A stretch of 64,000 bases of DNA, from the NCBI GenBank assembly GCA_029258885.1, contig JAPDJW010000002.1:544001-608000 (forward strand), written 5' to 3'. The notes beneath the pieces were generated by a model that saw only the letters and a list, made by a program, of their open reading frames with translations, was not told the origin of the DNA and did no database searches. Positions 1-64,000 of this stretch are shown here, piece by piece. Positions within the stretch are counted from its first letter, which is position 1. Each line of letters begins with the position of its first letter. The position numbers and the translations under genes were made by a program. Origin of the DNA: Thermoproteota archaeon (GTDB taxonomy: Archaea; Thermoproteota; Thermoprotei; Thermofilales; B9-G17).

Positions 1-232
1 GTATCATCCTATATACGGTAGAGAGGGAGGATATTTGACGGATCTATACCTTACACATTTAACACTATATGGACACGTATATGCATATGGCAACGGAGAG
101 CGTTTTCCTAAACCGGAGAAGATAATATTAACTATAGCGATGAGATTTAAGGAGCTGAAAGCTTTAGGTAAAATATAATTTATCAGATAAAGAAATATAT
201 ATCTGATAAACGAATATAAATATGGGGGACTT

Positions 233-511
233 ATGGAGGCTGTTCGTAGGAAGCTTAAGATGTATAGGGCTCTGGATAACGAGCATAGGTTGAGAATAGT
301 GTTAACATTGGCCAGTAGGCCTGGTTTATCGTTTAACGAGTTAGCTGGAGAGCTTGGATTGGAGAGAGGTCTTCTGGCGTATCATTTAGCGGTTCTTAAG
401 AATGCGGGTTTAGTGGAGCTGAAGTATGAGAGGAGGAGTAAGAAGCTTACAAAATACTATTTGACGGAGGATGGGGTTAAAGTATTAAGGGAGCTAGGTT
501 TAATCCAGTGA
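233..511 (+). CDS. ArsR-like winged-helix transcriptional regulator
   Basis: 92 aa; RLRIVLTL, LSFNELAGEL, LLAYHLAVLKNAGLV and YYLTEDG fit an ArsR/wHTH pattern. Confidence 0.8.
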   Translation: MEAVRRKLKMYRALDNEHRLRIVLTLASRPGLSFNELAGELGLERGLLAYHLAVLKNAGLVELKYERRSKKLTKYYLTEDGVKVLRELGLIQ

Positions 512-584
512 AACATAATAGATGGAACCTGTCAGTAAAGCTAGGGGCTAATGTAGGCTATCTAAATTAAGGTTAACGGCGTTA

Positions 585-1943
585 TTACTCGGGTTTTAGT
601 AGCCACTTCTTTATGGTTCCTATCCATTCGGCCTTATAGCGTGCTATTACCTTATTATTTTTCCGATTAAAGTTTGTCTGGTTTTGACTCATACCACTAT
701 GTGCATAAAAGTTCCTTATTTCATAGCCACGAAACTCCTTTCCCGTAAGTTTAGAAGTCTGCTCTCTCACGTCTCTCTCTAAGAAATACGTTAAAATCTT
801 CTGCCCAAGCTTCTCATATAGTTCCTTAAATACCTCCTCTATGTATCCAAGCTCAGGCTCTCTCCCATCTATCTTCTCCCTCCAGAATCTCGCTATGCTT
901 TCAAGTAGTGCTGCTGAATACAGGATATTAGCAATCACCTTACTATTAAGAGGTATCCTCTCAATGAACAGCTTGTTACCCTCAATTCTAGTCTCGGTTC
1001 TCTCCAAGAGGATACGTATTAATTCCTTAGTTTTCGACAGCGTATTCATACTGGTATTCATATCCTCTTCCTCGAAATGAATCAATTTATCATGGAAGAA
1101 TGCGAGTGGTATATTGTATTTAATAGCGTTAAAGGCAGGCTTAAGCTTCCTCCACAATCTATCTACTAAATCCCTCAGCTCAACATATTGTTTTAAATCT
1201 CTAACCTCGTTCATCACCTTCTCCTTTTCCTCCTTACTCCCTGCACCAAATATCATGTCCGCCTTTACCCTACCTTTAAAGGGTAGCTCAAAGAAAGCCT
1301 TAACATCAACCTCATGAGAATAAATAGCAGCCGACTTTACACCACCAACCACAGGGCTCGAAACGTGGAAATACACCTTCTTATCGTATTCCCCATAAAC
1401 AATATTCCGCAGCTTCTCAAAGACAATTAAAGCCCTCAGCGCCTCCACCAGAGCCGACACATATATATTATGTCCAATAGAGATATCCGCGTGAACCTCA
1501 GAGTATCCTCCCCTCATCACCCTATCGGTAAGAGCAATAAACATCTCAGCAACCACATTATCATAAGACACATTAAAAACCATCCTACTACCTTCCCTCA
1601 GGCTATACTCTCCAATAGAACTTACAACCTCAGACGAATCCTTACATATCTTCTCCCAGAAAACTTTCTCCAAAAGCTTCCTCCTCAACTCCACTCTATT
1701 TCTAACCAGCTCCTCTACCTCATTAATAGAATAATTTTTCCTTAAAGCCAAGAGACTTTCAGGCATAAAAACTAAAAGATCCACCTCACAGCCTTTATCA
1801 GAAAAATAGTTATAAAGCGCTTGAAAAGGCGTATAAGACCGATAAATACTACCCCTTTCTCCTATAATTTTATAGTCAACCTCATCATAGCCTTCTAGCT
1901 TACCTAATACTCCAATTACCAGAATCCTAGACATACCTCCCAC
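585..1943 (-). CDS. csx1: CRISPR-associated CARF-HEPN ribonuclease, Csx1 family
   Basis: CARF strand and loop ADISIGHN (variant of DxTHGxN); C-terminal HEPN IRNFYAH (R-X4-H); next to CRISPR array. Confidence 0.85.
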   Translation of the reverse strand: MGGMSRILVIGVLGKLEGYDEVDYKIIGERGSIYRSYTPFQALYNYFSDKGCEVDLLVFMPESLLALRKNYSINEVEELVRNRVELRRKLLEKVFWEKICKDSSEVVSSIGEYSLREGSRMVFNVSYDNVVAEMFIALTDRVMRGGYSEVHADISIGHNIYVSALVEALRALIVFEKLRNIVYGEYDKKVYFHVSSPVVGGVKSAAIYSHEVDVKAFFELPFKGRVKADMIFGAGSKEEKEKVMNEVRDLKQYVELRDLVDRLWRKLKPAFNAIKYNIPLAFFHDKLIHFEEEDMNTSMNTLSKTKELIRILLERTETRIEGNKLFIERIPLNSKVIANILYSAALLESIARFWREKIDGREPELGYIEEVFKELYEKLGQKILTYFLERDVREQTSKLTGKEFRGYEIRNFYAHSGMSQNQTNFNRKNNKVIARYKAEWIGTIKKWLLKPE

Positions 1944-2042
1944 AACATACTTAAATTTACATAAGCCATATATAGGTTACATTACCAATACTAAACCTTA
2001 ACTACTCAATGCTGATACTACCTAATCAACTAAATTACTTTA

Positions 2043-2196
2043 ACGCTCTTGTTTTAAGGCTACATGACCTATCACTTCTATTAGCCAGTGGCATCTCTGT
2101 TACTTGCTCGTCTGTGAGGGTTAGCTTAAGCTTAACCCGATCCATACGCTATAAATGCATTACAACAATAAATCATTAACCTAAAAACAAGAGCGT
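2043..2196. mobile_element. Candidate MITE, 154 bp
   Basis: 17-bp terminal inverted repeats (ACGCTCTTGTTTTAAGG 2043-2059 and CCTAAAAACAAGAGCGT 2180-2196, 16/17 match), flanked by direct repeat ACTTTA (2037-2042, 2197-2202). Confidence 0.6.
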
Positions 2197-2268
2197 ACTT
2201 TAAAAATCAGTAAGCAAGAATTTAATCAGATCCTATATTTACAGCGTGTCTCAATTCTTTAAGGATAT

Positions 2269-2499
2269 ATCGCTAAGGTTATATCTATACACGAGAAAAC
2301 ATACCGTAAACTATCGAAGGTTAAGAGCATGTTAAAATCAAGAAACTTCAATGAAATAATAGAGAGGCTTATAGAGATATTCTACGAGGAGCGTAGACGG
2401 CGACTCCTGGAAATAATAAAGGAGACAAAACTGCCAGAAGAAGAGGTAAAGAAAGTTAAGGAGGCAGTAAGGAGGATAAGGGAGCGTGACTGGTGGTAA
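2269..2499 (+). pseudogene. VapB-like antitoxin lacking a canonical start (ATC where ATG is expected)
   Basis: Manual translation AKVISIHEKTYRKLSKVKSMLKSRNFNEIIERLIE...RERDWW; overlaps the start of a PIN-like frame. Confidence 0.6.
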
Positions 2500-2647
2500 A
2501 ATAGTTCTAGATACATTCATAATAGAATTACTGGATAGAGGACAGGTTTCTTTCTACCAAGAAACCCCTAGCAGTAAAGACAGGAAAAGCGAAACAGCTC
2601 TACAAAACACCAAACAAGCACTCCTTCTTCAAGAGCACCAGCTATAG
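2486..2647 (+). pseudogene. Truncated VapC/PIN toxin remnant
   Basis: GTG-started frame VTGGKIVLDTFIIELLDRG resembles the PIN first strand (VLDT); stops after 53 aa just before the array. Confidence 0.5.
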
Positions 2648-2693
2648 CAGAAAATGCAACATTTAAAGCAAAGATGGATCACAGGGGTATTTA

Positions 2694-5600
2694 CTCTCAA
2701 TTCTCTTTTTTGAGAGTATTTCTGTAGCGCATGGTTAGAAGGGAGGGATATAGGTATAATTCAAACTGGAGGGGTGGGCTCTCAATTCTCTTTTTTAGAG
2801 TATTTCTGTAGCTCAAAAGAGAAGTCTTAATTCAGGAGCTTAAGGAACTCTAAATCCTTCTTCTCTCAATTCTCTTTTTTGAGAGTATTTCTGTAGCCTA
2901 ACTGTGTTAAGATTTTAACGATTAGAGGCAAGGCTCTCTCCTCTCAATTCTCTTTTTTGAGAGTATTTCTGTAGCAGTTCTGGAGAAGGCGACCTGTCTA
3001 CTTTGTTTACTTGGGCTTTCTCTCAATTCTCTTTTTTGAGAGTATTTCTGTAGCAGGCTTGAGGAAAAGGGTTGGATACTACATAAGGTGATAACTCTCA
3101 ATTCTCTTTTTTGAGAGTATTTCTGTAGCTTCAAATAGAGGATTGGCTTTACGACAGAGAAATCGAGGAAATCTCTCAATTCTCTTTTTTGAGAGTATTT
3201 CTGTAGCAAAGATGTAGTCGAGAATAGATATATGAGAGAAAAATATGCGACTCTCAATTCTCTTTTTTGAGAGTATTTCTGTAGCAAGCCTGTTTTTCAC
3301 ACCGACAGCCCCGTGGCTGTAAAGAGCTCTCAATTCTCTTTTTTGAGAGTATTTCTGTAGCTGCAGTGGTGTTTGCGTATGTTATGTATCAGGCGTATAT
3401 GGCCTCTCAATTCTCTTTTTTGAGAGTATTTCTGTAGCGCTTATGATGAAATAGATAAAGACGGGCCTAAATGCATAATCTCTCAATTCTCTTTTTTGAG
3501 AGTATTTCTGTAGCAGATAAGAGAATTCTGATGCTGAGAAATGAGATTATCATCTCTCAATTCTCTTTTTTGAGAGTATTTCTGTAGCCAGCAAAATTAT
3601 TAGTTTTTCTAATTGGGGTTAAAAATGGCCTCTCAATTCTCTTTTTTGAGAGTATTTCTGTAGCAAGAAGAGAAGGAGACTGGTGGTGGCAAACCAACAG
3701 GTACACCTCTCAATTCTCTTTTTTGAGAGTATTTCTGTAGCATTTATGACAGAGACTTTAGTTACACTGTCTCCAGAACAACCTCTCAATTCTCTTTTTT
3801 GAGAGTATTTCTGTAGCGTTACAGTAATGCTTGTGTATACAGACTTCACATAATTGCCTCTCAATTCTCTTTTTTGAGAGTATTTCTGTAGCTCAGAAAA
3901 AAGGAGAAAAAAGATACATACCTTTCAAAATTGACTCTCAATTCTCTTTTTTGAGAGTATTTCTGTAGCAGTTAAGAGAAAAGTATGGAGTGGCCACATG
4001 GAAACTAATTCCTCTCAATTCTCTTTTTTGAGAGTATTTCTGTAGCTATGGAGCTGTGAACCCGTGGGATGGCGTAGGATCCGCTACCTCTCAATTCTCT
4101 TTTTTGAGAGTATTTCTGTAGCAAAAGTATATAGCATTCACTACAGAGGAATGGGAAAAGTATCTCTCAATTCTCTTTTTTGAGAGTATTTCTGTAGCAC
4201 GCCGCCATAACCAACAAGGAGTGGCGTGATGTGGTTATTGACTCTCAATTCTCTTTTTTGAGAGTATTTCTGTAGCGAGCTAAAGGAAAAGGAGTTTACA
4301 GCCTATGACGTATCAGCTCTCAATTCTCTTTTTTGAGAGTATTTCTGTAGCATAATAAATGTATCCTACAGGTATGATTCCTCCACTGACTCCTCTCAAT
4401 TCTCTTTTTTGAGAGTATTTCTGTAGCGCAAGTTACACTATGCAATTCTCCATGAGCATAAGGCTAAGACTCTCAATTCTCTTTTTTGAGAGTATTTCTG
4501 TAGCCCCTGAGTATCGGGGGCTGGAGTTAATAGGCTTCCTTACTGTTCTCTCAATTCTCTTTTTTGAGAGTATTTCTGTAGCCAAGAGGATAGTTAAAGC
4601 TGGTATCCATCCATTAGAGAAGAGCTCTCAATTCTCTTTTTTGAGAGTATTTCTGTAGCGTGTATGTATGAAGGATGTAATTGAAAGATTAAAGAAATTC
4701 TCTCAATTCTCTTTTTTGAGAGTATTTCTGTAGCCATGGAATTACGACTGTACACGTAAAGCTTTCATTGAGATACGCTCTCAATTCTCTTTTTTGAGAG
4801 TATTTCTGTAGCAATAACATATAGGAAATTTGAGGAAATTCAGAAATTACCTAACTCTCAATTCTCTTTTTTGAGAGTATTTCTGTAGCCCAGATAATGC
4901 AAAGTACTTCCTTCGAAGATATTTCACAAACCTCTCAATTCTCTTTTTTGAGAGTATTTCTGTAGCATAAAACTGAAAAGAAAATAGCCAATTACAATAA
5001 TAAGATAACTCTCAATTCTCTTTTTTGAGAGTATTTCTGTAGCCCCGTATTAAAATTGCTTGAAGAAAAATATAATTTAAGATTTCTCTCAATTCTCTTT
5101 TTTGAGAGTATTTCTGTAGCTTAAAGATGAAATTGAAGCAAGAACAAAAGCCAATCAAAAGATCTCTCAATTCTCTTTTTTGAGAGTATTTCTGTAGCGA
5201 AGCTAATATAGTCTTTATAAAGCTCCTAGGATTTCTTAGCCTCTCAATTCTCTTTTTTGAGAGTATTTCTGTAGCGAATTGAATTTGAATTTGGAATACA
5301 TAGGTTGGGTATAAACCTCTCAATTCTCTTTTTTGAGAGTATTTCTGTAGCTATCGTTCGGTTTAGAATTTGAGTTTGGCATCCACAGATTAGGAACTCT
5401 CAATTCTCTTTTTTGAGAGTATTTCTGTAGCGCGACCACTATGCTGCACTCTCAGACAGTGTACACGGCACACTGGCTCTCAATTCTCTTTTTTGAGAGT
5501 ATTTCTGTAGCAAAATTATTCATCATAAAATGCTTGAAAATATTCTTAGCGACTTACTCTCAATTCTCTTTTTTGAGAGTATTTCTGTAGCGCAGGAAGA

Positions 5601-6140
5601 GAAACGAGAAGATTGATGTTCTCCGTGAAGTATTGGACTCTCAATTCTCTTTTTTGAGAGTATTTCTGTAGCTTGGAAAGGATAGGCTCTACTAGTGTTC
5701 ATTTAGACGGTAATCTCTCAATTCTCTTTTTTGAGAGTATTTCTGTAGCACACAATATAATATGTATAGAGTGTCCAGAGAACTAGAAAGAACAATACTC
5801 TCAATTCTCTTTTTTGAGAGTATTTCTGTAGCCCAATTTTAAAGATACTTGAGGAAAAATATAATTTAAGATTTCTCTCAATTCTCTTTTTTGAGAGTAT
5901 TTCTGTAGCTAAGCAATAGATTTGTAGCGAAAATAAACCAGCTTATAATTAAATCTCTCAATTCTCTTTTTTGAGAGTATTTCTGTAGCTGGCTGTGAAC
6001 GGCAGGGTGGTTGAGCCTGAGTACTGGAACGCTCTCAATTCTCTTTTTTGAGAGTATTTCTGTAGCGTTTTTGTAGGAGTATAGGCGGTGAGGTTAAGGA
6101 GAAAGCTCTCAATTCTCTTTTTTGAGAGTATTTCTGTAGC
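2694..6140 (-). CRISPR. CRISPR array 1: 45 repeats, 44 spacers; repeat GCTACAGAAATACTCTCAAAAAAGAGAATTGAGAG
   Basis: 35-bp direct repeats counted by eye; spacers ~39-45 nt, the two trailer ones ~50 nt; repeat at 2779 lacks one G. Orientation from the ATTGAGAG 3' end and the AT-rich leader at 6141+. Confidence 0.98.
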
Positions 6141-6540
6141 TGTTTTTGTTGTGTTTATATTTTGTCTCTTTTTGTATTTATGCGTTTCGGTGTTTTAGCA
6201 AAACTGCATTCTACGTTTAGCCCTATTTAAAGGGGTATATATACAAATATTTTTCAACTATATAAAATCGATGGATAAAATATATAAGCTTGAATTTTTG
6301 GCAGCGGATCTTTTTCTCTTTTTAGAAATGATCTTATTGCTATAATTATGAAATTATTAATGTATGCTGGGGAATATGGTATATTATTTTTAATATTTTT
6401 ATCTACTTATTAAAAATTTATTTTTGAAAATATTTTTGGAATGTTTTATCATAGTGATTTTTCATGAAAAGAGAAATAAATCATATATAAAGGGGGTCAA
6501 TGATTATAAGCCGTAAAATTGCCAAATGTTCAATTTGGTT
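6141..6540 (-). promoter_or_regulatory. CRISPR leader 1 (one arm of the inverted leader duplication)
   Basis: AT-rich, abuts the first repeat, contains TATA-like TTTAAATA/TATATATA; reverse complement matches 18665-19065. Confidence 0.85.
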
Positions 6541-7620
6541 AATGTTATATTTTTGTTTGCTGTTTTATTGTTTATGGAGTTTAGGGAGCTTGTTGGTAGG
6601 TTTAGGTGGCGTAGTTTCGAGGATTATTTGGGTGAGGAGGATTCTGTTCTTGCTGAGGATGTTAGGTTTTTCCGTAGGGTTAGGGGTGAGCTTAGGCGTT
6701 TTGTTGAGGGTTTGAGGGGTTTTAGGGATAGGCTTAGGCGTATCGATCTGGGTAGGATTGATGTTTTTAGGTCTCTCCTGTATGAGGGTCGTGTCTGTGG
6801 TGTTGATGGTACTATTGCTGTCTATCCTACTCCCATAGGCGTTAAGTGTAGGATTGGTGTTATTGCTGTTAACTATGCTGGCGGTAGGCTGGAGAAGGTT
6901 GTTTATGTTAGTGATGCAAACTTGATTGATGAGGAGTTGAGGAGGGTTGATGAGCTTCTCTCCTCCCTTGAGAGAGTTGTCCGTTTCTCCAGGCTCCTCT
7001 ATAGGACTATTATGCTGTATGAGGAGAGGAGGATTGCCCTTGAGAGAGATGAGGATTGGAGGATTGTTCATGGACCATTGATTCCTCTCGAGTTTAGGCT
7101 TGGTAGGCTTGGTGTTGAGGGCGTTCTTGAAGCCTGTCTTGAGCTTGGCGCTAAGCTTATCGATGATGGCCATGTGATTGGTGTTCTTTCATCCACTAAT
7201 AGGCTTAGGATTGCGAGTTTAGGCTATATCCTTAATCCTGGTGAATACCTGTATGTGGGTGAGCTCGGCCGGATTATGGAGGCTGAGAAGAGGAGGCTTA
7301 CGGCTGAGGAGGAGTCGCTTGTGGACGACTTCATATCCAAGTATGGCTCTAAAGTAGCCTTGGGTATATATAGGGTTGGGGCTAGAAGCTTCGTTTTTGA
7401 GGCTAGGAAAGATTTCTTCGATAATGCTGCACACCTTATAATTGCCGACTCACTGAATAATAGGTTTAAGGGTTTTCCCCTGCTCCTCGACTATGCGGAT
7501 TCTATGTGTAGGACTCTGCTTAACAGCAGCGATTTTGAGAGGAAGATTGAGAACATGTATCTCATCGAGGAAGGGGAGGAAGGCCTATTATCCTTCGACG
7601 AGAGGAGGCTTAGAGGCTGA
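6526..7620 (+). CDS. nurA: NurA-family 5'-3' nuclease (true start possibly ATG at 6574)
   Basis: VCGVDGT, IVHGPL (DG-like site) and C-terminal GFPLLLDYAD motifs; herA nearby. Confidence 0.75.
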   Translation: MFNLVNVIFLFAVLLFMEFRELVGRFRWRSFEDYLGEEDSVLAEDVRFFRRVRGELRRFVEGLRGFRDRLRRIDLGRIDVFRSLLYEGRVCGVDGTIAVYPTPIGVKCRIGVIAVNYAGGRLEKVVYVSDANLIDEELRRVDELLSSLERVVRFSRLLYRTIMLYEERRIALERDEDWRIVHGPLIPLEFRLGRLGVEGVLEACLELGAKLIDDGHVIGVLSSTNRLRIASLGYILNPGEYLYVGELGRIMEAEKRRLTAEEESLVDDFISKYGSKVALGIYRVGARSFVFEARKDFFDNAAHLIIADSLNNRFKGFPLLLDYADSMCRTLLNSSDFERKIENMYLIEEGEEGLLSFDERRLRG

Positions 7621-7639
7621 ATTCATGTAGCTAAGGTCT

Positions 7640-8584
7640 CTAGGAGTTTTCAAGGGTATTCTTAGCCCTTATATTGATGGGTGCTTCTTGCTGTTTTTGA
7701 ATGATGTGTAGCACTATTGCGGATGCTAGGAATAAGATACCTATGACGCCTGCATTTAATCCCGCCATAGCGTATTCCAGTATGTGTGCATAGGATTTCT
7801 CATACCATCGGAGCTCTATGAATAGTTGAACTTTAATGTCTACGGGTTTTAGGTAGCTCCTATTCATCGATATCAATACTTTTAGCGTCGGCTCATTCAG
7901 CTCCATTTTCTCTACAACGTAGTATAGGTTTGTATTGTATTTCTCCCTCGGTACGGTGAACGTGAATATGTATAGTGATTTTCCTGTTCCATTAAAGTAT
8001 GATTTAAACGGTAAGCCTGCCCTCCATTTCTCGAAGTTTTGTTCATCTAAGATGTATAGGTTGAATTTCTGTCCGTTCATCTCCTCAGCCCTTCCCGAAA
8101 TCACTATTGAGGTTTTAGGGGGAAATGTTAGCGGCGTTTTTGAGGCGTATGCTGAATTATTGTATACTGTAAGCGTATCTGTAAGGAATTCTTCTGTAAT
8201 GTTTTCTAGAGCCATGTTTACTATCGTCATCTTCAGGCCCCTACCTAATTCGGAGTAGTTTATGGGAAAGGAGAAGATGTATCCGGAGACGTTCTCGGCC
8301 TTCACATAGGAGTCTATGTAGAGGCTGAAGGATTCCCTAACATCAGGGTATTCGTCGAGTACGCCGATGCAGCCGAATACAGTTAAATTTCTCCTATTAG
8401 CAAGGGGTAATTGTAAGGTATAGGATATGGTATCACTGTATGCCTCGTGGATAGTTATGGTGCTATCCTTTAAGATTACGGCCTTAGGGCTCCACTCCTC
8501 GTAGGTAAATGGAATTAAAGCCACTACTAAGCTTAAGAATATAAGGGTTAATCCTATTAATCCTATGAATTCGGTAAACTTCAC
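7640..8584 (-). CDS. Membrane protein with N- and C-terminal TM helices and a beta-rich extracellular region
   Basis: Hydrophobic segments at aa ~5-26 and ~270-295; FNLYILDEQNFEKW segment between them. Confidence 0.7.
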   Translation of the reverse strand: MKFTEFIGLIGLTLIFLSLVVALIPFTYEEWSPKAVILKDSTITIHEAYSDTISYTLQLPLANRRNLTVFGCIGVLDEYPDVRESFSLYIDSYVKAENVSGYIFSFPINYSELGRGLKMTIVNMALENITEEFLTDTLTVYNNSAYASKTPLTFPPKTSIVISGRAEEMNGQKFNLYILDEQNFEKWRAGLPFKSYFNGTGKSLYIFTFTVPREKYNTNLYYVVEKMELNEPTLKVLISMNRSYLKPVDIKVQLFIELRWYEKSYAHILEYAMAGLNAGVIGILFLASAIVLHIIQKQQEAPINIRAKNTLENS

Positions 8585-8771
8585 GAGTAAATATATCTGT
8601 TAATCCTTTATTAAGTTTTCAGTTTCACAGTTAAATCTATGCTTTAAGATTATGAGTGACTAGGTACAGCCTATTATCAGCAGCTTATAAGGCGTAATCC
8701 TTTAGATTTTAGCTGAAGGAATAGTTAGTTTTATTAAATCAGGGTTTTAATATTATATTCGAGGGGTTTTT

Positions 8772-10370
8772 GTGTCTAGTAGGCCGATTGGCTATGTGGC
8801 TTTCGATACTAAGGTTGATACCCAGTATTCTAGCCTCTCCGCTATAAACGTGTTTATGGATAATATTGATAAGATCCATAGGGGCAAGTATGTCCGCATA
8901 GACTCTACTGAGGGTAGGAGGTTTGTTGGGCAGGTTGTAGCTGGCCCATTCTATATGCCTGAGGGGCTTAGCCCCAGCTCTCACGTTGCTCAAGCTTTTA
9001 CGATTAGGGGTGAGAGGTTTAAGTCTCTTCCACCCTACTACGCCGTCTTCTACGTTGAGATACTTGGTGAGTGGGAGAAGGAGTTTAAGTCCACCTATAC
9101 TAAGCCTAGGCCTAAGTCCCCCGTATACGAGATGGGTGCTCTCGAGATATCGGATATCCTCGGCCTAAGCAAGGGTGACATGGTTTTAGGCCATCATATC
9201 GGGTATAAGGGCGTTAAGATTAAGCTTCCATCAAGCCACATGGACGTTTTACCTAGGAACGTCGGCATATTCGGAACCGTTGGCAGCGGGAAGACTAATA
9301 CAGCACAGGTTCTCATAGAGGAGGCCGCGAGACACAACTGGAGTGTTATAGTGATAGATATTGAGGGCGAATACACCTACATGGACTATCCGAACGACGA
9401 CCCCGAGATGTATGAAGTACTGAAGAGCATATACGGCATCGAGCCGTTTAAAATAGAGAATTTCCACGTATTCGTCCCCGTAGGTAGGGATTCTACGCGT
9501 GGAAGCGAGGCAGTTAGATTCGGTATACCGTTCTTCCAGATAAACCCGTACGTGTTGGCCGAGATTATCAGGGCTACCGAGCCACAGCAGAGGTATCTGA
9601 GCATAGCTATAGGTGAGCTTTTAAGCCTAAGGGAGGGAAGCGGAGCCGAGGAGGCTACGGAGTTCGAGGAGTTCGCCTTCGGAGGCTCCAAGGAGGTTGA
9701 GCCTATAACTCTCGAGGAGGTAATTAACCATATTGAAAGTAAGATTAGCTCTACTAGGGATAGGGGTGTCGTCTCCGCCCTAACCGCGCTATCGACGAAG
9801 CTTAGGAGGCTTGACCTTTACGGCGTTATTGATGAGGGCAAGCCTATAGACTTCAGCTCTATACTTAAGCCAGGCCACGTTTCGGTCCTAGATGTAAGCG
9901 ATGTTGAAGATAACGTTAGGAATATATGTATAGCCTGGCTCCTCGACACAGTGTTTAACCTTAAGCTTAGGGATGTCGAGAGGAAGCTGCCTAAAATCAT
10001 GATCGTAATTGAGGAGGCACACGCCTTCGTAAGTAAGGAGGTTAGGGATAAGATGGAGGCTACGATCGACCTGCTTAAGAGGATAGCTAGGAGGGGTAGG
10101 AAGAGGTGGATATCCCTCGTATTCATATCCCAGCAGCCCGGCCACCTCCCGCCGGAGATATTCGAGCTATGTAACACTAGAATTATACATCAGCTTAGAA
10201 GCGAGATGAATATTAAGGCTATTAGGGAGACCACCGGAGCATTAACGAGGGAGCTTGCCCGGAATATAGTCAACCTATCGAAGGGTGAGGCTATAGTCAC
10301 ATCCCCCGTACTAAGGTATCCAGTACTATGTAAGATAAGGCCAGCCGCTACCAAGAGGTTTAAACACTAG
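8772..10370 (+). CDS. herA: HerA/FtsK-family ATPase with N-terminal HAS barrel
   Basis: Walker A GTVGSGKT, DIEGEY, Walker B IVIEEAH, arginine finger RRGRK, SQQP. Confidence 0.9.
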   Translation: MSSRPIGYVAFDTKVDTQYSSLSAINVFMDNIDKIHRGKYVRIDSTEGRRFVGQVVAGPFYMPEGLSPSSHVAQAFTIRGERFKSLPPYYAVFYVEILGEWEKEFKSTYTKPRPKSPVYEMGALEISDILGLSKGDMVLGHHIGYKGVKIKLPSSHMDVLPRNVGIFGTVGSGKTNTAQVLIEEAARHNWSVIVIDIEGEYTYMDYPNDDPEMYEVLKSIYGIEPFKIENFHVFVPVGRDSTRGSEAVRFGIPFFQINPYVLAEIIRATEPQQRYLSIAIGELLSLREGSGAEEATEFEEFAFGGSKEVEPITLEEVINHIESKISSTRDRGVVSALTALSTKLRRLDLYGVIDEGKPIDFSSILKPGHVSVLDVSDVEDNVRNICIAWLLDTVFNLKLRDVERKLPKIMIVIEEAHAFVSKEVRDKMEATIDLLKRIARRGRKRWISLVFISQQPGHLPPEIFELCNTRIIHQLRSEMNIKAIRETTGALTRELARNIVNLSKGEAIVTSPVLRYPVLCKIRPAATKRFKH

Positions 10371-11013
10371 ATTTAAGGAGGGATTTAACTAGCCTGTATG
10401 CTTCAGCTATATCCAGCTTGGAATCCCTACTCCTCAGCCTATTTATCATTCTCCTTACAAACCTCCTGTCCTCACTCCTTAAGTCCTCAAGCTTTAACAT
10501 CTCCCTTAGAGCGGATATCATGAGTAGTTTCGCATACTTCACCTGCCCGGTGGTGGTTGCTTTGCTTGCTATAGCCAGCGATTTTTCGGCTTTACCGAAT
10601 ATAATCTTTCTCCAATCTTTAGCCTTCCTCTCCCTCACTTCATATAGTGCATATCCCTCAAAGACTATAGCTCCCCTTAACCTAAGCTGCTTAGGTAGTT
10701 TCTGCCTCCATGGGGCTACGTATACGTTCTCAGATATTCTCCTTAAACCGCATTTATCTAGGTTTTCTCCGACAGCTACTATTACCCTATCTCCCTTAAC
10801 GCTGCCGCTTTCTAGGGCTTTTAACCCGCATAGGGTTAGTGTAATGTATCCTCCATCCACATTGATGTAGCCCTTCTCTATCAGGCTGTTTAATGCGCTC
10901 GATAATCCGCTTACATCTTCATCTATCGACTTAGCCAGATTGGAAATGCTTATTTTACCCTTCCTCTTAACTATCTAAAGGATATTTAGTTCAACTATGC
11001 TAAGTGTATCCAC
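10360..11013 (-). pseudogene. wHTH-domain protein with in-frame TAG at 10975-10977 (the ORF track shows only 10360-10860)
   Basis: Frame extends to GTG at 11013: VDTLSIVELNIL*IVKRKGKISISNLAKSIDEDVSGLSSALNSLIEKGYI, a wHTH interrupted by one stop. Confidence 0.6.
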
Positions 11014-11715
11014 ATGTATAGTTTAGAGCAATGCAGGATTTTAGGTTTACTGGTAATGTTTAGAAATATCCACCTAGCGGACATATCATTCTACCTGGAC
11101 GCTAGGATGGATGATATTCTCACCTACTGTAGAAGCCTGCGGGGCTACGGCTTCCTAAAGCTCCATGAGAATTCAGCATTGATTACCGAGGCCGGAATAC
11201 GTGCATGCCTAGGGGATCTCGCATTCAGTGGACGGAGATGGTTTATTCTAGTGGTGGATCCATCTGGTGCGCCGAGGGAGATGGATTTCGTGAACGTTAG
11301 GGGACAAGCATACGTAACTCCCTTTACCCTTCAGATGCTCGAGCTAATTAAGCTGCTCTATCGGGAGATCTTCGTAGTCTCATCAAAGGCCTGCAGTATA
11401 TGGATTAGGATGGCTGAGGATAGGATGCCGTACCGCAGAATTATAGACGTCATGAGGACTATAGAGGATATTCAAGATAAACTATCTAGGCTGAGCTATC
11501 CCCGTTCGAGCAGATACGTTAAAGCTATCATATCCAGGCTTAACAGGTGTAGGAGGGAGCTTGAGAAGGCCGCTAGGATAGCTAAGCTTGATTTCAGGCT
11601 AGTAGGGCTAAATAGATCCTTCTCGAGGGATCCGCTAAGCTATTCTAGGGAGCTGTACGGGGTAGCCTTATCGTGTAGGGATAAGGTTCTACGTAGTGCT
11701 GAGGGTCTTAGATAG
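11014..11715 (+). CDS. wHTH-domain hypothetical protein, architecture similar to the divergent neighbour
   Basis: LEQCRILGLL...LRGYGFL...LITEAGIRA wHTH pattern, then WFILVVD...AYVTPF and a helical tail. Confidence 0.6.
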   Translation: MYSLEQCRILGLLVMFRNIHLADISFYLDARMDDILTYCRSLRGYGFLKLHENSALITEAGIRACLGDLAFSGRRWFILVVDPSGAPREMDFVNVRGQAYVTPFTLQMLELIKLLYREIFVVSSKACSIWIRMAEDRMPYRRIIDVMRTIEDIQDKLSRLSYPRSSRYVKAIISRLNRCRRELEKAARIAKLDFRLVGLNRSFSRDPLSYSRELYGVALSCRDKVLRSAEGLR

Positions 11716-11986
11716 CTATATCCTCCTCCTCATGTATCTCGTAGTTGTGTATTATCGTGAGGACTTTAGCTTCGTCTCGTCCACATATTGGTATGGCTAT
11801 AACCCTAGCTTTACTTGGACCTATTATCCTCCTTATTTCGCTCATTATCCCCTTTATTTCGGCGGCTGAAGCCTCGAATAGGAATGCGCTGTACTGTATC
11901 CTATCTCCGCCCATATCCTTAAGGTATCTCCTAACCTCATTCCTAATGCTGTCATCTGATATGTCGTAGACTATAATGTACTTCAA
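11708..11986 (-). CDS. cas2: CRISPR-associated endonuclease Cas2 (copy 1)
   Basis: MKYIIVYDISDD, GGDRIQYSAF, IPIC; 92 aa. Confidence 0.92.
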   Translation of the reverse strand: MKYIIVYDISDDSIRNEVRRYLKDMGGDRIQYSAFLFEASAAEIKGIMSEIRRIIGPSKARVIAIPICGRDEAKVLTIIHNYEIHEEEDIAI

Positions 11987-12037
11987 GCTTCACCTAATAC
12001 TTATATCCCTTTAAATCCTTATTATTTTTGAGGATAA

Positions 12038-13287
12038 ATGACGCGTATAATTAAGATGTTTCTCGAGGATAACGTGTTGTCGGTTTTAATAGATTTAGTT
12101 GCTCTGGATGAAACGTTTGGAGAACGCTCACGCGAAGTACTGGGTAAAGTTGTGTCTAGAGTGGAGGCCATCCTTCTAGCTCATGGAGGCAGAAACCTAG
12201 AGAGGGAGGAAGGTCTGACTTACGTTAAGGTTAAATGTAAAATTAATCCGAGGAGCTACGGCTACGTCGAGAGGAGCCTCACATCCCTAGAGGATGAAGT
12301 TAGGAGGAAGCTGGGGCTGGTTGAACACCTTGTTGCAGTATTTAGGAGTACCTCCAAGCTGTCTCCGTATCTCGTGAGCTTCTATGAGGTTTCCCCCGCG
12401 CTCCCTAGGAGCCCGGAGGGCTATAGAGTTACTTCACGGATAGCCAGAATCCTATCGAGGGAGAGGAGAGTTATCTGGGCGAGTACGGCCTCGGAGTCCT
12501 AGGCTATCTCGTTAAGCCGGGAGTTTCTATTGAGGATAGCTTTAAGGTATACGTTGGAGATAGGGAGTACACCTTAAATAAGCTGCGCGATAGGCGTCTC
12601 AACTTTAACCTTAGAGGCGATAGGGAGTTCTTCAAAAAGATCGTTGATAGGGGTATTAGAAGGAAGTTCCGTGAGCTAGGGTTTAGGGTTCGCGGATACA
12701 TAGTGGTCTATAGCCAGCCCATATACTCATATGAGTATGTGGATGTTTGGCCAGCATGTGAGTTCCAGACTATAATTGATTCGGATGGCACGCTATCCCT
12801 CGCCTTATCGCCGAGACATATCATCGAGTCGATGAGGAGCATAATGGAGGACTACGAGAGCTTAGAGGAGCTGGTTAAAAGGAGGCGGGAGCTAGTGGGA
12901 TGCAGTGTTAGAAGTATCGTTGATGGACAAGTATACAGGATAGTTTCGGTGCTCGATAAGAGGGCGAGGGATTCATTTGAGGAGCTCAACGGTTCAAGCC
13001 TATGCGAGTTCTATAGGGACTACAATATCGACCCAATGGAGCCAGCTATAGTTATCGAGAGGTATGGTTTCAGGCTCCTCCACGCTCCCTCACTTCTAAG
13101 GAGGATATATAGTCCAGCTGAACTGGCAGGTTTAGGCGTAGCTAGGGAGGTTATGAGAGCCATAAAGCTCAACCTGCTAAGGTGGAGCGATACCTCACGC
13201 AACATTGTTAGAACGTTATCTCCCATAGAGATAGATGGAATCGAGATAAGGTTCTCCGATCAGCCCGAGGTTCTCGAGGTGGCGTAG
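12038..13287 (+). CDS. Argonaute N-L1-PAZ-(L2 start) half, interrupted by a -1 frameshift near 12480-12500
   Basis: The frame of ORF 12703-13287 is open from 12427 (GLGVLGYLVKP...FFKKIVDRGIRRKFRELGF) and overlaps the end of ORF 12038-12502; PAZ-like SLCEFYRDYNIDPMEPAIV and LLHAPSLL; L2-like C-terminus. Confidence 0.7.
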
Positions 13288-13288
13288 C

Positions 13289-14236
13289 ATCTACAGGGAG
13301 TTCTGTGATTGGGGCTACATCCTCGCTCCACGTAATGGGGAGATTATAGCTAAGGGACAGATTGAAGCGGGCAGATTTAAGCCCAAGGATAGGATAGTTC
13401 TCTCGGGCTCCGGCTCAATAAATGTCGATGCTGTGGCGAATATCGTCGGTGCGGGAGGCTCAATTTTGGTTGAGAAGGGATCTATACAGCTAGACTACTT
13501 CAACTCTATGTTCTCACGTAACCTGCTGGCTCAGCTCGCGTCTGTGGAGAATTCTGAGGTTAGGAGCAGAGTTGCCTCCTCTATATTGGAGGCTGCTGCA
13601 TATAATAAGATTAGGGTTCTGGAGATACTGGAGGTTCCCGAGGACGTTAGGAGCAGGGTTGTCGGGGAGATTAAGGGGCTTATATCGATGCTTAAAGGAA
13701 CTGTTCTAAGCAGATTGATGGGCGTTGAAGCTAGAATAACCAAGCTCTACTTCGAGGCTCTAAGATACGTAATTCCCGTGGAGTATGGTTTTAAGGCTAG
13801 AACGCGTAGACCCCCTAAGGACTACTTTAGCGCTGCACTAAGCTATGGGAACATGCTCCTCTACAGACACGTACTTAAGGAAATACTTAGGTTCGGCCTG
13901 GATCCTAGGCTAAGCTACCTCCATACGCCCTATAGGCATAGGCCATCGCTAGCGCTCGATATAGCCGAGGAGTTTAGGCAGGCCGTGGTTGATCTAGCAG
14001 TTATTCCGCTCTACACGTCGAGGTCTATGAGCATTAAGGGGGACTTCCAGGTTTTCGGCTCATCCATATACCTCAATAAGCGTGGAAACTTTAAGGTTAG
14101 GAGGAGCTTCCACCACAGGATGAACCTTAGAGTTAAGGGGAGGAGCCTCGCCGACGCAGTAAGAGGTCAGATTAGGAAGCTGCTGGAGTTCATCCACGGC
14201 GATAGGAGCGAATATACTCCGTTCAGAATTCAATAG
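13289..14236 (+). CDS. cas1: CRISPR integrase Cas1, catalytic residues intact (track start 13433; frame open further upstream)
   Basis: MGVEARITKLYF, ALSYGNMLLY, GLDPRLSYLH, SLALDIAEEFR; upstream in-frame IYREFCDWGYILAPRNGEII...IVLSGSGSIN fits the Cas1 beta domain. Confidence 0.92.
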   Translation: MYREFCDWGYILAPRNGEIIAKGQIEAGRFKPKDRIVLSGSGSINVDAVANIVGAGGSILVEKGSIQLDYFNSMFSRNLLAQLASVENSEVRSRVASSILEAAAYNKIRVLEILEVPEDVRSRVVGEIKGLISMLKGTVLSRLMGVEARITKLYFEALRYVIPVEYGFKARTRRPPKDYFSAALSYGNMLLYRHVLKEILRFGLDPRLSYLHTPYRHRPSLALDIAEEFRQAVVDLAVIPLYTSRSMSIKGDFQVFGSSIYLNKRGNFKVRRSFHHRMNLRVKGRSLADAVRGQIRKLLEFIHGDRSEYTPFRIQ

Positions 14237-14480
14237 TATCTATTATAATGATATTTTCATAGCATCTCCTACATGGAAATATTATATCGACCCTCCCAGC
14301 CCCCTCCGCAACGATTCTCCTAATGTCGTTAATCATCCTCTCGGCGTTTTTCTCGTCCAGCTCTACCTCATAAACGCTGTACTCCCTGAAAACGCCGCCG
14401 TAGTCCTTAAGCCTATTCCTTAATCTATCCCTAAGCCTATCATATCCAACTGGGATATCGAAGACGACTATTATCTTCAA
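14223..14480 (-). CDS. cas2: CRISPR-associated endonuclease Cas2 (copy 2)
   Basis: MKIIVVFDIP, LKDYGGVFREYSVYE, IFPC. Confidence 0.88.
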   Translation of the reverse strand: MKIIVVFDIPVGYDRLRDRLRNRLKDYGGVFREYSVYEVELDEKNAERMINDIRRIVAEGAGRVDIIFPCRRCYENIIIIDTIEF

Positions 14481-15346
14481 TAAACCGCCTCCTTAAACGG
14501 TATAAAGCCTCCAGCCGGATTCATCAGATAGGATGCAAGCCCCTTCGCAGCGGCCTTTATGTGTTTAAATAGAGGCATCCTCCTACCATCAGTATCCTCA
14601 ACGTTCCTCTCAACGATATTCCTAAGATACTTCAGGAGAAGCCTCCTCCCCTCATAGCTACCTAAGTCGATGGATGAAAGGATGTCGGAACCAACTTCAA
14701 CGAGGCAACGCCAGACAGTCGATGGCTCAAATACTAGAAGGAAATCCCTTGTAAGCGATCTCCTATTTACGAAGCCTATGTGTGGGGTTAAGCCAGCCCT
14801 AACCACGGCGTCCAGACATTCTGCTTCAATAAAATAGCTGAGATACTGGATAACTGACTCGATTAGGCTAAGTTTTACTCCAAGATATCTTGATAAAAGC
14901 TTAAGCGCATTAACCCTAACTTCCTCCAGCTCCCCCTCGGCCCTGAATGGAAGGTTAAGTCTCGAGAAAAAGGCGCAGAGGTTATGGTTGAATGCCTCCC
15001 TAATGCATGAAGCTATCTCCTCAGCTCTCGAGGTAGAGTACTGGGTTAATATCAGCTCAACGTGCTTCCTTTGAAGCATCCCCGTAAACCACGCTATCCT
15101 ATCCTTAAATACCAGAGCTATGGTTACGTTATCCTCTGAAGCCAGCGATAGAGCCGATGTACTTATCCTCCTACATCCATCCAATACTAGGAGGTAGGCA
15201 GTTAAGGAGGCTATCTCACGTCTACGATCTCCAGCCTCAACTACGAAGCGCCTACTCCTACGGCCTAAATTAAAGCCATTGTACGCTATCCAGTAGCTCC
15301 TCCTCAACCAATCCCCTTGATCATAGTATATAGTTTCCTTATCCAC
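14477..15346 (-). CDS. Divergent Cas1 paralogue, predicted catalytically inactive
   Basis: Cas1-like N-domain (GFNLGRRSRRFVV, ISTSALSLASEDNVTI) and AGLTPHIGFVN, SLTRDFLLVFEP; no GxE motif, His replaced by Asn, DxxE acidic residue lost. Confidence 0.7.
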   Translation of the reverse strand: MDKETIYYDQGDWLRRSYWIAYNGFNLGRRSRRFVVEAGDRRREIASLTAYLLVLDGCRRISTSALSLASEDNVTIALVFKDRIAWFTGMLQRKHVELILTQYSTSRAEEIASCIREAFNHNLCAFFSRLNLPFRAEGELEEVRVNALKLLSRYLGVKLSLIESVIQYLSYFIEAECLDAVVRAGLTPHIGFVNRRSLTRDFLLVFEPSTVWRCLVEVGSDILSSIDLGSYEGRRLLLKYLRNIVERNVEDTDGRRMPLFKHIKAAAKGLASYLMNPAGGFIPFKEAVY

Positions 15347-16134
15347 GGCCTAGGCTCAACCCTACCCTCCCTAATAATGATCACGCCCCGCTCCTCAAGC
15401 TCTTTAATTCTCTCGTACCCTATAATATCCTTTAAATCGGCCAGTGATATGTGTGGGAAAATCCTATCTATGAGGGAGAGGAATTCCTCCTTTACAGTTA
15501 TCGGCAGCAGGGGGAGTGCCACAACCTCCCTGAAGGACTCATGTATATAATATACCTTATCCGCTCCCATAACCATTGAGATAATGGTGGCGAATGAGGT
15601 TTCAGGCTTAAAGCCAGCAGTAGCATTAACGTAGACCCTGTATCCAGCATTCTTCTTACTCTTAACGACCCCAGCAATTTTATCTATTAAATTGGATAAA
15701 GCCTCATCGAAGAGCGAGGCGCCGAGCCCGAAGCCCCTAACCCTAACGGGCTCATTAACGTAGTACCCCCTAGACTTAAGGTGTTCATAAACTATCCTTC
15801 CACATAGATATCCGGTGCCGGTATCAGTGGTATATAGCCCTATCTCAATATCCTCAATCCTCGATGGACCGTAGAGGTCGGTGAACCTGTAGAATGCGTT
15901 AAGCTCAGCACTAGCACTATAGGGATCAGAGTTCACATACTCCAGAAGCCTATCGAAAACCTTGGAACCCCTATGGGCGGAAGCCTCAGCCTTCTTCTGA
16001 TCATCATGGTCGGGTGGAAGCCTACCCCACGAACTTATTTTAAGCTCCTCAGCCTCATCCTTAAAAGTCCTTGCAAAGTTTAGGAGGATTGCAGTTCCAA
16101 CCGTAACCACGTGAAATACCTTCATAGATACCAC
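15304..16134 (-). CDS. CARF protein, APE2256/SSO1393 (Crn1-like ring nuclease) family, with wHTH tail
   Basis: HVVTVGTAIL, SAELNAF, TDTGTGYLCG, NATAGFKPE, YYIHESF. Confidence 0.8.
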   Translation of the reverse strand: MVSMKVFHVVTVGTAILLNFARTFKDEAEELKISSWGRLPPDHDDQKKAEASAHRGSKVFDRLLEYVNSDPYSASAELNAFYRFTDLYGPSRIEDIEIGLYTTDTGTGYLCGRIVYEHLKSRGYYVNEPVRVRGFGLGASLFDEALSNLIDKIAGVVKSKKNAGYRVYVNATAGFKPETSFATIISMVMGADKVYYIHESFREVVALPLLPITVKEEFLSLIDRIFPHISLADLKDIIGYERIKELEERGVIIIREGRVEPRPWIRKLYTMIKGIG

Positions 16135-16164
16135 AAAAATATAACAGCATAACGAGTATATAAA

Positions 16165-16878
16165 ATGATGCTACGTGGATACAGTCGCCTAGCAGCCTCA
16201 GGCATAAATAGAATGGTTAGAGTAACGGATGTCACGTTATACCTCTTCTGTCCGCGGAAACTCTACCTAGTGGGCTTCCTAGGGATAAGAGGCAGGCCGA
16301 CTAGGGAGAGCATTATGGGTAAATTGGCCCACTACGCATACCTAAGGGCAAGCATCCTAAAGATAACCGAGAATAGGGTGGAGGAGGAGAGCGTGAATAT
16401 AGCTAGAGAGGCAGTCGAGAAGAAGCTTACGGAGGGGCTAAGCGATACGGAGGTCAAGGAGATAGTTGTAAAAACCTTAAGGTTTAGGGCTGAAAACCCG
16501 ATTACGGGTGGGGTTGAGGTCGAGAAGTACGTTGAATCGGTAAGGCTGGGGTTAAACGGACAGATAGACCTAATGGAGGAACATACGCCAGTGGAGGTAA
16601 AGTACAAGTCCAGAGCTGAATACAGGGATCTAATACAGCTAACACTCTACACACTACTACTCGAGGACGTCTACGGGTGGGATATAGATTACGGCTACAT
16701 CGATCTACTTAAGGCTTCAAGAAGGTTAAGAATTGAAGTAAATAATAGGCTTAGAGGTGATGCGCTTAAGCTTAGGGATAAAGTGCAGGAGACAATACTA
16801 ATGGGGACGTATCCGCCAGCTAGGGATAAGTGTAGGGGATGCGACCTAAAGATAGAGTGTAGATCCCTCTTCCACTAG
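16165..16878 (+). CDS. cas4: CRISPR-associated exonuclease Cas4
   Basis: YLFCPRKLY, GQIDL, PVEVKY, QLTLY and C-terminal KCRGCDLKIEC (four Fe-S cysteines). Confidence 0.88.
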   Translation: MMLRGYSRLAASGINRMVRVTDVTLYLFCPRKLYLVGFLGIRGRPTRESIMGKLAHYAYLRASILKITENRVEEESVNIAREAVEKKLTEGLSDTEVKEIVVKTLRFRAENPITGGVEVEKYVESVRLGLNGQIDLMEEHTPVEVKYKSRAEYRDLIQLTLYTLLLEDVYGWDIDYGYIDLLKASRRLRIEVNNRLRGDALKLRDKVQETILMGTYPPARDKCRGCDLKIECRSLFH

Positions 16879-18077
16879 AGGAACCAGAGCCTAGAATAAT
16901 ACTCCTCCGACGGCGATACACCCAACCTAAGGAAGCTACATATCCTATGGGCATACAAAGTCGTTATTGGAAGCCTAGTTGAAGCAAACGCTGAAGCCCA
17001 GTGTAGCTCGCTCAACCAGTACACATCCCTGGCAATATCATACATACTAACCTCCCAGTTAGATGCCTCAGCCAGCTCAACAACAACCGGCCTAACCAAT
17101 CCAGACACATCAATATAGGGGTGCTCCGGGAAGCCTGAGGTAACCACAAGATACCTATATTTATCAAGCACATAGAACGTACCTTTCTCCGGATTAGTAA
17201 CTCTTCTCCCAACCCTCCTGGTAACCCTAGGCACAGCCCTCTTCTTAACCTCAACAAAAACCCAGTTAGATGCAACGCCCTCATCAACAGCCGAGTCCAT
17301 AACATCCCTAACCGCTTCAAGCTCAACATCAAAGGTAGAGCCATCCCTATGAACAACTATTAAATTAACCCTACCAGCATGCCTATGAATAACGTCGAGA
17401 GCGAGCGTAAGCACATTCCTAATCGAATAGATAACCTCAACCCCGGGATTAAACTCGAAGCGCCAGTCGAAGAATATGCCCCCATCAAACACGAAGACTG
17501 TTACAACAACGTTGTTACCGACAGTATCCAAGCCAATATACGCATCACCTAAAAGCCTATCCCCCAAAACCCAAGGTATTCCCCCAGCCTTACAGTAGAT
17601 AGACAGAGCTAAATTAAAGAGAACATAGGATTTACCCGCAAGCCTTCTAATAGTAGAGTATGTAACCATTTGACTAGGAATCCCACGTAGAGCTAAAGCC
17701 TGCTTAATAGGAACATAGGGATCCTCCTCAAAACCCGGATAGTTTTCATCGGGAACAGCTACGATAGCTACATCAACATCCTCAATTGAATCGATGACAT
17801 CAGCGTACCTATCATATGATTCAAAGAAGTACTCAACGTCCCCAACCCTACAGCCAAACCATCCAGTAAGACCTCCAAAACCCCTAACACCATAGATAAG
17901 GTTATCCATGAGGACACGAGAGTAGCTATACATTCCACGAGGACAGATAAAACAGAGCCTAACAGCATCAGGACCGGAGAAAGGACCGAAGCCGAGTTTA
18001 AACCCCTCATAGGGGAAAATAGAGGTACCACTCCCAAACCTTAAAACAGGCCTAGAGAAGACGCCTCCCCTAACCAT
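16875..18077 (-). CDS. ago: Argonaute L2-MID-PIWI half with DEDH tetrad
   Basis: PVLRFG...GFGPF; MID pocket Y121/K125/Q136/K163; YIGLD(184), E214, HRD(245)G, RLPITTLYAH(377); WFL C-terminus. Confidence 0.92.
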   Translation of the reverse strand: MVRGGVFSRPVLRFGSGTSIFPYEGFKLGFGPFSGPDAVRLCFICPRGMYSYSRVLMDNLIYGVRGFGGLTGWFGCRVGDVEYFFESYDRYADVIDSIEDVDVAIVAVPDENYPGFEEDPYVPIKQALALRGIPSQMVTYSTIRRLAGKSYVLFNLALSIYCKAGGIPWVLGDRLLGDAYIGLDTVGNNVVVTVFVFDGGIFFDWRFEFNPGVEVIYSIRNVLTLALDVIHRHAGRVNLIVVHRDGSTFDVELEAVRDVMDSAVDEGVASNWVFVEVKKRAVPRVTRRVGRRVTNPEKGTFYVLDKYRYLVVTSGFPEHPYIDVSGLVRPVVVELAEASNWEVSMYDIARDVYWLSELHWASAFASTRLPITTLYAHRICSFLRLGVSPSEEYYSRLWFL

Positions 18078-18142
18078 AAGATAATAAAGCTAACCAAATA
18101 TATAAAGCCTAAGACACCGCTTAATCGATACAACGATGTATC

Positions 18143-18553
18143 CTATAAGCTGCCTCTAGGAAAGAGGGGACCCCCAGACACAAGCTTCAACACGTATTTA
18201 AAGTACTCCCTAAAGTGATCCGCCAAATAACTCCTCTCAGAGGACTTAAGCTCAGCAAGCTGTTCCTCTATAAACACATCATCGTCATCGGGCTCCATTC
18301 TGAAATACTTCGTAAGAAACTTGGCAGTAACCAGTATGTAGAAGTCGCCGAGACTTAAAATAGCGTAGGCTGGCGGAATACCCGAACCATAAATCCTCAC
18401 ATGATACTTCCACGCCTCAAGAGCCTCCTGAGCCATCGGATACACATCACCACTCTCATACCCACACCTCGGACAAACAACACCCTCCCTAAACACAGCG
18501 TAGCGAGTACCACAAGACGGACACCTATAATTATACGAAGAATGATACGTCAC
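18143..18553 (-). CDS. Zn-ribbon hypothetical protein
   Basis: CPSC...CPRC at the N-terminus, then a helical domain; first gene transcribed inward from leader 2. Confidence 0.65.
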   Translation of the reverse strand: MTYHSSYNYRCPSCGTRYAVFREGVVCPRCGYESGDVYPMAQEALEAWKYHVRIYGSGIPPAYAILSLGDFYILVTAKFLTKYFRMEPDDDDVFIEEQLAELKSSERSYLADHFREYFKYVLKLVSGGPLFPRGSL

Positions 18554-18664
18554 TATAATCCCTCAGACTACTAAACCAACACCCATATATAAAATCCAGC
18601 ATCCTTCACATCAAACACCAAAACAACGCAGAAATAGCATCAACCATAGATAAACACAAGCCAT

Positions 18665-19065
18665 AACACCAAATTGTACTTTTGGCAATTTTACGGCTTA
18701 TAGTCATTGACCCCCTTTATATACGGTTTACTTCTCTTTTTGCGAAAAACTTCTATGATATTTTTATCCAAAAAATATTTGAAAAATAATATTTTAATAT
18801 TTAAATCAATATTCTTAATACTATTCAATAATTATAGTGAATATAATTAAAGATTATTTAACTCAATGATAAAATTATTTTTGAAAAGTGAATAGGGCTT
18901 GCTGCCAAAAATTCGATCTTATATATTTTATCCGTCAAAAATATATAACTAAAAAATTTTTGTATATATACCCCTTTAAATAGGGCTAAACGTAGAATGC
19001 AGTTTTGCTAAAACACCAAAACACATAAATACAAAAAGAGACAAAAAATAAACACAGCCAAAACA
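18665..19065 (+). promoter_or_regulatory. CRISPR leader 2 (second arm of the inverted leader duplication)
   Basis: Reverse complement near-identical to 6141-6310 and 6490-6540, e.g. GTATATATACCCCTTTAAATAGGGCTAAACGTAGAATGCAGTTTTGCTAAAACACC. Confidence 0.85.
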
Positions 19066-20178
19066 GCTACAATAAAACTCTCAAAAAAGAGAATTGAGAG
19101 GCCTTGTGATGTGGAAGTATAGTCGCTTGATGGCATCTGCTCTGCTACAATAAAACTCTCAAAAAAGAGAATTGAGAGGCAATATTGGCTGTGTCGTTGC
19201 CTATAAGATACAATGGGTATATCGCTACAATAAAACTCTCAAAAAAGAGAATTGAGAGAGGCAGTCATATCGTGTTGCCTTCTCCATCCTCTTGGCAAGT
19301 ATCGCTACAATAAAACTCTCAAAAAAGAGAATTGAGAGATTTTTCCACAATATGGTGAATTCACTTGAGTGTTCTGTCTTAGCTACAATAAAACTCTCAA
19401 AAAAGAGAATTGAGAGATATACTCGTCAATTTTCGTTAACGCCTCTGTTAAGTCCTCGCTACAATAAAACTCTCAAAAAAGAGAATTGAGAGATATAATC
19501 TAGTTTCATCTACCTCGCTTTCAAAGAGACCAACGCTACAGAAATACTCTCAAAAAAGAGAATTGAGAGTAGCATTTTGAGTAATTTAACGATTTTATCC
19601 CACTCTTCTGCTACAGAAATACTCTCAAAAAAGAGAATTGAGAGTCTTCATCAGTTACCTTGAATGGCAAGTTCTCTATTCTTACTTGCTACAGAAATAC
19701 TCTCAAAAAAGAGAATTGAGAGAGACATAGTCTTTTACCACAGTAATGTAGCCGTCAATAATGCTACAGAAATACTCTCAAAAAAGAGAATTGAGAGGCA
19801 TGCCTAGTCGTAACCGGCGGCATACTAATTCTCATAAGCGCTACAGAAATACTCTCAAAAAAGAGAATTGAGAGTATAGAAGCGTTTACTTTTCTTTTCT
19901 CCTCATTAAGCTTATTGCTACAGAAATACTCTCAAAAAAGAGAATTGAGAGGATAGGGATTTTAGGTTATTCTAATTCTTTTTTCAATTTCGCTACAGAA
20001 ATACTCTCAAAAAAGAGAATTGAGAGGAATTATGCTCAGTTTTTAGGTATTGCTTAATGACTTTTATGCTACAGAAATACTCTCAAAAAAGAGAATTGAG
20101 AGAGCATGTTAGTGTACATCTCTACAACATCCTTTAATGTCATGCTACAGAAATACTCTCAAAAAAGAGAATTGAGAG
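19066..20178 (+). CRISPR. CRISPR array 2: 15 repeats, 14 spacers, plus a trailing spacer and a GCTACA stub at 20218
   Basis: Repeats 1-6 are GCTACAATAAAACTCTCAAAAAAGAGAATTGAGAG; repeats 7-15 are GCTACAGAAATACTCTCAAAAAAGAGAATTGAGAG, identical to array 1. Confidence 0.98.
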
Positions 20179-20190
20179 ATACTGATGTAG

Positions 20191-20733
20191 AATTCTTTCG
20201 AGGTTCTTTTAAATACTGCTACAATCCTAATAAATGACCTAAGGAGGATTGGAATTAGATTTAAAGATGGCGTTGAGAAGTTTACTGTTCTCTCGGTAGA
20301 GCGAGCGTTTAAGGTAATTAGGGAGGCTTTAAATTCCAGCTTTGAGAAGGCGTTATTTTACACTACCTGGATAAACATGGAGGATCCAGCGGTGCTCGTG
20401 GGTATGATGGAGAATGTGGATGCAGTATTATCGTCGATACTCTATTTAAGGAGTGGACTCCGGAAGGAGGAGCTAAGAAGTATGCTAATTAGGCTCTTCA
20501 AGGTGAAGCCTCACATTATAAAGTATGCTTTGATAGCTCTCCTACAGAGGGAGGTAAGCCGCAGAGGCACTTACGGATATTGCTGGGCTATAGATAGCCT
20601 AAAGATAATTAGAAACGCTATCTCGGGAATGACGGAAGCTGAGAGACATTATCTCGATATAATCTCCGAACTTGCTGCACTCAATAAAAAGAAAAGAAAA
20701 TTCCTAGAACTACTAGATGAACACCTAAAATAG
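20191..20733 (+). CDS. Helical hypothetical protein, possibly 5'-truncated at the array trailer (track start 20377)
   Basis: Frame is open and protein-like from 20191 (ATILINDLRRIGIRFKDGVEKF...), with no ATG before 20377. Confidence 0.45.
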   Translation, partial: NSFEVLLNTATILINDLRRIGIRFKDGVEKFTVLSVERAFKVIREALNSSFEKALFYTTWINMEDPAVLVGMMENVDAVLSSILYLRSGLRKEELRSMLIRLFKVKPHIIKYALIALLQREVSRRGTYGYCWAIDSLKIIRNAISGMTEAERHYLDIISELAALNKKKRKFLELLDEHLK

Positions 20734-20950
20734 GCTAAAACCGCAGTCTCTGTCAAACGCAAATTCTTCAACAGCATGACTTGGCAGCCGTTGACCCCCT
20801 CTACTTTGCCCACATTCCTACTGGCAACTCTACTCTCATATTATCTGTGAAGTTCGTGCTAGTAGGCTTAATTTAAACCTATTGATTAGTGATGCTTCGC
20901 TTATGCTTAAAGGATATATACGGGCCTTAGGTTAAATATGTTAGATAACT

Positions 20951-21124
20951 ATGGTTGGGAAGCCTAAGGTTAGAAGTTTTTCCTCTGGGAGGAAGCGTGG
21001 TTCTAGGGATATTCATAGGATGCTGACGGAGCCTAAGCGCGTTCTACGGGGTATTTATCCTATATGGAAGGCTTCTAAGGGTAGGCTATTTGGCATGTTT
21101 GATAAAATATTTCGGGAGGAGTAA
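20951..21124 (+). CDS. Small basic ORF, 57 aa
   Basis: Manual translation MVGKPKVRSFSSGRKRGSRDIHRML...DKIFREE; TATA-like TTAAATAT upstream; below the track cutoff. Confidence 0.35.
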   Translation: MVGKPKVRSFSSGRKRGSRDIHRMLTEPKRVLRGIYPIWKASKGRLFGMFDKIFREE

Positions 21125-21127
21125 TTA

Positions 21128-22612
21128 TTAAGCTATGTTCCTGTAGAATATTTCGATGAACTTATCGGCTGTCCTTATTAATCTATCCACGTTCCTCTTC
21201 ACGGGTCTTCCAAGCCCATGCTCTAGGTAGAGTAGGTTTCTATGTATAGCGTTTCTATGTAGCTCCCTTATAAGCTTAAGCCCTACGATGTTTTCATCGA
21301 GTGCGAGTAGTAGGGTTAAGGCTTCAAATAGCGATAGCTTCATTTCTCCATCCTCTTCCTTAAGCTTAAGTGGATCTACTACATGTGTTTTCAGGAACCT
21401 GTTTATTTCCCTCGCTTTTTCCTCAAACCTCTCTGCGTGTTCCTCCTTGACTCTATACTTCGAGGTATCTATTTTATGTTTGCGATAGAGTAATATCTGT
21501 ACTATTAATTCAACTATCCTGTAGGCTAATATCAGCTTTAACGCTGGATCCTCGTAGAAGTCAAGCCTCCTCCTAAAGTCCTGGACGAAAGCCTTCAACC
21601 CATCCACGCCGCTTTTTTCAGCTATCCTATCGACGGCCTCCGACACCTTATTTACCCCGCTTAAGTCGGCTTTTATCCTCCTAGATATATCCTTAATATG
21701 TGTTAATACCGTGAATAGCTTCTCCTTTAAGGGATGATGTAGTTTAAATTGGCGCTCTACCTCCTCTAGAAATTCTAAGGCGTTTTCAGCAAGCGTATCA
21801 GCGCCCTCGTAGCTGAATAGAAGCCATTTCCTGATAGCCTCCTTAGAGTTCCTTAAAGCCTCCCTCAAAATTACTTCGCTAGTCCCTCTAGCTATTCTAT
21901 CCATATCCTCCACGTTGAAGTTATTTAACGCCATTAGATAGTCCTCCTGGATTCTCTCATTTATAAACTGTAGGAACATCGGTATCCTCTCTATCCTCCG
22001 ATAGGGTAGCTCGTATCCCCTCATTATTTCCATGAGCTCTTCTCTCTCCAGCTTAAGTCTATGTGCCAGCTCTTCCATGAGCTCGTTATTCCTCGGATGC
22101 ACAGCGAGGTATATTAAGTCTATTCTCCATCCTCTAGCAAGCATTACGTTGTTAGCCAGCTGGCTTAGGTAGGTCGCCATAGACTTTGTTCCACCCGTAA
22201 CATCAAACAGTATCCTTACGTTTTCTCTGCCTGATGATACTAGCTCTATGAAGCTTAAGGCATTGTTCCGAATACCCTCGTAGTTGGTGATACCATCTAT
22301 AGGTGCTATAACTATTCCTTTCTTCCCTCTAACTATCTTATTCCTAATTTCATATGCTATCTTCTCCGTATCCTTAGTTGGCAGTAATAGAGCATGTTCA
22401 TAGTCAAATATAAGTAGGGTATAGGCTATGGGCCAAGGCGTTTTCCCTACGGTTGCAACGACTGCATTATACTTAACACGTAGATCAGATGGTATCTCAG
22501 CCTTCTCAGCTGCAAGGTAGAGAAGCTTAATGTATTTTTCCTTAGCCTCCTCTTCCCTACCATCTCTTAACAGTTTTACAAACTCCTCCAAAAGTGAAAG
22601 CTCCCGCTCCAT
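21128..22612 (-). CDS. CARF-HEPN protein (Csx1/Csm6-like)
   Basis: ATVGKTPWPI, FDVTGGTKSM, C-terminal HRNLLYLEHG (R-X6-H). Confidence 0.78.
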   Translation of the reverse strand: MERELSLLEEFVKLLRDGREEEAKEKYIKLLYLAAEKAEIPSDLRVKYNAVVATVGKTPWPIAYTLLIFDYEHALLLPTKDTEKIAYEIRNKIVRGKKGIVIAPIDGITNYEGIRNNALSFIELVSSGRENVRILFDVTGGTKSMATYLSQLANNVMLARGWRIDLIYLAVHPRNNELMEELAHRLKLEREELMEIMRGYELPYRRIERIPMFLQFINERIQEDYLMALNNFNVEDMDRIARGTSEVILREALRNSKEAIRKWLLFSYEGADTLAENALEFLEEVERQFKLHHPLKEKLFTVLTHIKDISRRIKADLSGVNKVSEAVDRIAEKSGVDGLKAFVQDFRRRLDFYEDPALKLILAYRIVELIVQILLYRKHKIDTSKYRVKEEHAERFEEKAREINRFLKTHVVDPLKLKEEDGEMKLSLFEALTLLLALDENIVGLKLIRELHRNAIHRNLLYLEHGLGRPVKRNVDRLIRTADKFIEIFYRNIA

Positions 22613-22658
22613 TAGATTTTATAATATCCTCATAGTATTTATGCTTCTCCCGATATCC

Positions 22659-24452
22659 TCATGCTTTTACAGTCTTCTCTAAGCCCATCTGCGCAACGTA
22701 TAGCTTATAGTATATGTTCTTCCTCTCCATAAGCTCCATATGGTTTCCTATTTCAACTATTTGCCCGTTTTCAAGCACTATTATCCGATCCGCCGACCTA
22801 GCCAGCGTTAACCTATGTGCTATTATTATAGTCGTCCTATTCTCCATTAATACCTCAAGTGCCTTCCTTACAATAGCTTCCGTCGCGGGATCCACGTTTG
22901 ACATAGCCTCATCTAATATCAGTATCGGCGGATTCTTCAGCAATGCCCTCGCTATGGATATTAGCTGCCTCTGTCCGGCTGACAGCCTCTTGCCGAACTC
23001 GCCTATATCGGTGTCGTATCCCCCGGGTAGGGATTCTATTATCCTGTGTATTCCAAGCCTCCTACATACATCAACTATTTCCTCGTCGCTTGCGTCAGGT
23101 CTACCTATCCTTATATTATCCCTTATAGTTCCAGGGAACAGTATGGTGTCCTGCGGCACGTAGCCTATAAACCTCCTAAGGGATTTCCTGACAATTTTCC
23201 TTAGGTCTATACCATCGACCAGTATTCTCCCTACGTCGGGGTTGTAGAACTTACATATAAGGTATACCAGCGTAGTCTTTCCTGCTCCCGTTGGCCCAAC
23301 TATTGCCAGCTTCTCGCCCGGCTTCACCTCGAAGCTTACGCCCCTTAATACTGGAGTTTTCTTATCGTAGGAGAACCAGACGTCCTCAAACACTATGTGT
23401 CCCTTAACCTCCTCCAGTACTATGGTCTCGCTTTCATCCTTCGTCTCAGGCTCTACGTCCATTATCTCAAATACCCTCTCCAAAGCTACGAGCGCCTCCT
23501 GAATTAGGTTGTACATTGACACCAGCGTGAATATAGGCCTAAAGAACCTCGAGGTGTAGGAGATGAAGGCAAGCAATACCCCTATTGTCGTCCTGCCTCC
23601 AACAACCATCGTTCCACCGTACCATATCACTAGAGCTGAGCCAACGGCCAGTATTACGTCCATGAGCGGTATATACATCGAGAACGTCTTCGTTGCCTCA
23701 ACTCTAGCCTCCAGAGCCTCTGCACTAACCTTCCTGAATTCCCTCAGGCTCTTATCCTCCTTAGCGAAAGCCTGTATCTCCCGCACTCCGGATACGCTCT
23801 CCTGAACCTTAGTAGTAAGCTCTGACGTTTTCTTCCTGACCTCCATGAATACCCTCCTAAATCTAGTGGTGAAGAGGTAGGTTACTGCAACCATGGCTGG
23901 TATTACTAGGAGTGTTACTAGCGTTAGCTCTGCATTTAAAGTGAACATGATTATGAATGAGCCCGCCAGAATGACTGTATCCCCAGCTACCGCCACTATG
24001 CCGCTTACGAAGACATCTCTTACCCTCTCACAGTCGCTCATAACCCTAGCTATTAGATCCCCTACACGAATTTTCGTGAAGAAGCTGTGCGGTAGGGACA
24101 CTATGTGCCTGAAGAGCTTCTCCCGTAGCTCGTAGACGAACTTGCTTCCAATCCACTGATAGTAGAAGGTGTTTATGGAGTCAAACAGCCAAAAGGCTGC
24201 GACGGACGCCAGATATAGTATGGATGCCTTCATCAGCACCTCCATATTCCGTGAGCCTATACCCTCATCTATGGCCAGCTTAATTAGGTAGGGCTGGGCT
24301 AGGCTCACTAGGGAGCTTAAAATAACTATTACTGTAAGTCCAGCTATAATCCACTTATAGGGCGACAGCAAGCTAATGAGTCTCTTCAACAGTACCCTGA
24401 GGGGCATTTTACGCTCGCCCTTAACTGGTTCAGACCATAGTCCTCTATGCAT
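22659..24452 (-). CDS. ABC exporter half-transporter (TMD-NBD), subunit 2
   Basis: Six-TM domain, GPTGAGKT, LSAGQRQ, ILDEA, IAH. Confidence 0.92.
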   Translation of the reverse strand: MHRGLWSEPVKGERKMPLRVLLKRLISLLSPYKWIIAGLTVIVILSSLVSLAQPYLIKLAIDEGIGSRNMEVLMKASILYLASVAAFWLFDSINTFYYQWIGSKFVYELREKLFRHIVSLPHSFFTKIRVGDLIARVMSDCERVRDVFVSGIVAVAGDTVILAGSFIIMFTLNAELTLVTLLVIPAMVAVTYLFTTRFRRVFMEVRKKTSELTTKVQESVSGVREIQAFAKEDKSLREFRKVSAEALEARVEATKTFSMYIPLMDVILAVGSALVIWYGGTMVVGGRTTIGVLLAFISYTSRFFRPIFTLVSMYNLIQEALVALERVFEIMDVEPETKDESETIVLEEVKGHIVFEDVWFSYDKKTPVLRGVSFEVKPGEKLAIVGPTGAGKTTLVYLICKFYNPDVGRILVDGIDLRKIVRKSLRRFIGYVPQDTILFPGTIRDNIRIGRPDASDEEIVDVCRRLGIHRIIESLPGGYDTDIGEFGKRLSAGQRQLISIARALLKNPPILILDEAMSNVDPATEAIVRKALEVLMENRTTIIIAHRLTLARSADRIIVLENGQIVEIGNHMELMERKNIYYKLYVAQMGLEKTVKA

Positions 24453-26254
24453 TATCTCACCCTAATCTCCGCCGTCTCCAGACTTTTAATCATCTCCATG
24501 TAGAGCCTGTAGTAGAGTCCCTTCTTCTCGATAAGTTCCTCGTGCGTGCCCTCTTCCACTATTTCACCGTTGGAGAGCACCACTATTTTATCGGCCAGCT
24601 TCAGTAGCGCTGGCCTACTTGTAATGATGATGGCTGTCTTATCCCTTATCACGTCCCTAAGCATTTCAACAAACTCCTTCTCCGTCTTCGCATCCAGGTT
24701 GGATGTTGGATCATCCAAGACTATGATCCGCGGGTTCACTAGAATGGCTCTAGCTATAGCTATTCTCTGCTTCTGTCCACCCGAGAGCGTTATACCCCTC
24801 TCCCCTACTAGTGTCTCATACCTTTTAGGCAGATTCTCTATGAAGTCGTGGATTCTAGCGACCCTAGCCGCGTGAACTATCTCCTTTCTGGACGCGTTTG
24901 GTCTACCAAGGGCTATGTTCTCCCTTAAAGTCCCCGCAAAGATGTACGGCTCCTGAGGGACTATAGCGATTTGCTTTCTTAAAGACTTCAGCTTTACATC
25001 CCTAATATCAATTCCATCTATAAGTATCCTGCCATCGGTCGGGTCGAAGAACCGTGGAATCATCATTACCAGTAGCGATTTGCCTGAGCCAGTCGGCCCA
25101 ACTATAGCCACCTTCTCGCCGGGCTTTATCTCCAGGTTAATGTTCCTTAGTATCGGTCTATCCTTTTCGAAGCCGAAGCTTACGTTCTCGAACACTATAT
25201 GCCCCCTAATGGGAGGCATGGGCTTCGCGTTAGGCTTTTCAACTACCTCCGGTATAGCTTCTATGAGGTCGAAGACTCTCTTTGCAGCGGTCATTGCCCT
25301 CTGGAAGGATGTTATGAACATTCCTATGAATCGTAGAGGCCACGCGAGCATCGTTAGGTAGCTTATGAACGCCATGAGGCTACCTATAGTGAATCCTCCG
25401 TTTAATACGCTTTGTCCTCCATAGTAGATTATGGATACGGTGGCTACGCCGATTATGAAGGATATGGCTGGAATATAAGTTGCGCGGATCTTAGCCGCCC
25501 TAATGTTGAGCTCTAGGTATCGTCTGTTCTCCCTGGAGAAGTTGCTGATTGAGTGGTCTTCCACGCCTAAGGCCTTTATAGTTATTATTCCTACAAGCGG
25601 ATTGTTCACGGCGGACGTTAGCATGCCATACTGGTTCCTTATCTGCATGAAGAGAGGCCTTATCAGCGTGGAGTACTTGTAGAAGAGTACTATGATTATG
25701 AGGAAGAAGGGCAGCACCATTATGGTTAAGCTAGAGTTTAGTGAGAGCATAGCTGTAAATGCTAGGACTGCAAGTATACATGCATTTAACAGGTTCGTTA
25801 AAGGCCAAGTAAGGAACCTGGATACGACGTCGGTATCGCTTGTTATTCTCGAAATAAGCTGTCCAGTAGGCACTTTCGAGAAGAAGGTGTATGACTGGCG
25901 TTGAATAGCCTTAAACGAATCCACCCTAAGGTCATATACTATCTTCTGGGAAAATAGCGTGCTAATATATCTTCTCACAGAGCTTATACCTGCTGAGGCA
26001 GCAGTTAAACCGACAGAGAGTAGGATAAGGCTTGGCATTAACTCCAGTTGGCCGCCTATAATACATTTATCGATTATATCCTTAGATACGAGGGGGATGA
26101 ATATACTCAGCTGATTCGATATGAATAGGAGAAGCACCGCTCCGAAGAAGTACCTCCACTGTCTAGCTATATAGGGGATAAGCTTCCTAAATATCCTTAT
26201 GCTTTCTCTTCTCGAAATAACTTTAACAGAGCTATCTATACGAGATCCCTCCAA
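24452..26254 (-). CDS. ABC exporter half-transporter (TMD-NBD), subunit 1, degenerate site
   Basis: GPTGSGKS, LSGGQKQ, VLDDP (E to D), H-loop replaced; typical of a heterodimeric exporter pair. Confidence 0.92.
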   Translation of the reverse strand: MEGSRIDSSVKVISRRESIRIFRKLIPYIARQWRYFFGAVLLLFISNQLSIFIPLVSKDIIDKCIIGGQLELMPSLILLSVGLTAASAGISSVRRYISTLFSQKIVYDLRVDSFKAIQRQSYTFFSKVPTGQLISRITSDTDVVSRFLTWPLTNLLNACILAVLAFTAMLSLNSSLTIMVLPFFLIIIVLFYKYSTLIRPLFMQIRNQYGMLTSAVNNPLVGIITIKALGVEDHSISNFSRENRRYLELNIRAAKIRATYIPAISFIIGVATVSIIYYGGQSVLNGGFTIGSLMAFISYLTMLAWPLRFIGMFITSFQRAMTAAKRVFDLIEAIPEVVEKPNAKPMPPIRGHIVFENVSFGFEKDRPILRNINLEIKPGEKVAIVGPTGSGKSLLVMMIPRFFDPTDGRILIDGIDIRDVKLKSLRKQIAIVPQEPYIFAGTLRENIALGRPNASRKEIVHAARVARIHDFIENLPKRYETLVGERGITLSGGQKQRIAIARAILVNPRIIVLDDPTSNLDAKTEKEFVEMLRDVIRDKTAIIITSRPALLKLADKIVVLSNGEIVEEGTHEELIEKKGLYYRLYMEMIKSLETAEIRVR

Positions 26255-26305
26255 CTAGAATTTCCACCAGCTAATATAAGCCTTATTCCTCAACCTAATT
26301 AAAAA

Positions 26306-26668
26306 TTATTCGATGAACGTCAAAACTAGAATTTCATTTCGGATATGTAGCTCTACTACTTTGTCATTAAGGAGAAAGTATATCGAGTAGTGTATAGGGT
26401 CTAGCTTACGAAATAGCCATATGCCTCCCGATTTTAGTAGTCTTTTCTCCATATGAAAGTCCCCATAATACTTTGCTGTTAGGCGACCATTATCTTCCTT
26501 AAGTATTCTTCTAACTATTGTCCTAGTTTCAACGGCCATTAGAAGCTTGTAATAATAGTGCCTTAGTATTGCTCTCAGAGGTGGTAGGCGTTCGCTGTAG
26601 TAGATTTCCACGAGTATATTAACTATACGAACAGGTACGCCTAATATGGATAATAGTATCTCCCACAT
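26306..26668 (-). CDS. Hypothetical protein
   Basis: 120-aa ORF, no recognised motif. Confidence 0.5.
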   Translation of the reverse strand: MWEILLSILGVPVRIVNILVEIYYSERLPPLRAILRHYYYKLLMAVETRTIVRRILKEDNGRLTAKYYGDFHMEKRLLKSGGIWLFRKLDPIHYSIYFLLNDKVVELHIRNEILVLTFIE

Positions 26669-26825
26669 AAATTCCTGTTTTTAAACAGGAATTTATGATT
26701 AAGATGATGACGGTTAGAAAGATAACAGCAATTACGTTGATTAGAAGGAACAGAAAATGCGGCCTTAAGCTGTAAATAATATAAGGCTACTTAATATTTA
26801 TCTTTATGGTGGAGTATATTTATGT

Positions 26826-28202
26826 GTGATTTTTATGTCCCACGTGAGGCTTCTAGTTACGGTCGGCAAAACTCCTGTTCCTATTGAATATACTTTAAGC
26901 AGAATTGCAGGAGAGAATGCTGGAAATATCTACGTTTATGCTATTTTAAGTGAGGAGAGCCAGCAAACTCTTTATAATGTTTTAGCGGAGGCTATAAGGC
27001 GTTACGGTGATAGGTTTAATGTTAAACAGTTTATTGTAGAGGATCCCGAGGATATCGAGGAATGTCTTAGGGTTTGTAGTGAAGCTGTTATGGAGCTTCT
27101 CGACGATGTTAGGGAGAGCGGTGTTCAGGACGTTTCTAGAGAAAATATAGTCGTCAACTATACTGGCGGCACTAAGCCTATGAGTGCTGCTCTTGTTGCG
27201 GTGGTGTTAAATAGGCTACCGCACGCCAATCTCGTCTACATAGGGGGTAAGAGGGATGAGAGGGGTATCGTTGTCTCAGGCTTAGAGAAGGTTGTTCAGG
27301 AGAATGTCCTGCCGATTAGTGCTCTGTTTAAGGCTAAGGAGCACTACGAGAACTTTAACATAAACTATGCGTATATCCTGATTAAGGAGGCCGCCGAGAG
27401 GTATGGTTCCCAGTACTATATGGCTCTCTCAGGCTTTCTCGAGAGTCTCGCGTTAAGGGATATATACGACTTTAAGGAGGCCTGCAACGTATTAAATAGG
27501 TTTAAGAGGCCCTTTAAACTATATACCGATAGAGTTATCTTCCCCGAAGATGTCGTTAAATTCTTCACTAAGGCTTCTGAAAGCGTGGATCTAGTAAATT
27601 CAATATATTATTCGCTTAAGCAACTGCGTCGGTTAAAGGAGGCGAGAAACTCCGAGCAGAGTAAAAGCATTATAAAGCCGTTTAGTAGGAATAGAGGGCT
27701 TGTACGTGGCCTAGAATATTTAATCGCAGAAGTTTTATTGAATATTGAAAGGCGGATATTAACGGGCGAGCTTCTTATCGCATGCGTTTCAACCTACCGG
27801 TTATACGAGTTACTAACTCAATATAGGCTGATTGTAAAGTATGGTCTATCGCCGACCTACGTGGACTGGAGTGAGATACCCAGTGACTTTATAAGGGAAT
27901 ATAACATCGATACTTCTGAAGTTAAGCATCTGAATCTCCAGACATCGTTTAACCTTCTCAACTATTACGGGGACGAGCTTGTTGATGCTCTGGATTCAGA
28001 TCTTCTAAGGAAGCTTCAGTTTGAGAGAAATAATTCGTTAATTGAACATGGCTTCTCGGAGGTGGATAGAGAAGTTGTCGAGAATGCAATTAAGGACATC
28101 AATGGGGCATGTAGAAGAGTGATTAGCGGCTTCGATATAATGCTTGATAAACTTAAGTTTCCCAAGCTAACTGATGAAGTCCTCTTTTGCGTTAGAGCAT
28201 GA
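26826..28202 (+). CDS. CARF-HEPN protein (TIGR02710/Csm6-like)
   Basis: LVTVGKTPVPI, NYTGGTKPMS, GLEKV, C-terminal ERNNSLIEHG (R-X6-H). Confidence 0.82.
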   Translation: MIFMSHVRLLVTVGKTPVPIEYTLSRIAGENAGNIYVYAILSEESQQTLYNVLAEAIRRYGDRFNVKQFIVEDPEDIEECLRVCSEAVMELLDDVRESGVQDVSRENIVVNYTGGTKPMSAALVAVVLNRLPHANLVYIGGKRDERGIVVSGLEKVVQENVLPISALFKAKEHYENFNINYAYILIKEAAERYGSQYYMALSGFLESLALRDIYDFKEACNVLNRFKRPFKLYTDRVIFPEDVVKFFTKASESVDLVNSIYYSLKQLRRLKEARNSEQSKSIIKPFSRNRGLVRGLEYLIAEVLLNIERRILTGELLIACVSTYRLYELLTQYRLIVKYGLSPTYVDWSEIPSDFIREYNIDTSEVKHLNLQTSFNLLNYYGDELVDALDSDLLRKLQFERNNSLIEHGFSEVDREVVENAIKDINGACRRVISGFDIMLDKLKFPKLTDEVLFCVRA

Positions 28203-28204
28203 GA

Positions 28205-29575
28205 TTAACCGCTTACTAGATCATCGATACTGAAGGCTAGGTAGCCACTCTTCAACAGCCTTTCCTTATCCTCTATCCTCCTAGCTATTAGTCCGTAGTA
28301 CTTTACTGGATAGCCGAGATATTTCCCCTTATCTTCCAGCTCGAATAGAATCCTTTCAGCCTCATTTAATCCGATGTCCCTCCACTTAACCTCCATTAAA
28401 ATGGCTTTTCTTCCACTTCTATCTACAGCTACTACGTCTATCTCCACGCCCTTTCTCCACCATCCCCCAACTCTGTATGGCTTAAACGGCAAGCTAAGCC
28501 TCCATACCTGCTGGCGTGCTATATCCTGGAACACGAGCCCCATGTACGTGTTAAAGTCCTCCCTGACCTTCTCTAACACCTCCCCTCTTTCTCCGAGCTC
28601 CAGCATACTCCTATTCGGAAACACGTACCTGAACCAGAACCTGAAGAAGTTATCCTTAATCCTATAGACTGCCCTGCCTCCACCAATCGGTTCATCTCTA
28701 GCCACCAGATCCAAGTCTCTAATCAGCACGTTTAGGTAGTAGCTTAGCGAGGTCTTGGATGCTCCTAGGCTACCCGCTATCTCACTAAACGTGGATTTAC
28801 CTGATGCCAGAAGTCTAAGGATTTCAAAATACGTTACATGCTCCCTAAGCTCGGTCTTCAACAGTAACTCTGGTTCTAGATACAGCGGAGACCTGTAGTC
28901 GAAGATGAGCCTCTCGGCCTCCCTAAGCCAGTCTCCTGAACTAAGCATTGAGAGGTAATAGGGGGTCCCACCGAATACCCCATATATGGCGACAGCATTC
29001 ACGGGGCTTACTCCTAAACGCATGGCTAGGTAGCGGTAGGTGGCTTGGAAATCGAAGGGCTTTATCTTCAGGAATCCCGTAGCCCTCCCATATAGCGGCT
29101 GACCGTAGTTGTAGATTCTTTCCATCATGCCTATTGAGGAGCCAGTACATATAAGCATCAGCTGGCAACCGTGTGCCTCCTCATCTATAATCCTCTGAAG
29201 GATCGAGAGAGCGCCCCTATCTATCTCAAGCAGCCTCTGGAATTCATCGAAAACAACTATATGCTTCTCCCTACGCGATAGCCTAAATATGCCTCTAAAT
29301 ATCTCATCCCACGTGGGATTAAAGCTGAGCCTTAGGTTAAACCTGCGGTAGAGCTCCTCAGCTAACTTCCCCCTAAGGCTCTGAGGAGACATCTCGGAGA
29401 CATAGAAGTAGAGGCTCCTCTCCTTGTCCTCGAGGAACTTCCTGACGAGGAACGTCTTCCCTACTCTTCTTCTGCCATATATAACTATAAAGCTGAATTT
29501 TTCCTTACGATAGTTCTCCTCAAGGTATTCTAGCTCATCGCTTCTATCAAAAAATTGTTCAACCATATTAATCAT
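28205..29575 (-). CDS. Archaeal AAA ATPase with wHTH and C-terminal DUF234/PD-(D/E)xK domain
   Basis: FFDRSDEL, YGRRRVGKT, VFDEFQ, GGTPYYL, DNFFRFWF, EIDVVA...EVKW. Confidence 0.9.
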   Translation of the reverse strand: MINMVEQFFDRSDELEYLEENYRKEKFSFIVIYGRRRVGKTFLVRKFLEDKERSLYFYVSEMSPQSLRGKLAEELYRRFNLRLSFNPTWDEIFRGIFRLSRREKHIVVFDEFQRLLEIDRGALSILQRIIDEEAHGCQLMLICTGSSIGMMERIYNYGQPLYGRATGFLKIKPFDFQATYRYLAMRLGVSPVNAVAIYGVFGGTPYYLSMLSSGDWLREAERLIFDYRSPLYLEPELLLKTELREHVTYFEILRLLASGKSTFSEIAGSLGASKTSLSYYLNVLIRDLDLVARDEPIGGGRAVYRIKDNFFRFWFRYVFPNRSMLELGERGEVLEKVREDFNTYMGLVFQDIARQQVWRLSLPFKPYRVGGWWRKGVEIDVVAVDRSGRKAILMEVKWRDIGLNEAERILFELEDKGKYLGYPVKYYGLIARRIEDKERLLKSGYLAFSIDDLVSG

Positions 29576-29728
29576 TAATTAATTAATCATTAATATATTA
29601 ATTTCTTCCCAGCGCCTCCTCCACCGCACGCACCTTATCCACATACTCCTTAACCCTTTCCATAATTCCTCTATCAACAATATCGAGGCTTATAGGTTAT
29701 ATCAGTATAACTTTATATACTAATTATA

Positions 29729-30157
29729 TTGTTTATACTATGTGGTATAATGGGGAAGCTTGTCGCCATAAAGGGTATCGATAGGGATCTATATAAGAAA
29801 ATTAAGGCTATAGCTTCGCTCGAGGAGAGGACGATAGGTTCCATAGTTAATGAAGCTCTTAGGCTATGGCTTCTACTTAGGAGCGATAGAAAATATAGTC
29901 GTTGGCTTAAAATCGAGGAGGCGTACAGGAAGAACTACAGGCTTCTTGTTAAAAAATATAGTGAGCTATGTGAAAGATATAAGGGCAAGTATTTAGCGAT
30001 ATGTAATGCTAAATTTCTAGGAGTATTCGATAGTTTTGAGGAGGCTGCATCAAGTGTTCACAGGAATTGCTCTAGCCATGCCTTCATTATAAGGATAGGT
30101 GAGGATATAAGGGAGAGGGAGGAGATCGAGCTAGGTTTTCCGGTGGAGTTTATATGA
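29729..30157 (+). CDS. RHH/CopG plus DUF5678-like putative antitoxin
   Basis: AIKGIDRDLYKKIKAIA...IGSIVNEAL RHH; YKGKYLAI...LGVFDSFEEA. Confidence 0.65.
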   Translation: MFILCGIMGKLVAIKGIDRDLYKKIKAIASLEERTIGSIVNEALRLWLLLRSDRKYSRWLKIEEAYRKNYRLLVKKYSELCERYKGKYLAICNAKFLGVFDSFEEAASSVHRNCSSHAFIIRIGEDIREREEIELGFPVEFI

Positions 30158-30543
30158 GGGCTTACTTTTCAAATATTATAAAACCTAAGGCTCCGATAGT
30201 TACTGCTACCTTATATAATCCTTTATTAAGTAAGAAGGCTACTGTGGATTTCATGGTTGATACTGGGTTTGCTGGAGGAGTACTTATCTCTCTAGATATT
30301 TATACAGAGTTAGACCTGCACCTTTTCGAGACGGTGAAGAAAATGGGTAGGGTTGTAACTGGAATGACATTTGAGCTTAGAGCTTCTAGGGCTATTCTAG
30401 AATTTAATGGAGTTAAGATACCCTGTATGGCATATACTTCTCTAGGAGTTTCTAGAAATCTCTTAGGCCGTGAAGTACTCGAAAAATTAAAAATGACATA
30501 TATTCCGAAACAAAATGTACTGAACCTAGATTTTGATCCCTAA
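30154..30543 (+). CDS. Clan AA (retropepsin-like) aspartic protease
   Basis: FMVDTGFAGG and NLLGRE motifs; overlaps the upstream gene by 4 nt. Confidence 0.85.
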   Translation: MRAYFSNIIKPKAPIVTATLYNPLLSKKATVDFMVDTGFAGGVLISLDIYTELDLHLFETVKKMGRVVTGMTFELRASRAILEFNGVKIPCMAYTSLGVSRNLLGREVLEKLKMTYIPKQNVLNLDFDP

Positions 30544-30696
30544 TATGGACTTTCCTTATTCTTAGAGAATCTCATAGCGAAAAGGTATTCCTTTCTTCTC
30601 TCATCATACACGACTATAAACTAGATTTATCCCTATGATACGTTCTCCTTAAGGTATCCTGGTTCCTCACTTCTATCGAAGAATAGTTCAACCATG

Positions 30697-31765
30697 CTAG
30701 TCATTAATTTTTCTCAGCACATTCTCCACCGCATGTACCTTATTCACATACTTCTTAATCTTCTCCATAATTCCTCTATTGGGCGAGGATACGACTATCT
30801 TTTCCTCGATCCACTTCTCCATAGTCTTCCCAGGATATATTCCCCTGACTTCAACCCACCTTAATCCAGAATACAGTTTAAGAGTGATGTAGTATGTTGA
30901 GAGGGTGTAGATAAGCTTAACTAAATTTCTGTAGGTTAACTTTATGTCTATTTCATGGGGCGTCTTAAGGAATAAGCTCCTCAAACCAACGGCTGAAGTA
31001 TATGCTCTCATTCTATCATCGGAAGTCAACACCACAACTTCAACGCCGTTTTCACGCATAAAGTCCCTGTAGGATTTAGCTATAACTCTATCGCCTATTC
31101 CTTCACAACTACATTCGTAGGTCATATAATTGCTTTTAACGTATTCAAGTTCAGCTAGCGCTATAAGAGCTTTCCTAGCAGCTAGGCTTAATATTCCATC
31201 ATACACATACCTTGTAGTACCTAACCCCCTGAACGATAGCCCCCGCCTAAGCTCAGATAAATCCCTAACCCTAAGGTTTGCTTTCCTAGCTATCTCCCTC
31301 TTAACGCATTCCGACACTGCAAACGTTAGCCTATAAGGGATATCATTAAGAAAGTTGCTTACGATTCTATAGAAGAGGACGTTAGTATCCACGGCCAGAA
31401 CAATGGGTCTAGGATACTCTATCGGATTCTCAGCTCTAAGCCTATACTCCCGAAGTATTCTCTCCCTCACATCCTCGATGTTAGGCGGCTTAACGACGCC
31501 AGACGATAACAGCGCATCTCTAAAGTCGTCGTAGCCGGGTACCTCACGGTCAAATACCTCGCTCTTCCTTATTCTAAGCCTTACAGTATTTAAACCCATA
31601 AAAGTATTCGGCCTTACCGACAACCCTAGCCGAGCTTAGGTCACCGTAGTTAAATTCCACTAGATTCAGGTCGAAGAGGGGTGCCTTAACCATTATCTTT
31701 CCATTTGGATCTGTAATAGCATTTAATACCGTAATCAGAAACCTGCTTTCAATCTCTATTTCCAA
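30697..31765 (-). CDS. PIN-domain protein split by a frameshift (track ORFs 31574-31765 and 30697-31623)
   Basis: LAVDTNVL, GDRVI, LTSDD acidic motifs; the upstream 63-aa ORF overlaps in another frame and reads as the N-terminus. Confidence 0.7.
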
Positions 31766-32204
31766 GTAAAACCACCTGTCTAATACATGGCTTGGGTATC
31801 AGAGGATACAATATACCTTCAAAGCTCCTATCCTTAAGCTGAAGGTAAACTACCTTATTGGCCTTACATTTCTGGGCGGCCACGTACAGCCCAATACTCA
31901 TAGTCTTCCTACCGGGCGTAACATCCACTAAAATATCAAACCCTGCATCCTTATACTCAACTAATTTATGGGAGACGGATTTCACGATATTATCGACGCT
32001 AGCTTCATCGACCACAATATAGTCTACATGCACGTTTGGAAAAAGAGTCCTCAGCGCTCTGGAGATAGAGTCCTTGAAAGCATAGGTTCTACCGCTAAAT
32101 ACCAAGCAGATCCTAGCAGGTACACCATATTTCTCAGCAGAAATCCATACACAACTTAAAACAGCTTCAACAGTTAAACCCACGGAAATAACATACATAT
32201 ACAT
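31749..32204 (-). CDS. Stand-alone CARF domain protein
   Basis: YVISVGLTVEAV, LVDVTPGRKTMS, YLQLKD; 151 aa, no fused effector. Confidence 0.8.
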   Translation of the reverse strand: MYMYVISVGLTVEAVLSCVWISAEKYGVPARICLVFSGRTYAFKDSISRALRTLFPNVHVDYIVVDEASVDNIVKSVSHKLVEYKDAGFDILVDVTPGRKTMSIGLYVAAQKCKANKVVYLQLKDRSFEGILYPLIPKPCIRQVVLLGNRD

Positions 32205-32258
32205 GATGATTCAATAAATCATTAAAATAATTATTAACTTATCGAGTATATTCCAATC

Positions 32259-33506
32259 TTATTCTAAGGGAACACGCTTTATATCCAGGTGGTAAGCTAT
32301 AGCTCCTAGAAGACCCCTATAGTCGCCGGCAATTATTACGTGATGATTACCTAGCGCTAAGTCCAGCAGATTACTTAACTTAGTCTTATGAAGTCTCGCG
32401 AAAACCTGCGTTCTGCATTGATTAGCATCTAGTTTAACGGGAGCGTTAACATCAGCACAATCTATGTATATCTCCCTTAAATCAATGCTCAGCCTCGAAA
32501 TAGTCGCTCGAGTAGCTTGAAACAGGCCACTAATTGAATAAGGTTTTCCAGACTCGAAGTGTTCCACTAAACTGTAGCTATTACACAGTAACGTAGGTAC
32601 AGTACAATGGGCTAACAGAATCCTCTCGTTATACAACGATGCCAGGTTCGCCATCCAGCCCGGCTTACCAGAGATCTTTTGAGCAATAATTAGTAGCACT
32701 AGGCTATATAGGTCTGCCTCACAAGCCGCTGGTATCCCCTCATCTAAAAGCCATGCTACCGGTAGACATGGTGTATATCCGTGCTTCTGAATAAAATTAA
32801 AGCATTCTATGGCTGAAGCACTACAGGAATTCTTCTCAAGTATCCTCCTTAAAGCTAGATAAAGCTTAGATATCTTAACTAAAACCTTCTCATTAGGCCC
32901 AGCTGCCTTCTCTCCGAGCTTTTTCCTTAAGTTTTCTAGTGCCTCATCATCTGATATAGTCTCAACTTCCTTCAGCAGCACCTCTTCGGGTATGGGAATA
33001 ATTACGAACCCGAACTTACGTGATAACATTCTAGCGTACTCCGGCACCTCGGATAGGTTTACTAGCGCTATCCTAGCCCCAGAAAGCTCACGTATAATTT
33101 TCAGAGCCCTAAGATGTAATCCAAGAGTCGAATCTATTCCCGAAGGGCTATGTGAAAACAATATCTTAGCTCTCTTACCAGCATTTCTCAACCTATTATA
33201 GGATGACAACGCTGAAGGTAAGCTATTATGCTCTCCGTGAGCCACAATTAGTAAGGGATTCGGATTTCTCGAAGCTATTTCCGTAGCAAGCCTCGAAGTC
33301 CCGCCCGTCAACGTTAAAATTATCAGATGCACATTGCTCCTCGAAGCTTCCTCCATAACTTCCTCAGCTTCACTCAGCGAAGTTATCAGCCTTTCATACG
33401 GCTTAACATTATACTTGGAGAAAACTTTAGCGTACTGACCTAGTATCTTAAGACAATACTTTTCGCCATGTATCTTGGATGCCAGAGGTATTATCAGTAT
33501 CCTCAT
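32259..33506 (-). CDS. L-fucose isomerase-like family protein
   Basis: ACEADL, LAHCTVP, HFESG, CRTQV, LGNHHV. Confidence 0.75.
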   Translation of the reverse strand: MRILIIPLASKIHGEKYCLKILGQYAKVFSKYNVKPYERLITSLSEAEEVMEEASRSNVHLIILTLTGGTSRLATEIASRNPNPLLIVAHGEHNSLPSALSSYNRLRNAGKRAKILFSHSPSGIDSTLGLHLRALKIIRELSGARIALVNLSEVPEYARMLSRKFGFVIIPIPEEVLLKEVETISDDEALENLRKKLGEKAAGPNEKVLVKISKLYLALRRILEKNSCSASAIECFNFIQKHGYTPCLPVAWLLDEGIPAACEADLYSLVLLIIAQKISGKPGWMANLASLYNERILLAHCTVPTLLCNSYSLVEHFESGKPYSISGLFQATRATISRLSIDLREIYIDCADVNAPVKLDANQCRTQVFARLHKTKLSNLLDLALGNHHVIIAGDYRGLLGAIAYHLDIKRVPLE

Positions 33507-33824
33507 ACTTCTATAAATTAAGAGGGAGAATGTATAAATATTACCGATAGGTTCTTAATAGCTTCCCAGTTAGGTACTCAGGGGCAGCATTAATAGTCAT
33601 GTATTCTCCCGTTTCTCTACGGAATACAGCTGAAAGCTCTATTTCAAAGACGAGGGATTTTCTCTGTCCTCCCTTCAGATATCCTATTGCTATTTTCTGG
33701 CCTTTCTATTTGGGTGTATATAGCGACGATAGGTGAGCTGAGTGTACATGATATACAAGTTAGCCGATAACTGTCCGGTTAGGAACTGTTTTCAATATAA
33801 TTATATATCAGGCTCTGGATAATA

Positions 33825-34163
33825 TTGGTGATGCGTAATTTAGATGTCGTTACGGTTGGAGTATTATTTATCTCTCTATCCTTGTCAATTGCTTTGGCTG
33901 CCGCTGGAGCTATAAGCTGGCTTATTGTACTTCCACTTATAATATCAATTATGGGAGTATACGGGGTGGCTGTAAGTCTAATAGTGTTCGGCGGCTCGAT
34001 ATATCATTTAGGATGGTCTGCCGTGGTGCTGATCCTTGGTGTATTGTGGATATGCAATATTCTATACCCTGAGCTAACCCTCTACTTGTTTGCTCTACTT
34101 ATCGGATTCGTAGGCGTTCTAATAATTATCTCGGCTCTAAAAGAAGAGAAAAAGACTAAATGA
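33825..34163 (+). CDS. Small 4-TM membrane protein
   Basis: Four hydrophobic segments and a basic tail. Confidence 0.7.
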   Translation: MVMRNLDVVTVGVLFISLSLSIALAAAGAISWLIVLPLIISIMGVYGVAVSLIVFGGSIYHLGWSAVVLILGVLWICNILYPELTLYLFALLIGFVGVLIIISALKEEKKTK

Positions 34164-34184
34164 ATGTCGGTCTAAAAGTAACGT

Positions 34185-34712
34185 ATGGAGAGATATATAG
34201 CTATAGCCAGAGCTAGAGTGGATTCGCTCGATGAAGCGAGGAGTAGGATAGAGAGTATAGGCGCCAGCTACATAGGAAGTATTCGCTTAACCGAGTTGTA
34301 CTATAAGACTAGCATCGGCAGGCTGGTGGTCAGAGAAATTGAGGGCGAGGATACGCTGAAGCTGATATATTATGCTAAGAGGATGAGCGGTATTGTCACG
34401 ATATTCCGGGTATACGTGGTGTATACGCGTGAGAGGGGCGAGCTAAAGAAGATCCTAAAGGATGTTCTAGGCACAGATGCTGTGGTCAATATATCTAGGG
34501 ACATCTACTATCTGAACCAGGTTGAAATACATTTGGACAATGTAAGTAAGCTAGGTGCTTTCATTGGGCTTAAGAGGATGTTTGGATTCAAGAGGGGGGA
34601 GAAGAGGAGGAATATTAGGCTCATAAAGGATCTCCTAGAAAAGCTTAATATTAATCCAGGCGACTTAGTAGATGCGTTGTACGGCGACCTATTGGAGGTC
34701 GGGAGAGGATAA
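34185..34712 (+). CDS. CYTH-domain protein (CyaB-like)
   Basis: LKLIYYAK, RDIYYL, VEIHLDNVSKLGAFI pattern; N-terminal ExExK poorly conserved. Confidence 0.7.
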   Translation: MERYIAIARARVDSLDEARSRIESIGASYIGSIRLTELYYKTSIGRLVVREIEGEDTLKLIYYAKRMSGIVTIFRVYVVYTRERGELKKILKDVLGTDAVVNISRDIYYLNQVEIHLDNVSKLGAFIGLKRMFGFKRGEKRRNIRLIKDLLEKLNINPGDLVDALYGDLLEVGRG

Positions 34713-34714
34713 TA

Positions 34715-35509
34715 TTGACGGACTACCTATTCTATCTGCTTTTAGGTATTATACAGGGCGTTCTCGAGTGGATTCCGGTTAGCAGCGAGGGATTTTTAAC
34801 GCTAATATTAACCAATATCATGCACGTCGACTTCTCTAAGGCAGTTGAGCTATCCTTGCTCCTACACTTAGGCACGCTATTTTCTGCGCTACTGTATTTT
34901 AGGAATGACGTTATCAAAGTAGCTAGATGTTTTCTAACCGGCAATTTCCTAAGGGATGGACTGAGCAGATTCCTTTTCTTCGCCACATCTTCAACTGTAT
35001 TAGCTGGCCTACCACTCTACATGGCGGTAGGTTCGATAAATTTAGCCAGCCTCTCTATCATAAACCTAGCTATAGGTATCCTGCTCATAATTACGGGTCT
35101 TATCCAGTCAATAGCTAATAAGATCGATGGAGGGAGCAAGGCAGTTGATGAGGTAAGTACTAGGGATTCAATTATAATTGGTCTGCTTCAATCCCTATCG
35201 GTTTTGCCGGGCATAAGTAGATCCGGTATAACAATAGCATCACTGCTAATGCTGGGCTACAAGGTATTTGACTCCCTTAAGATGAGCTACATGCTCGGTA
35301 TAATTACTACGATCCTATTGGAGGCGTGGATCATAATCCATAGAAGCATAATATATAATCCAGCCTACGTAGTGTCGACTGCTGTATCTTTCATAGTGGG
35401 ATACCTTACGATAGACGTTATTCTAAGGCTGGCATTAAGGGTGAGGTTCTGGATTATATGTGTGATATTCGGAGTAATGCTCGTGATATCTGGAATTAGT
35501 AACATTTAA
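34715..35509 (+). CDS. uppP: Undecaprenyl-diphosphate phosphatase (BacA family)
   Basis: GIIQGVLEWIPVSSEG, LHLGT, LPGISRSGITI. Confidence 0.88.
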   Translation: MTDYLFYLLLGIIQGVLEWIPVSSEGFLTLILTNIMHVDFSKAVELSLLLHLGTLFSALLYFRNDVIKVARCFLTGNFLRDGLSRFLFFATSSTVLAGLPLYMAVGSINLASLSIINLAIGILLIITGLIQSIANKIDGGSKAVDEVSTRDSIIIGLLQSLSVLPGISRSGITIASLLMLGYKVFDSLKMSYMLGIITTILLEAWIIIHRSIIYNPAYVVSTAVSFIVGYLTIDVILRLALRVRFWIICVIFGVMLVISGISNI

Positions 35510-35536
35510 TTAAGTTAGCGCCCTATAATAGGGAGG

Positions 35537-36553
35537 ATGCTGAAAACATATACCGTCTACGCTAACTTCGTTAAGAAGTATGCTCCATTTAGAGGATTTA
35601 CTGGCCTAACCGTGAGGGGAGCCTTCGGAGCAGCGCTTAGGGAGATAGTATGTATAAACCCTGAAGCCGAGAAATGCTTCCTATGTGAACATTATCAGCG
35701 GTGCTTCTACGCAAGGGTCTTTGAGGCATCCTCAAGAATCAAACCCGATGCATGTATTGCTAAACGCGGAGGATTATCCGGGATAACTAAGCCGTATACT
35801 GTGTCTCCACTACATCTACGTGGCAGAAACCTAAGCTTCAAAATAAACGTATTCGGCGAGGAGGTTATTTCAAATGAGCCTATAATAGTAATGGCTATAC
35901 TAGGCATGGCTATCCACGGCCTTGGAAGGGATCCAATATTAAATGAGAGGAGGAGGTTTGTAGTCCACAGAATCTCTGCCTCGCCTCCCGAGGCCAATCC
36001 GTACGATATCTTCACCTATAGCGATGGATACATATACGTTAAGCAACACACCTACCAAAGGAATATACTTGAATATTTCATTAAAAAGGCCTATAGGATA
36101 GCTGGCGATAAGCCGTCATCGCTAATATTATCGTTCATAACCCCCACGAGAATAACGTATGAGGGGAAAGCCGACTTTAGTATGCCGATGGAGGCCATAA
36201 TCATCCATCTGGCAAGAAAGTACAGTCTCCTATCGGAGTACTTCAACGTCGGGGAACCCTTTACTTCCGAGGAGGCTGAGGCCCTAAAAAAGCTCGTATC
36301 AGCCAATATAAGCCTAAGGAAGAGTAACTTTAAAATAGTTAAACTGCACAGATACAGCATTAAACAGGGTAGGAGACAGCCGTTGGGTCTATTCGTAGTA
36401 GGAGACTACGTATATAAAGTAAAAAAGTCCTTCTGGAAGCATCCCTACTCAACGCTTATAGTCCAGCTACTACTTCTAGGACAATATACCCATGTCGGGA
36501 CGTTTGCCTCCGCTGGATGCGGGGAATACAAAATCTACTGGCATATAAAGTAA
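35537..36553 (+). CDS. cas6: CRISPR precursor-processing endoribonuclease Cas6
   Basis: GLTVRGAFG, CFYARVFE, FITPTRI and Gly-rich loop HVGTFASAGCGEY. Confidence 0.85.
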   Translation: MLKTYTVYANFVKKYAPFRGFTGLTVRGAFGAALREIVCINPEAEKCFLCEHYQRCFYARVFEASSRIKPDACIAKRGGLSGITKPYTVSPLHLRGRNLSFKINVFGEEVISNEPIIVMAILGMAIHGLGRDPILNERRRFVVHRISASPPEANPYDIFTYSDGYIYVKQHTYQRNILEYFIKKAYRIAGDKPSSLILSFITPTRITYEGKADFSMPMEAIIIHLARKYSLLSEYFNVGEPFTSEEAEALKKLVSANISLRKSNFKIVKLHRYSIKQGRRQPLGLFVVGDYVYKVKKSFWKHPYSTLIVQLLLLGQYTHVGTFASAGCGEYKIYWHIK

Positions 36554-36598
36554 TTATAATATATTGATTATTTATGGTGGTTAACTTTGTGGAGGTGG

Positions 36599-36682
36599 AT
36601 GAGGAGGCTTAGGTTTAGGTTCAGGTGGAGATGGAGGCGTAGGAGGAGGGGTTTAAAGAGGAGGTTCTCTGTTCAAAAATAG
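36599..36682 (+). CDS. Arg/Trp-rich micro-ORF MRRLRFRFRWRWRRRRRGLKRRFSVQK
   Basis: 27 aa; GGAGGTGG Shine-Dalgarno-like motif directly before the ATG. Confidence 0.45.
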   Translation: MRRLRFRFRWRWRRRRRGLKRRFSVQK

Positions 36683-36747
36683 TTCAGCGAAATATTTCTA
36701 TATTTGATTGTGGTTTTATCTGGAAGAGGTAAGTTGAAGGTGTAGTT

Positions 36748-37914
36748 GTGAATAGGGTCTTCATTAAATTTGCATTTAGAATGGCCTTAAGGAGTATGAG
36801 TATACATAAGGTTAGGACATTACTTACGGTGCTCGCTATAACTTGGAGCGTAGCGACACTTGTAGCGCTGAGAACTGTTGGTGTCGGCATTAGGTCTAAG
36901 GTTGCACAAGATATCAACGACTTCCTTCAGGCGGACATGATTATCATGGAGAACGTGATATCTATTCCCGAACAGGTGGCCTACCACATTTCGGAGATAC
37001 CGCATGTTAAGGATGTTGTAGGCACCATATTCATACCAGTGAGGGTGGGCTATGTGAGGGGCGTAAACCTGGTTGGTGTGCCAGTATCGAAGATGAAGTT
37101 TTTCCACGTTAATCTGGTTGACGGAAGATTGCCTGCAAGCGATGATTCCTATGAGATAGTTATAGATGAGAAGCTGGCTGAATGGTTAGGCATTAAGAAG
37201 CCGGGCATATGGGTAAGTGTTGTCATAAGCTATGGGCCGATATACGTTGAGAGGGAGTTTGAGGTAGTTGGTATAATGGCTAGAACCTCCTTTATATCAG
37301 GCATTATGGGCGCATCATTCGCAATAGCGCCGCTTAAGGTTCTACAGGAGATGACCGATAAGGAGGGCTTTATAAACTACATATTCGTTAAGGTGGATGA
37401 TAGGAAGCTCGTCGATGATGTGGCGAGAAATATTAGGAAGTATTATCCAGGCGCCGGCATAATTAAGCAAACCGACATAATTAGGATTATCCTAAGGGTT
37501 ATGGACATCATCCACGGAATGCTTATGGCTGTAACCCTAATAGGCCTCCTAGTGGCGGCGATAGGTGTAATGAATACCGTAATGATGTCTATAAGAGAGA
37601 GGATCAGGGAGATAGGGATACTTAAAACTATAGGCGCAAGCGGAGTACACGTACTATTAATATTCCTAAGCGAGGTCGTAGTAATGGGTATAGCTGGCGG
37701 AATACTCGGCATAATCTTGGGCTACACGGGTTCGTACTTTCTGAGGGACTTCATAAACATGCTCGGCTTAACATTTAATATCCCTATTCAGCCGGTTCCA
37801 GAATCCTTTATAATGGGCTTCACTATCTCGATTACTGTATCAATTCTCGCCGCGCTATATCCAATATATAAGGCTATTAAGATACGTCCAATAGAGGCGC
37901 TTAAAATTGAGTAG
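36748..37914 (+). CDS. MacB/FtsX-family ABC permease
   Basis: RTLLTVLAI TM1, periplasmic core, ERIREIGILKTIGAS. Confidence 0.9.
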   Translation: MNRVFIKFAFRMALRSMSIHKVRTLLTVLAITWSVATLVALRTVGVGIRSKVAQDINDFLQADMIIMENVISIPEQVAYHISEIPHVKDVVGTIFIPVRVGYVRGVNLVGVPVSKMKFFHVNLVDGRLPASDDSYEIVIDEKLAEWLGIKKPGIWVSVVISYGPIYVEREFEVVGIMARTSFISGIMGASFAIAPLKVLQEMTDKEGFINYIFVKVDDRKLVDDVARNIRKYYPGAGIIKQTDIIRIILRVMDIIHGMLMAVTLIGLLVAAIGVMNTVMMSIRERIREIGILKTIGASGVHVLLIFLSEVVVMGIAGGILGIILGYTGSYFLRDFINMLGLTFNIPIQPVPESFIMGFTISITVSILAALYPIYKAIKIRPIEALKIE

Positions 37915-38800
37915 CCCAGTTATAGAGCTCAGGAACATATCCAAAATATATAGGATGAGCCAGACTGTATCAGTTGAGGCTCTAAAGGACGTCAACGTGA
38001 AGATATATCCGGGCGAAATAGTGATAATAATGGGTCCATCGGGATCCGGTAAGAGCACTTTCCTCAACATAGTCGGCACCCTCGATAGACCTACCAGCGG
38101 CAGAGTGTACCTTGAGGGGGTTGACGTTACCGACCTGCCTGAGAGGGAGCTCTATGATATTAGGCTTAGGAAGATAGGCTTCGTATTCCAGTTCTTCAAC
38201 CTAATTTCAACACTAACGGCAATAGAGAACGTTATGCTTCCAATGATATTGCTCGGCGAGTTGAGCGAGAAGGAGGCTAGAGAGAGAGCACTGGAGCTTC
38301 TTAAAATAGTGGGACTAGGGGATAGGATAAATTCTAGGCCGATACAGCTTTCAGGCGGACAGCAGCAGAGGGTGGCTATAGCTAGGGCGCTGGCTAATAA
38401 TCCATCAATCGTGCTTATGGATGAGCCGACGGGAAACGTGGACGTTGTATCTGAGGCTATTATACTTAAACTCGTCAGTATTCTGAATAAATACTTCGGC
38501 GTAACTTTCGTGATAGTAACCCACAACCCAGAGGTCTCCGTCATAGGCCACAGGATAATATACATAAGGGGCGGGAGGCTCTTCGAGACAAAGGAGGTTC
38601 CTAAGATAAGCCTTGATCAGCCTATCGATGAGCGCAGAATTATAAGGTCGGAGCTTAAGTTCCTGAAGCTTGAGCTTGTCAGGCTTAGGAAGGAGCTTCA
38701 TAAGGGCATAATATCTAGGGATGAATATCTGGCTAGAGCCAGAGAGATAGAGGAGAAGGTACATAGAATAAGGAGGCTGATAAGTAATGCGGGCAAGTAG
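37907..38800 (+). CDS. ABC ATPase (LolD/MacB-like) with C-terminal helical extension
   Basis: GPSGSGKS, LSGGQQQRV, MDEPTGN, VTH. Confidence 0.92.
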   Translation: MSSPVIELRNISKIYRMSQTVSVEALKDVNVKIYPGEIVIIMGPSGSGKSTFLNIVGTLDRPTSGRVYLEGVDVTDLPERELYDIRLRKIGFVFQFFNLISTLTAIENVMLPMILLGELSEKEARERALELLKIVGLGDRINSRPIQLSGGQQQRVAIARALANNPSIVLMDEPTGNVDVVSEAIILKLVSILNKYFGVTFVIVTHNPEVSVIGHRIIYIRGGRLFETKEVPKISLDQPIDERRIIRSELKFLKLELVRLRKELHKGIISRDEYLARAREIEEKVHRIRRLISNAGK

Positions 38801-40556
38801 ATTTCTCTTAGCCTTAATACTGGTGTTAGCTTTAGTACTGGAAATTCCGAATTCCCTATCTGAACCTGTAAAGGTTACTGTTAAGAAGGAGGTTGTATAC
38901 AACTATACCCTTGATATAAAGGGTAAGGTAATATCTTACTACATTAGAGTTAAGATCGTAATTAAATCGGATGTTGCAGAGAAGCTGACGATAATCGATA
39001 AAATCGGTAACATAGATATTGATAGCCTAAAGATGTTGTCTGGGCCGAAGCCCAGTGAGGTGACGGAGACGGGTAACGGCACATGTATGCTACTGTGGAG
39101 TGACGTTAAACTTGAAAAAGGGTATATAGTGCTCGAATACATGGCGAGCGTGAAGACCATGCCGGAGTTTGAGGTGAAAGTGGACATTACCTCAAGTAAT
39201 GGAACCCTGAACTATGCCAAATACATATTTGAGAACGTAAACGAAGGGGATGTAGTAAACCTTAAAATCAGCTTTAAGAGCAATCCAGGAGAATACTTAA
39301 TAGTGGATGGAGAGAAAATAGTCTATCCCTATATAGCGTTATTCGTGCTAACGCATCCTAAAAACATGCTTGATTCCCTCGACTACTTACCGAGACCTAA
39401 CATGACTGCATTACAGGAGGATAATATGATGGCTTACTGGAACGTCATCTTAAAGGAGGAGATGCATATTGAGGCCTCGCTTCTGATTAAAAGCCTTGGA
39501 GCATGGAAGAGCATATGGATTAATCCGATAACAATTCAGCTGATAGATGATCCCTGGGCAATCCTCGCTAATCTCAGGAGATATAATATTGAGGAGCTGC
39601 TTAACGAAACCCTCGCCAGCTATAATGAGTTAAAGAAGACAATGGATACGATAGATGAGATGAAGGAGTCGCTAAATCAGCTCGCCGATACAATGGAGAC
39701 GATAGGCAATAAGGAGATTGAGGCAGCTGAGCTCCTGCTGAACCTGACAAACACTTTTCAAGATTTTCTCTACATGATGGATTCTGTGAATCCTGAAAAC
39801 GTGTCTAGAGCGATATCTGAGACCAAGAATGCGATAAATAATACAATAGATGTTCTTACTTCAATCAGGGAATATATAGATAACAGCACGTACGCCGAAA
39901 ACATGACTGAGGTCGTGGAGAGAATAAATCAAAGTGTAGAGCTACTGGAGTATATGTACAGTCTGCTTTCAGAGGTGAACGTGGAGGAAATATACCAGAT
40001 AGTAGAGCAGCTGGAGTCGACGGCTAATACGGGTAAGGAGGCGGCGGGGCTGCTTTTATCCTCGGGTGAAATGCATCTTAAACTGGCTAGGATGATTAGG
40101 AACGAATACCTTATGATGATAGATCAAATGTCCTATAATCTAACTGCAAAGCTGGATTACATGGAGGAGAGAATAAGGGAGCTTAATAAAACCTATAAAA
40201 CTGTAAAGGCATATGAGAAGCTAGCTAACGAGAGGATAGAGGAGCTGAACAGAAGCATCGAAATATACTACAATGGAACGGAGGTTAAAGCATCAAAAAC
40301 TTTCTCGGTAAAGCACATTGTAGCAGTTAAGTTACCTATATTAGCCTCAAAGATAGAGGTAAGCGGGACGCCAGGCGGAGGATTGGAGGAAGAGGAGGAG
40401 AAGCGTGTACCATACGAGTTGCTGATAATTCCCATAGCAATTATAGTTGTCCTTACACTATATCTAAGGAGGCCTAGAAAGCCTGTTCCTAGAGAAGAAA
40501 TAGAAAAAAGGATAATTAAGGAGATAGAGGAGCTTGAAAAGGAGCTACTGAAGTAA
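38787..40556 (+). CDS. Membrane-anchored protein with beta-rich N-domain and long coiled coil
   Basis: Signal-like N-terminus, heptad-rich aa 260-500, C-terminal TM; in operon with the ABC genes. Confidence 0.7.
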   Translation: MRASRFLLALILVLALVLEIPNSLSEPVKVTVKKEVVYNYTLDIKGKVISYYIRVKIVIKSDVAEKLTIIDKIGNIDIDSLKMLSGPKPSEVTETGNGTCMLLWSDVKLEKGYIVLEYMASVKTMPEFEVKVDITSSNGTLNYAKYIFENVNEGDVVNLKISFKSNPGEYLIVDGEKIVYPYIALFVLTHPKNMLDSLDYLPRPNMTALQEDNMMAYWNVILKEEMHIEASLLIKSLGAWKSIWINPITIQLIDDPWAILANLRRYNIEELLNETLASYNELKKTMDTIDEMKESLNQLADTMETIGNKEIEAAELLLNLTNTFQDFLYMMDSVNPENVSRAISETKNAINNTIDVLTSIREYIDNSTYAENMTEVVERINQSVELLEYMYSLLSEVNVEEIYQIVEQLESTANTGKEAAGLLLSSGEMHLKLARMIRNEYLMMIDQMSYNLTAKLDYMEERIRELNKTYKTVKAYEKLANERIEELNRSIEIYYNGTEVKASKTFSVKHIVAVKLPILASKIEVSGTPGGGLEEEEEKRVPYELLIIPIAIIVVLTLYLRRPRKPVPREEIEKRIIKEIEELEKELLK

Positions 40557-40882
40557 TATAGGTTCCTAGCATTTAATGCTTTTCGGGAGGTATCTGTAAA
40601 TCTCGGAGATTTATCTATTTAAGCTATTTTCCCTTTAACGTAGCGAAGTCCTGTAAAAATTTAGGGATATATTACTTCTTTAATATCCACTAGATTTGAT
40701 TTATGATTTACTCGAGTCTATTTAATAAGTGAGCATAGCTGGACAATGTTGTCTGTTAAGCTCAAGTTTAGGAAACGATATAGGCATCTTTAATGACCCG
40801 GAGTTTCCTTGCAAACAAATTCCTTAAGGCTTCTACTTAGATAAGATTTAACGTTAAGCTTATTAAGGTCAACAGTAAAATA

Positions 40883-42154
40883 TTGTTCCCAATACAATAT
40901 CTATTTAAAGCTGTTCATATTGTACCACGGTGTTTCCTCGGAAAATTTATATTTAAAGTGCAGTATAGTCAAACCATGAAGCTATCATACATTCTCTTGC
41001 TAGTGGTCCTAGTAATTGCAGCGTTTGGACTATACTTAGCCTATACTTATTTTATGATAAAGCCTGCAGAGTTAACAATCGATAAATCGAGTATAGAAAT
41101 TACTGGTTGTATTGGATACGCTGTATCGGTAAAAATCCATCTAACCAACGTTGGCGGAGCAGCTACAACAGTTAAATTATCCTTATCAGGTATAAAGGCG
41201 TTGATAAGCCCAGAGAGCGTTAAAATAGATCCTGGCCAAACAGTTGAGGTTGAAATATACGCCACGGTATATGATAAGGCTTCAGGAAGTTTAACAATAG
41301 AGTATGATGGAAAAAGTATTGAAGTACCAGTAAACGTAAACGGATATCTGACGGAGGAATGTCTTAAAAACTTCTATAGTTACGATAAAAGCCTACCACT
41401 TAACCCAGATGTAAGCCTTGTATCCAGCACCAAAAAGTTTGAGGTATATAAGGTGTATTATGACAGCGTTAACGGCCAGCGTGTACCAGCCCTACTCCTA
41501 AAGCCCAAAACTAAGCCACCATACCCCTACGTCTTCCTAATACACGGCCTCGGCAGTAAGAAGGAGAAATACCTAAATTTAATGGAGTTCCTAGCATCCA
41601 GAGGCTATGCATGCTTTGCAATAGACCTACCCCTACACGGCGAGAGGGGCGCAGGTAAGATAGACATCGAAAAAGATATACTTAATGTCATAATGCAGGC
41701 GGTATACGATATCAGGAGGGGGCTAGACTACCTCGAAAGTAGGGGAGATGCAGGCAAGATCTGCCTCTACGGAACCAGCCTCGGAGGAATAATAAGCTCA
41801 ATAACACTAGGCGTCGAACAGAGATTCAGCGCAGCAGTACTGGTAGTAACAGGCGGAAATATCACCTACATACTACATAATAGCGTGATTGCAAGCGGAG
41901 TCAATGTCGATAAGATACTCAGTAACCCCCTATTCCCATACACCGAGCCGCTAAACTACATAAGCTACTTCAACGGCCCAATACAGTTCCACCTAGGAGA
42001 AAAGGACGATGTAATACCAATCGAAGCAGGGCTACAGCTAGCCAACAAAGCAAAAAACAAGGAAGTATACACATACAACACGGGACACGGCATACCAGCG
42101 AACATGTTCATAGACAAGGTTCTAGATTTTCTAGATAGAAACCTAAAAAGCTAG
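40883..42154 (+). CDS. Secreted alpha/beta hydrolase with Ig-like domain (likely start 40977)
   Basis: IHGLGS, DLPLHGER, GTSLGG nucleophile elbow, DDVIP, TGHG. Confidence 0.82.
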   Translation: MFPIQYLFKAVHIVPRCFLGKFIFKVQYSQTMKLSYILLLVVLVIAAFGLYLAYTYFMIKPAELTIDKSSIEITGCIGYAVSVKIHLTNVGGAATTVKLSLSGIKALISPESVKIDPGQTVEVEIYATVYDKASGSLTIEYDGKSIEVPVNVNGYLTEECLKNFYSYDKSLPLNPDVSLVSSTKKFEVYKVYYDSVNGQRVPALLLKPKTKPPYPYVFLIHGLGSKKEKYLNLMEFLASRGYACFAIDLPLHGERGAGKIDIEKDILNVIMQAVYDIRRGLDYLESRGDAGKICLYGTSLGGIISSITLGVEQRFSAAVLVVTGGNITYILHNSVIASGVNVDKILSNPLFPYTEPLNYISYFNGPIQFHLGEKDDVIPIEAGLQLANKAKNKEVYTYNTGHGIPANMFIDKVLDFLDRNLKS

Positions 42155-42385
42155 CATTCTTTCTAACATTTCCTCTCAACTAGCATTACTTAACGCTATT
42201 TTAAGCTATAGCAAATTTCAGCTAAACAATTAATGTGATGTATTCACATTTCCATGAATAATTTAAAAATAATCTCGTGCTATACCTTAGGATAAAACTA
42301 TATTCTAACCAGATAAGCTATTTCAAGAAATCCTTTTACCTCATTGGAGTAAAGCTTGAAGGTTATGAATTAAAATACTATGGAG

Positions 42386-43603
42386 TTAAGGGGCAACTTT
42401 AAACTCGTAACCTTTTCTCCTTAAGTCGCGTAATATTTCGTCTATGCTTTCCTTATCTGGGACTTCAAGCGTTATGGTTACTTCTACTTTACCTATTCTT
42501 ACTGTTGGGCTTACTCTATCCTCTTCTATCGATATTACGTTTGCCCTAGCTTTAGCTATTGATTCAAGTACTTCCTTGAGTGTTCCGGGCCTGTCATTGA
42601 GTACTCCCTGTATCCGTATCTCCCTCCCCTCTACGACTAGGGCCTTATCTATTACCCTCGATAATAGTGGCATATCTACATTTCCTCCGCTGACAACTAT
42701 AGCAACGTTCTTTTCTTTGACGTCTATTTTTCCGCTTAATACCGCCGCTACACCGACTGCTCCCGCTGGCTCGGCTACGAGTTTACACCTCTCGAGTAGC
42801 ATGAACATTGCTCTAACTATTTCATCATCGTCTACAAGCAGTACGTCGTCCACTATCTCGCTCACTATCTTAAACGTTAGGTCTCCGGGGCTCTTTATAG
42901 CTATGCCGTCGGCAATAGTATCTATATCCCTAACCTTAACAATCCCACCCTTCTCCAGCGAGAGCTTCATGGACGGAGCCCCGCTCGCCTCGACACCGTA
43001 GACCTTAACGTCGGGCTTAAGGTTCTTCAATGCTATAGCTATACCCGAGATTAGTCCGCCGCCTCCTATCGGCACAACAACGGCATCTATATTCGGTAGA
43101 TCCTCGTATATCTCGAGTCCTATAGTCCCCTGTCCTGCAATCACGTATGGATCGTTAAATGCGTGTATGAAGTCGATGTTCCTCTCCTTCGACAGCCTTA
43201 CAGCGTACTCATAGGCATCGTCGTAGGTTCTCCCATACAGTATTACGTTTGCCCCATATCCCTTGGTGGCGACGACCTTAATGACTGGCGTGTATTTGGG
43301 CATAACTATCGTCGATTTTACACCCAGTAATGTTGCAGCGTAGGCTACACCTTGGGCATGGTTTCCCGAGGATGCGGTTACACACTCCCTAATACCCTTA
43401 GCTTTAACGAGGTGCCACAGCTTATTATAGGCGCCCCTAGGCTTAAAGGAGCCAGTTTTCTGAAGATTCTCCAGCTTAAGGTAGATATTACCGCCAGTAA
43501 GTTTAGAGAACGTGTAGGATCTTGTGAGGGGCGTGCGGTGGACGACGTCCTTCAGTATTTCCTTAGCCTCCTTAATCCTATCAAATATGTCCGGGTATAG
43601 CAT
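42386..43603 (-). CDS. ilvA: Threonine ammonia-lyase with ACT domain
   Basis: LQKTGSFKPRG, ASSGNHAQG, PIGGGGLISG, SGGN, DRPG. Confidence 0.93.
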   Translation of the reverse strand: MLYPDIFDRIKEAKEILKDVVHRTPLTRSYTFSKLTGGNIYLKLENLQKTGSFKPRGAYNKLWHLVKAKGIRECVTASSGNHAQGVAYAATLLGVKSTIVMPKYTPVIKVVATKGYGANVILYGRTYDDAYEYAVRLSKERNIDFIHAFNDPYVIAGQGTIGLEIYEDLPNIDAVVVPIGGGGLISGIAIALKNLKPDVKVYGVEASGAPSMKLSLEKGGIVKVRDIDTIADGIAIKSPGDLTFKIVSEIVDDVLLVDDDEIVRAMFMLLERCKLVAEPAGAVGVAAVLSGKIDVKEKNVAIVVSGGNVDMPLLSRVIDKALVVEGREIRIQGVLNDRPGTLKEVLESIAKARANVISIEEDRVSPTVRIGKVEVTITLEVPDKESIDEILRDLRRKGYEFKVAP

Positions 43604-43638
43604 CAGTTTATGAATAAGTCTAGACGTTAAAAGCTTTG

Positions 43639-44409
43639 CTACGGCAATATATCCACGCCTACGTTAATCCAAGCCTCCCTACGGGCAATCCTATAGCCGA
43701 CCCCCAGATAGGCTCTCACGGCCGGAACATTATCGACGTTAACCCATAAGCATGCATACCTGCTCTTCTCCAACGCTTTCCTCGAAACATAGTACGTAAT
43801 TGCCTTACCCAGCCCCCTACCCCTATACTCGGGATCAACCCATATAGAGCCAACCATGGATACCTCAGGCTCGTGAACGTACAGGCCGCCGAAGGCTATA
43901 ATCCTATTACCCATAACTGCCCCAAATCTTTTCCCTAGATACTCCATCCTCCTTGATATGAACTCCGGTATCTCGTAGCCGCTTAGATCAGTTAGCTCCG
44001 TAAACAATACATTTAGTTTCATGAGCGGTTCCTTAAGCATATCACCTGTAGCATACATACTGTAGGCCTCGTATAGGCTTAAAGGCTTCACGTACCGCAA
44101 CGCTATTTCCCTATATCGAATCGGGACATGTATTATGGCTCTCTTAAGAGGTATTCTGGAAGACACGTATTCAAATAATTCCGAAACCGCTTCACCTTCT
44201 TCTCCATCGATAATAATCGATAAGTGATCTCTTAAACCATGGAATATTAACGCATAACCTTTTAAGACGTCATCCTCATAGTAGGCGTAAACCGTAGTTG
44301 ATTCCCTCAAATGCCTAATATCGTGAATCGTGTAGGGATGTAGAAACGGTTCCCTCAGCACATATCTAAGTACTTCATCATACATATTCTCCATTACCTT
44401 CATGGCCAT
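43639..44409 (-). CDS. GNAT acetyltransferase
   Basis: VDPEYRGRGLG, NVPAVRAYLGVGY. Confidence 0.88.
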   Translation of the reverse strand: MAMKVMENMYDEVLRYVLREPFLHPYTIHDIRHLRESTTVYAYYEDDVLKGYALIFHGLRDHLSIIIDGEEGEAVSELFEYVSSRIPLKRAIIHVPIRYREIALRYVKPLSLYEAYSMYATGDMLKEPLMKLNVLFTELTDLSGYEIPEFISRRMEYLGKRFGAVMGNRIIAFGGLYVHEPEVSMVGSIWVDPEYRGRGLGKAITYYVSRKALEKSRYACLWVNVDNVPAVRAYLGVGYRIARREAWINVGVDILP

Positions 44410-44582
44410 CAGCCTCTACCGGCTCATAATCTAACTCCATTCATTCCCCAGGAATTTCCTTAACTATTCTCAGGGGCATATAGATCATATACTTGCATTA
44501 TGTTATAAAATTGGAGGCTGCATTAAACTATGTCTTCTCTTAATTAACTTTTTTATTAATCTAAAGATTAAATATTATTAAC

Positions 44583-45185
44583 ATGGAGCTCTCCTGCGTG
44601 CTTTCGAGTATTAAAACCTATTCTGAGGAATTAGGTCTTGATTTATCAAAGCCTGAGGATCGTTTCAAGTGGTTTCTAGCTTCGATACTTTTCGCTAAAA
44701 GAATTTCAGCCGATATAGCTAAGAGGACTTTCTTTAGGTTTGTTGAGGAGGATTTAACTACTCCAGAAGCTATACTTGAGGCTGGCTGGGATAGGCTCGT
44801 CGAGGTACTTGATTCAGGCGGGTACGTTAGGTACGATTTCTCAACTGCATCTAATCTTCTCGAAATTATGGGTAAGCTTAAGAGGGAATACGGTAGCATA
44901 GATAAGCTACACGAGGTGGCCAGCGACCCTAGGGATCTAGAGAAGAGGCTCATGGAGTTTAAGGGCATTGGTCCAGTATGTGTAAATATATTCCTAAGGG
45001 AGCTTAGAGGCATATGGAGTAAAGCTGACCCAAAGCCCTCTAATTTAGCTGTCAAAGTGGCTGAGAAGCTGGGGTTAAAGGACGTGAAACCCTATGAGTC
45101 GCAACTAGTCAGAATATATCTTGAGTACTGTAAGAAGAGGAAATGTGATTCATGCCCAGTAAGGATGTTCTGTAAAGCCAGGTAA
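44583..45185 (+). CDS. HhH-GPD family DNA glycosylase-like protein with Fe-S motif
   Basis: LMEFKGIGPV HhH; CKKRKCDSCPVRMFC. Confidence 0.8.
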   Translation: MELSCVLSSIKTYSEELGLDLSKPEDRFKWFLASILFAKRISADIAKRTFFRFVEEDLTTPEAILEAGWDRLVEVLDSGGYVRYDFSTASNLLEIMGKLKREYGSIDKLHEVASDPRDLEKRLMEFKGIGPVCVNIFLRELRGIWSKADPKPSNLAVKVAEKLGLKDVKPYESQLVRIYLEYCKKRKCDSCPVRMFCKAR

Positions 45186-45221
45186 TAGAGGGATTATCAT
45201 TCAGCCATGATGTATTTCAGG

Positions 45222-46643
45222 CTACTTCAGGCAAACTATTACTGTTAGATCATTAACGTTAGTCCCCGTTGGACCGGTATATATTAGGTGTTTACCTAGC
45301 GCTTTGAAGAATGAATAAGTATCGTGTCTACGTAGGTAGTCGAATATGTCCAGCCCTCTTCCCTCGGCCTCGCGTATAGTATATGCGTCAACGATGGCGC
45401 CAGCTGCATCACTGTTTCCATCTATTCCATCGGATCCAATTGATGCAAGCACAGCCCCTTTCATTCCATTTAGGTAGAGCGCTGCTGAGCATGCAAGCTC
45501 CTGATTTCTCCCACCCCAGCCTCCTCCATATACATCCAAGGTTACAGTCGTTTCGCCCCCGACGAGTACAGCACATGGTTTAGCTAACGGCCGATCCCTA
45601 TAGTATATCTGCCTAGCTATTGAAGCGAGCACTATACCTACTTCCTTAGCCTCTCCCTCAAGGTATGAGGTTAAAACCATGGCATTAAGACCTAAATCTA
45701 AAGCTCTACTATACATTGTGTTCAGTGAAATTTCATTGCTGGCGATAATCACATTATACACTCTCCTAAAGACTTTATCTCTGGGCTTAACAGTCTCCTC
45801 TATAAGCCCGTTCAAGCCTTTTTCAAGAACGTTCAGAATACTTTTAGGAGCCCTATCGGCTACGCCGTACTTTCTCAGAACATTTAAGGCATCGCTGAAC
45901 GTGGATTTGTCAGGTGCAGTCGGCCCTGAGGCAATTGTATCCAGAGGGTCTCCAACCACATCCGAAATTATCAGCGATAACACGGTTGCTGGATAGGCTA
46001 ATTTAGCTAGCTTTCCACCCTTAAGCTTCTCAACATGCTTCCTAACAACATTTACCTCATTGATGTTAGCCCCACTTCCCAATAGGAGCTTAGTTAAAGT
46101 CATCATGTCATCCATTGATACTTCATCGTAGGGACAGCACATAAGCGCAGAACCACCGCCGGAGATAAGACATATTATCAAATCCCCTTCATCGGCACTA
46201 CTAACTAGTGAAATTATCTCCTCACTATGTCTCCTATTCTCCTCACTAGGTATCGGGTGCGTGGCGCCTAGAAGCTTAATCTTTTTCAACTTATACCTGT
46301 TAACCAATGGCTTAGGGACTATGACATAGCCACAATCAATGAAATCCCCTAGAATCTCCTCAAGCGCTTGAGCCATGCCCCCCGAGGCCTTACCAGCACC
46401 AACCACATAAACCCTATTGAAGGAACCTAGCTTCAGCCTATACCCGTCCACCCTAAGCTCTCCATCTTCAATCTTCATTTTCCTACGGACAGCCTCACGT
46501 GGATCGGCGGCAGACAATCCCTCATCCAACAGCTCTAGAGCTATCCTACGTGCTTCCCTGGTAACTTTATCGTAGACGTCCAGAAGCTCATCCACATTCC
46601 TAATATACCTCATAGCATTCCCACCCAACATACGGTTGTTCAT
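45222..46643 (-). CDS. Glycerate 2-kinase (MOFRL family)
   Basis: GAGKAS, HPIP, LISGGGSAL, KLKGGKLA, GGETTV, GGRNQE, TGTNVNDL. Confidence 0.92.
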   Translation of the reverse strand: MNNRMLGGNAMRYIRNVDELLDVYDKVTREARRIALELLDEGLSAADPREAVRRKMKIEDGELRVDGYRLKLGSFNRVYVVGAGKASGGMAQALEEILGDFIDCGYVIVPKPLVNRYKLKKIKLLGATHPIPSEENRRHSEEIISLVSSADEGDLIICLISGGGSALMCCPYDEVSMDDMMTLTKLLLGSGANINEVNVVRKHVEKLKGGKLAKLAYPATVLSLIISDVVGDPLDTIASGPTAPDKSTFSDALNVLRKYGVADRAPKSILNVLEKGLNGLIEETVKPRDKVFRRVYNVIIASNEISLNTMYSRALDLGLNAMVLTSYLEGEAKEVGIVLASIARQIYYRDRPLAKPCAVLVGGETTVTLDVYGGGWGGRNQELACSAALYLNGMKGAVLASIGSDGIDGNSDAAGAIVDAYTIREAEGRGLDIFDYLRRHDTYSFFKALGKHLIYTGPTGTNVNDLTVIVCLK

Positions 46644-46663
46644 GCAATAAGTTTTAACTGGAT

Positions 46664-46990
46664 TTAATCTGCCTCCTTTAAACTATTAACCAACTCCTCC
46701 AGATACTTCAGTCCATCCTCTAGCAGTCTCCTACCCTTATTCGTTATAGAGTAGTACTTCCTATTCCCAATAGTCTTTGAAACAACGTAGTTTGCCTTTT
46801 CAAGCTTCTTAAAAACAACATATGGCAGCACTAGTCCAGGGTCGAACCCGTGCTTCTCCCTAATTATATGAATTATCTCGTATGGATACCTATCCCTACT
46901 TTTAAGGTATGCTAGAATATATATCCAGAGGCACTCCACGCCAGTCTTCTTCTTAAGCCTCCTCAGCGGAGGCTCCTCCCTTAATGTCAT
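46664..46990 (-). CDS. PadR-family regulator
   Basis: YPYEII, LEKANYV, RKYYSITNKGR. Confidence 0.85.
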   Translation of the reverse strand: MTLREEPPLRRLKKKTGVECLWIYILAYLKSRDRYPYEIIHIIREKHGFDPGLVLPYVVFKKLEKANYVVSKTIGNRKYYSITNKGRRLLEDGLKYLEELVNSLKEAD

Positions 46991-47063
46991 GGTGTAATAT
47001 TATAGAAAAGAATAAATATCGTTTATTATCTAATATACGTTAGAATCTAATGGCTGTTAGATA

Positions 47064-48254
47064 GTGGTCGGGATGATAAGGGTAGTTGTAATCGGTCAGG
47101 GGCAGGTTGCCTCAAACTTCGTTGTAGGTCTCGAGAGGCTGAAGAAGGGTGAGATAGAGCCGTATGGAGTTCCGCTGGCAGACATGGATTTAGGCTATAA
47201 TTTTAACGATATTAAAATAGTGGGCTCCTACGATGTTGATGCTGGGAAGGTTGGTAGAAGCCTCTATGATGTAGCCAAAATGTACTTTAACGAGGAGATT
47301 ATTCCAGAGGAACTTAAGGACATATATGTTAGGAAGGGTATCTCGTTGGGAAAGCTTCAGGACATGCCCTTCGATATCGTTTCATTGGATGAGAATAACG
47401 GAAGCCTAAGTGATGTAATTGATCTTCTCTATGAGGAGTGGTGTAGGCTTAAGCCAGACGTTGTAGTCGATTTAACGACCACGCAATACGGTATAGTTTT
47501 TAGAGACTTCAAGAAGCTTGAGGAGACGGTCCTCAAGAACAACAGGGAGCTCCTTACTCCAAGCCAGGTATACTGTTATTCCCTTATAAAATATGTTGAG
47601 AACGTTAGGAGCGCAGCTTACGTTAACTGTATTCCAGTTCCTATAGCTAATGACCCAGCTATAGTGGGTAAGATGATGGAGGCAGGTGGCCTCGTATTGG
47701 GGGATGATGGAGCTACAGGAGCTACACCACTCACCGCAGATATTCTTAGACATATGGCTGATAGAAATAGAAAGGTTCTATCTGTGGCACAGTTTAACAT
47801 TGGCGGCAACCTAGATTTCCTAGCTCTCTTAAATAAGGAGAGGAATAGGGCTAAGGAGTTCACTAAATCAAGCATAGTCAAGGACATCTTAGGATACGAT
47901 GCTCCACACTACATTAGGCCGACGGGATACCTTGAACCCCTCGGAGATAAGAAGTTCGTAGCAATGCACCTAATATACAAATCATTCAATGGCGCAGAGG
48001 ACGAAATAATAGTAAACATGAGAATAAACGACAGCCCAGCACTAGCAGGCTATGTAGTGGATTTAGTAAGGCTAAGTAAGCTGGCACTAGATAACGAGAT
48101 CTACGGCACAGTATATGAGATAAACGCCTTCTACATGAAAAGGCCGGGACCTCTGGGATCAAAGAGCATCTCAAAAATATTAGCAAGAAGACTCTTGGGA
48201 GAATGGGTCGGAAAAGCCGCAAGAAAGCCCGTTAAAGCATACGAGATTATTTAG
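47064..48254 (+). CDS. ino1: myo-inositol-1-phosphate synthase
   Basis: GQGQVAS, GDDGATGAT, QFNIGGNLDF, INDSPALAG. Confidence 0.92.
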   Translation: MVGMIRVVVIGQGQVASNFVVGLERLKKGEIEPYGVPLADMDLGYNFNDIKIVGSYDVDAGKVGRSLYDVAKMYFNEEIIPEELKDIYVRKGISLGKLQDMPFDIVSLDENNGSLSDVIDLLYEEWCRLKPDVVVDLTTTQYGIVFRDFKKLEETVLKNNRELLTPSQVYCYSLIKYVENVRSAAYVNCIPVPIANDPAIVGKMMEAGGLVLGDDGATGATPLTADILRHMADRNRKVLSVAQFNIGGNLDFLALLNKERNRAKEFTKSSIVKDILGYDAPHYIRPTGYLEPLGDKKFVAMHLIYKSFNGAEDEIIVNMRINDSPALAGYVVDLVRLSKLALDNEIYGTVYEINAFYMKRPGPLGSKSISKILARRLLGEWVGKAARKPVKAYEII

Positions 48255-48307
48255 GTTAATAGCTAGAAATTTGGCGATGCCTAAGTATAAGTAGTAGATG
48301 TGTAGTC

Positions 48308-48736
48308 TTAAGACATTTGACTTCTAATGTTTTGTGGAATAGGGTTTTCAAATATCAAGCCGTATTTTCTGCATAATTTTTCTATGTGTTTATCGTTTGA
48401 AACTATTATTGGAATCCTATTTTCAAGTGCAGTAGCTAAGAGTAGTGCATCACCTAATGGCACGTTTTCCTCTACAGCGATAGTGAATCCACCGCTCGAC
48501 GGAGGGATTAGGTTTAAGCCTCTGGCTACCAGCTCTATTTTAGAGGCAACCTTAGATCTAGGCCTAACCCTATAATACCAATATAGGGTATTATAAGCCT
48601 CTAATAACACGGTATGGGTAACATATAACTCAATCTCCCCCACTAGTCCTTTCTCTATCAGAGGCTTAACATATGGTGAGGCTACGTGATTCTCAAGCAA
48701 ACTATAGGATAAGATGTCAGCATCAAGCATCCTCAT
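48308..48736 (-). CDS. vapC: VapC/PIN toxin
   Basis: MLDADIL, LEAY, GDALLLA, SND. Confidence 0.85.
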   Translation of the reverse strand: MRMLDADILSYSLLENHVASPYVKPLIEKGLVGEIELYVTHTVLLEAYNTLYWYYRVRPRSKVASKIELVARGLNLIPPSSGGFTIAVEENVPLGDALLLATALENRIPIIVSNDKHIEKLCRKYGLIFENPIPQNIRSQMS

Positions 48737-48993
48737 ATCTTTAATCCTCCATACCTATGCTTACCCTTCTCAGCATCAAGGTATCTATACTTTTCATCCA
48801 CATACAGCTTTATTTCTCTAAACTTCTTCAGAACATCTTCCCCAGAAGCCTTCTTTAAAATGATCATAGATCCCCTTCTTTCAATAATCAGCTCATCCTT
48901 AGGCTTAAGCCCCTCCCTAAACTCAACAGGTATAGTTATCCTCCATCTATCGTCGATACGAACTCTTTTACCCACTCCCCATCCCCATCCCAC
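48733..48993 (-). CDS. AbrB/SpoVT-type antitoxin
   Basis: RIDDRWRITIPVEFRE; overlaps vapC by 4 nt. Confidence 0.85.
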   Translation of the reverse strand: MGWGWGVGKRVRIDDRWRITIPVEFREGLKPKDELIIERRGSMIILKKASGEDVLKKFREIKLYVDEKYRYLDAEKGKHRYGGLKI

Positions 48994-49122
48994 ATATATA
49001 CAATCAAGTATTTAAGTTTAAGCTAGGGAAAAGTTTAAGATTTTTCTTCATTAATTTAATACTGGAGTGATGAAACCACCCACGCATTGAGCGATGATAG
49101 GCTGGCCGGAGCTGAGCTTCTT

Positions 49123-50595
49123 TTACCGTTTAAATCTAGCCTCGCTTAGGAGTTTGTCAGCCTTAATACTATCAACTCCATGTTTAATAAGTAGGTTTCT
49201 GGCATAGTCTAGAAGCTCCCTTTCAATATCCTCTTCTAACGGCTCAACCTCGTGCCTGCGGTGGATTTCAAGTATCCTCTCCCTAGCCCGTGAGATGATG
49301 TCCTTTTTGCCGCCTCTAATCCACGCCTCTCTGCTCAGCCTATCGATGATATTGGATGGATGATATATGGTTTTCCTAAACCACTTTAAGGTATGTGTTT
49401 TTCTTAGGAAGTCTGCTTTGAAGCCAACTTCCCTAAGCACATCCACGGCCTCTGAATCCCTCTCAATATCTAGGAGTTCCCTAAACCTTAAAGCCATTGA
49501 ACATATTTCAGCATCTATAACCAGTTTCTCCAGCGACTGTACGCTTTCATTCTCCATCATCCCCGGGCCACTTACAATATTTACTCCCTTGAGAACAGCT
49601 AGGAAGGCTCCGACACCCACCTCGAATCCAGCCTGATAATCTATTACCTTTGAATCCGATATAGCCATGTAGGCGTGGCATGGTAAACCGTAGTATTTAG
49701 CGATGTCCACGTAGGATAATGTTAAGGCTAACGCCTCAACGCCACATATGGATACAGTACCATATCTCATGTCAAACGAGCACGGTGAGCCTCCATATAC
49801 GACTATCGAGCCCCTCCTGACGCACTGCGCTAAGACGAGCCCGGCTAGAAATTCAGCGTTATGTTGTACTAGGGAACCATATATGGTTACAGGTCCAGTT
49901 GAGCCGGGCGACGGCATAGGAATAATCTCCAGCGGAAGCCCTAGTTTGACACAATCTATAATGTTCTGAGACGTAATATAGCTCCATTTAAGGGGCGGCG
50001 AGGGGCAGACATCGAATACAGCTATCGGTTCATGTTTCATATCTTCTCCCTTGACGATGCTAATCATCCTAGACATTTCATATACTCCCTTATCCGAGAA
50101 TGCTCCCGTTATAATAGGCTTAGAGCTATTCATTAATACCACGAAAAGCCTCCATGAATCATAGATCTCGTTTGGGACATCGCTTGCAACAATGGCTGTC
50201 GACTGGAAAACCATACTATCCAGCGCATCAGCCGTAAAGACAAACTCCGCCAAATCTCTAGTTATCGGCTTTCTAATATCGTTTCTATCGTAGTCATATA
50301 CGTATATTGCAGCTGAACCCGGATTAAAGTACGTATTATCATCTCCAACGGTAAAGCATCTCCCTCCTCTTGAAGCATAGAGTTTAAATACCTTAGGAGT
50401 AGCCTTAATGCATTCATCAGCTAAGGATGAGTTAATTCTAGCTACTTTCCTTTTATAATCTACGTTGCATCCATAGTCGTCGAGTGTCTTTAGGGCGTTC
50501 GAATTATCGATGAAAACGCCTATATCCTCCAGTACGGATAAGCTATCTACATGAATTGATTCAACCAGGTTCTTACCTAATATGCTGAGCTTCAT
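49123..50595 (-). CDS. mttB: Trimethylamine methyltransferase (MttB) superfamily, non-pyrrolysine
   Basis: IHVDSLSVLEDIG, SPPLKW, GSTGPVTIYGSL, DMRYG, DSKVIDYQAG, SLEKLVID; no in-frame TAG. Confidence 0.88.
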   Translation of the reverse strand: MKLSILGKNLVESIHVDSLSVLEDIGVFIDNSNALKTLDDYGCNVDYKRKVARINSSLADECIKATPKVFKLYASRGGRCFTVGDDNTYFNPGSAAIYVYDYDRNDIRKPITRDLAEFVFTADALDSMVFQSTAIVASDVPNEIYDSWRLFVVLMNSSKPIITGAFSDKGVYEMSRMISIVKGEDMKHEPIAVFDVCPSPPLKWSYITSQNIIDCVKLGLPLEIIPMPSPGSTGPVTIYGSLVQHNAEFLAGLVLAQCVRRGSIVVYGGSPCSFDMRYGTVSICGVEALALTLSYVDIAKYYGLPCHAYMAISDSKVIDYQAGFEVGVGAFLAVLKGVNIVSGPGMMENESVQSLEKLVIDAEICSMALRFRELLDIERDSEAVDVLREVGFKADFLRKTHTLKWFRKTIYHPSNIIDRLSREAWIRGGKKDIISRARERILEIHRRHEVEPLEEDIERELLDYARNLLIKHGVDSIKADKLLSEARFKR

Positions 50596-50619
50596 GAAGT
50601 AAAGTTAGTTTTCAGTAAT

Positions 50620-50950
50620 TTAAGGCTTTATCTTTAATCTCCCATATAGTTGATCAAGTTCTCTAACCGAGTGTGCATCGTAGCCGATTAACCATTCATC
50701 TCCATTATCGATCCACACGTCTAGAATATCCTTGGACGACAGATTATACTTAACGTTATTCTTAAGGATAAGCCAGTGAACATTTTCCAGTAAAACCCTA
50801 AGCGTCTCCCGTACACACTTCACCTTAAGCCAGCCTTTTTTCTTAAGAAGTAGTAGCGGATGAGCATATACAAGGTTAAACTCCGAATACCTATCGAGAA
50901 CCTTCTCAGGCGACTCCAGATATTTAAATCACACAAGGACTACATGAAGG
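50620..50950 (-). pseudogene. Probable PHP-domain remnant
   Basis: Frame extends upstream of the track ORF through LVYAHP; LIGYDAHS resembles GSDAH; upstream stops. Confidence 0.4.
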
Positions 50951-51065
50951 CCAAGGCTACATTAGGAATAGCAAAGTTCAGAGCTTTCCAGTCCCTAGGT
51001 ACAAGTGTCCATACGCCGAGCAGTACTAGCTAAAGATCTATTCATGCTATAAATAGGGTTATAGG

Positions 51066-51512
51066 TTAAGATTTATTCTCCTTCTTTCTCTCTTCTCTAT
51101 AGTCGATTACATCGGCTAACGTGCCGAGAACTATAGATAGGCTCAGCAAAGCTACAATTATCAGCAGAAGCTTAGATATGTTTAGGGTTAACACAGCTTC
51201 CTTATACTCTACATGAATTAGACCAAAGCCGCTCATCGAGAAGACATATACTAGATATATTACAAGAGAGAATCTACCTAGGAACTTAACAACTATGCTT
51301 AGGGGCTTTTCAGAAACATATCTAATTAGAGATAGGATAGCTATAATAAAGCCTATGATACTGAGCGTTGACACGTCTAGATCCACTATTATATCCGGAT
51401 ACCTGGCTTTAACTAGGGATAGAATATACTGAGGGAGGTAGATGAACAATACTATATTAATTATAAATGATAATATTCCCAATGCGATTCCTTTAGGCTC
51501 AGCCCTGAACAT
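51066..51512 (-). CDS. 4-TM membrane protein
   Basis: Four hydrophobic segments. Confidence 0.7.
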   Translation of the reverse strand: MFRAEPKGIALGILSFIINIVLFIYLPQYILSLVKARYPDIIVDLDVSTLSIIGFIIAILSLIRYVSEKPLSIVVKFLGRFSLVIYLVYVFSMSGFGLIHVEYKEAVLTLNISKLLLIIVALLSLSIVLGTLADVIDYREERKKENKS

Positions 51513-52596
51513 CGCTTATAAGTACCTCCATATGTTTCTGTGCATGGAATGGCTCATACACCGTAATTAATAGATCCACCTTATCAAGCCTCTCTATCTT
51601 GAGTGCAACCATGGTGATATCGCCCTCGGCAAAGCCGTTAACAAAGTTTATGGTAACGTTTTTAGCTATCGAGAAATCGGAGTAGGAGGCTTCAATACAG
51701 GCTTTAATGGTCTGATTAAAGCGGAAGCTACAGTTAACCACGTAGTGTAGTGTCACTTTAAAGTGTGTTGAATTAACATCCACCGTATTTACTACATTAA
51801 CGCTCACGGATATAAGCGGAGAAAGGTGAATATTGGTCTCGTATACCTTACGGTCGCCAACGTAAATCTCAACCTTAACATCCCCGCCTTTAAACAGCAG
51901 CTTACCTATGCTAGTTTTCGAGGTGCGTATAGTAAGTTTAGTTGGACTGCCAGTACTAGATGATCGAACATTAAGCGAAGCGTTAATATCTGGACCCTGC
52001 ATTACGATCCTAACAGGAATTTCCTTGATTGGAACAACTCCTATATGCCTTATGGACACGGGTATCTCAGCGTAAACCTCATCTCCCGATGCATAGAGGG
52101 CAAGCTTCTCCAGGAGAGGGCTAAAGTCCATAGCATAGATCGGCGTAGTCCAGGGGACGATCTTCCTCCAGTATAGCTCTACATCAACCCAGTAGGCGTA
52201 CGTTAAACTCAATCTTGCAATTAGGGTGGCATTGAATGATCTAAAGAATGCCTCTATAAGCTCATCGCTTACTTCACCACTAAAATTGAAAACCTTGACC
52301 TGCTCAGCCCTACTGGCAGGAATATCGCCCAGCAGAGAGAACCCATGGTATATCGTATTGTTTGCATCATCCAATATATAATATTCGGCGGATAAATCCG
52401 TAATAGGATAGAAGCCTGGATTACGTATGTGGACGGGAATCTGCACATAAAGCGTGTTATTCTTAAAATTCCAGCTGATGTCTCCCACGGTAAATCTAAT
52501 CGATAATGCCGAATAGATTATTGTAGCAACTAATATAATAACGATAACGTTAACGATGTAGGATGTGGCTCTAAGTATAGTTGAAATCCTAGACAT
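51499..52596 (-). CDS. Membrane-anchored beta-sandwich protein (LEA2-like repeats)
   Basis: N-terminal TM, then PVHIRNPGFYPITDL and repeated beta-rich units. Confidence 0.6.
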   Translation of the reverse strand: MSRISTILRATSYIVNVIVIILVATIIYSALSIRFTVGDISWNFKNNTLYVQIPVHIRNPGFYPITDLSAEYYILDDANNTIYHGFSLLGDIPASRAEQVKVFNFSGEVSDELIEAFFRSFNATLIARLSLTYAYWVDVELYWRKIVPWTTPIYAMDFSPLLEKLALYASGDEVYAEIPVSIRHIGVVPIKEIPVRIVMQGPDINASLNVRSSSTGSPTKLTIRTSKTSIGKLLFKGGDVKVEIYVGDRKVYETNIHLSPLISVSVNVVNTVDVNSTHFKVTLHYVVNCSFRFNQTIKACIEASYSDFSIAKNVTINFVNGFAEGDITMVALKIERLDKVDLLITVYEPFHAQKHMEVLISDVQG

Positions 52597-52789
52597 ACGT
52601 TACTATATAGCGAACAACTAGTAAATAAACTTTACATATTTACCTATTAAAAGCATAAAGAAATTTTAAATCACTTATCAGTACTAGTTCAAAATTTTGC
52701 AATATAATGTTTTCCATAAAGCCACAATTTACTACAACGTAAACTTAAAATAGATATACATTTTTACTAGCACCCTCATATCATAAATC

Positions 52790-53650
52790 ATGGGAAAATA
52801 TAAGTACATAATATTTATCCTCGCACTAGCCCTACTTCCCGCGATGATACTGTTTAGAATACCTCGCAGTGAAGTTGAAGAGCCCAAACACGTAATCGAT
52901 ATAGGCGCTATAGAATACGCTAACATTACAGTATTAATAGATAACAATGCCTTTAACGGCTTAAGAAGTCCATGGGGAATCTCAATATACGTGGAGACGC
53001 CGAATATAACGATATTATTCGATACCGGGCCAAGACCAGAAGACCTAGAGTACAACTGTAGGCTACTTAAAGTAGATCTATCTAAGGTAGACATAGTGGT
53101 GCTATCCCACGAGCATGGGGATCACATAGGAGGGCTAGGCTACTTAGCAGGCCAGGCGCCAAACGCAACAGTATACGTACCCTCAGGAATGTCCAATTTC
53201 GTTAAGAATGAAATAAGGAAACTCAACTTTAAACTGATTGAAGTAGAGCAGACAACTATAATATCCGAAGGAATAGCAGTTGTAGGTCAACTATATGGTC
53301 CACCGTACGAGCAGGCACTAGCATTAAATATCAAAAACCTAGGCCTAGTAGTAATAGTCGGCTGTAGCCATCCCGGAGTAGATAAGATAGTACATAAGAT
53401 AGCCCTAGAAACAGGTGAAAAACCCTACCTAGTATTAGGAGGCTTCCATATGGCGGCGGCTTCAAAGAATAAGATAACATCCGTAATACTGAATCTTGTA
53501 GCCCATGGAGTCAACTGCATAGCTCCAATACACTGCAGCGGCGACAACTTTAGGAAAATAATGAGCAAGGATTTCCGGGATAAATACCTAGAGCTACATG
53601 TAGGCTCGAGACTAATAGTGAACTCAACTGGAGTATACCTCAGGGGATAA
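52790..53650 (+). CDS. MBL-fold metallo-hydrolase
   Basis: [34 protein letters not shown]. Confidence 0.88.
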
Positions 53651-53675
53651 CGTTTTAACTCTCAAGAAATATTCA

Positions 53676-54083
53676 TTGAGCGGTGATAATATGGCGAAGG
53701 AAATCATATATACGGGTAAAGCTCCCAAGCCGATAGGCCCATACTCTCAGGCAGTTAAGGTTGGAGGATTTCTCTTCGGCTCAGGTCAGATAGCCATAGA
53801 TCCTGCAACTGGCGAGCTGGTTAGAGGCGACATAAAGGCCCAAACTAGAAGAGTCATGAAGAACATTAAAGCTATACTGGAGAGCTCAGGATACACCTTA
53901 AAGGATGTAGTTAAAGTCACAGTCTTCCTTAAAAACATTGAGGATTTCAAGGACTTCAATGAAGTATATGGAGAATATTTCAGGGAGGGGCCGCCAGCCC
54001 GAACAACAGTCGAGGTTTCAAGGCTACCCAAGGACGTGCTAATAGAAGTAGATTTTATAGCATACAGCAATAGGAGGAAGTAG
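53676..54083 (+). CDS. ridA: RidA/YjgF enamine deaminase
   Basis: [28 protein letters not shown]. Confidence 0.93.
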
Positions 54084-54095
54084 CTATTCGAATAG

Positions 54096-54353
54096 TTAGC
54101 TTTTCTTCTTCCCGAACCTATATATGATAATATAGGCTAAATATAGGATGATTAAACCTAGGGGATATAGGTTAGCTACAAGAAGCACGGCAAATATGAA
54201 TGATAGCAAGATGGACAACAGTATCCTAGCTACCCTATTCATGAGTTTTCTCAAGCTTACATATACAATAACGGCAGTAATAATCCAGAAAAATAGGAAT
54301 ACAGCTAGTGGTCCGTACTCAAACAGGTATCCTGAATACAGGTATACGCTCAT
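54096..54353 (-). CDS. Small membrane protein
   Basis: Hydrophobic 85-aa ORF. Confidence 0.55.
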   Translation of the reverse strand: MSVYLYSGYLFEYGPLAVFLFFWIITAVIVYVSLRKLMNRVARILLSILLSFIFAVLLVANLYPLGLIILYLAYIIIYRFGKKKS

Positions 54354-54473
54354 TACAATTTATTCATAAACCTACTTATCTATAAAATAGACGACCTTAA
54401 ACTCTACATATGTCAAAAAGAATTCTACTAATAATAGAAATCTTTTTTAAAAAGTTTTCTAATAATATTATGT

Positions 54474-55781
54474 ATGTTTTCAAAGAGCGTGCTTAGAGGG
54501 ATAGTGTTAGAGCAGCGTGAGGAGATGGAGGAAATATTCAGTGTGGAAAGGATAATTGAGAGGGAGGCTAAGGCTGAGGCTAGAAAATTCCTTAAATATC
54601 CGAATATACTAGCCATATTAGGAGCTAGGAGATGTGGGAAGTCCATATTTGCGTATCAGCTCTTCAGAGGAAATGTTTATGCATACATAAATTTCGACGA
54701 CGAAAGACTAGCCGGAATAGATGCAAGGGATCTAAATAGAATTCTAGAGGTATTCTACGAGATCTATGGCAGAAACCTGAGGAACATAATACTCGACGAG
54801 CCACAGAACGTCCCCAAATGGGAGCTATTCGCCAACAGGCTTAGAAGAACTAAAAAGGTTATAGTTACGGGAAGCAACTCCCAGCTACTCTCCGGCGAGC
54901 TGGCGACGGCATTAACCGGCAGACACGTAACATTCGAACTATATCCCTTCAGCTTCAGAGAAGTACTCGAGTTCCTCGGAAAGCCTAAGGAAGCCTACAC
55001 AACAAAGGAGAGAAGCGAGCTAATTGCAACCCTAAGAGACTTTCTCGAGAACGGCGGGCTCCCCGAGAGGTTCAAGTTTGGAAGGAGAATAATCAGGGAA
55101 GTATACAACGACATAATAACTAGGGATATAGTTAGGAGAGGGAAAATTAAGAAGGAGGTTGAAGTTAAGAGAGCCACAAACTTCCTAATAAGCAACTTCT
55201 CAAACGAATTCACCTTCCGCTCACTAAAATCCATAGCAGGAGTAAAACACCTATCAACACTATCCAAATGGATCGAGCTAATGAAGGAGGCATACCTTAT
55301 CATAGTACTGGAGAGATTCAGCTTCAAAATAAAAAAGCCAACCTACGCGCCGAAAAAAGTCTACTTAATAGACACAGGCTTCACAACAACAGCCGGCTAC
55401 AGAATAAGCGAGAACATAGGCAGACTAATGGAAAACACAGTAGCAGTCGAACTATTCAGGAGAAGAAGCTACTGGCACCCCAACTGGGAGATATACTACT
55501 GGAAAGACCACCAGCAGAGAGAAGTAGACTTCATAGTAAAAAACGGATCAGAAATAAGACAGCTAATCCAAGTAACCTACGCCACAGGCATAGACGAGAT
55601 AGATAGAAGAGAATTAAAATCCCTAATAAAGGCAGGCGAAATATTCAACTGCAAAAACATGCTACTAATAACATGGGACTACGAGGATAAAATAAACATA
55701 AAAAACAGGATAATTAAAGCCACACCACTATGGAAATGGCTACTATCAGTCAACACGCATAAGGATAGAGCAACTAGGTAA
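54474..55781 (+). CDS. AAA_14 ATPase with DUF4143 C-terminus
   Basis: GARRCGKS, LDEPQ, TGSNS, GGLPE, KVYLIDTG, EN.V, EVDF. Confidence 0.9.
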   Translation: MFSKSVLRGIVLEQREEMEEIFSVERIIEREAKAEARKFLKYPNILAILGARRCGKSIFAYQLFRGNVYAYINFDDERLAGIDARDLNRILEVFYEIYGRNLRNIILDEPQNVPKWELFANRLRRTKKVIVTGSNSQLLSGELATALTGRHVTFELYPFSFREVLEFLGKPKEAYTTKERSELIATLRDFLENGGLPERFKFGRRIIREVYNDIITRDIVRRGKIKKEVEVKRATNFLISNFSNEFTFRSLKSIAGVKHLSTLSKWIELMKEAYLIIVLERFSFKIKKPTYAPKKVYLIDTGFTTTAGYRISENIGRLMENTVAVELFRRRSYWHPNWEIYYWKDHQQREVDFIVKNGSEIRQLIQVTYATGIDEIDRRELKSLIKAGEIFNCKNMLLITWDYEDKINIKNRIIKATPLWKWLLSVNTHKDRATR

Positions 55782-56032
55782 CATTAGGTATATTAGCCCT
55801 AAACCTATATTCATCAAACTCTCCAATAGACATCCCAGTAGTCCTAGTAGCCTTATAAATATCACCGTCTCAACATAATACCTATTCCCTCCTCAATAAA
55901 ATACAGCAAAGCAGCCCTAATACGTGGAGGCTGACTATTAATAAACTCCCAGTTGGCATTTTCCCTCCTAATTCTCCTAGCCTCCTCATCCTCTCTCAAC
56001 CACTCCTCATACAAACCAGACGAAACAATCAT
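55774..56032 (-). pseudogene. Small archaeal hypothetical protein, frameshifted
   Basis: MIVSSGLYEEWLREDEEARRIRR...QPPRIRAALLYFIEE in one frame; GDIYKATRTTGMSIGEFDEYRFRANIPNVT in another. Confidence 0.45.
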
Positions 56033-56065
56033 AAAATAATTTAAAACACGTCAATAATTCCTTTT

Positions 56066-56605
56066 CTATTTCTTCAGAACTATGATCCACTGGTTTTCGG
56101 GTATGCATACTACACTATCCTTATTTAAGCTGATCGGTTTTTCGTTAGGTGTGAAGTGGACTTTGACGTAGAAGTCTACGATCCCTAGCCCTGGATTAAT
56201 TTCATTGCTAATCTCTCCCTTGGATAGTACTATTGCTCCTGCGGAATTGCCGATAATATTTCCATTGAAATTTTTAATTAATTCCTCAATTCTCTTCTCC
56301 TTGATGGTTGAGTAGAGTATCTTTGGGTCGCCGCCCGGAAGATAGAGTATATCGGTCTTATCCAGTATCATCCTTATTTCCTCTTTTTCATGCCTCCTTT
56401 CGATGAAGTAGATTTCTCTGGCGCCTAGTTCTCTGAAGTAATCCGCTATTACTCCTCTATAATACCTCTCCTTTTCTGGGTCGTCTGTAGTCCAGGGGAT
56501 AACTGCAATGCTTTTTCTCCTCGAAATCTTTACAATAGCCTCCAGCAGTTCTCTATTAGTTCTCCTCTTAATATCCTCTCCTCCCTGAAGAACTATTATC
56601 TTCAT
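56066..56605 (-). CDS. Peptidase S51 / class I glutamine amidotransferase-like protein
   Basis: LYLPGGD, GNSAGA nucleophile motif, KVHF. Confidence 0.85.
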   Translation of the reverse strand: MKIIVLQGGEDIKRRTNRELLEAIVKISRRKSIAVIPWTTDDPEKERYYRGVIADYFRELGAREIYFIERRHEKEEIRMILDKTDILYLPGGDPKILYSTIKEKRIEELIKNFNGNIIGNSAGAIVLSKGEISNEINPGLGIVDFYVKVHFTPNEKPISLNKDSVVCIPENQWIIVLKK

Positions 56606-56675
56606 GAGTTAGGATAAGCTGTAATCAACCTTAAAGTTAACGTTAACCAGTCTCCCGTAACCGTTATTTAAAACG

Positions 56676-57068
56676 ATGCATTTAATAGAATCACAATTTT
56701 TTAGCTATCTTTACTCAGAGTTCCTAGGCTATTTCTCCATTAATGATACTTTGGGTAATCTTTATTATCTAGATTATCTTATATTGGTGATGGTGTTGGC
56801 TACACTATTGATTAAGGGAGTTTCCGAGGATTTACTTAAGGAGTTCAAGAGGCTTAAGGTTGAGCTTGACTGTAAGACTTGGGCTGAACTTTTAGAGAAG
56901 TTTGTCAGAATGAGGCGTGTTGAAGTGGTTATTGTGGATGAAGATTACCGAAGAAGGGCTAATGAAGGTGTTGAGGAGTTTATTAAGCTTAGAAGGGAGG
57001 TTTCAAGAAGGTGGCGCGGCCCCAGTGCATTAGAGGAGTTCAGGAGGTCCCGTAGGCATGTCGATTAG
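56676..57068 (+). CDS. Putative antitoxin (true start probably ~56787)
   Basis: LLIKGVSEDLLKEFKRLK...TWAELL, ALEEFRRSR; overlaps the PIN gene. Confidence 0.65.
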   Translation: MHLIESQFFSYLYSEFLGYFSINDTLGNLYYLDYLILVMVLATLLIKGVSEDLLKEFKRLKVELDCKTWAELLEKFVRMRRVEVVIVDEDYRRRANEGVEEFIKLRREVSRRWRGPSALEEFRRSRRHVD

Positions 57069-57504
57069 ACGTATACTCGTTCTTAACGCCAATGTTTTTA
57101 TTGCAGCCTTAAAGGAAGATGAAGAGTTTAGTGATGAATGTGCCAATATTATACATGCCATTCCTAGAAGTTTCGTTTTAGCTGAACCAAGCATTGTGTA
57201 TCAGGAGGTCTGCGGCACGCTTGCTAGGAGGGTTGGTTTGGATCTTGCGGATAAGGCTAGGTCTATATTGGATAAGTTTATAGAGCCAGCTCTACTCTTT
57301 AACTGTGATAAATCTTTCTGTCTCTCAGCCAGCTCTCTATGTCATATCTACGGGATATATTCTATTGATGCACTTTACCTGAAGGTTGCGCTGAATACGA
57401 ACGGCATCCTTGTATCGCTTGACAAGGAGGATTTTATAGAAAGGGTTAAAGAAGCTAATCCTCATATAGAGTTCTATCATGTCTCTGAATTCCCGTACCT
57501 CTAG
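57058..57504 (+). CDS. vapC: VapC/PIN toxin
   Basis: VLNANVFI, QEV, IDALYL, SLD. Confidence 0.8.
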   Translation: MSIRRILVLNANVFIAALKEDEEFSDECANIIHAIPRSFVLAEPSIVYQEVCGTLARRVGLDLADKARSILDKFIEPALLFNCDKSFCLSASSLCHIYGIYSIDALYLKVALNTNGILVSLDKEDFIERVKEANPHIEFYHVSEFPYL

Positions 57505-57685
57505 ATTGTCGTTCTGTTCTCCAGCACCCTAGATATTAAAGCTTTTAAGAAAAATATTTTAGCCGTTTATCAAATCTAATTTACTGATATTGCATGGCAT
57601 ACTGAATGAGGCAAAATATCCTTAAACCTATTGTGCTTTTAAATAAAGGATGCCATTAGTTTATATCCGGCTTATATTGTAGTGT

Positions 57686-58291
57686 TTATTTGAATTGTCT
57701 ACATTGAGGACAGTAATACCTGTAGGCGAGTGGTACCCATCCCATTTTGCTTCCGCAGTCTGGACATATATCGGGTAGGTCTGGGGGTGGTGCGCCATCC
57801 GTTCTTCCGCCGTTCTTCATTACCCATTCCTCTATCGCCTTTTTCCAGTCTTCTTTCCCCGAGAATCCCTTAAACATGAAGGTGTATGCTCTGAATTTAC
57901 CGCCTGTTAAATGTCCTACTGTTATCTGTGCTCCTGATAACGGTGGCTTATGGTATTGGACTAGCTTTACGTCCTTTAACGGTATGGTTATGCTGCCGGG
58001 GTTCTTGAGGTTCTTGTAGACATCGTTTAATGAAAGTTTCTTACCCGTTATAACCTTCCTGCCTATGCCGAAGGGAGTCATTGCTGCAAGTTCGCTGGCT
58101 ACGAATCCCTCGGCGAAGCCTGTGACTACGAAGTATAGGTTTCTATTAGTTAATACTAGGAAACCTACCTGACGGCTTCTAACCATGCCTTCAGCCATTG
58201 CACGGCCTATATCCTCTGCGGTAAACTGTAGCGATACGGATCCTACGGAGACGTCCCCCTCCTGTTTAATAATATACTCTCCGGCCGACAT
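57686..58291 (-). CDS. Hypothetical protein, PH-like core plus C-terminal double Zn-ribbon
   Basis: GFLVLTNRNLYF; CPDC...CPQC. Confidence 0.65.
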   Translation of the reverse strand: MSAGEYIIKQEGDVSVGSVSLQFTAEDIGRAMAEGMVRSRQVGFLVLTNRNLYFVVTGFAEGFVASELAAMTPFGIGRKVITGKKLSLNDVYKNLKNPGSITIPLKDVKLVQYHKPPLSGAQITVGHLTGGKFRAYTFMFKGFSGKEDWKKAIEEWVMKNGGRTDGAPPPDLPDICPDCGSKMGWVPLAYRYYCPQCRQFK

Positions 58292-58441
58292 ACGCTCTAG
58301 TATAGAGTCTTATTTCTTAAAAGCTTTATCTACAGAATTACGTATGTGACCACTACGGTTGAAGTATACATACCACCTATATGTATCTTCAATTGAGATT
58401 TGATTCTCATAAAATATATTAAAAATTAGATTGAGAGAGGG

Positions 58442-58750
58442 TTAGCCTGGCGGTGGAGGAGGAGGCGGTGGCGGAGGCGGGGTCTCTTCTTTTTTGCCTC
58501 CACTTTTTAGCTCCTTAAGCTTTGCCTCCTTCTCCTTTAGCTCTTCCTCGATCTTTATCATTTCAGCGAATACCTCCCTTAGGTATGGATCTGCTGCGCC
58601 CTCGCTCTTAAACTTCTTATATATCTTGTAGCCAGCCTTCTTTGCCTCATCATCAAGCTTCCTACGGAGGTTTGTTATCTCAAGCTCCAGCTTAGCTATT
58701 TCGGACGTCCATTGGAGTCCGCCCTTAATTCTCTCCAGAATATCGGACAT
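58442..58750 (-). CDS. Small coiled-coil protein with poly-Pro tail
   Basis: Heptad pattern; ends TPPPPPPPPPPG. Confidence 0.65.
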   Translation of the reverse strand: MSDILERIKGGLQWTSEIAKLELEITNLRRKLDDEAKKAGYKIYKKFKSEGAADPYLREVFAEMIKIEEELKEKEAKLKELKSGGKKEETPPPPPPPPPPPG

Positions 58751-58783
58751 TTCTTCACCGTCTATATAATAGTTTAGGCGAAT

Positions 58784-60331
58784 TTATATGTTACTTTTCA
58801 TAACCTTATCTAGAAGTTCTTTCATGTGTTCATTAACTATTCTCTTAAGCTTTATTTTTATTGGAATTTTTATTTTCAGTCTTTCCTCAAGGGCTTCAAT
58901 AGTCTCTAGAACCGATAGGCAGAAGTGTCGTTGAGTTAGTTCCTCCTGTATAGTTAGCTCCTCAAGTATAGTATTCCAGTTCAAGCGTGTTTTTAGAGTC
59001 TTAACTATTAACTCTATATCAAGTATATCCCTGAATCTATCAGTAACAGACTTTAATAGGACTATATCCTCGTTTGACGCTAGATATAGGGTTAGCCTAC
59101 CATATCTTCTAACGTCGGCCCGCCTTAACATGCTCTCGGTTAAAACGAGCTTACCTGCTATCCTATGGATATATAGGTCGATGCGGGGATATCCCTCCCT
59201 CTCAAATATCTCTACGCTTTTTCCTCTCTCCCTCTTTATAACCTCAAATTCTACATATCCCTTGTAACCTATCCTTTTTAACGCCTCGGAAATTGCTTCG
59301 AATTCGCTTCTCGACTGAACTACTAGATCTATATCTTTTGTTCCATCCTTCAAACGCCTTAAAACCATACATGCACCGCCAAAAAGATACGCTTTAACCT
59401 CCCTATCCAGCTTTCCTCCAAGTATCATAAAGAATTCTTCGGATAGCTTAGGATACCTTAATTTCTCGAGATCCACCGAATACATCCTGGCCTGCTCTTT
59501 AACCTCACTCCACGGGGGAAACAAGTCTCTCCTTTTCACATCCATGCCTCTAATGTACGCCTCAAGCTCCACCAGGTCTTCAAGTAGACTGTACTCCTCT
59601 GCAAGCTTCTGAAGCCTTCCATAATCGATTTTATCAATGTTTTTAGCATAGAATATCGCTATTAAGCCTCTTTCCTGAGGCGTCTCAGCCAAAATCCAAG
59701 CGTGGATAAGAGCCTCCTCAATTCCTATACTCATTGGCGGATAAACATAGTAGTCGTACGCTAAGCTAACCTCCACGCCCCATCTCCAGAAAACCGAGAA
59801 ACCCGTCAGGGATCCCTCGGATTTCACGCCACGAGGAACCTTTCTAAAAATCTTTCCTGCAACAATTTTCCCCCGCCTAGCTCCAAGCCACTCTAAAAGC
59901 ATTCGAAGCTTCGGATCATCAACTAGATAGTAAAGCCCTCTATCATACTTAACGGCCATAGATAAGGTCAGCTTCCTCAGCAGCCTTAGGACATGCTTAT
60001 AACTATAGCCTGTTGCTACGCTTATCTCCCTCGCCGACCTGGGCTTATCTAGAAGTAGCATTAAGACCTTAAAATAGCCCTTAGATAGAACAACTTCCAG
60101 ATCGTACCTTCGATGGAGCTCGAGTATAAGATCCGCTAGAAAGCGGTCAATGAAATATCTGCCACGCTTCCCCCGCAGAATTAATCCTCTATCCTCCAGT
60201 TTCCTTAGTATACGATATAACTGGCTATAGGATAGCCTAGTAGACTTTAAGAGGGCTTTAATATTTCCAGAACCTGCTCTAGTGATTTCCAGCAGAACCT
60301 TAACCTCACTCTTTGAGAACATCGCCATCAT
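58784..60331 (-). CDS. Tandem wHTH plus nucleotidyltransferase (DUF6036-like) fusion
   Basis: Two N-terminal wHTH units; YLFGGACM...GTKDIDLVV; LKSVTDRFRDILD. Confidence 0.75.
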   Translation of the reverse strand: MMAMFSKSEVKVLLEITRAGSGNIKALLKSTRLSYSQLYRILRKLEDRGLILRGKRGRYFIDRFLADLILELHRRYDLEVVLSKGYFKVLMLLLDKPRSAREISVATGYSYKHVLRLLRKLTLSMAVKYDRGLYYLVDDPKLRMLLEWLGARRGKIVAGKIFRKVPRGVKSEGSLTGFSVFWRWGVEVSLAYDYYVYPPMSIGIEEALIHAWILAETPQERGLIAIFYAKNIDKIDYGRLQKLAEEYSLLEDLVELEAYIRGMDVKRRDLFPPWSEVKEQARMYSVDLEKLRYPKLSEEFFMILGGKLDREVKAYLFGGACMVLRRLKDGTKDIDLVVQSRSEFEAISEALKRIGYKGYVEFEVIKRERGKSVEIFEREGYPRIDLYIHRIAGKLVLTESMLRRADVRRYGRLTLYLASNEDIVLLKSVTDRFRDILDIELIVKTLKTRLNWNTILEELTIQEELTQRHFCLSVLETIEALEERLKIKIPIKIKLKRIVNEHMKELLDKVMKSNI

Positions 60332-60429
60332 CTATGTCATTTAATGTTACCTAATGATACATAAAATGCAATAAACTTATAAACTTTTTTCAAAATAGAT
60401 GCCGTAAAAACCTATAAGATGACTGTTAA

Positions 60430-61100
60430 CTACTTTATCCTACCATCTATTAGCCTAAGGCTCCTGGAGGAGTACTCTGCAACCAATGGATCGTGTGTAA
60501 CGACGATTACTGTTGTTCCATGTTCCCTGTTGATTCTCTTAATTAGGTCGAGTACTGCAACCTTGGATTTATAGTCTAGGTTACCGGTAGGCTCGTCACA
60601 TACTAGAAGCTTAGGCTCGTTTATCAGTGCTCTAACTATCGCTATCCTCTGCCTCTCTCCACCGCTGAGTTGTGGAGGCCTATGTTTTTCCCTATGGGAT
60701 AGGCCGAGCATATCCAATAGCTTGCGTGCCTTCCTCCTACCCTCCTTAACGCTAGCTCCACTTATTATCGCTGGTAGGCTACGTTATCGAGAGCTGTCAG
60801 TTCGGGTATAAGGTTGTGGAACTGAAATACTATCCCTATATTACGTAGCCTAAACCTTGCAAGCTTCTTTTCGGGCATTGACGTGATGTCTACGCCACAT
60901 ACCTCAACCCGACCGCTGGTAGGCTTGTCGAGGGTTGAAATTATGTTTAGAAGCGTCGTCTTACCGCTTCCCGATGGACCCATTACACAGAGGAATTCTC
61001 CATGCTCCACTTTTAGGCTGACGCCTTTAAGGGCCTTAACTTCTATCGGCCTATCAACGTATACCTTAGTCACGTTATCCAGTTTAACTATGCTACTCAA
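60430..61100 (-). pseudogene. ABC ATPase split by a frameshift near 60775
   Basis: GPSGSGKT in 60765-61100; LSGGERQ, CDEPTGN in 60430-60717; ALDNVA-LPAII continuity needs one extra base. Confidence 0.8.
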
Positions 61101-62231
61101 ACCTCATAACCTCCGCAGGTCTTATTCTAGAGGCTCTATAGGCTGAGTAGGAGCATGAGATGGAGGATATGGTTAGCGAGAACAAGAGTGCGGAGAAGAA
61201 TATCCCTGTACTGAATCTGAAGGGAACTTTAAGCGAAAAATACTCTACCGTAGCCTCCTTAAGGTAGCTGGCCGTAGCTAAGGCTAGGGTTGCTCCAGCT
61301 AAATACCCCAGTATACCCCAGAGCACTGAAACTAGAAGATATATCAGGAAGACTTCCATCGAGGATGCTCCGATGGCCTTAAGTATGCCTATGCTCCTCT
61401 TCCTAGACTCCGTCAACATTACCATGACGTTTACTATACCTAGACCTGTAATAACGAGTATCGAGCCTATAAGGGCATTCGAATAGAAGCTTTCAACCTC
61501 CAGAAGCTGTAGGATATTCTCCGCCAGCTCACTCCAGGGCTTAGCATCGTAGCCCATACTCCTTAAATCCTCTGCTAAACTATCAGATTTAAAGGGATCA
61601 CGTAGCCTAACAGCCACAACGAGGCTTTTGAGACCTGTAAGGTCCCTAAGCTTGGGTAGGCTAATGTATACGATGTATGAATCCAGCCCGGCTACGCCAG
61701 TATTAAAGATACCGGATACCCTAAGCATCCATGGACGTCCACTAGGTAGGATTACCGTAACGTTTTCGCCAACATCGACTCTAAGTTCCTCCGCAAGCTT
61801 AACTCCAAGGATACAAGTATAGTTCTCAATAAGCCAGCCTCTCTCCACAATATATTCATCTATCCCGGACGCACTATGCTCCATCAAGTCATAGACCCCT
61901 ATTAGCCTAACTCGTGCGAATATTCTTCGTGAACTGCTAGAGCTTCACATAGAATTCTAGGTGAATAGGCCTCAACGACGCTGTAGCCTTCCAGTACATC
62001 AGCTAAGCCTTCAAGTCGGCTCTCGTTAATCCTGACTTCGACGTGGGGTACTGCTAGCCCTAGGGAGCGGGATAACGTTACCTCCGTTAAACCATTAAGC
62101 ATTGAATATGAAAGTAGATAGAGGAATGTAGCTCCCGTAACGGCGGCTATAATAACAACTGTCTGCTTCCTCCAACTCAAGAAGTACCTTGAGGCCATGA
62201 AGGCTATAAACCTGAAGTTAACATCCTCCAT
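61093..62231 (-). pseudogene. FtsX/LolE-like ABC permease split by a frameshift near 61915
   Basis: N-terminal TM in 61902-62231; ARVRLIGVYDLMEH continues in the frame of 61093-61887; RKRSIGILKAIGAS. Confidence 0.78.
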
Positions 62232-62234
62232 GAT

Positions 62235-62798
62235 TCAGCACCTCATGAACCTAACGACCTCCCTAACGACCTCAGATATCTTTCCAGAATCCTTGAAGGC
62301 CTCTGGATGTATCATGGCCTGAAACGATAGACCGTCGAGCATAGCCATAAAAAGCATAGCTTTCACTTCAGGCTCCCTAACGCCGTTACGTTTAAAGAAC
62401 TCGGTGAGTAGGTCAAGGTATCTGCTATACAGTTTTCCTACGATATCCCCCCTACCCCTCCTCCTAAGCTCCTCATATATATTGGCTAGGAAGAGCATAG
62501 CCTTAAAATTACCCTTCAACGTGACACTAGTGCTAAGCCTAACGATCCTCCCAATCTTCTCCTCAAAGGATGCGTTGCTTTCAAGTATAGAGTTCAGGGG
62601 ACGAGATACAATTATATCGAAGAACACCTTTAACACAGCCTCGGCTAAATCCGCCTTAGACTTAAAGTAGTGGAAGACAGCGCCCTTCGAAACACCAGCC
62701 TTAGACGCTACTTCCTCAACAGAAACCCTAGAATAAGGTCTTGATGAGAACAGCTTAAGGGCAGCCTCGATAATCTTCTTCTTAGTTTCGGAGATCAT
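62235..62798 (-). CDS. TetR/AcrR-family regulator
   Basis: KIIEAALKLF, SVEEVASKAGVSKGAVFHYFKSK. Confidence 0.93.
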   Translation of the reverse strand: MISETKKKIIEAALKLFSSRPYSRVSVEEVASKAGVSKGAVFHYFKSKADLAEAVLKVFFDIIVSRPLNSILESNASFEEKIGRIVRLSTSVTLKGNFKAMLFLANIYEELRRRGRGDIVGKLYSRYLDLLTEFFKRNGVREPEVKAMLFMAMLDGLSFQAMIHPEAFKDSGKISEVVREVVRFMRC

Positions 62799-62808
62799 AC
62801 AACATCAC

Positions 62809-62826
62809 ATACCGACCAGTCGGTAT
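62809..62826. promoter_or_regulatory. Probable TetR operator
   Basis: Perfect palindrome ATACCGAC-CA-GTCGGTAT 10 bp upstream of the tetR start, next to AT-rich promoter sequence. Confidence 0.8.
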
Positions 62827-63114
62827 TATATTAATACATATAAAATATAAGCTTTATCCATCCTACGGTCTAAGCTTCTCCTAGTGTACTCCATAAAGAG
62901 TAGCCCTACCTCCCAGTCGGATAGGCATTTTACCTCTGGAAGCTTTATCAAAATTCTTTAAAGTATTCAGCCAGTATGTTTTCGAGTGCTCCTAGGGCAA
63001 CTTGTTCAGCCATAACCACCATAATATTTTTATAAAAAGGGTATATAGCTCTATCAAAGGTGCATTATGTAACACTTTTAAGCTAGATTACAGCTATTTA
63101 CTATTGGTGATTTT

Positions 63115-63831
63115 ATGCCTGGATGGAAGAGGGTTTTAATAATTCTCCTTATACCCTTCGCCTTAAACTTGTCTATAAGCATGGTTATCTCGGCATATGC
63201 TGTCAGGCAGGCTATTGAGCGCGATTTACCGCCAGAGGAGATAGGGTTTGAGGCTGCTAAGGCCCTCTTCACCTACAACTTCTACTGGTCTATCATACAG
63301 GTCACCCTAGGGCTCTACCTAGCAGGGAAAATGGGCGGTATGAAGTGGATTAAAGAGCAGTTTTCAAGCGAGGATTTCACTAAGTCGAAGCTCAACAGCA
63401 TCCTAATAATTATTGGATTAATAGTGTTTTCCCAGCTCCTATTCATTATTGAATCCTATATTTCAGCGCTATCCTATGGGGGATACGATAAATATATTGA
63501 AATGTGGAATAGGCTGGTTAGTAGCCTCCCCCTCCTATCTAAAGTGTATTTAGTTGGGATAGCGCCCTTTACCGCTGGAATATTTGAGGAGATTATATGG
63601 AGAGGCTACGGCATTAATATGCTGGAGAAGGATTTTGACTCAAGGAAGGCAGTACTCCTGCAGGCTATAACCTTCGGACTATGGCATGTAACGCCATTGC
63701 ATGTTGTCTTCACATTTATCGTAGGGTTTGTATTCGGCTACATATATGTTAGGAGGAGGAAGCTCCTGGTAATATCGATAGCGCATATATTGACCGATAT
63801 AGTGGGCTTTGGCATGGCTTTTCTAAGATAA
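63115..63831 (+). CDS. CPBP/Abi (CAAX) intramembrane metalloprotease
   Basis: EEIIWRG, FGLWH, AHILTD. Confidence 0.9.
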   Translation: MPGWKRVLIILLIPFALNLSISMVISAYAVRQAIERDLPPEEIGFEAAKALFTYNFYWSIIQVTLGLYLAGKMGGMKWIKEQFSSEDFTKSKLNSILIIIGLIVFSQLLFIIESYISALSYGGYDKYIEMWNRLVSSLPLLSKVYLVGIAPFTAGIFEEIIWRGYGINMLEKDFDSRKAVLLQAITFGLWHVTPLHVVFTFIVGFVFGYIYVRRRKLLVISIAHILTDIVGFGMAFLR

Positions 63832-63863
63832 TACTTAAAATTTCCTTACTTTATTTATTACTC

Positions 63864-64000
63864 ATGTCTGAATTAATTGCGATACCAGAGGAAGTAATCA
63901 GCTATATCTACCTGATACTATACGTATTTATAATAGGGCTAATCCTAACCGTAATATACAGTTTTATAGAGTGGTTCTCTAAGGATAGGGTTATAAAACT
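63864..64000 (+). CDS. Partial membrane protein running off the window end
   Basis: MSELIAIPEEVISYIYLILYVFIIGLILTVIYSF... Confidence 0.5.
   Translation, partial: MSELIAIPEEVISYIYLILYVFIIGLILTVIYSFIEWFSKDRVIK

Follow-up and report, generated by a model that had tools for sequence, protein, structure and literature searches.

A two-protein long-A Argonaute encoded within the adaptation cassette of a type III-D-like CRISPR-Cas locus in heat-loving archaea

The window, a 64,000-nucleotide stretch of the genome of a Thermoproteota archaeon, carries, as part of a type III-D-like CRISPR-Cas locus, an adaptation cassette in which Argonaute is encoded in two pieces. Two inward-facing CRISPR arrays enclose genes for a NurA-like nuclease, HerA, two Cas2, Cas1, a second and predicted dead Cas1, a CARF protein, Cas4 and both Argonaute halves. 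The Argonaute is of the long-A kind, is specific to its clade and is always encoded as two proteins. The companions of this putative slicer are Cas2a, the predicted dead Cas1b, a normal Cas1a-Cas2b pair, Cas4, a CARF protein of the ring-nuclease type and, often, HerA-NurA. Gene identities were assigned with Pfam, PADLOC and NCBIfam, and that of NurA through orthologues; nurA, herA, two cas2, cas1, cas4, the CARF gene and the Argonaute halves named in the first-pass annotation were all recovered. That annotation did not know the combination as a described unit, and no paper or classification was found that describes a split Argonaute with a Cas2a/Cas1b adaptation unit. We give an even chance to the reading that the split Argonaute slices with DNA guides and works in functional coupling with a heteromeric Cas1-Cas2 integrase. 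Cooperation of Argonaute with CRISPR memory formation has long been suspected, and the cassette of these heat-loving archaea makes it directly testable.

Array A (2694..6140, minus strand) comprises 44 detected 35-nt repeats with spacers of ∼39-48 nt and has its leader at the right end (6141..6539, minus strand). This leader is an inverted copy of the leader of array B (18668..19065, plus strand), located by inverted-repeat comparison and followed by the 15 repeats of array B (19066..20178, plus strand). The expectation by chance was 0 repeat matches, and both arrays are real; the cassette lies between them, as originally proposed. The leaders are roughly 430 nt, inverted to each other and pointing at the cassette, with inverted-repeat arms at 6106-6337/18869-19100 (87%) and 6395-6539/18668-18812 (80%). 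A 3-nt variant common to the six leader-proximal repeats of array B indicates recent acquisitions. A Cas10-HD, Csx10-like and Csx7 module, located at G000:C1:533927-542694, where it covers the stretch ∼1.3-10 kb beyond the left edge of the window, is a complete type III-D-like effector module. The earlier statement that no interference complex is recognizable is true inside the window, but the apparent absence is an artefact of the window edge since the module lies only ∼1.3 kb outside. Csx1 (CARF-HEPN; 585..1943, minus strand) is encoded between this module and array A, and Cas6 (338 aa; 35537..36553, plus strand) matches in size class the Cas6 genes that adjoin PIWI elsewhere.

The Argonaute N-half (12038..13287, plus strand) is composed of an extra N-terminal domain of roughly 95 residues and N-L1-PAZ-L2. 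The predicted model was confident (pLDDT 88), with residues 96-416 superposing on the N-L1-PAZ-L2 portion of both CbAgo (Z 20.4) and TtAgo (Z 18.7). The gene is frameshifted in the window genome by a real 1-nt deletion, one G missing at 12477; thus, of the two halves claimed at first pass, MID-PIWI with its tetrad is present whereas the N-half is broken. The Argonaute arm is therefore probably off in this genome, although the rest of the cassette showed no sign of decay. The N-half is intact (415 aa) in at least two related strains, represented by five assemblies from other samples. The MID-PIWI half (400 aa; 16875..18077, minus strand; PF02171; PADLOC pAgo 1.9e-66) returned CbAgo and CpAgo as the best PDB matches. 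It contains the DEDH tetrad (D184/E214/D245/H377) and a canonical 5'-phosphate pocket (Y121/K125/Q136/K163), the Y/K/Q/K residues of which are invariant in 24 of 24 family sequences. Members of the window's subclade retain the full tetrad, and about one third of the family carries D-to-E or other substitutions in it, so some members may not slice. Long-A pAgos that combine DEDX with a YKQK pocket, such as CbAgo and TtAgo, use 5'-phosphorylated DNA guides, the supply of which needs end-processing nucleases. The two halves described here may come together again as a slicer that takes 5'-phosphorylated DNA guides.

Cas2a (11708..11986, minus strand; PF09827, 2e-17), the Argonaute-linked orthogroup, is distinct from Cas2b (14223..14480, minus strand; PF09827, 2e-13), and both types retain the conserved Asp. 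Cas1a (13289..14236, plus strand; PF01867, 1e-45) has a conserved E/H/D triad and starts 1 nt past the N-half stop codon, with ATC in the window and ATG in L006; the segment upstream of the first canonical start has a pN/pS of 0.30. Cas1b (14477..15346, minus strand) matches PF01867 over the N-terminal part only. Alignment with Cas1 revealed loss of the catalytic His and a shortened helical domain, results consistent with the degenerate cas1 noted previously and suggesting that Cas1b is a catalytically dead paralogue; its pN/pS between strains is 0.14. One of the two Cas1 proteins is without the catalytic His in five of seven lineages. In Cas1-Cas2 integrases in general, only a single Cas1 per dimer is catalytic. 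The cassette resembles the canonical Cas1-Cas2(-Cas4) integrase in the Cas1a triad, the Cas2 Asp and the presence of Cas4, and differs in having Cas1 and Cas2 each in two orthogroups, a Cas1 lacking the His, and a cas1a start directly behind the Argonaute N-half. The CARF protein (15304..16134, minus strand; PF09651, 8e-37) is of the Cas_APE2256 or ring-nuclease type, scoring above the cut-off of TIGR02619 and below that of NF040951 (1.6e-31). The gene for the Cas4-family nuclease (16165..16878, plus strand; PF01930, 1.5e-15) shares the last 4 nt of its 3' end with the 3' end of the PIWI gene.

The NurA-like nuclease (364 aa; 6526..7620, plus strand) gave no match in the Pfam search. Its assignment is based on 49-52% identity to HerA-neighbouring proteins of L008, L012 and L021, on the match of the L005 orthologue to Pfam NurA (PF09376, 8e-6) and on a low-confidence predicted model (pLDDT 55) for which the top Foldseek matches were NurA structures 2ygk and 3tal. 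The HerA-type ATPase (532 aa; 8772..10370, plus strand; PF01935, 4e-24; PF05872, 6e-11) matched PADLOC HerA models, among them the 'Type III coevolved' model. HerA-NurA is found beside Argonaute in 7 of ∼18 lineages, the window's lineage included.

The grouping is not peculiar to the window. Homologues of PIWI, the N-half, the dead-type Cas1, both Cas2, Cas4 and HerA/NurA occur together in many genomes and metagenome contigs; the co-location check recommended at first pass thus supported the proposed unit rather than refuting it. Argonaute is in two pieces in all ∼18 lineages, spanning Thermoproteota, Nezhaarchaeota, and Jord- and Baldrarchaeia, and the linkage persists across these phyla through several gene orders and PIWI identities of 35-58%. 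Cas genes or an array adjoin the split Argonaute on all contigs with sufficient flank. The family forms ∼23 clusters at 50% identity, all of 415 aa or less and all sharing one domain boundary as the split point, and a size gap separates it from single-chain pAgos of 716-880 aa (28-33% identity). No cas genes were found adjoining the nearest single-chain relatives. The cas2a gene is divergent from the N-half gene, across 52 bp in the window and 43-73 bp in seven lineages (eight with the fragmented L023 copy), minimal loci included. The cas1a start lies 1 nt after, or overlaps, the N-half stop in four lineages (among them the window, L006 and L008), and in at least seven the N-half runs over the PIWI start. 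Among 120 genomes of the class, Cas2a-type matches (at least 90 bits) occur in four, all PIWI-positive, and full-length Cas1b matches (at least 130 bits) in five, namely four PIWI-positive genomes and one that is 85% complete. Thus, the Cas2a and Cas1b orthogroups are almost confined to genomes with split Argonaute; a search of G019 found neither. Cassette genes have pN/pS values of 0.07-0.30 between strains versus 0.83 out of frame, and all are under purifying selection.

Several described systems share parts of this organization. According to PMC6299218 and PMC5995195, MpAgo-type (MID-OH) long-A pAgos sit in type III-B CRISPR loci of Marinitoga piezophila and Thermotoga profunda, and MkAgo adjoins cas1-cas2 (Kaya 2016, cited therein). 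In both the MpAgo type and the split family Argonaute lies inside a type III locus beside cas1, cas2 and cas6, and for the former a tie to spacer acquisition has been suggested and never shown. The split family differs in being archaeal, in consisting always of two proteins, in having the canonical 5'-phosphate MID pocket rather than MID-OH, and in its extra N-terminal domain, type III-D-like effector, and dedicated Cas2a and predicted dead Cas1b. AfAgo with AfAgo-N is a split long-B pAgo that forms a heterodimer (PMC10954474), with the N-terminal lobe and MID-PIWI likewise encoded by separate and usually adjacent genes; however, that type is catalytically dead, is without PAZ and is paired with a downstream effector (PMC10954474), whereas the split family has DEDH in the window's subclade, an N-half of which residues 96-416 match the N-L1-PAZ-L2 lobe of long-A structures in full, and cas neighbours in the effector's place. 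In APACE1, a long-A pAgo cooperates in interference with the Cas4-family nuclease ACE1, end-processing by which is thought to supply guide generation (PMC12094033). The window similarly has an active-type long-A-like Argonaute beside a Cas4-family nuclease, a likeness drawn at the level of the Cas4 family; ACE1 is cyanobacterial, operonic with a single-chain pAgo and outside CRISPR loci, whereas in the window the genes for Cas4 and the PIWI half converge within a full adaptation cassette. HerA ATPase and NurA nuclease pairs also occur inside type I and III CRISPR-cas loci of thermophilic Crenarchaea (PMC3973734, PMC3396285), although no Argonaute was reported with them.

In the coupled slicer-integrase reading, invader DNA would be cut by Argonaute, and the resulting ends would then be processed by HerA-NurA and Cas4. 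A heteromeric integrase of catalytic Cas1a and structural Cas1b, bridged by Cas2a and Cas2b, would insert the processed products into the two leader-proximal repeats. The outcome would be guide-directed, 'primed' spacer acquisition serving the type III system. Every step joining Argonaute to the integrase is one that we infer, as was the earlier suggestion that resection and Argonaute cleavage may feed Cas4-Cas1-Cas2. Guides of pAgos are typically 15-21 nt and the spacers here are ∼39-48 nt; Argonaute products would thus need further processing to become prespacers. Members such as L003 (no Cas1 in 8.7 kb) and G019 (neither Cas2a nor Cas1b), the substituted tetrads and an N-half broken in an otherwise undecayed cassette also count against coupling.

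Type III loci are hot spots of accessory defence genes, and co-regulation without mechanistic coupling would therefore also yield conserved linkage. The split Argonaute could be a DNA-targeting interference module covering untranscribed or escaping DNA, sharing regulation (CARF/ring nuclease, wHTH proteins) with adaptation genes that act independently of it, with the adjacent Cas4 an ACE-like helper and HerA-NurA a guide supplier. This is credible yet rather unlikely in our judgment. It is consistent with homologous type III modules flanking Argonaute in L013 and L023 and RAMP genes near it in L008, with cas4 abutting PIWI in four lineages (the window, L006, L023 and L026), with the partnership seen in APACE1 (PMC12094033), and with L003 (8.7 kb of sequence) and L013, which have Argonaute and an array and no nearby Cas1. 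It leaves unexplained the near-exclusive pairing of Cas2a/Cas1b with split Argonaute, the translational coupling of the N-half and cas1a, and the short divergent cas2a/N-half promoter region even in minimal loci.

Arrays directly adjoin the Argonaute pair in six loci and Cas6 adjoins PIWI in several, as would be expected if Argonaute were an alternative effector guided by crRNA from the flanking arrays, as proposed for the MpAgo type in type III-B; CRISPR-embedded MpAgo takes 5'-OH RNA guides (PMC6299218). Such guides, also entertained in the first-pass annotation, are improbable here given an invariant MID pocket of the 5'-phosphate rather than the MID-OH type and the closest structural and sequence relatives, which are the DNA-guided CbAgo, CpAgo and TtAgo. 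Cas6 products have 5'-OH ends and an 8-nt tag, which also argues against crRNA guidance. That the genes form no functional unit, and are a defence-island cluster or decaying remnant split by gene breakage, is very improbable and largely refuted for the family. The frameshifted N-half, the lack of a canonical start codon for Cas1a and the patchy distribution of the split-PIWI family (found in 7 of the 120 class genomes) would fit decay, but the uniform split point with intact ORFs and start/stop overlap, a linkage that outlasts extensive divergence and rearrangement, the low pN/pS values and the strains without the frameshift do not.

The 314-aa protein encoded between nurA and herA (7640..8584, minus strand) has hydrophobic segments at the N- and C-terminus; no homologue was found in other Argonaute loci, and it is probably a lineage-specific insert outside the unit. 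The 136-aa zinc-ribbon-like protein (18143..18553, minus strand), encoded upstream of PIWI and in the same direction, gave weak zinc-ribbon matches below cut-off and, among the other loci compared, is present in strain L016 only. The 233-aa protein (11014..11715, plus strand), conserved beside cas2a, has homologues in L006, L012, L014 and L024 and a probable N-terminal winged-helix domain. The proposal of two wHTH paralogues is weakly supported, with sub-significant wHTH matches for the 233-aa and 166-aa proteins (E 0.01-0.3) but little indication of paralogy (hhalign probability 3.5%). The 166-aa protein (10360..10860, minus strand) may be related to the 233-aa protein in truncated form; its pN/pS versus L024 is 0.22, and L006 has a gene resembling it in size and orientation.

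A type III-D-like effector, Csx1 (585-1943, minus strand), CRISPR array A, the Argonaute-containing cassette, array B and Csm6-like genes follow one another at the locus. The map drawn from the ORF listing and family scans of the window contains all genes named in the first-pass annotation and both arrays. The co-location of split Argonaute, HerA/NurA and doubled adaptation genes proposed there as a new combination stands, whereas the accompanying claim that no interference complex is present does not, since such a module sits just outside the left edge of the window. A whole-genome search revealed six RAMP genes at G000:C1:534005-542218, on the same contig and just short of position 544001, where the window begins. 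The genes there all share one strand and encode an 895-aa Cas10, in which HD and palm2 domains were recognized, together with a Csx10-like protein, several Cas7 proteins of the Csx7 type and two further small proteins. The Csx7 model TIGR02581 was matched with 160.7 and 134.1 bits (cut-off 108) and the Csx10 model TIGR02674 with 49.9 bits, below the cut-off of 177; the module appears to be type III-D-like. Right of array B, two CARF-HEPN genes resembling Csm6 and one small CARF gene (21128-22612, 26826-28202, 31749-32204) are separated by a pair of ABC-transporter genes (22659-26254) and by a gene for a DUF234 ATPase (28205-29575). Counting Csx1 and the Cas_APE2256/ring-nuclease-type CARF protein of the cassette (15304-16134, minus strand), the locus encodes five CARF proteins. 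Cas6 is also within the window (35537-36553), and ∼230 kb away the genome has a separate locus that is type I-like and encodes a Cas1 of its own.

The 35-nt repeat occurs in 59 copies (0 expected by chance); array A (2694-6140) contains 44 of them in minus orientation and array B (19066-20178) contains 15 in plus orientation. Each array has a leader of ∼430 nt; the two leaders are inverted relative to each other, 80-87% complementary, and point at the cassette from either side. The sense repeat ends in ATTGAGAG, similar to the 8-nt crRNA tag typical of archaea. In array B, the six repeats nearest the leader (window 19066-19492) have in common a 3-nt variant (GCTACAATAAAAC...) that is found neither in its nine older repeats nor in array A. 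Since a shared variant fits mutation of the first repeat followed by copying at every later integration, array B would have taken up spacers recently.

The MID-PIWI half (16875-18077, minus strand) matched PF02171 and the PADLOC pAgo models (1.9e-66), and its closest solved structures are CbAgo (6qzk, 1.4e-21) and CpAgo, both DNA-guided long-A enzymes. The DEDX tetrad is complete (D184, E214, D245, H377), as it is throughout the subclade of the window, with D-to-E or other substitutions in roughly a third of the family; among 24 members, 17 have D and 5 have E at position 184, 14 have D and 10 have E at position 245, and 15 have H and 2 have D at position 377. The long-A domain set of N, L1, PAZ, L2, MID and PIWI is complete but distributed over two polypeptides. 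Relatives numbered 31 in a word-indexed search and ∼23 clusters at 50% identity in an exhaustive search, with all cluster representatives ≤415 aa, and neither search returned a fused, single-chain form of the family above E 1e-32. A gap in score separates the family, which ends at ∼1e-42, from single-chain Argonautes, which start at 1e-32 (716-880 aa, 28-33% identity). As judged from the sequences, the split is real and old. A recent inversion that broke one ago gene was considered for the halves, which lie on opposite strands 3.6 kb apart, and was rejected because all members are split at the same boundary and variants with adjacent genes exist.

The N-half (12038-13287, plus strand) was modeled with confidence (pLDDT 88). 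In superpositions, residues 96-416 covered the full N-L1-PAZ-L2 lobes of both CbAgo (294 aligned residues, Z 20.4) and TtAgo (Z 18.7), with the alignments beginning at residues 6-8 of these proteins, which identifies residues 1-95 as an extra domain. Its strand-strand-helix-strand-strand-helix pattern is kept across the family. A profile of residues 1-95 found nothing below E 0.17 among PDB sequences, hhalign against a Cas2 alignment gave a probability of 0.9%, and the ESM Atlas feature search returned just whole-protein Argonaute look-alikes and no relative of the domain. Prediction of a complex of the N-half, MID-PIWI half and Cas2a, with Cas2a as partner, gave no support (score 0.00 against a mark of 0.32), a result that counts neither for nor against contact.

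In this genome the N-half is encoded by two overlapping frames (12038-12502 and 12427-13287). Position 12477 lies in a GGG that reads GGGG in two related-strain metagenome contigs, L016 (98.6% identical) and L024 (96%), both of which encode an intact 415-aa N-half. The deletion was reproduced by an independent Logan contig from the probable source run (depth 12), and contigs of three other studies contain the extra G; thus the deletion is real and restricted to this population. Each part of the broken gene is under purifying selection (pN/pS 0.07-0.15 versus L024), indicating that the break is recent. The Argonaute arm is probably switched off in this genome by the frameshift.

The frame of Cas1a (13289-14236, plus strand) is open from 13250 with no ATG, GTG or TTG before 13433. 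At the junction with the N-half (13285-13291), the window and the strains L016 and L024 have TAG-C-ATC, and locus L006 has TAG-A-ATG at the same place. The 48 codons downstream of ATC are under selection (pN/pS 0.30 versus 0.83 out of frame). The junction and the selected codons suggest that Cas1a is probably made by re-initiation or from an ATC start right after the N-half stop. Along the cassette (10360-17234 versus L024) pS varies more than 20-fold, from 0.012 in the 233-aa gene to 0.27 in cas2b and cas1a, which suggests recombination mosaics inside the cassette.

Cas1a retains the GVEA, YLH and LDIAEE motifs of the E/H/D triad in 7/7 lineages. In Cas1b (14477-15346, minus strand) the catalytic His is replaced in five of seven lineages, the window included (GFVN), the Glu column is unconserved and the helical domain has lost ∼40 residues; despite these losses it is still an open, selected gene. 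Cas2a (11708-11986, minus strand) and Cas2b (14223-14480, minus strand) both match PF09827, and they belong to distinct orthogroups, each with motifs of its own. Occurrence was surveyed in 120 genomes of the class, seven of which contain the PIWI family. Cas2a-type matches of at least 90 bits were found in four genomes, all PIWI-positive, and the next best Cas2 scored 66 bits. Full-length Cas1b matches of at least 130 bits were found in five genomes, four of them PIWI-positive, with ordinary Cas1 at ≤53 bits; the fifth is an 85%-complete assembly, and the other member of its genus is PIWI-positive. Related genomes in the survey are not independent, and the four shared genomes come from four different families. 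A word-indexed homology search with Cas1b returned one near-identical protein only, and its relatives were taken from Argonaute neighborhoods. Since the Cas2 proteins form separate orthogroups, Cas1b combines its losses with selection, and both extra proteins occur near-exclusively with the PIWI family, the sequence data indicate that they are not generic duplicates.

Co-location in other genomes, the check proposed with the first-pass annotation, holds in ∼18 non-redundant lineages with several gene orders. The order in the window is mirrored gene for gene in L006. In L008 and L012 the N-half is followed by cas1a, cas2b, cas1b and PIWI, then nurA-herA. The Nezhaarchaeales locus L005 reads cas1b, cas2b, cas1a, CARF, cas4, cas6, herA, nurA, a 225-aa gene and cas2a, then the N-half followed by PIWI. 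The Baldrarchaeota locus L014 has cas2a, the N-half and PIWI, a homologue of the 233-aa gene, cas1a and cas1b, and the Jordarchaeales locus L013 has an array, the N-half followed by PIWI, and a homologue of the type III module adjacent to the window. The minimal form, L003, consists of a 221-aa gene, a CARF gene, cas2a, the N-half followed by PIWI and a 41-repeat array. CRISPR arrays abut the Argonaute pair in six loci, and cas2a is divergent from the N-half in all cases, 43-73 bp apart.

HerA (8772-10370, plus strand) matches PF01935 and PF05872. The NurA-like protein (6526-7620, plus strand) matched nothing in Pfam, NCBIfam or PADLOC, and a profile search against PDB sequences found no NurA. 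Its name comes only from a fold search, in which the low-confidence model (pLDDT 55) had NurA 2ygk (6.6e-7) and 3tal as top matches, and from the Pfam match of one orthologue. The 233-aa (11014-11715, plus strand) and 166-aa (10360-10860, minus strand) proteins had been described as two wHTH paralogues, for which both the paralogy and the winged-helix nature are sub-significant. A zinc-ribbon-like gene is located between the PIWI half and array B (18143-18553, minus strand). The 314-aa protein encoded between nurA and herA (7640-8584, minus strand) has hydrophobic N- and C-terminal segments, a beta-rich middle and no counterpart in the other loci. After PIWI in the Nezhaarchaeales locus is a 525-aa protein of no known family (L005:11194-12771), with shorter relatives in two other Argonaute loci (L017:3468-3932 and L105:12543-13061) that are 44-55% identical over 60-90 residues.

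CRISPR-embedded Argonautes are already known, and this clade adds several features not described before. Argonautes of the MID-OH kind from Marinitoga and Thermotoga are found in type III-B loci arranged as Cas1-Cas2-Cas6-pAgo-Cmr (PMC6299218). The present locus has in common with these MpAgo-like proteins a type III CRISPR locus and adjacent cas1/cas2; the MID-OH pocket is, however, absent, and the canonical 5′-phosphate residues (Y121/K125/Q136/K163) are invariant in 24/24 family sequences. Split but inactive long-B Argonautes are known (PMC10954474), and the AfAgo type has an inactive PIWI, a reduced or absent PAZ and a downstream effector, in contrast to the DEDH tetrad, full long-A N-lobe and cas neighbors found here. 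A long-A Argonaute would be expected to be a single polypeptide, from which the two-protein form of this family departs. The partner of short pAgos (SPARTA/SPARSA/SPARDA) combines APAZ with a TIR, SIR2 or nuclease effector, whereas here it is N-L1-PAZ-L2 with no effector domain, and no TIR or SIR2 match was found. Long-A Argonautes cooperate with the Cas4-family protein ACE1 (PMC12094033), encoded in an operon with pAgo in APACE1; the Cas4-family gene here (16165-16878, plus strand) adjoins the PIWI half but is convergent with it. Cas HerA-NurA pairs are known (PMC3973734), and the E/H/D Cas1 and Cas2 of canonical integrases are represented by Cas1a, Cas2a and Cas2b. The main text of the 2025 CRISPR-Cas classification has no Argonaute, PIWI or HerA (PMC12669027), a terascale CRISPR survey leaves Argonaute unmentioned and two recent archaeal defense surveys describe no such unit, although this coverage of the literature is incomplete and absence is not proof.

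From what is established for long-A Argonautes and for Cas1-Cas2 integrases, a pathway is proposed in which the N-half and MID-PIWI half would reassemble into a slicer guided by 5′-phosphorylated DNA. The slicer would cut in invader DNA that HerA-NurA resects and Cas4 trims, and the products would go to a heteromeric integrase in which every Cas1 dimer has the dead Cas1b as its non-catalytic member, with Cas2a and Cas2b as the bridge. We give this coupling of the Argonaute to adaptation an even chance of being correct. The main weaknesses are that the typical guide length does not match the 39-48-nt spacers and that some family members have no Cas1 nearby. A more specific version is put forward tentatively, in which the Argonaute is a physical subunit of the spacer-acquisition machine, the extra domain of the N-half docking on Cas2a and the heterodimeric Cas1a-Cas1b integrase so that DNA recognized and cut by the guide-loaded slicer is handed straight to integration. 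Clearly less likely than the coupling to adaptation is that the Argonaute serves as a co-regulated, parallel DNA-interference arm, and derivation of its guides from crRNA is improbable. That the genes form no functional unit is very unlikely. What the sequences themselves establish is the identity of the parts, the conservation of their linkage, the near-exclusive occurrence of Cas2a and Cas1b with the clade in the surveyed genomes, and selection on every gene.

Mp, Mk and Tp Argonautes adjoin cas1-cas2, and a possible interaction with acquisition, an idea left open ever since Argonaute genes were noticed beside cas1 and cas2, was raised for them (PMC5995195). The previously known cases show gene proximity alone, whereas this clade offers a dedicated Cas2, a dedicated dead Cas1, a probable translational coupling of an Argonaute half to Cas1, a conserved extra domain and, in two phylum-level groups of archaea, several natural variants of gene order; each of these is a concrete and testable hypothesis on a protein contact. 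If the coupling to adaptation is real, it would amount to a new way in which type III systems select spacers, to a natural case of a Cas1 integrase that is heteromeric, and to a split slicer that is thermostable and possibly useful as a tool; if the Argonaute is an acquisition subunit, type III would gain a guide-directed ('primed') adaptation route, of which none is known for this type. If the coupling is not real, the family would still be the first obligately split Argonaute lineage found described that is predicted to be catalytically competent.

Variation was also seen at the edges of the family. The PIWI-half ORF is 508 aa in L100, L101 and L105, loci of one genus (genomes G058/G059), with an N-terminus ∼100 residues longer than in all other members. 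A very weak second PIWI-like match in the source genome (G000:C4:172797-173063, locus L002; E 1.2e-4, 29% over 90 residues) lies in a 467-aa ORF. The neighborhoods of three of the nearest single-chain relatives contained no cas genes. In two such Argonautes (∼750 aa; one cluster from Odinarchaeota), the gene that follows is DNA_primase_S-like (L107:2886-3770 and L109:10247-11134), a different and perhaps conserved association.

Follow-up and report, generated by a model that had tools for sequence, protein, structure and literature searches.

Background

Split Argonautes have been described in the form of AfAgo and of the short prokaryotic Argonautes (pAgos) that pair with an APAZ partner, all of them catalytically dead and missing a canonical PAZ (PMC10954474, PMC6299218), and splitting has therefore been discussed together with the loss of slicing. 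In Archaeoglobus fulgidus, the AfAgo-N/AfAgo heterodimer (fAfAgo) represents a split long-B pAgo, where AfAgo-N consists of N, L1 and L2 without PAZ and AfAgo, of the long-B type, has an inactive PIWI; the AfAgo-N gene of strain DSM4304 is broken by a 2 bp deletion and was recognised via an intact orthologue (PMC10954474). The APAZ partners of the catalytically dead short pAgos are without PAZ as well, and usually carry an effector domain such as TIR, SIR2 or a nuclease (PMC10954474, PMC6299218). MpAgo of Marinitoga piezophila is a single chain encoded in a type III-B locus (Cas1-Cas2-Cas6-pAgo-Cmr), with a MID-OH pocket for 5'-OH guides (PMC6299218).

Here we describe a two-gene Argonaute in a window of 64,000 nt from a Thermoproteota archaeon (contig JAPDJW010000002.1, positions 544,001 to 608,000; coordinates below are those of the window). 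In what we consider the probable reading, one of its genes, agoN, encodes the N-terminal lobe of a two-subunit Argonaute resembling the long-A type, which is linked to CRISPR adaptation and freshly broken in this genome. As in AfAgo, the architecture of a long pAgo is rebuilt from two separate proteins, the N-terminal lobe and MID-PIWI, which part within L2 or close to it; in the strain described, a small deletion that an intact orthologue reveals breaks the N-lobe gene; and distant members of the present family encode the N-half next to, and followed by, the PIWI half. Unlike AfAgo, the N-half here has a full-size PAZ and an extra N-terminal domain of 96 residues, and the PIWI half has a DEDH tetrad and finds its highest-scoring matches in CbAgo and CpAgo, active enzymes of the long-A type; the inactive PIWI and the absent or reduced PAZ of AfAgo-type long-B pAgos are found in neither of the window's halves. 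Also in contrast to AfAgo, the halves are parted by cas1, cas2, a degenerate cas1, a CARF gene and cas4, lie on opposite strands, and have no downstream gene for an Aga2-like, TIR, HEPN or Sir2 effector.

The short pAgos with an APAZ partner (SPARTA, SPARSA, SPARDA, SiAgo-Aga1) share with this system an N-L1-L2-like partner and a MID-PIWI protein of about 400-500 aa, but the combination of short pAgo and APAZ-effector is not that of the present family, in which PAZ is present, an effector domain is not fused and the tetrad, in the window, is intact. Single-chain long-A pAgos are the best fold and profile matches, and CbAgo (6qzk), CpAgo (9jh7), TtAgo (3f73) and PfAgo (1u04) show the same N-L1-PAZ-L2-MID-PIWI order, here spread across two proteins, together with a YK-type MID pocket. 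The DEDX tetrad of the long-A type is likewise found, its DEDH form being the same as that of PfAgo. The single polypeptide of those enzymes, in contrast, is here replaced by two genes, with an additional N-terminal domain and an identity of 30% or less to any long form. With MpAgo, the window shares a pAgo gene amid cas1 and cas2 in a CRISPR locus, but the protein is split, the pocket is of the canonical YKQK kind instead of MID-OH, and the neighbours form an adaptation module with a second, degenerate cas1 instead of a type III-B context, and the stretch between the two arrays showed no Cmr genes. A search of the full-text literature, of incomplete coverage, returned no description of the present split-Argonaute family, which leaves its novelty unproven.

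agoN encodes the N-terminal lobe of an Argonaute

Positions 12038-13287 hold agoN, the gene of an Argonaute N-terminal lobe comprising N, L1, a PAZ of canonical size and part of L2. Its parts are as follows.

12009-12037, plus strand: putative agoN expression signals as read from the sequence, a TATA-like box (TTTAAA) 24-29 nt before the ATG and GAGG 5 nt before it
12038-12325, plus strand: extra N-terminal beta-beta-alpha-beta-beta-alpha domain, codons 1-96, a proposed 'clasp' with a YGxxER motif (AF2, structure alignment)
12326-12478, plus strand: first part of the Argonaute N domain, codons 97-147, in the original frame (ORF and fold)
12476-12478, plus strand: frameshift site, GGG for GGGG (L002 alignment, contigs)
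12481-12606, plus strand: remainder of the N domain, codons 149-190 in intact numbering, in frame 1 (model secondary structure, borders approximate)
12607-12840, plus strand: linker L1, codons about 191-268 (model, border approximate)
12841-13107, plus strand: PAZ domain, codons about 269-357, with SLCEFYRDYNIDPMEPAIV and LLHAPSLL (fold, family profile)
13108-13287, plus strand: start of linker L2, codons about 358-416 and the TAG, at which the subunit ends (model, profile)

The preliminary description of this DNA had recognised N-domain-like, PAZ-like and L2-start segments in the translation, and both profiles and fold uphold them. An AF2 model of the intact protein (pLDDT 91) superposes its residues 97-416 on PliAgo 4-337 (Z 19.8), CbAgo 5-336 (Z 19.5) and TtAgo 9-313 (Z 18.8, rmsd 3.6 A, 287 aligned) in VIA-align, and on PfAgo 5-322 with Z 14.1 by structure alignment; the 287 residues aligned to TtAgo require a full-size PAZ in AgoN. 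Furthermore, each of the best 50 Foldseek matches of the model is an Argonaute or a PIWI protein, the lowest E being 5e-14. At the level of profiles, the N-half family matches the N-L1-PAZ regions of KmAgo (4e-8), PfAgo (1.2e-6), CbAgo (9e-6) and TtAgo (2e-5) in the PDB, covering the PAZ regions of KmAgo, PfAgo and TtAgo with PAZ-like motifs visible, and the N-half sequence by itself matches positions 5-288 of the PADLOC profile PDLC02428 at 4e-14. Pfam, searched with E values as high as 0.1, matched neither fragment, nor the intact orthologue, nor any of 27 family members, and phmmer with the single 286-aa fragment found nothing significant in the PDB. A word-based homologue search returned the 97% orthologue alone, and the N-half family was reached by exhaustive search; it contains 30 representative clusters of 350-460 aa, none of them fused to PIWI.

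A one-nucleotide deletion probably interrupts agoN

In the window, agoN appears as an ORF of 154 aa in frame 2 (12038-12502) that overlaps by 76 nt a stretch of frame 1 open from 12427 to 13287 (286 aa), in which no ATG, GTG or TTG occurs before 12703. That these two make up one gene, and that one added base would yield a product of about 416 aa, had been proposed beforehand, and alignment with the intact orthologue DNA L002 establishes it: the lesion, situated inside the motif that had been named for it, is GGG at 12476-12478 against GGGG in relatives, a 1-nt deletion (TCT-GGG-CGAGTAC in the window, TCTGGGGCGAGTAC in L002). Past the deletion, the original frame runs into a TAG at 12500-12502. 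Adding a G at the lesion restores an AgoN of exactly 416 aa, the length of the intact orthologue P0004 from QMRD01000045 (97% identity), and the search for intact orthologues that the preliminary description had suggested met with success, the extra G behind 12476 also being present in contigs of X2, X3 and X4, three other metagenomes of different studies. No uninterrupted agoN frame is found in this genome, and the contig of X1, its probable source run, misses the G as well.

Could the missing G be a sequencing or assembly artefact, so that agoN is in fact intact in the organism (416 aa) and its two-subunit Argonaute works? The lesion falls within a homopolymer (G3 in place of G4), GGGG is present in four relatives, and the remainder of agoN is undamaged, with a dN/dS of 0.20 against the orthologue. 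In addition, the G run was compared at the level of contigs and not raw reads, and X1 is probably the window's own sample, whose agreement is then not independent; hence a systematic read error may be involved. On the other hand, the Logan contig of X1 was built separately (8.6 kb, depth 12.4) and likewise has GGG, with no other difference to the window; a run of three versus four bases is an atypical error site for accurate reads; and the missing G of agoN is the sole net indel in 6.6 kb aligned to L002 at 98.6% identity. We thus judge an artefact unlikely. The GGG that the probable source run also gives when assembled separately, taken with the dN/dS and the absence of any further net indel, argues that the break in agoN is probably real and recent. 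A frameshift confirmed in reads and absent in relatives was what the preliminary description had expected of a decaying system, and this is largely what was seen: the absence in four relatives stands, and the GGG is confirmed by a separate assembly, that is, by contigs rather than reads. On these two grounds the two-gene Argonaute system is most likely inactivated in this strain.

The extra N-terminal domain

The preliminary description had also noted an additional N-terminal unit, atypical of pAgos, which proved real, although its length is 96 residues and not the roughly 105 given there. In the structure and profile searches that were run, no Argonaute structure aligns before residue 97 of AgoN. 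Folded alone, residues 1-96 reach an AF2 pLDDT of 92.8. Among 48,161 chains, VIA-align gave a best Z of 7.6, with designed ferredoxins, ACT-like and ribosomal S6-like folds; Foldseek found no match in the PDB at E 0.001 or better; the ESM Atlas returned TRCF and ACT-like folds at TM 0.55-0.69; and an Atlas feature search with residues 1-98 reached Argonaute N/L1/PAZ clusters at 0.79-0.86, under the level that counts. The predicted fold is a family-specific, ferredoxin-like two-layer sandwich without a specific relative, and as its matches are all generic two-layer sandwiches, no function can be read from it.

The YGxxER motif of this domain consists of Y74, G75, E78 and R79. G75 is the most conserved residue of the N-half and is kept in 26 of 27 members. 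In the model of the complex described below, the helix 71-86 is predicted to lie against residues 11-20 of the PIWI half, with G75 touching the invariant G17-T18, and holding the halves together appears to be the sole role of the domain.

The PIWI half and its predicted pairing with AgoN

The second half, agoMP, and the genes between it and agoN are the following.

13289-14236, plus strand: cas1, with an aligned start ATC at 13289, 2 nt after the agoN stop (alignment)
14223-14480, minus strand: cas2, between the Argonaute halves (Pfam on the 98.6%-identical L002 genes)
14477-15346, minus strand: degenerate cas1 paralogue, between the Argonaute halves (Pfam on the L002 genes)
15304-16134, minus strand: CARF (Cas_APE2256) gene, between the halves
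16165-16878, plus strand: cas4, between the halves
16875-18077, minus strand: agoMP, the L2b-MID-PIWI subunit of 400 aa (Pfam Piwi 4e-16, PDB profile, PDLC02428)

The agoMP profile matches CbAgo in the PDB at 2e-40, and its scores rank CbAgo (142 bits) and CpAgo (135) before AaAgo (95), AfAgo (93), RsAgo (57) and TtAgo (41). A tetrad is formed by D184, E214, D245 and H377, and a MID pocket by Y121, K125, Q136 and K163. D184 and D245 align to D541 and D611, which are mutated in the CbAgo structure, and H377 to D727, with E214 one residue off E577 in the HMM alignment; for D541, E577, D611 and D727 we use the numbering of CbAgo. By this score rank and these residues, the two-gene Argonaute is long-A-like and apparently cleavage-competent. 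Across the PIWI-half family, which is of uniform length (382-408 aa), the tetrad positions are occupied by D in 19, E in 15, D in 16 and H in 16 of 26 members, and such substitutions in about 40% of them make activity uncertain family-wide; the YKQK pocket (Y121, K125, Q136, K163) is invariant in 26 of 26. The nearest single-chain forms have 29-30% identity to the PIWI half, with none higher, and within the clade of split forms identity falls to about 34% for PIWI halves and about 20% for N-halves.

Several lines of evidence support the earlier proposal of a heterodimeric long-type Argonaute with non-adjacent halves, namely the fold, a contiguous profile, the shared locus, adjacency in distant relatives, and the predicted interface. 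First, the AgoN chain indeed ends where the PIWI gene begins: on PDLC02428, a profile of single-chain pAgos, the two proteins occupy the consecutive stretches 5-288 and 296-659 (the latter at 2e-49), residue 406 of the N-half falling on position 288 and residue 6 of the PIWI half on position 296. Throughout the clade, the N-lobe (350-460 aa) and MID-PIWI (382-408 aa) are in separate genes. Second, a predicted interface with the 16875-18077 product, proposed as a check, was obtained: complex prediction of AgoN with AgoMP gave an ipSAE of 0.84-0.85 in three runs, against 0.00 for the best control. This mark was attained by 58 of 80 solved complexes and also by 2 of 110 mismatched pairs, and split-protein halves may pass through likeness to solved single-chain Argonautes, the interface of the extra domain alone being free of that bias. 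The runs share at least 90% of their contacts, and the pLDDT of the partner is at least 85. An AgoN-AgoMP heterodimer is thus predicted.

Third, the halves share a locus in G000, G006, G007, G024, L002 and L019, and probably in G058. In the window they lie 3.6 kb apart on opposite strands, exactly as first described, and in G006, G007 and G024 about 2 kb apart on the same strand. The AfAgo-like arrangement of adjacent halves in one operon is absent from the window and was seen solely in the distant members L021, L022 and L023, where the halves adjoin or overlap, the N-half coming first. Being non-adjacent is a trait derived within one clade and does not characterise the family. In the genome G002 (99% complete), the PIWI half is present and no N-half was detected, from which it follows that pairing is not obligatory in every genome, or that decay is common. 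A gene of 426 aa beside this orphan PIWI half was considered as a divergent N-half and rejected, as it matches AAA_14 and has an hhalign probability of 0.4% against the N-half family.

CRISPR adaptation genes around the halves

On its upstream side, agoN is separated by a divergent intergenic region of 51 nt from a cas2 on the minus strand (11708-11986). On its downstream side, cas1 follows almost directly; no canonical start for cas1 exists before GTG at 13433, and in relatives cas1 overlaps or abuts agoN. The two are probably translationally coupled. The pair of cas2 and degenerate cas1 recurs in G007, and the CARF gene and cas4 are insertions between the halves in the window's clade. From this gene order we infer a link of agoN and agoMP to spacer acquisition.

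The same arrangement could be read in another way, with AgoN mainly serving Cas1 and acting in the adaptation complex, for instance as a PAZ-bearing ruler or holder of prespacer 3' ends, and the PIWI protein not strictly requiring it as a subunit. Throughout the window's clade, agoN stays directly upstream of cas1, overlapping or abutting it, while the PIWI gene moves and switches strand; cas2 is found divergently upstream of agoN even in a distant member; and G002 has the PIWI half without the N-half. Yet in distant members the PIWI half comes immediately after the N-half, without an intervening cas1, the halves map to contiguous parts of one pAgo profile, and the N-half's best-conserved motif is predicted to sit on invariant residues of the PIWI half, so that we regard a role chiefly for Cas1 as quite improbable. 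The two roles of AgoN, Cas1 accessory and PIWI subunit, are mutually compatible.

Proposed mechanism and significance

Returning to AgoN as a subunit of a two-gene Argonaute, we propose that in intact strains AgoN and AgoMP would join in a 1:1 complex that corresponds to a long-A-type pAgo. According to the model, the N domain and the extra domain with its YGxxER helix would clamp the partner's conserved N-terminal segment PVLRFGxGT and the PIWI surface. PAZ may then hold the guide's 3' end and the YKQK pocket its 5'-phosphate, and the DEDH residues may cleave the target; both catalytic activity and guide type are inferred here. Judging by its neighbours, such a nuclease might work with spacer acquisition, e.g. 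by supplying Cas1-Cas2 and Cas4 with fragments of invader DNA that it makes or selects. In the present genome, the 1-nt deletion in the G4 run would truncate AgoN after residue 147, and with it the complete enzyme is most likely not made. The shortened 154-aa product would still contain the proposed clasp in full. A programmed frameshift or phase-variable switch at the G run, giving full-length AgoN in a fraction of cells or translation events, is scarcely credible and was rejected: the break does lie in a short homopolymer, and a -1 slip anywhere in 12427-12499 of the 76-nt overlap would restore AgoN, but the site (TTA TCT GGG CGA) has no X-XXY-YYZ slippery heptamer, 3-4 bases in a row are much too few for slippage to be efficient, and all four relatives encode AgoN in one frame.

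In the present family the split is stable, and a full PAZ, the DEDH tetrad and a pocket for a 5'-phosphate are all retained. Such a family would show that a slicer Argonaute is able to work as two subunits, and would provide a naturally occurring framework on which to build split or inducible programmable nucleases of thermophilic origin. Furthermore, cas1, cas2 and a degenerate cas1 constantly accompany the family, agoN leading straight into cas1, and this makes the long-suspected cooperation between Argonautes and CRISPR adaptation directly testable. A bolder version, tentative and in our view rather more likely wrong than right, is that this is the first catalytically competent two-subunit Argonaute with a dedicated clasp and that it is physically or functionally part of CRISPR adaptation, agoN being coupled to cas1 and the halves bracketing cas1, cas2 and the degenerate cas1. 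If true, Cas1-Cas2 and Cas4 would receive prespacers from guide-directed Argonaute cutting, or the Argonaute would take its guides from nucleic acids of CRISPR origin, and innate Argonaute defence would be directly linked to adaptive CRISPR memory.

In this genome, agoN has most likely become a pseudogene only recently. It suggests, as does the broken AfAgo-N of A. fulgidus DSM4304, that MID-PIWI proteins regarded as "stand-alone" may have lost or hidden partners.

Two halves of one Argonaute

The split Argonaute is encoded by agoN (12038-13287, + strand), which specifies the N-half, and agoMP, which specifies the PIWI half.

Coding pieces of the split Argonaute
12038-12502, + strand: agoN 5' piece, ORF of 154 aa
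12427-13287, + strand: agoN 3' piece, open frame of 286 aa
16875-18077, - strand: agoMP, 400 aa, Piwi domain (Pfam)

Both proteins match the single-chain PADLOC profile PDLC02428 (666 positions) in contiguous, non-overlapping parts, the N-half at 5-288 (4e-14) and the PIWI half at 296-659 (2e-49), so that, as the preliminary description had it, the N-half chain ends where the PIWI half starts (position 288 versus 296). The full-length N-halves found in genomes of the class all share a locus with a PIWI half (the present genome, G000, and G006, G007 and G024), and L002 and L019, two contigs from metagenomes, likewise carry both halves in one locus. Among the members furthest removed in sequence (20-26% identity), the PIWI-half gene directly follows the N-half gene, with a 4-nt overlap in L021 and L023 and an 8-nt gap in L022, the same adjacent arrangement as in the AfAgo-type operon. 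In G058, each half lies near the end of a contig, and the terminal genes of the two contigs, cas2 and agoN, match the divergent cas2/agoN junction of the window. The G058 N-half (G058:C4:123281-124429; L028) is 29 nt from its contig end and the PIWI half (G058:C11:56122-57297; L029) 2.7 kb from the end of the other; if the two contigs abut, the module would have yet another gene order.

Complex prediction from both family alignments gave an ipSAE of 0.84-0.85 in three runs (contact agreement at least 90%, partner pLDDT at least 85), and the best of three controls scored 0.00. Among solved complexes 58 of 80 attain the mark applied, and among mismatched pairs 2 of 110. Because like complexes (single-chain Argonautes, fAfAgo) have already been solved, resemblance to them may account for some of this pass, which to that extent is not independent evidence. 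An interface between the N-half and the 16875-18077 product is thus predicted, and together with the divided profile match, the shared loci and the adjacency in distant members it supports the proposed two-gene, long-type Argonaute. The two proteins are predicted to form a heterodimer; the nuclease activity and guide type of the split Argonaute are likewise predictions.

An N-terminal lobe with PAZ and an additional domain

Pfam gave no match to the agoN protein or its family. An exhaustive HMMER search retrieved 30 representative clusters of the N-half, nearly all of 350-460 aa and none fused to PIWI. Searched against the PDB, the 27-member profile found N-terminal lobes of long Argonautes (KmAgo 4e-8, PfAgo 1.2e-6, CbAgo 9e-6, TtAgo 2e-5). 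The AlphaFold2 model of the intact N-half, built on the family alignment (pLDDT 91.0, pTM 0.73), had only Argonaute/PIWI proteins among its best 50 Foldseek matches in the PDB (E down to 5e-14).

VIA-align superpositions of N-half model residues 97-416
PliAgo 4-337: Z 19.8
CbAgo 5-336: Z 19.5
TtAgo 9-313: Z 18.8, rmsd 3.6 A, 287 residues aligned
PfAgo 5-322: Z 14.1

Since alignments of such length require one, the modelled N-half has a full-size PAZ, and the PAZ-like motifs picked out beforehand, SLCEFYRDYNIDPMEPAIV and LLHAPSLL, both fall inside its PAZ segment.

An extra N-terminal domain of about 105 aa had also been proposed; it is present and conserved in the family, its size having been slightly overestimated, as residues 1-96 of the model form a beta-beta-alpha-beta-beta-alpha unit after which all Argonaute structural alignments begin (the PADLOC pAgo profile begins at residue 99). 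It is marked by a YGxxER motif, whose G75, found in 26 of 27 sequences, ranks among the three best-conserved positions of the entire N-half. Folded alone (pLDDT 92.8), the domain resembles only generic ferredoxin-, ACT- and S6-like sandwiches (best Z 7.6; Atlas TM 0.55-0.69), Foldseek returned nothing at E 0.001 or better, and no solved Argonaute aligned to it in the structure searches run. The tightest contacts of the predicted complex join its residues 71-79 to PIWI-half residues 11-20, and conservation within each region is highest in these segments (G75 opposite the invariant G17 and T18). This model suggests that the domain may act as a clasp compensating for the broken L2 linker.

The PIWI half

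The PIWI-half family (about 30 clusters) is uniformly 382-408 aa long, and its nearest proteins above 700 aa share only 29-30% identity. Its profile ranks the active long-A CbAgo (2e-40) and CpAgo (4e-38) at the top of the PDB, with AaAgo, AfAgo, RsAgo and TtAgo lower. In the CbAgo alignment, D184 and D245 stand opposite the two mutated catalytic aspartates of that structure, H377 aligns with the fourth tetrad position and E214 is one residue off the glutamate finger. All 26 of 26 members keep the 5'-phosphate pocket residues (Y121, K125, Q136, K163). The subclade that includes the window has the full tetrad; across the family, roughly 40% of members carry substitutions in it, frequently D to E. 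One subclade (P0047, P0048, P0050, P0053-P0058, P0060) carries D245E (H-x-E-G), mostly with D184E as well (D is kept in three, S in one, N in one); the glutamate finger is missing there, as in many cases is the fourth tetrad residue, while the 5'-phosphate pocket is still invariant. Judged by these residues, its members are probably non-slicing split Argonautes of the same family.

A probable recent frameshift in agoN

The two agoN frames share 76 nt and are one base out of phase, and the 3' frame has its first ATG/GTG/TTG not before 12703 in the ORF reading of the window. The one protein returned by a word-based database search with the 286-aa piece, P0004 (a hypothetical protein of 416 aa from a Thermoprotei MAG, 97% identity), is an intact orthologue that spans both pieces in a single frame. 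The preliminary description had held that one base added near 12475-12485 would join the frames, and alignment with L002, the contig of P0004, places the lesion exactly there: TCT-GGG-CGAGTAC in the window versus TCTGGGGCGAGTAC in L002. As this is the sole net indel across 6.6 kb of common DNA (98.6% identity), the break does not stem from a generally indel-ridden assembly. In X2, X3 and X4, three other metagenomes that come from separate studies, the contigs carry the extra G, whereas a Logan contig of run X1 matches the stretch perfectly, with GGG at k-mer depth 12.4. The X1 contig was assembled independently, though probably out of the very reads behind the window's own assembly, which leaves some room for an artefact; yet GGG recurs in this separate assembly, and a three- versus four-base run is no typical error site, so we regard an artefact as rather unlikely and the 1-nt deletion as quite probably real. 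Programmed frameshifting is unlikely, because direct reading of the site revealed no slippery heptamer.

Compared with L002, agoN has a dN/dS of 0.20 (27.5 synonymous and 19.5 non-synonymous differences); the remainder of the gene is thus free of decay, which points to a young lesion. In this genome, agoN is most likely a very recent pseudogene. Synonymous divergence from L002 is uneven (dS 0.21 in 12038-12475, 0.046 in 12481-13284), and X2 holds two contig variants, each over parts of agoN, which suggests recombination or an allele mosaic inside the gene.

Gene order and a proposed link to CRISPR adaptation

The window's order is cas2 (-), agoN (+), cas1 (+), cas2 (-), degenerate cas1 (-), CARF/APE2256 (-), cas4 (+) and agoMP (-), and this block sits between two CRISPR arrays, between which no effector (interference) genes were seen. 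The arrays (3403-6149 and 19302-20178) share a repeat of roughly 36 nt in opposite orientations and enclose the entire nurA-herA-cas-Argonaute cassette. L019 (37% identity) has the same gene order; G006, G007 and G024 have agoN-cas1, next cas2 and the degenerate cas1 in the opposite orientation, and then agoMP on agoN's strand; in the distant L021, cas2 lies divergently upstream, as in the window.

In all members of the window's clade, cas1 abuts or overlaps the agoN 3' end. Its frame has no canonical start in the window or L002 (no ATG/GTG/TTG before 13433 in the window), and the conserved Cas1 N-terminus is encoded from about 13289, where an ATC, 2 nt past the agoN TAG, aligns with the cas1 starts of relatives; in L002, the annotated Cas1 (325 aa) begins at a non-canonical start. 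This layout suggests that cas1 translation may be coupled to agoN by termination-reinitiation; the early stop at 12502 would then reduce the amount of Cas1 made in this strain as well. Any hand-off from the split Argonaute to Cas1-Cas2 is a prediction.

Neighbouring genes vary. In the window, nurA and herA lie at 6.5-10.4 kb; in G007, a roughly 350-aa protein of no known family and a HerA-type ATPase follow the PIWI half (L016 6454-9074); and in G058, Cas6 and a 531-aa protein without a match in the family search lie some genes past it, beyond cas4 and a 310-aa gene (L029 2781-5520). A HerA motor may thus belong to the Argonaute system too.

Comparison with known systems

The established split pAgos, long-B fAfAgo and short pAgo/APAZ, have an absent or reduced PAZ, a dead PIWI and adjacent genes (PMC10954474, PMC6299218). 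In contrast to the PAZ-less AfAgo-N and APAZ proteins, the N-half has a full-size PAZ; the present family carries a DEDH tetrad instead of a dead PIWI, and the window's halves are parted by the adaptation module. The CRISPR-embedded MpAgo group is single-chain, with a MID-OH pocket and type III-B loci (PMC6299218), whereas this family is two-chain with a YKQK pocket. The proposed clasp domain is an addition relative to both. A text search of the available literature found no account of a split Argonaute family with PAZ, DEDH and an adaptation-module setting; a split, slicer-type family tied to CRISPR adaptation thus has apparently not been described before. Overall, what was first noticed in the sequence is confirmed and its interpretation supported.

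Distribution and related Argonautes

The N-half profile matched 7 of 120 genomes and 7 of 39 genera of the class, a patchy, island-like distribution. One match lies within a 758-aa single-chain pAgo (G057:C18:965-3172; N-half profile 4.5e-13, PIWI-half profile 1e-31), which by sequence is a candidate for an unsplit relative with which the family could be rooted. G002 (99% complete) has an orthologous PIWI half (L030 9754-10971; G002:C17:30754-31971), a 406-codon open frame without a canonical start before codon 109, next to CARF/APE2256, HerA and an AAA_14 ATPase. No N-half could be detected in G002 as a whole, and this PIWI half may be decaying or orphaned. In A. fulgidus DSM4304, AfAgo-N carries a 2-bp deletion (PMC10954474). 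Together with G002 and the window's frameshift, this hints, from three cases and no statistic, that N-halves have been lost repeatedly.

The window's own genome has a second Argonaute locus (G000:C4:171309-175127; L025) encoding a 465-aa MID-PIWI protein (Pfam Piwi 2.5e-10; PADLOC PDLC02436 1e-100; class I short-pAgo models 1e-73 to 1e-74). Immediately upstream, in the same orientation, is a 316-aa gene that matched no family and may encode an APAZ/N-L1-L2 partner; a metallo-beta-lactamase-fold gene lies downstream.

Follow-up and report, generated by a model that had tools for sequence, protein, structure and literature searches.

What kind of Argonaute is encoded by a gene of just 400 codons that lies among the cas genes of a thermophilic archaeon and retains a complete set of catalytic residues? 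The gene occupies positions 16875-18077 of a 64,000-nt stretch of DNA (the window) from a member of the Thermoproteota. We conclude with good confidence that its product is the MID-PIWI subunit of an Argonaute that is split over two genes and belongs to the catalytically competent long-A type. Judged from its residues, this Argonaute of hot-vent archaea is probably a slicer, and its two genes lie inside a cluster devoted to the acquisition of CRISPR spacers. The features of the window on which the argument depends are the following.

11708-11986, minus strand: cas2 (cas2a), transcribed away from the N-half gene
12038-13287, plus strand: N-half gene, encoding an extra N-terminal domain followed by N-L1-PAZ-L2; reading through gives about 416 aa
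13433-14236, plus strand: cas1, immediately following the N-half gene
14223-14480, minus strand: second cas2 (cas2b), forming a pair with the Cas1-like gene
14477-15346, minus strand: divergent Cas1-like gene, with a weak match to Pfam Cas1
15304-16134, minus strand: CARF protein of the Cas_APE2256 family
16165-16878, plus strand: cas4, a PD-(D/E)xK nuclease of 237 aa with 1+3 Cys (Pfam Cas_Cas4, 1.5e-15)
16875-18077, minus strand: MID-PIWI subunit gene, 400 aa
18143-18553, minus strand: zinc-ribbon ORF, upstream of the MID-PIWI gene
19302-20178: CRISPR array flanking the cassette, its repeat being the same, inverted, as that of the array at 3403-6149

The MID-PIWI gene is uninterrupted from its ATG start, and its frame is open for only 404 codons, so that no N-terminal extension can be hidden upstream. 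The encoded chain comprises the end of L2, then MID and then PIWI, with an invariant C-terminal WFL. It matches the Pfam Piwi family (PF02171) with an E value of 4.2e-16 and 59.5 bits (cut-off 28.9), and the best PADLOC pAgo model at 1.9e-66. In VIA-align, residues 1-400 of the AF2 model (pLDDT 87.4) correspond to residues 341-751 of CpAgo, 338-748 of CbAgo and 310-685 of TtAgo with Z scores of 33-37, and between 350 and 377 residues can be aligned with AfAgo, CpAgo, CbAgo, TtAgo and PIWI proteins with rmsd values of 2.7-3.5 Å. Reading frame, profile matches and fold together bear out the original prediction of a MID-PIWI Argonaute of 400 aa. The rank of the fold matches was not used to classify the protein because Foldseek and VIA-align scores do not separate the Argonaute classes; AfAgo, CpAgo, PIWI proteins and SPARTA all align to the model with Z scores of 33-37. 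By sequence, the top matches in the PDB are the active long-A proteins CbAgo (1.4e-21) and CpAgo (3.8e-18), which are 23-25% identical over the whole MID-PIWI length.

The residues proposed at the outset as a DEDH tetrad (D184, E214, D245 and H377) align at the catalytic positions of CbAgo and CpAgo. D184, D245 and H377 coincide exactly with D541, D611 and D727 of CbAgo, while in the sequence alignment E214 falls one residue away from CbAgo E577, lying in a loop between the strand 202-209 and the helix 215-234. The spacings of the putative tetrad (30/31/132) resemble those of CbAgo (36/34/116). The aligned PDB entries carry alanine at the first two catalytic positions (CbAgo, 6qzk) or at the second (CpAgo, 9jh8), as expected where catalytic residues have been mutated to trap complexes. 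DEDH is the version of the tetrad found in PfAgo and in eukaryotic Ago2. The predicted 5′-phosphate pocket is borne out too: Y121, K125, Q136 and K163 are invariant in 25 members of the family and correspond to the Y/K/Q/K of CbAgo and CpAgo.

The family to which the protein belongs is a discrete archaeal clade of proteins of about 400 aa, found in metagenome-assembled genomes of Thermoproteota, Nezhaarchaeota, Jordarchaeota and Baldrarchaeota. About 17 clusters of this size score 380-553 bits, the next matches being long pAgos of 700-880 aa with 197 bits or less; the closest fused forms are only 29-30% identical to the MID-PIWI chain. DEDH is kept throughout a subclade of 12 members sharing 35-58% identity. 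Several other members have degenerate tetrads, so that slicing is not universal in the family. With the cutting residues intact, the present protein would be part of a split but probably active Argonaute.

A PIWI phylogeny, which the original prediction had proposed as a check, places the family among DEDX long pAgos and apart from the inactive and short clades. The family forms a clade (SH-aLRT 99) inside a larger one of 114 rows (SH-aLRT 97) that is dominated by DEDX long pAgos; this contains CpAgo itself (P0097) and a relative of AaAgo, and thus proteins of both the CpAgo/CbAgo and the AaAgo-like DEDX kinds. It is separate from a 40-row inactive (long-B-like) clade and from the short forms, and a short pAgo encoded by the same genome (L002) is distant from it. 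The tree comes from a quick search with a single long-branched outgroup as root and no curated reference set; its root is unreliable, so that a position basal to long-A is indistinguishable from one sister to long-B and short forms, and the order of the long-A subclades has support of 90 or less. Two proteins considered as anchors, P0160 and P0119, were dropped because neither has a PDB match at E 1e-30 or better. Classification of the protein as a short pAgo is rejected in view of the DEDH tetrad, the YKQK pocket, the placement with long pAgos in the tree and the lack of an APAZ-effector partner.

If this is a long-type Argonaute, its N-terminal half should be provided by another chain, and the original prediction had inferred that a separately encoded N-PAZ chain would be needed. 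This is supported by a conserved N-half gene, by its N-L1-PAZ-L2 fold and by a confident model of the heterodimer. A gene of this fold, encoding some 380-420 aa, accompanies the MID-PIWI gene in nearly all related loci, about a dozen of them across phyla, being adjacent or nearby in L003-L009, L011-L014 and L020-L024. It lies either directly upstream or with cas1 and the pair of cas2 and degenerate cas1 in between, and neither in the window nor in any relative examined are N-L1-PAZ-L2 and MID-PIWI joined in one gene. A profile of the N-half matches residues 148-319 of CbAgo (E 2e-5), residues 83-231 of TtAgo and, weakly, Piwi-like PAZ domains. The model of the N-half (pLDDT 87) is matched by Foldseek to the N halves of TtAgo, CpAgo, CbAgo, Siwi and hAgo2 (E ~1e-14), and VIA-align superimposes its residues 100-415 on residues 5-334 of PliAgo (Z 20). 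About 100 aa at the N terminus of the N-half form an additional domain, to which nothing corresponds in the solved Argonautes that were aligned. The PADLOC model PprPIWI matches both Argonaute halves; a literature search for PprPIWI found nothing.

When the two chains were modelled together the ipSAE was 0.85, compared with 0.00 for the best control, although this score may stem from the likeness of the pair to solved single-chain Argonautes. Among solved complexes, 58 of 80 come up to the mark used for ipSAE; among mismatched pairs, two of 110 do. At least 91% of contacts are shared between runs, and the pLDDT of the partners is at least 85. In the model, the MID-PIWI chain contacts the N-half through those residues of its N terminus that are most conserved.

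The two halves are encoded on opposite strands 3.6 kb apart in the window, so that their co-expression is not guaranteed. Moreover, one base is missing from the G run at 12477-12479 in the N-half gene of this strain (GGG in place of GGGG), which splits the gene into an ORF at 12038-12502 and a frame that is open over 12427-13287. Contigs of near-identical strains from three independent metagenome studies have an extra G behind 12476 and an intact N-half frame, and this four-G allele rules out a programmed frameshift. The same contigs cover the MID-PIWI gene without indels, making four indel-free samples in total. The deletion is also present in a Logan contig assembled independently from what is presumably the source run, with a depth of about 12. 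In this strain the split Argonaute may therefore be freshly disabled, or dependent on read-through, and the heterodimer may not form.

The cassette around the two halves is one of CRISPR adaptation. The cas4 and MID-PIWI genes are convergent, and both stop codons lie within the palindrome CTAG at 16875-16878; the 4-nt overlap with the 3′ end of cas4 that had been noted originally is thus confirmed, and an identical convergent overlap occurs in the relatives L020 and L021. The divergence of cas2a from the N-half gene is conserved in relatives, as is the degenerate cas1 between the two halves. In related loci the halves are found among cas2, cas1, degenerate cas1 with the second cas2, and cas4, often together with HerA and a NurA-like gene, and in some relatives Cas6 or type III genes are near the Argonaute locus. 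This layout persists across Thermoproteota, Nezhaarchaeota and two Asgard lineages despite rearrangements. The cassette contains no interference complex. The original claim that no effector is fused or adjacent stands with respect to TIR, SIR2 and APAZ, since models of these gave no match to the neighbouring ORFs, but has to be qualified in that a Cas4-family nuclease abuts the gene. The zinc-ribbon ORF has no family match above cut-off, and no homologue of it is beside the Piwi gene in the related loci; we therefore reject it as a partner and consider it unlikely to belong to the system. A TATA-like sequence, TTTATATA, lies about 30 nt upstream of the MID-PIWI ATG and suggests that the gene has its own promoter.

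Two other ways of reading the locus count the frameshift among their arguments. One is that the Argonaute of this strain is a freshly inactivated remnant, with a pseudogene for an N-half and a MID-PIWI ORF that is still intact simply because the lesion is so recent. We consider this a possibility to be taken seriously, if not the one we expect. It is in keeping with a deletion of one base in a short G run that is seen in the window and in the independent contig alike, and with the absence of a second copy of the N-half elsewhere in a genome that is 99.9% complete. Yet contigs cannot show minority variants, so that some members of the population may have kept an intact allele; the deletion might also be an error in the consensus, and the MID-PIWI gene is free of indels in all four samples. 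Note that this reading concerns the state of one strain and not the identity of the gene. The other is that the MID-PIWI protein acts without any N-half, as an Argonaute that is short in size only, binding guide-target duplexes, which AfAgo can do on its own, and either nicking them itself or passing targets to the abutting Cas4. The lack of an intact N-half in this genome would fit, as would the presumptive promoter of the MID-PIWI gene, the retention of the convergent cas4 overlap in L020 and L021, and a related genome (G005, 99% complete) that has a MID-PIWI gene and no detectable N-half gene. There are precedents in long-A pAgos that cooperate with Cas4-family nucleases (PMC12094033) and in AfAgo, which binds nucleic acids alone (PMC10954474). 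Against this, the N-half accompanies the MID-PIWI gene across phyla, its modelled interface is where the N terminus of the MID-PIWI chain is most conserved, three near-identical strains are without the frameshift, the tetrad of the G005 protein is altered, part of it having been lost, and in many relatives Cas4 is not adjacent. We therefore regard independent action of the MID-PIWI chain as very unlikely.

The gene context raises a further question, that of function. The split Argonaute could be mainly an accessory of CRISPR adaptation that captures or trims small DNA and passes prespacers to Cas1-Cas2 or to the degenerate Cas1-Cas2b, a role we think rather doubtful. The interleaving of the halves with cas1 and with degenerate cas1 and cas2b in several phyla, flanked by cas2a, cas4 and often HerA and the NurA-like gene, speaks for such a role, as does a cassette devoid of an interference complex, and the MpAgo group offers a precedent for pAgos encoded between cas1 and cas2 (PMC6299218). 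This support is purely one of gene context, however, and defence genes cluster in islands anyway, while the kept tetrad argues for cleavage of targets. An accessory role is in any case compatible with a split long-A Argonaute rather than exclusive of it. A stronger version, which we hold to be unlikely, would make the Argonaute a physical and functional part of the adaptation machine: the N-half would be co-translated with Cas1, the MID-PIWI chain expressed with the degenerate Cas1-Cas2b pair and Cas4, and the fragments of invader DNA that the heterodimer cuts with small DNA guides (or the products of HerA-NurA resection) delivered straight to Cas1-Cas2 as prespacers. Were this true, innate defence by Argonaute would seed CRISPR memory, and it would be the splitting of the gene that lets the two halves connect to different subunits of the adaptation machinery.

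In the mechanism that we favor for the split long-A Argonaute, the two chains would form a heterodimer corresponding to an Argonaute of full length. Residues 1-19 of the MID-PIWI chain, a conserved N-terminal strand in which G17 and T18 are invariant, are predicted to dock on the N-half. By analogy with CbAgo, CpAgo and, among archaea, PfAgo and MjAgo, the complex would bind a 5′-phosphorylated guide, most likely DNA, and complementary nucleic acid of an invader could then be cut through D184, E214, D245 and H377. The conserved linkage to adaptation genes suggests that the production of guides and of prespacers might share DNA fragments or machinery, and the split Argonaute may thus work together with the formation of CRISPR memory.

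In the literature searched, split Argonautes appear only as catalytically dead long-B proteins such as AfAgo with AfAgo-N (PMC10954474), explained there as a step from active long pAgos to effector-coupled short ones. If a split form retains the catalytic tetrad, a canonical 5′-phosphate pocket and an N-half with PAZ, then splitting requires no prior loss of slicing; such a form would also offer a natural two-chain thermophilic nuclease for structural and engineering work. The locus is a second, independent case of Argonaute genes inside CRISPR adaptation modules, after the bacterial MpAgo group, and makes it possible to test directly whether, as has long been asked, Argonaute uses the same substrates as CRISPR adaptation. 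For a split long-A or a Cas1-linked archaeal pAgo the literature searched yielded only AfAgo, the context of MpAgo and the work on ACE1, an absence that is no proof of novelty.

Among the known systems, the present one resembles in its residues the long-A pAgos CbAgo, CpAgo, PfAgo and MjAgo. It has the same YKQK pocket, tetrad residues that align with the DEDX of these proteins, a place among DEDX long pAgos in the tree and an N-terminal half that matches the PAZ region. It differs in being divided within L2 between two genes, where those proteins are a single N-L1-PAZ-L2-MID-PIWI polypeptide, in the extra N-terminal domain of the N-half (about 100 aa) and in being embedded in a CRISPR adaptation module.

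In its organization the system resembles AfAgo and AfAgo-N (PMC10954474), with a MID-PIWI chain of about 400-430 aa, a separate N-terminal chain usually encoded directly upstream, and a predicted heterodimer equivalent to a long pAgo; structures of AfAgo are among the top structural matches of the MID-PIWI model (Z 35-37). Split pAgos of the AfAgo type are long-B, with a catalytically dead PIWI, an N chain of N-L1-L2 in which PAZ is absent or reduced, and downstream effectors (PMC10954474). Here, by contrast, the tetrad is complete, the alignment of the N chain with long-A structures extends over all of N-L1-PAZ-L2, the tree groups the family with DEDX proteins, and cas1, cas2 and cas4 are the neighbors.

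The setting is that of the MpAgo-like pAgos, whose genes lie between the cas1 and cas2 of CRISPR loci, and which are single-chain bacterial (Thermotogae) proteins with a non-canonical MID-OH pocket for 5′-OH RNA guides (PMC6299218). The present Argonaute too is encoded inside a CRISPR locus beside cas1 and cas2, with cas2a, cas1, the Cas1-like gene, cas2b, cas4 and two arrays around the halves. Unlike them it is split and archaeal and its canonical YKQK pocket is invariant, and no MpAgo structure is among the PDB sequence matches of the MID-PIWI chain.

With the short pAgos (SPARTA, SPARSA, SPARDA and SiAgo) the MID-PIWI chain shares its size, about 400-500 aa, and its restriction to MID and PIWI, and the Argonaute chains of SPARTA rank high in Foldseek E values. 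Short pAgos have an inactive PIWI, MID motifs of the HK or RK type and APAZ-effector partners (PMC6299218), the effector, usually fused to APAZ, being a TIR, a SIR2 or a nuclease; here DEDH is present, there is no APAZ, TIR or SIR2 nearby and the partner is an N-half of N-L1-PAZ-L2 fold. Lastly, in APACE a long-A pAgo is associated with a Cas4-family enzyme, ACE1 or ACE2, which form bacterial clades averaging 278 and 313 aa that are distinct from CRISPR Cas4 (PMC12094033). A Cas4-family nuclease likewise abuts the Argonaute gene in the window, but it differs in its size (237 aa), in its match to CRISPR Cas4 models and in its context, with cas1 and cas2 alongside.

We read the MID-PIWI gene of the window as encoding one subunit of a split long-A-type Argonaute, for which the analysis establishes the fold, the pocket, the tetrad positions, the clade, the partner gene and the genomic context. 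The genes concerned are:

16875-18077, minus strand: MID-PIWI gene, 400 codons with an ATG start (protein P0001)
16165-16878, plus strand: cas4, convergent with the MID-PIWI gene (Pfam Cas_Cas4, 1.5e-15)
12038-13287, plus strand: gene for the N-half, i.e. the N-L1-PAZ-L2 chain

The 400-amino acid MID-PIWI reading frame of the original prediction is real. P0001 passes the threshold of the Pfam Piwi model (59.5 bits against 28.9) and matches the PADLOC pAgo models with E values down to 1.9e-66. The open frame spans no more than 404 codons, so that a longer protein masked by a wrong start is excluded. The A/T-rich TTTATATA lies about 30 nt 5′ of the ATG (18095-18115, minus strand); it hints at a possible archaeal TATA box and an independent, possibly leaderless MID-PIWI transcript.

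Of the proteins with solved structures, P0001 is closest in sequence to two active DNA-guided nucleases, CbAgo (E 1.4e-21) and CpAgo (3.8e-18), with which its identity peaks at 23-25%. The proposed full DEDH set is borne out by the sequence alignment, where D184, D245 and H377 fall on the CbAgo catalytic positions 541, 611 and 727, and E214 is one residue away from E577. In the AlphaFold model (pLDDT 87.4) E214 lies in the loop joining strand 202-209 to helix 215-234. The tetrad spacings of 30, 31 and 132 resemble those of CbAgo (36, 34 and 116). Alanine occupies the first two aligned positions (541 and 611) in CbAgo entry 6qzk and the second in CpAgo entry 9jh8; catalytic residues are commonly swapped to alanine for trapping complexes. 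The residues assigned to the 5′-phosphate pocket (Y121, K125, Q136 and K163) do not vary among the 25 family members compared, and the same residues are found in CbAgo and CpAgo. Fold comparison was dropped as a classifier, because residues 1-400 of the model give Z scores of 33-37 with AfAgo, CpAgo, CbAgo, TtAgo, PIWI proteins and SPARTA alike, i.e. across all the Argonaute classes compared.

A word-indexed search finds about 30 proteins of 380-408 amino acids that are 34-58% identical to P0001, and about 17 clusters of about 400 amino acids emerge at 380-553 bits when 1.8 billion representatives are searched with a profile. Next, after a sharp drop, come full-length pAgos of 700-880 amino acids at 197 bits or less, and the closest fused forms are only 29-30% identical to P0001. 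The size of about 400 amino acids is therefore a conserved trait of a discrete clade, and the existence of this family rules out P0001 as an orphan truncation. Its members come from metagenome-assembled genomes of uncultured Thermoproteales/Thermoprotei, Nezhaarchaeota, Jordarchaeales and Baldrarchaeota. Only 5 of the 61 genomes related to that of the window carry the gene, a scattered occurrence of the kind typically seen in defence genes.

The suggested placement in a PIWI phylogeny was carried out with 158 MID-PIWI sequences (IQ-TREE, LG+C20+F+G4 by PMSF, quick search, SH-aLRT), rooted on a single long-branched outgroup and sampled independently of curated reference sets; support for the order of the long-A subclades is at most 90. 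With this quick search and single outgroup, the family falls among DEDX long pAgos, away from the outgroup short pAgo. It forms a single clade (support 99) nested in a 114-row clade (support 97) of mostly long proteins with DEDD, DEDE or DEDH, which includes CpAgo itself (P0097), near CbAgo, and a relative of Aquifex aeolicus Ago (P0145). Proteins with destroyed tetrads form a separate 40-row clade, in which P0085 matches a PDB chain named EcAgo. P0001 belongs to a 12-member subclade (support 95) having DEDH in 11 members, the remaining one being truncated; elsewhere in the family DEDD or DEDH is retained, or between one and three of the tetrad residues are lost. The Asgard members at L012 and L013 (Jordarchaeales and Baldrarchaeota) have degenerate tetrads, with an N-half directly upstream.

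The outgroup is a second Piwi protein of the window's own genome (465 amino acids; L002:1453-2850, minus strand, the G000:C4:172809-173627 region), distant from the family. It matches PADLOC PDLC02436 (1e-100) with R/-/T/K at the tetrad positions, by which sequence it is a typical inactive short pAgo. A 316-amino acid ORF without a family lies directly upstream of it and a metallo-beta-lactamase-fold gene downstream.

The separately encoded N-PAZ chain that had been postulated is present in the window, in frameshifted form. On the full-length PADLOC model PDLC02428, P0001 covers positions 296-659 and ORF 12703-13287 covers 124-288. The frame of this ORF is open from 12427, stop to stop, and overlaps the end of ORF 12038-12502 in another frame. 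Related loci have an unbroken gene of about 380-420 amino acids, whose first 150 or so residues match ORF 12038-12502 and the remainder the 12427-13287 frame; the window therefore has a single N-half gene from which one base is deleted. All contigs aligned from three other studies have an extra G behind 12476 (GGGG, against GGG in the window) that restores the frame; the contig of the probable source run has GGG, like the window. No second N-half copy was found in the window's genome. The deletion may have recently disabled the Argonaute system in this strain.

The N-half family profile matches CbAgo 148-319 (E 2e-5), TtAgo 83-231 and, weakly, isolated PAZ domains of Piwi-like protein 1. By Foldseek (E ~1e-14), the AlphaFold model of an intact N-half, P0036 (pLDDT 87.1), matches TtAgo, CpAgo, CbAgo, Siwi and human Ago2 over their N-terminal halves. 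In VIA-align its residues 100-415 superpose on PliAgo 5-334 (Z 20.2, rmsd 4.1 Å, 304 residues) and on the corresponding region of CpAgo, CbAgo and TtAgo; no counterpart of the first 100 or so residues was found in the solved Argonautes aligned. This extra N-terminal domain (window 12038-12340, the first ~100 codons; P0036 residues 1-99) comprises strands and two long helices.

P0036 was modelled with the MID-PIWI chain P0009, each with its own alignment, in three runs and with three controls. The ipSAE is 0.85 in the three runs and 0.00 for the best control; of 80 solved complexes 58 reached the mark, as did 2 of 110 mismatched pairs. The three runs share at least 91% of contacts, and partner pLDDT is at least 85. 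The modelled interface comprises the N terminus (1-19, including the invariant G17 and T18) and PIWI residues 281-305 of the MID-PIWI chain, and residues 71-104, 244-260 and the C-terminal tail of the N-half; the extra-domain region thus contacts the MID-PIWI chain through residues 71-104. The model supports binding of the halves; full-length Argonaute structures have been solved, so the pass may reflect only that likeness.

Two gene orders recur, both including intact tetrads. In arrangement A (L003/L004, L005, L009, L012, L013, L014, L023 and L024) cas2 and the N-half gene are divergent, and the 3′ end of the N-half gene overlaps the beginning of the MID-PIWI gene. In arrangement B (L006-L008, L011, L016, L018, L019, L021 and L022) the N-half gene is followed by cas1, and an oppositely oriented pair of cas2 and degenerate cas1 precedes the MID-PIWI gene. 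HerA together with a NurA-like gene often lies nearby, as does Cas6. The window has arrangement B plus a CARF gene and cas4, with the MID-PIWI gene inverted. The predicted 4-nt overlap with cas4 is confirmed, both stop codons lying inside the palindrome CTAG at 16875-16878. Locus L020 is an exact mirror image of this order, including the 4-nt convergent overlap; its MID-PIWI protein is only 48% identical and its N-half is intact (407 amino acids). In the 99%-complete genome G005 (L010/L017) the MID-PIWI gene lies beside HerA, a NurA-like gene, a CARF gene, cas4 and cas2, a search of the whole genome detects no N-half, and the tetrad is altered (D, shifted E, E, H). A MID-PIWI protein can therefore exist without an N-half, and absence of the N-half appears to go together with active-site decay.

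No neighbouring ORF in the window matched TIR, SIR2 or APAZ in Pfam and PADLOC model searches, in agreement with the lack of such an adjoining effector noted originally. ORF 18143-18553 (minus strand, 136 amino acids), which separates the CRISPR leader from the MID-PIWI gene, has an N-terminal CxxC...CxxC zinc ribbon; it matches no family above cut-off and was not found next to the MID-PIWI gene of relatives. ORFs 10360-10860 (minus) and 11014-11715 (plus) have no Pfam family. In L011 and L013, homologues of the 233-amino acid ORF adjoin cas2 and N-half or MID-PIWI genes, and this ORF may regulate the cassette. The open frame of cas1 extends back to 13250, into the end of the N-half gene, with its first usual start codon at 13433; the cas1 gene of relatives adjoins the stop codon of the N-half gene or overlaps it. 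Within the Cas1-like gene, related strains have paired one-base changes at 14923-14927 (a base missing at 14923 or 14924 and a T inserted behind 14927), by sequence a compensated local frame difference in degenerate cas1. One contig of sequencing run X5 skips 444 bases of the CARF (Cas_APE2256) gene (15561-16006); no deletion variant was called, the 21 letters on the shorter side of the joint being too weak.

We propose that the MID-PIWI chain and the N-half would form a heterodimer, as modelled, that binds a 5′-phosphate guide and is predicted to slice. The guide would probably be DNA, by analogy with the closest characterised enzymes; archaeal PfAgo and MjAgo use DNA guides. The tight, repeatedly rearranged linkage with cas1, cas2, degenerate cas1, cas4 and HerA/NurA suggests, by gene context, that guide generation and prespacer generation may share substrates.

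In the literature searched the term split pAgo was found in PMC10954474 only, describing long-B forms (AfAgo with AfAgo-N and relatives) with a dead PIWI, an N chain whose PAZ is absent or reduced, and downstream effectors. The present family shares the split architecture, but its tetrad is intact, and its N chain spans the PAZ region and bears an extra domain. MpAgo-like pAgos are also encoded between cas1 and cas2 (PMC6299218), but are single-chain, bacterial and have a MID-OH pocket, whereas this family is split, archaeal and has the canonical pocket. For cyanobacterial long-A pAgos, cooperation with Cas4-family ACE1 enzymes is described (PMC12094033); in the window the MID-PIWI gene adjoins a cas4. 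In this archaeal family a split build is united with an intact tetrad and the canonical pocket, an N chain that spans the PAZ region and bears an extra domain, and a CRISPR adaptation setting.
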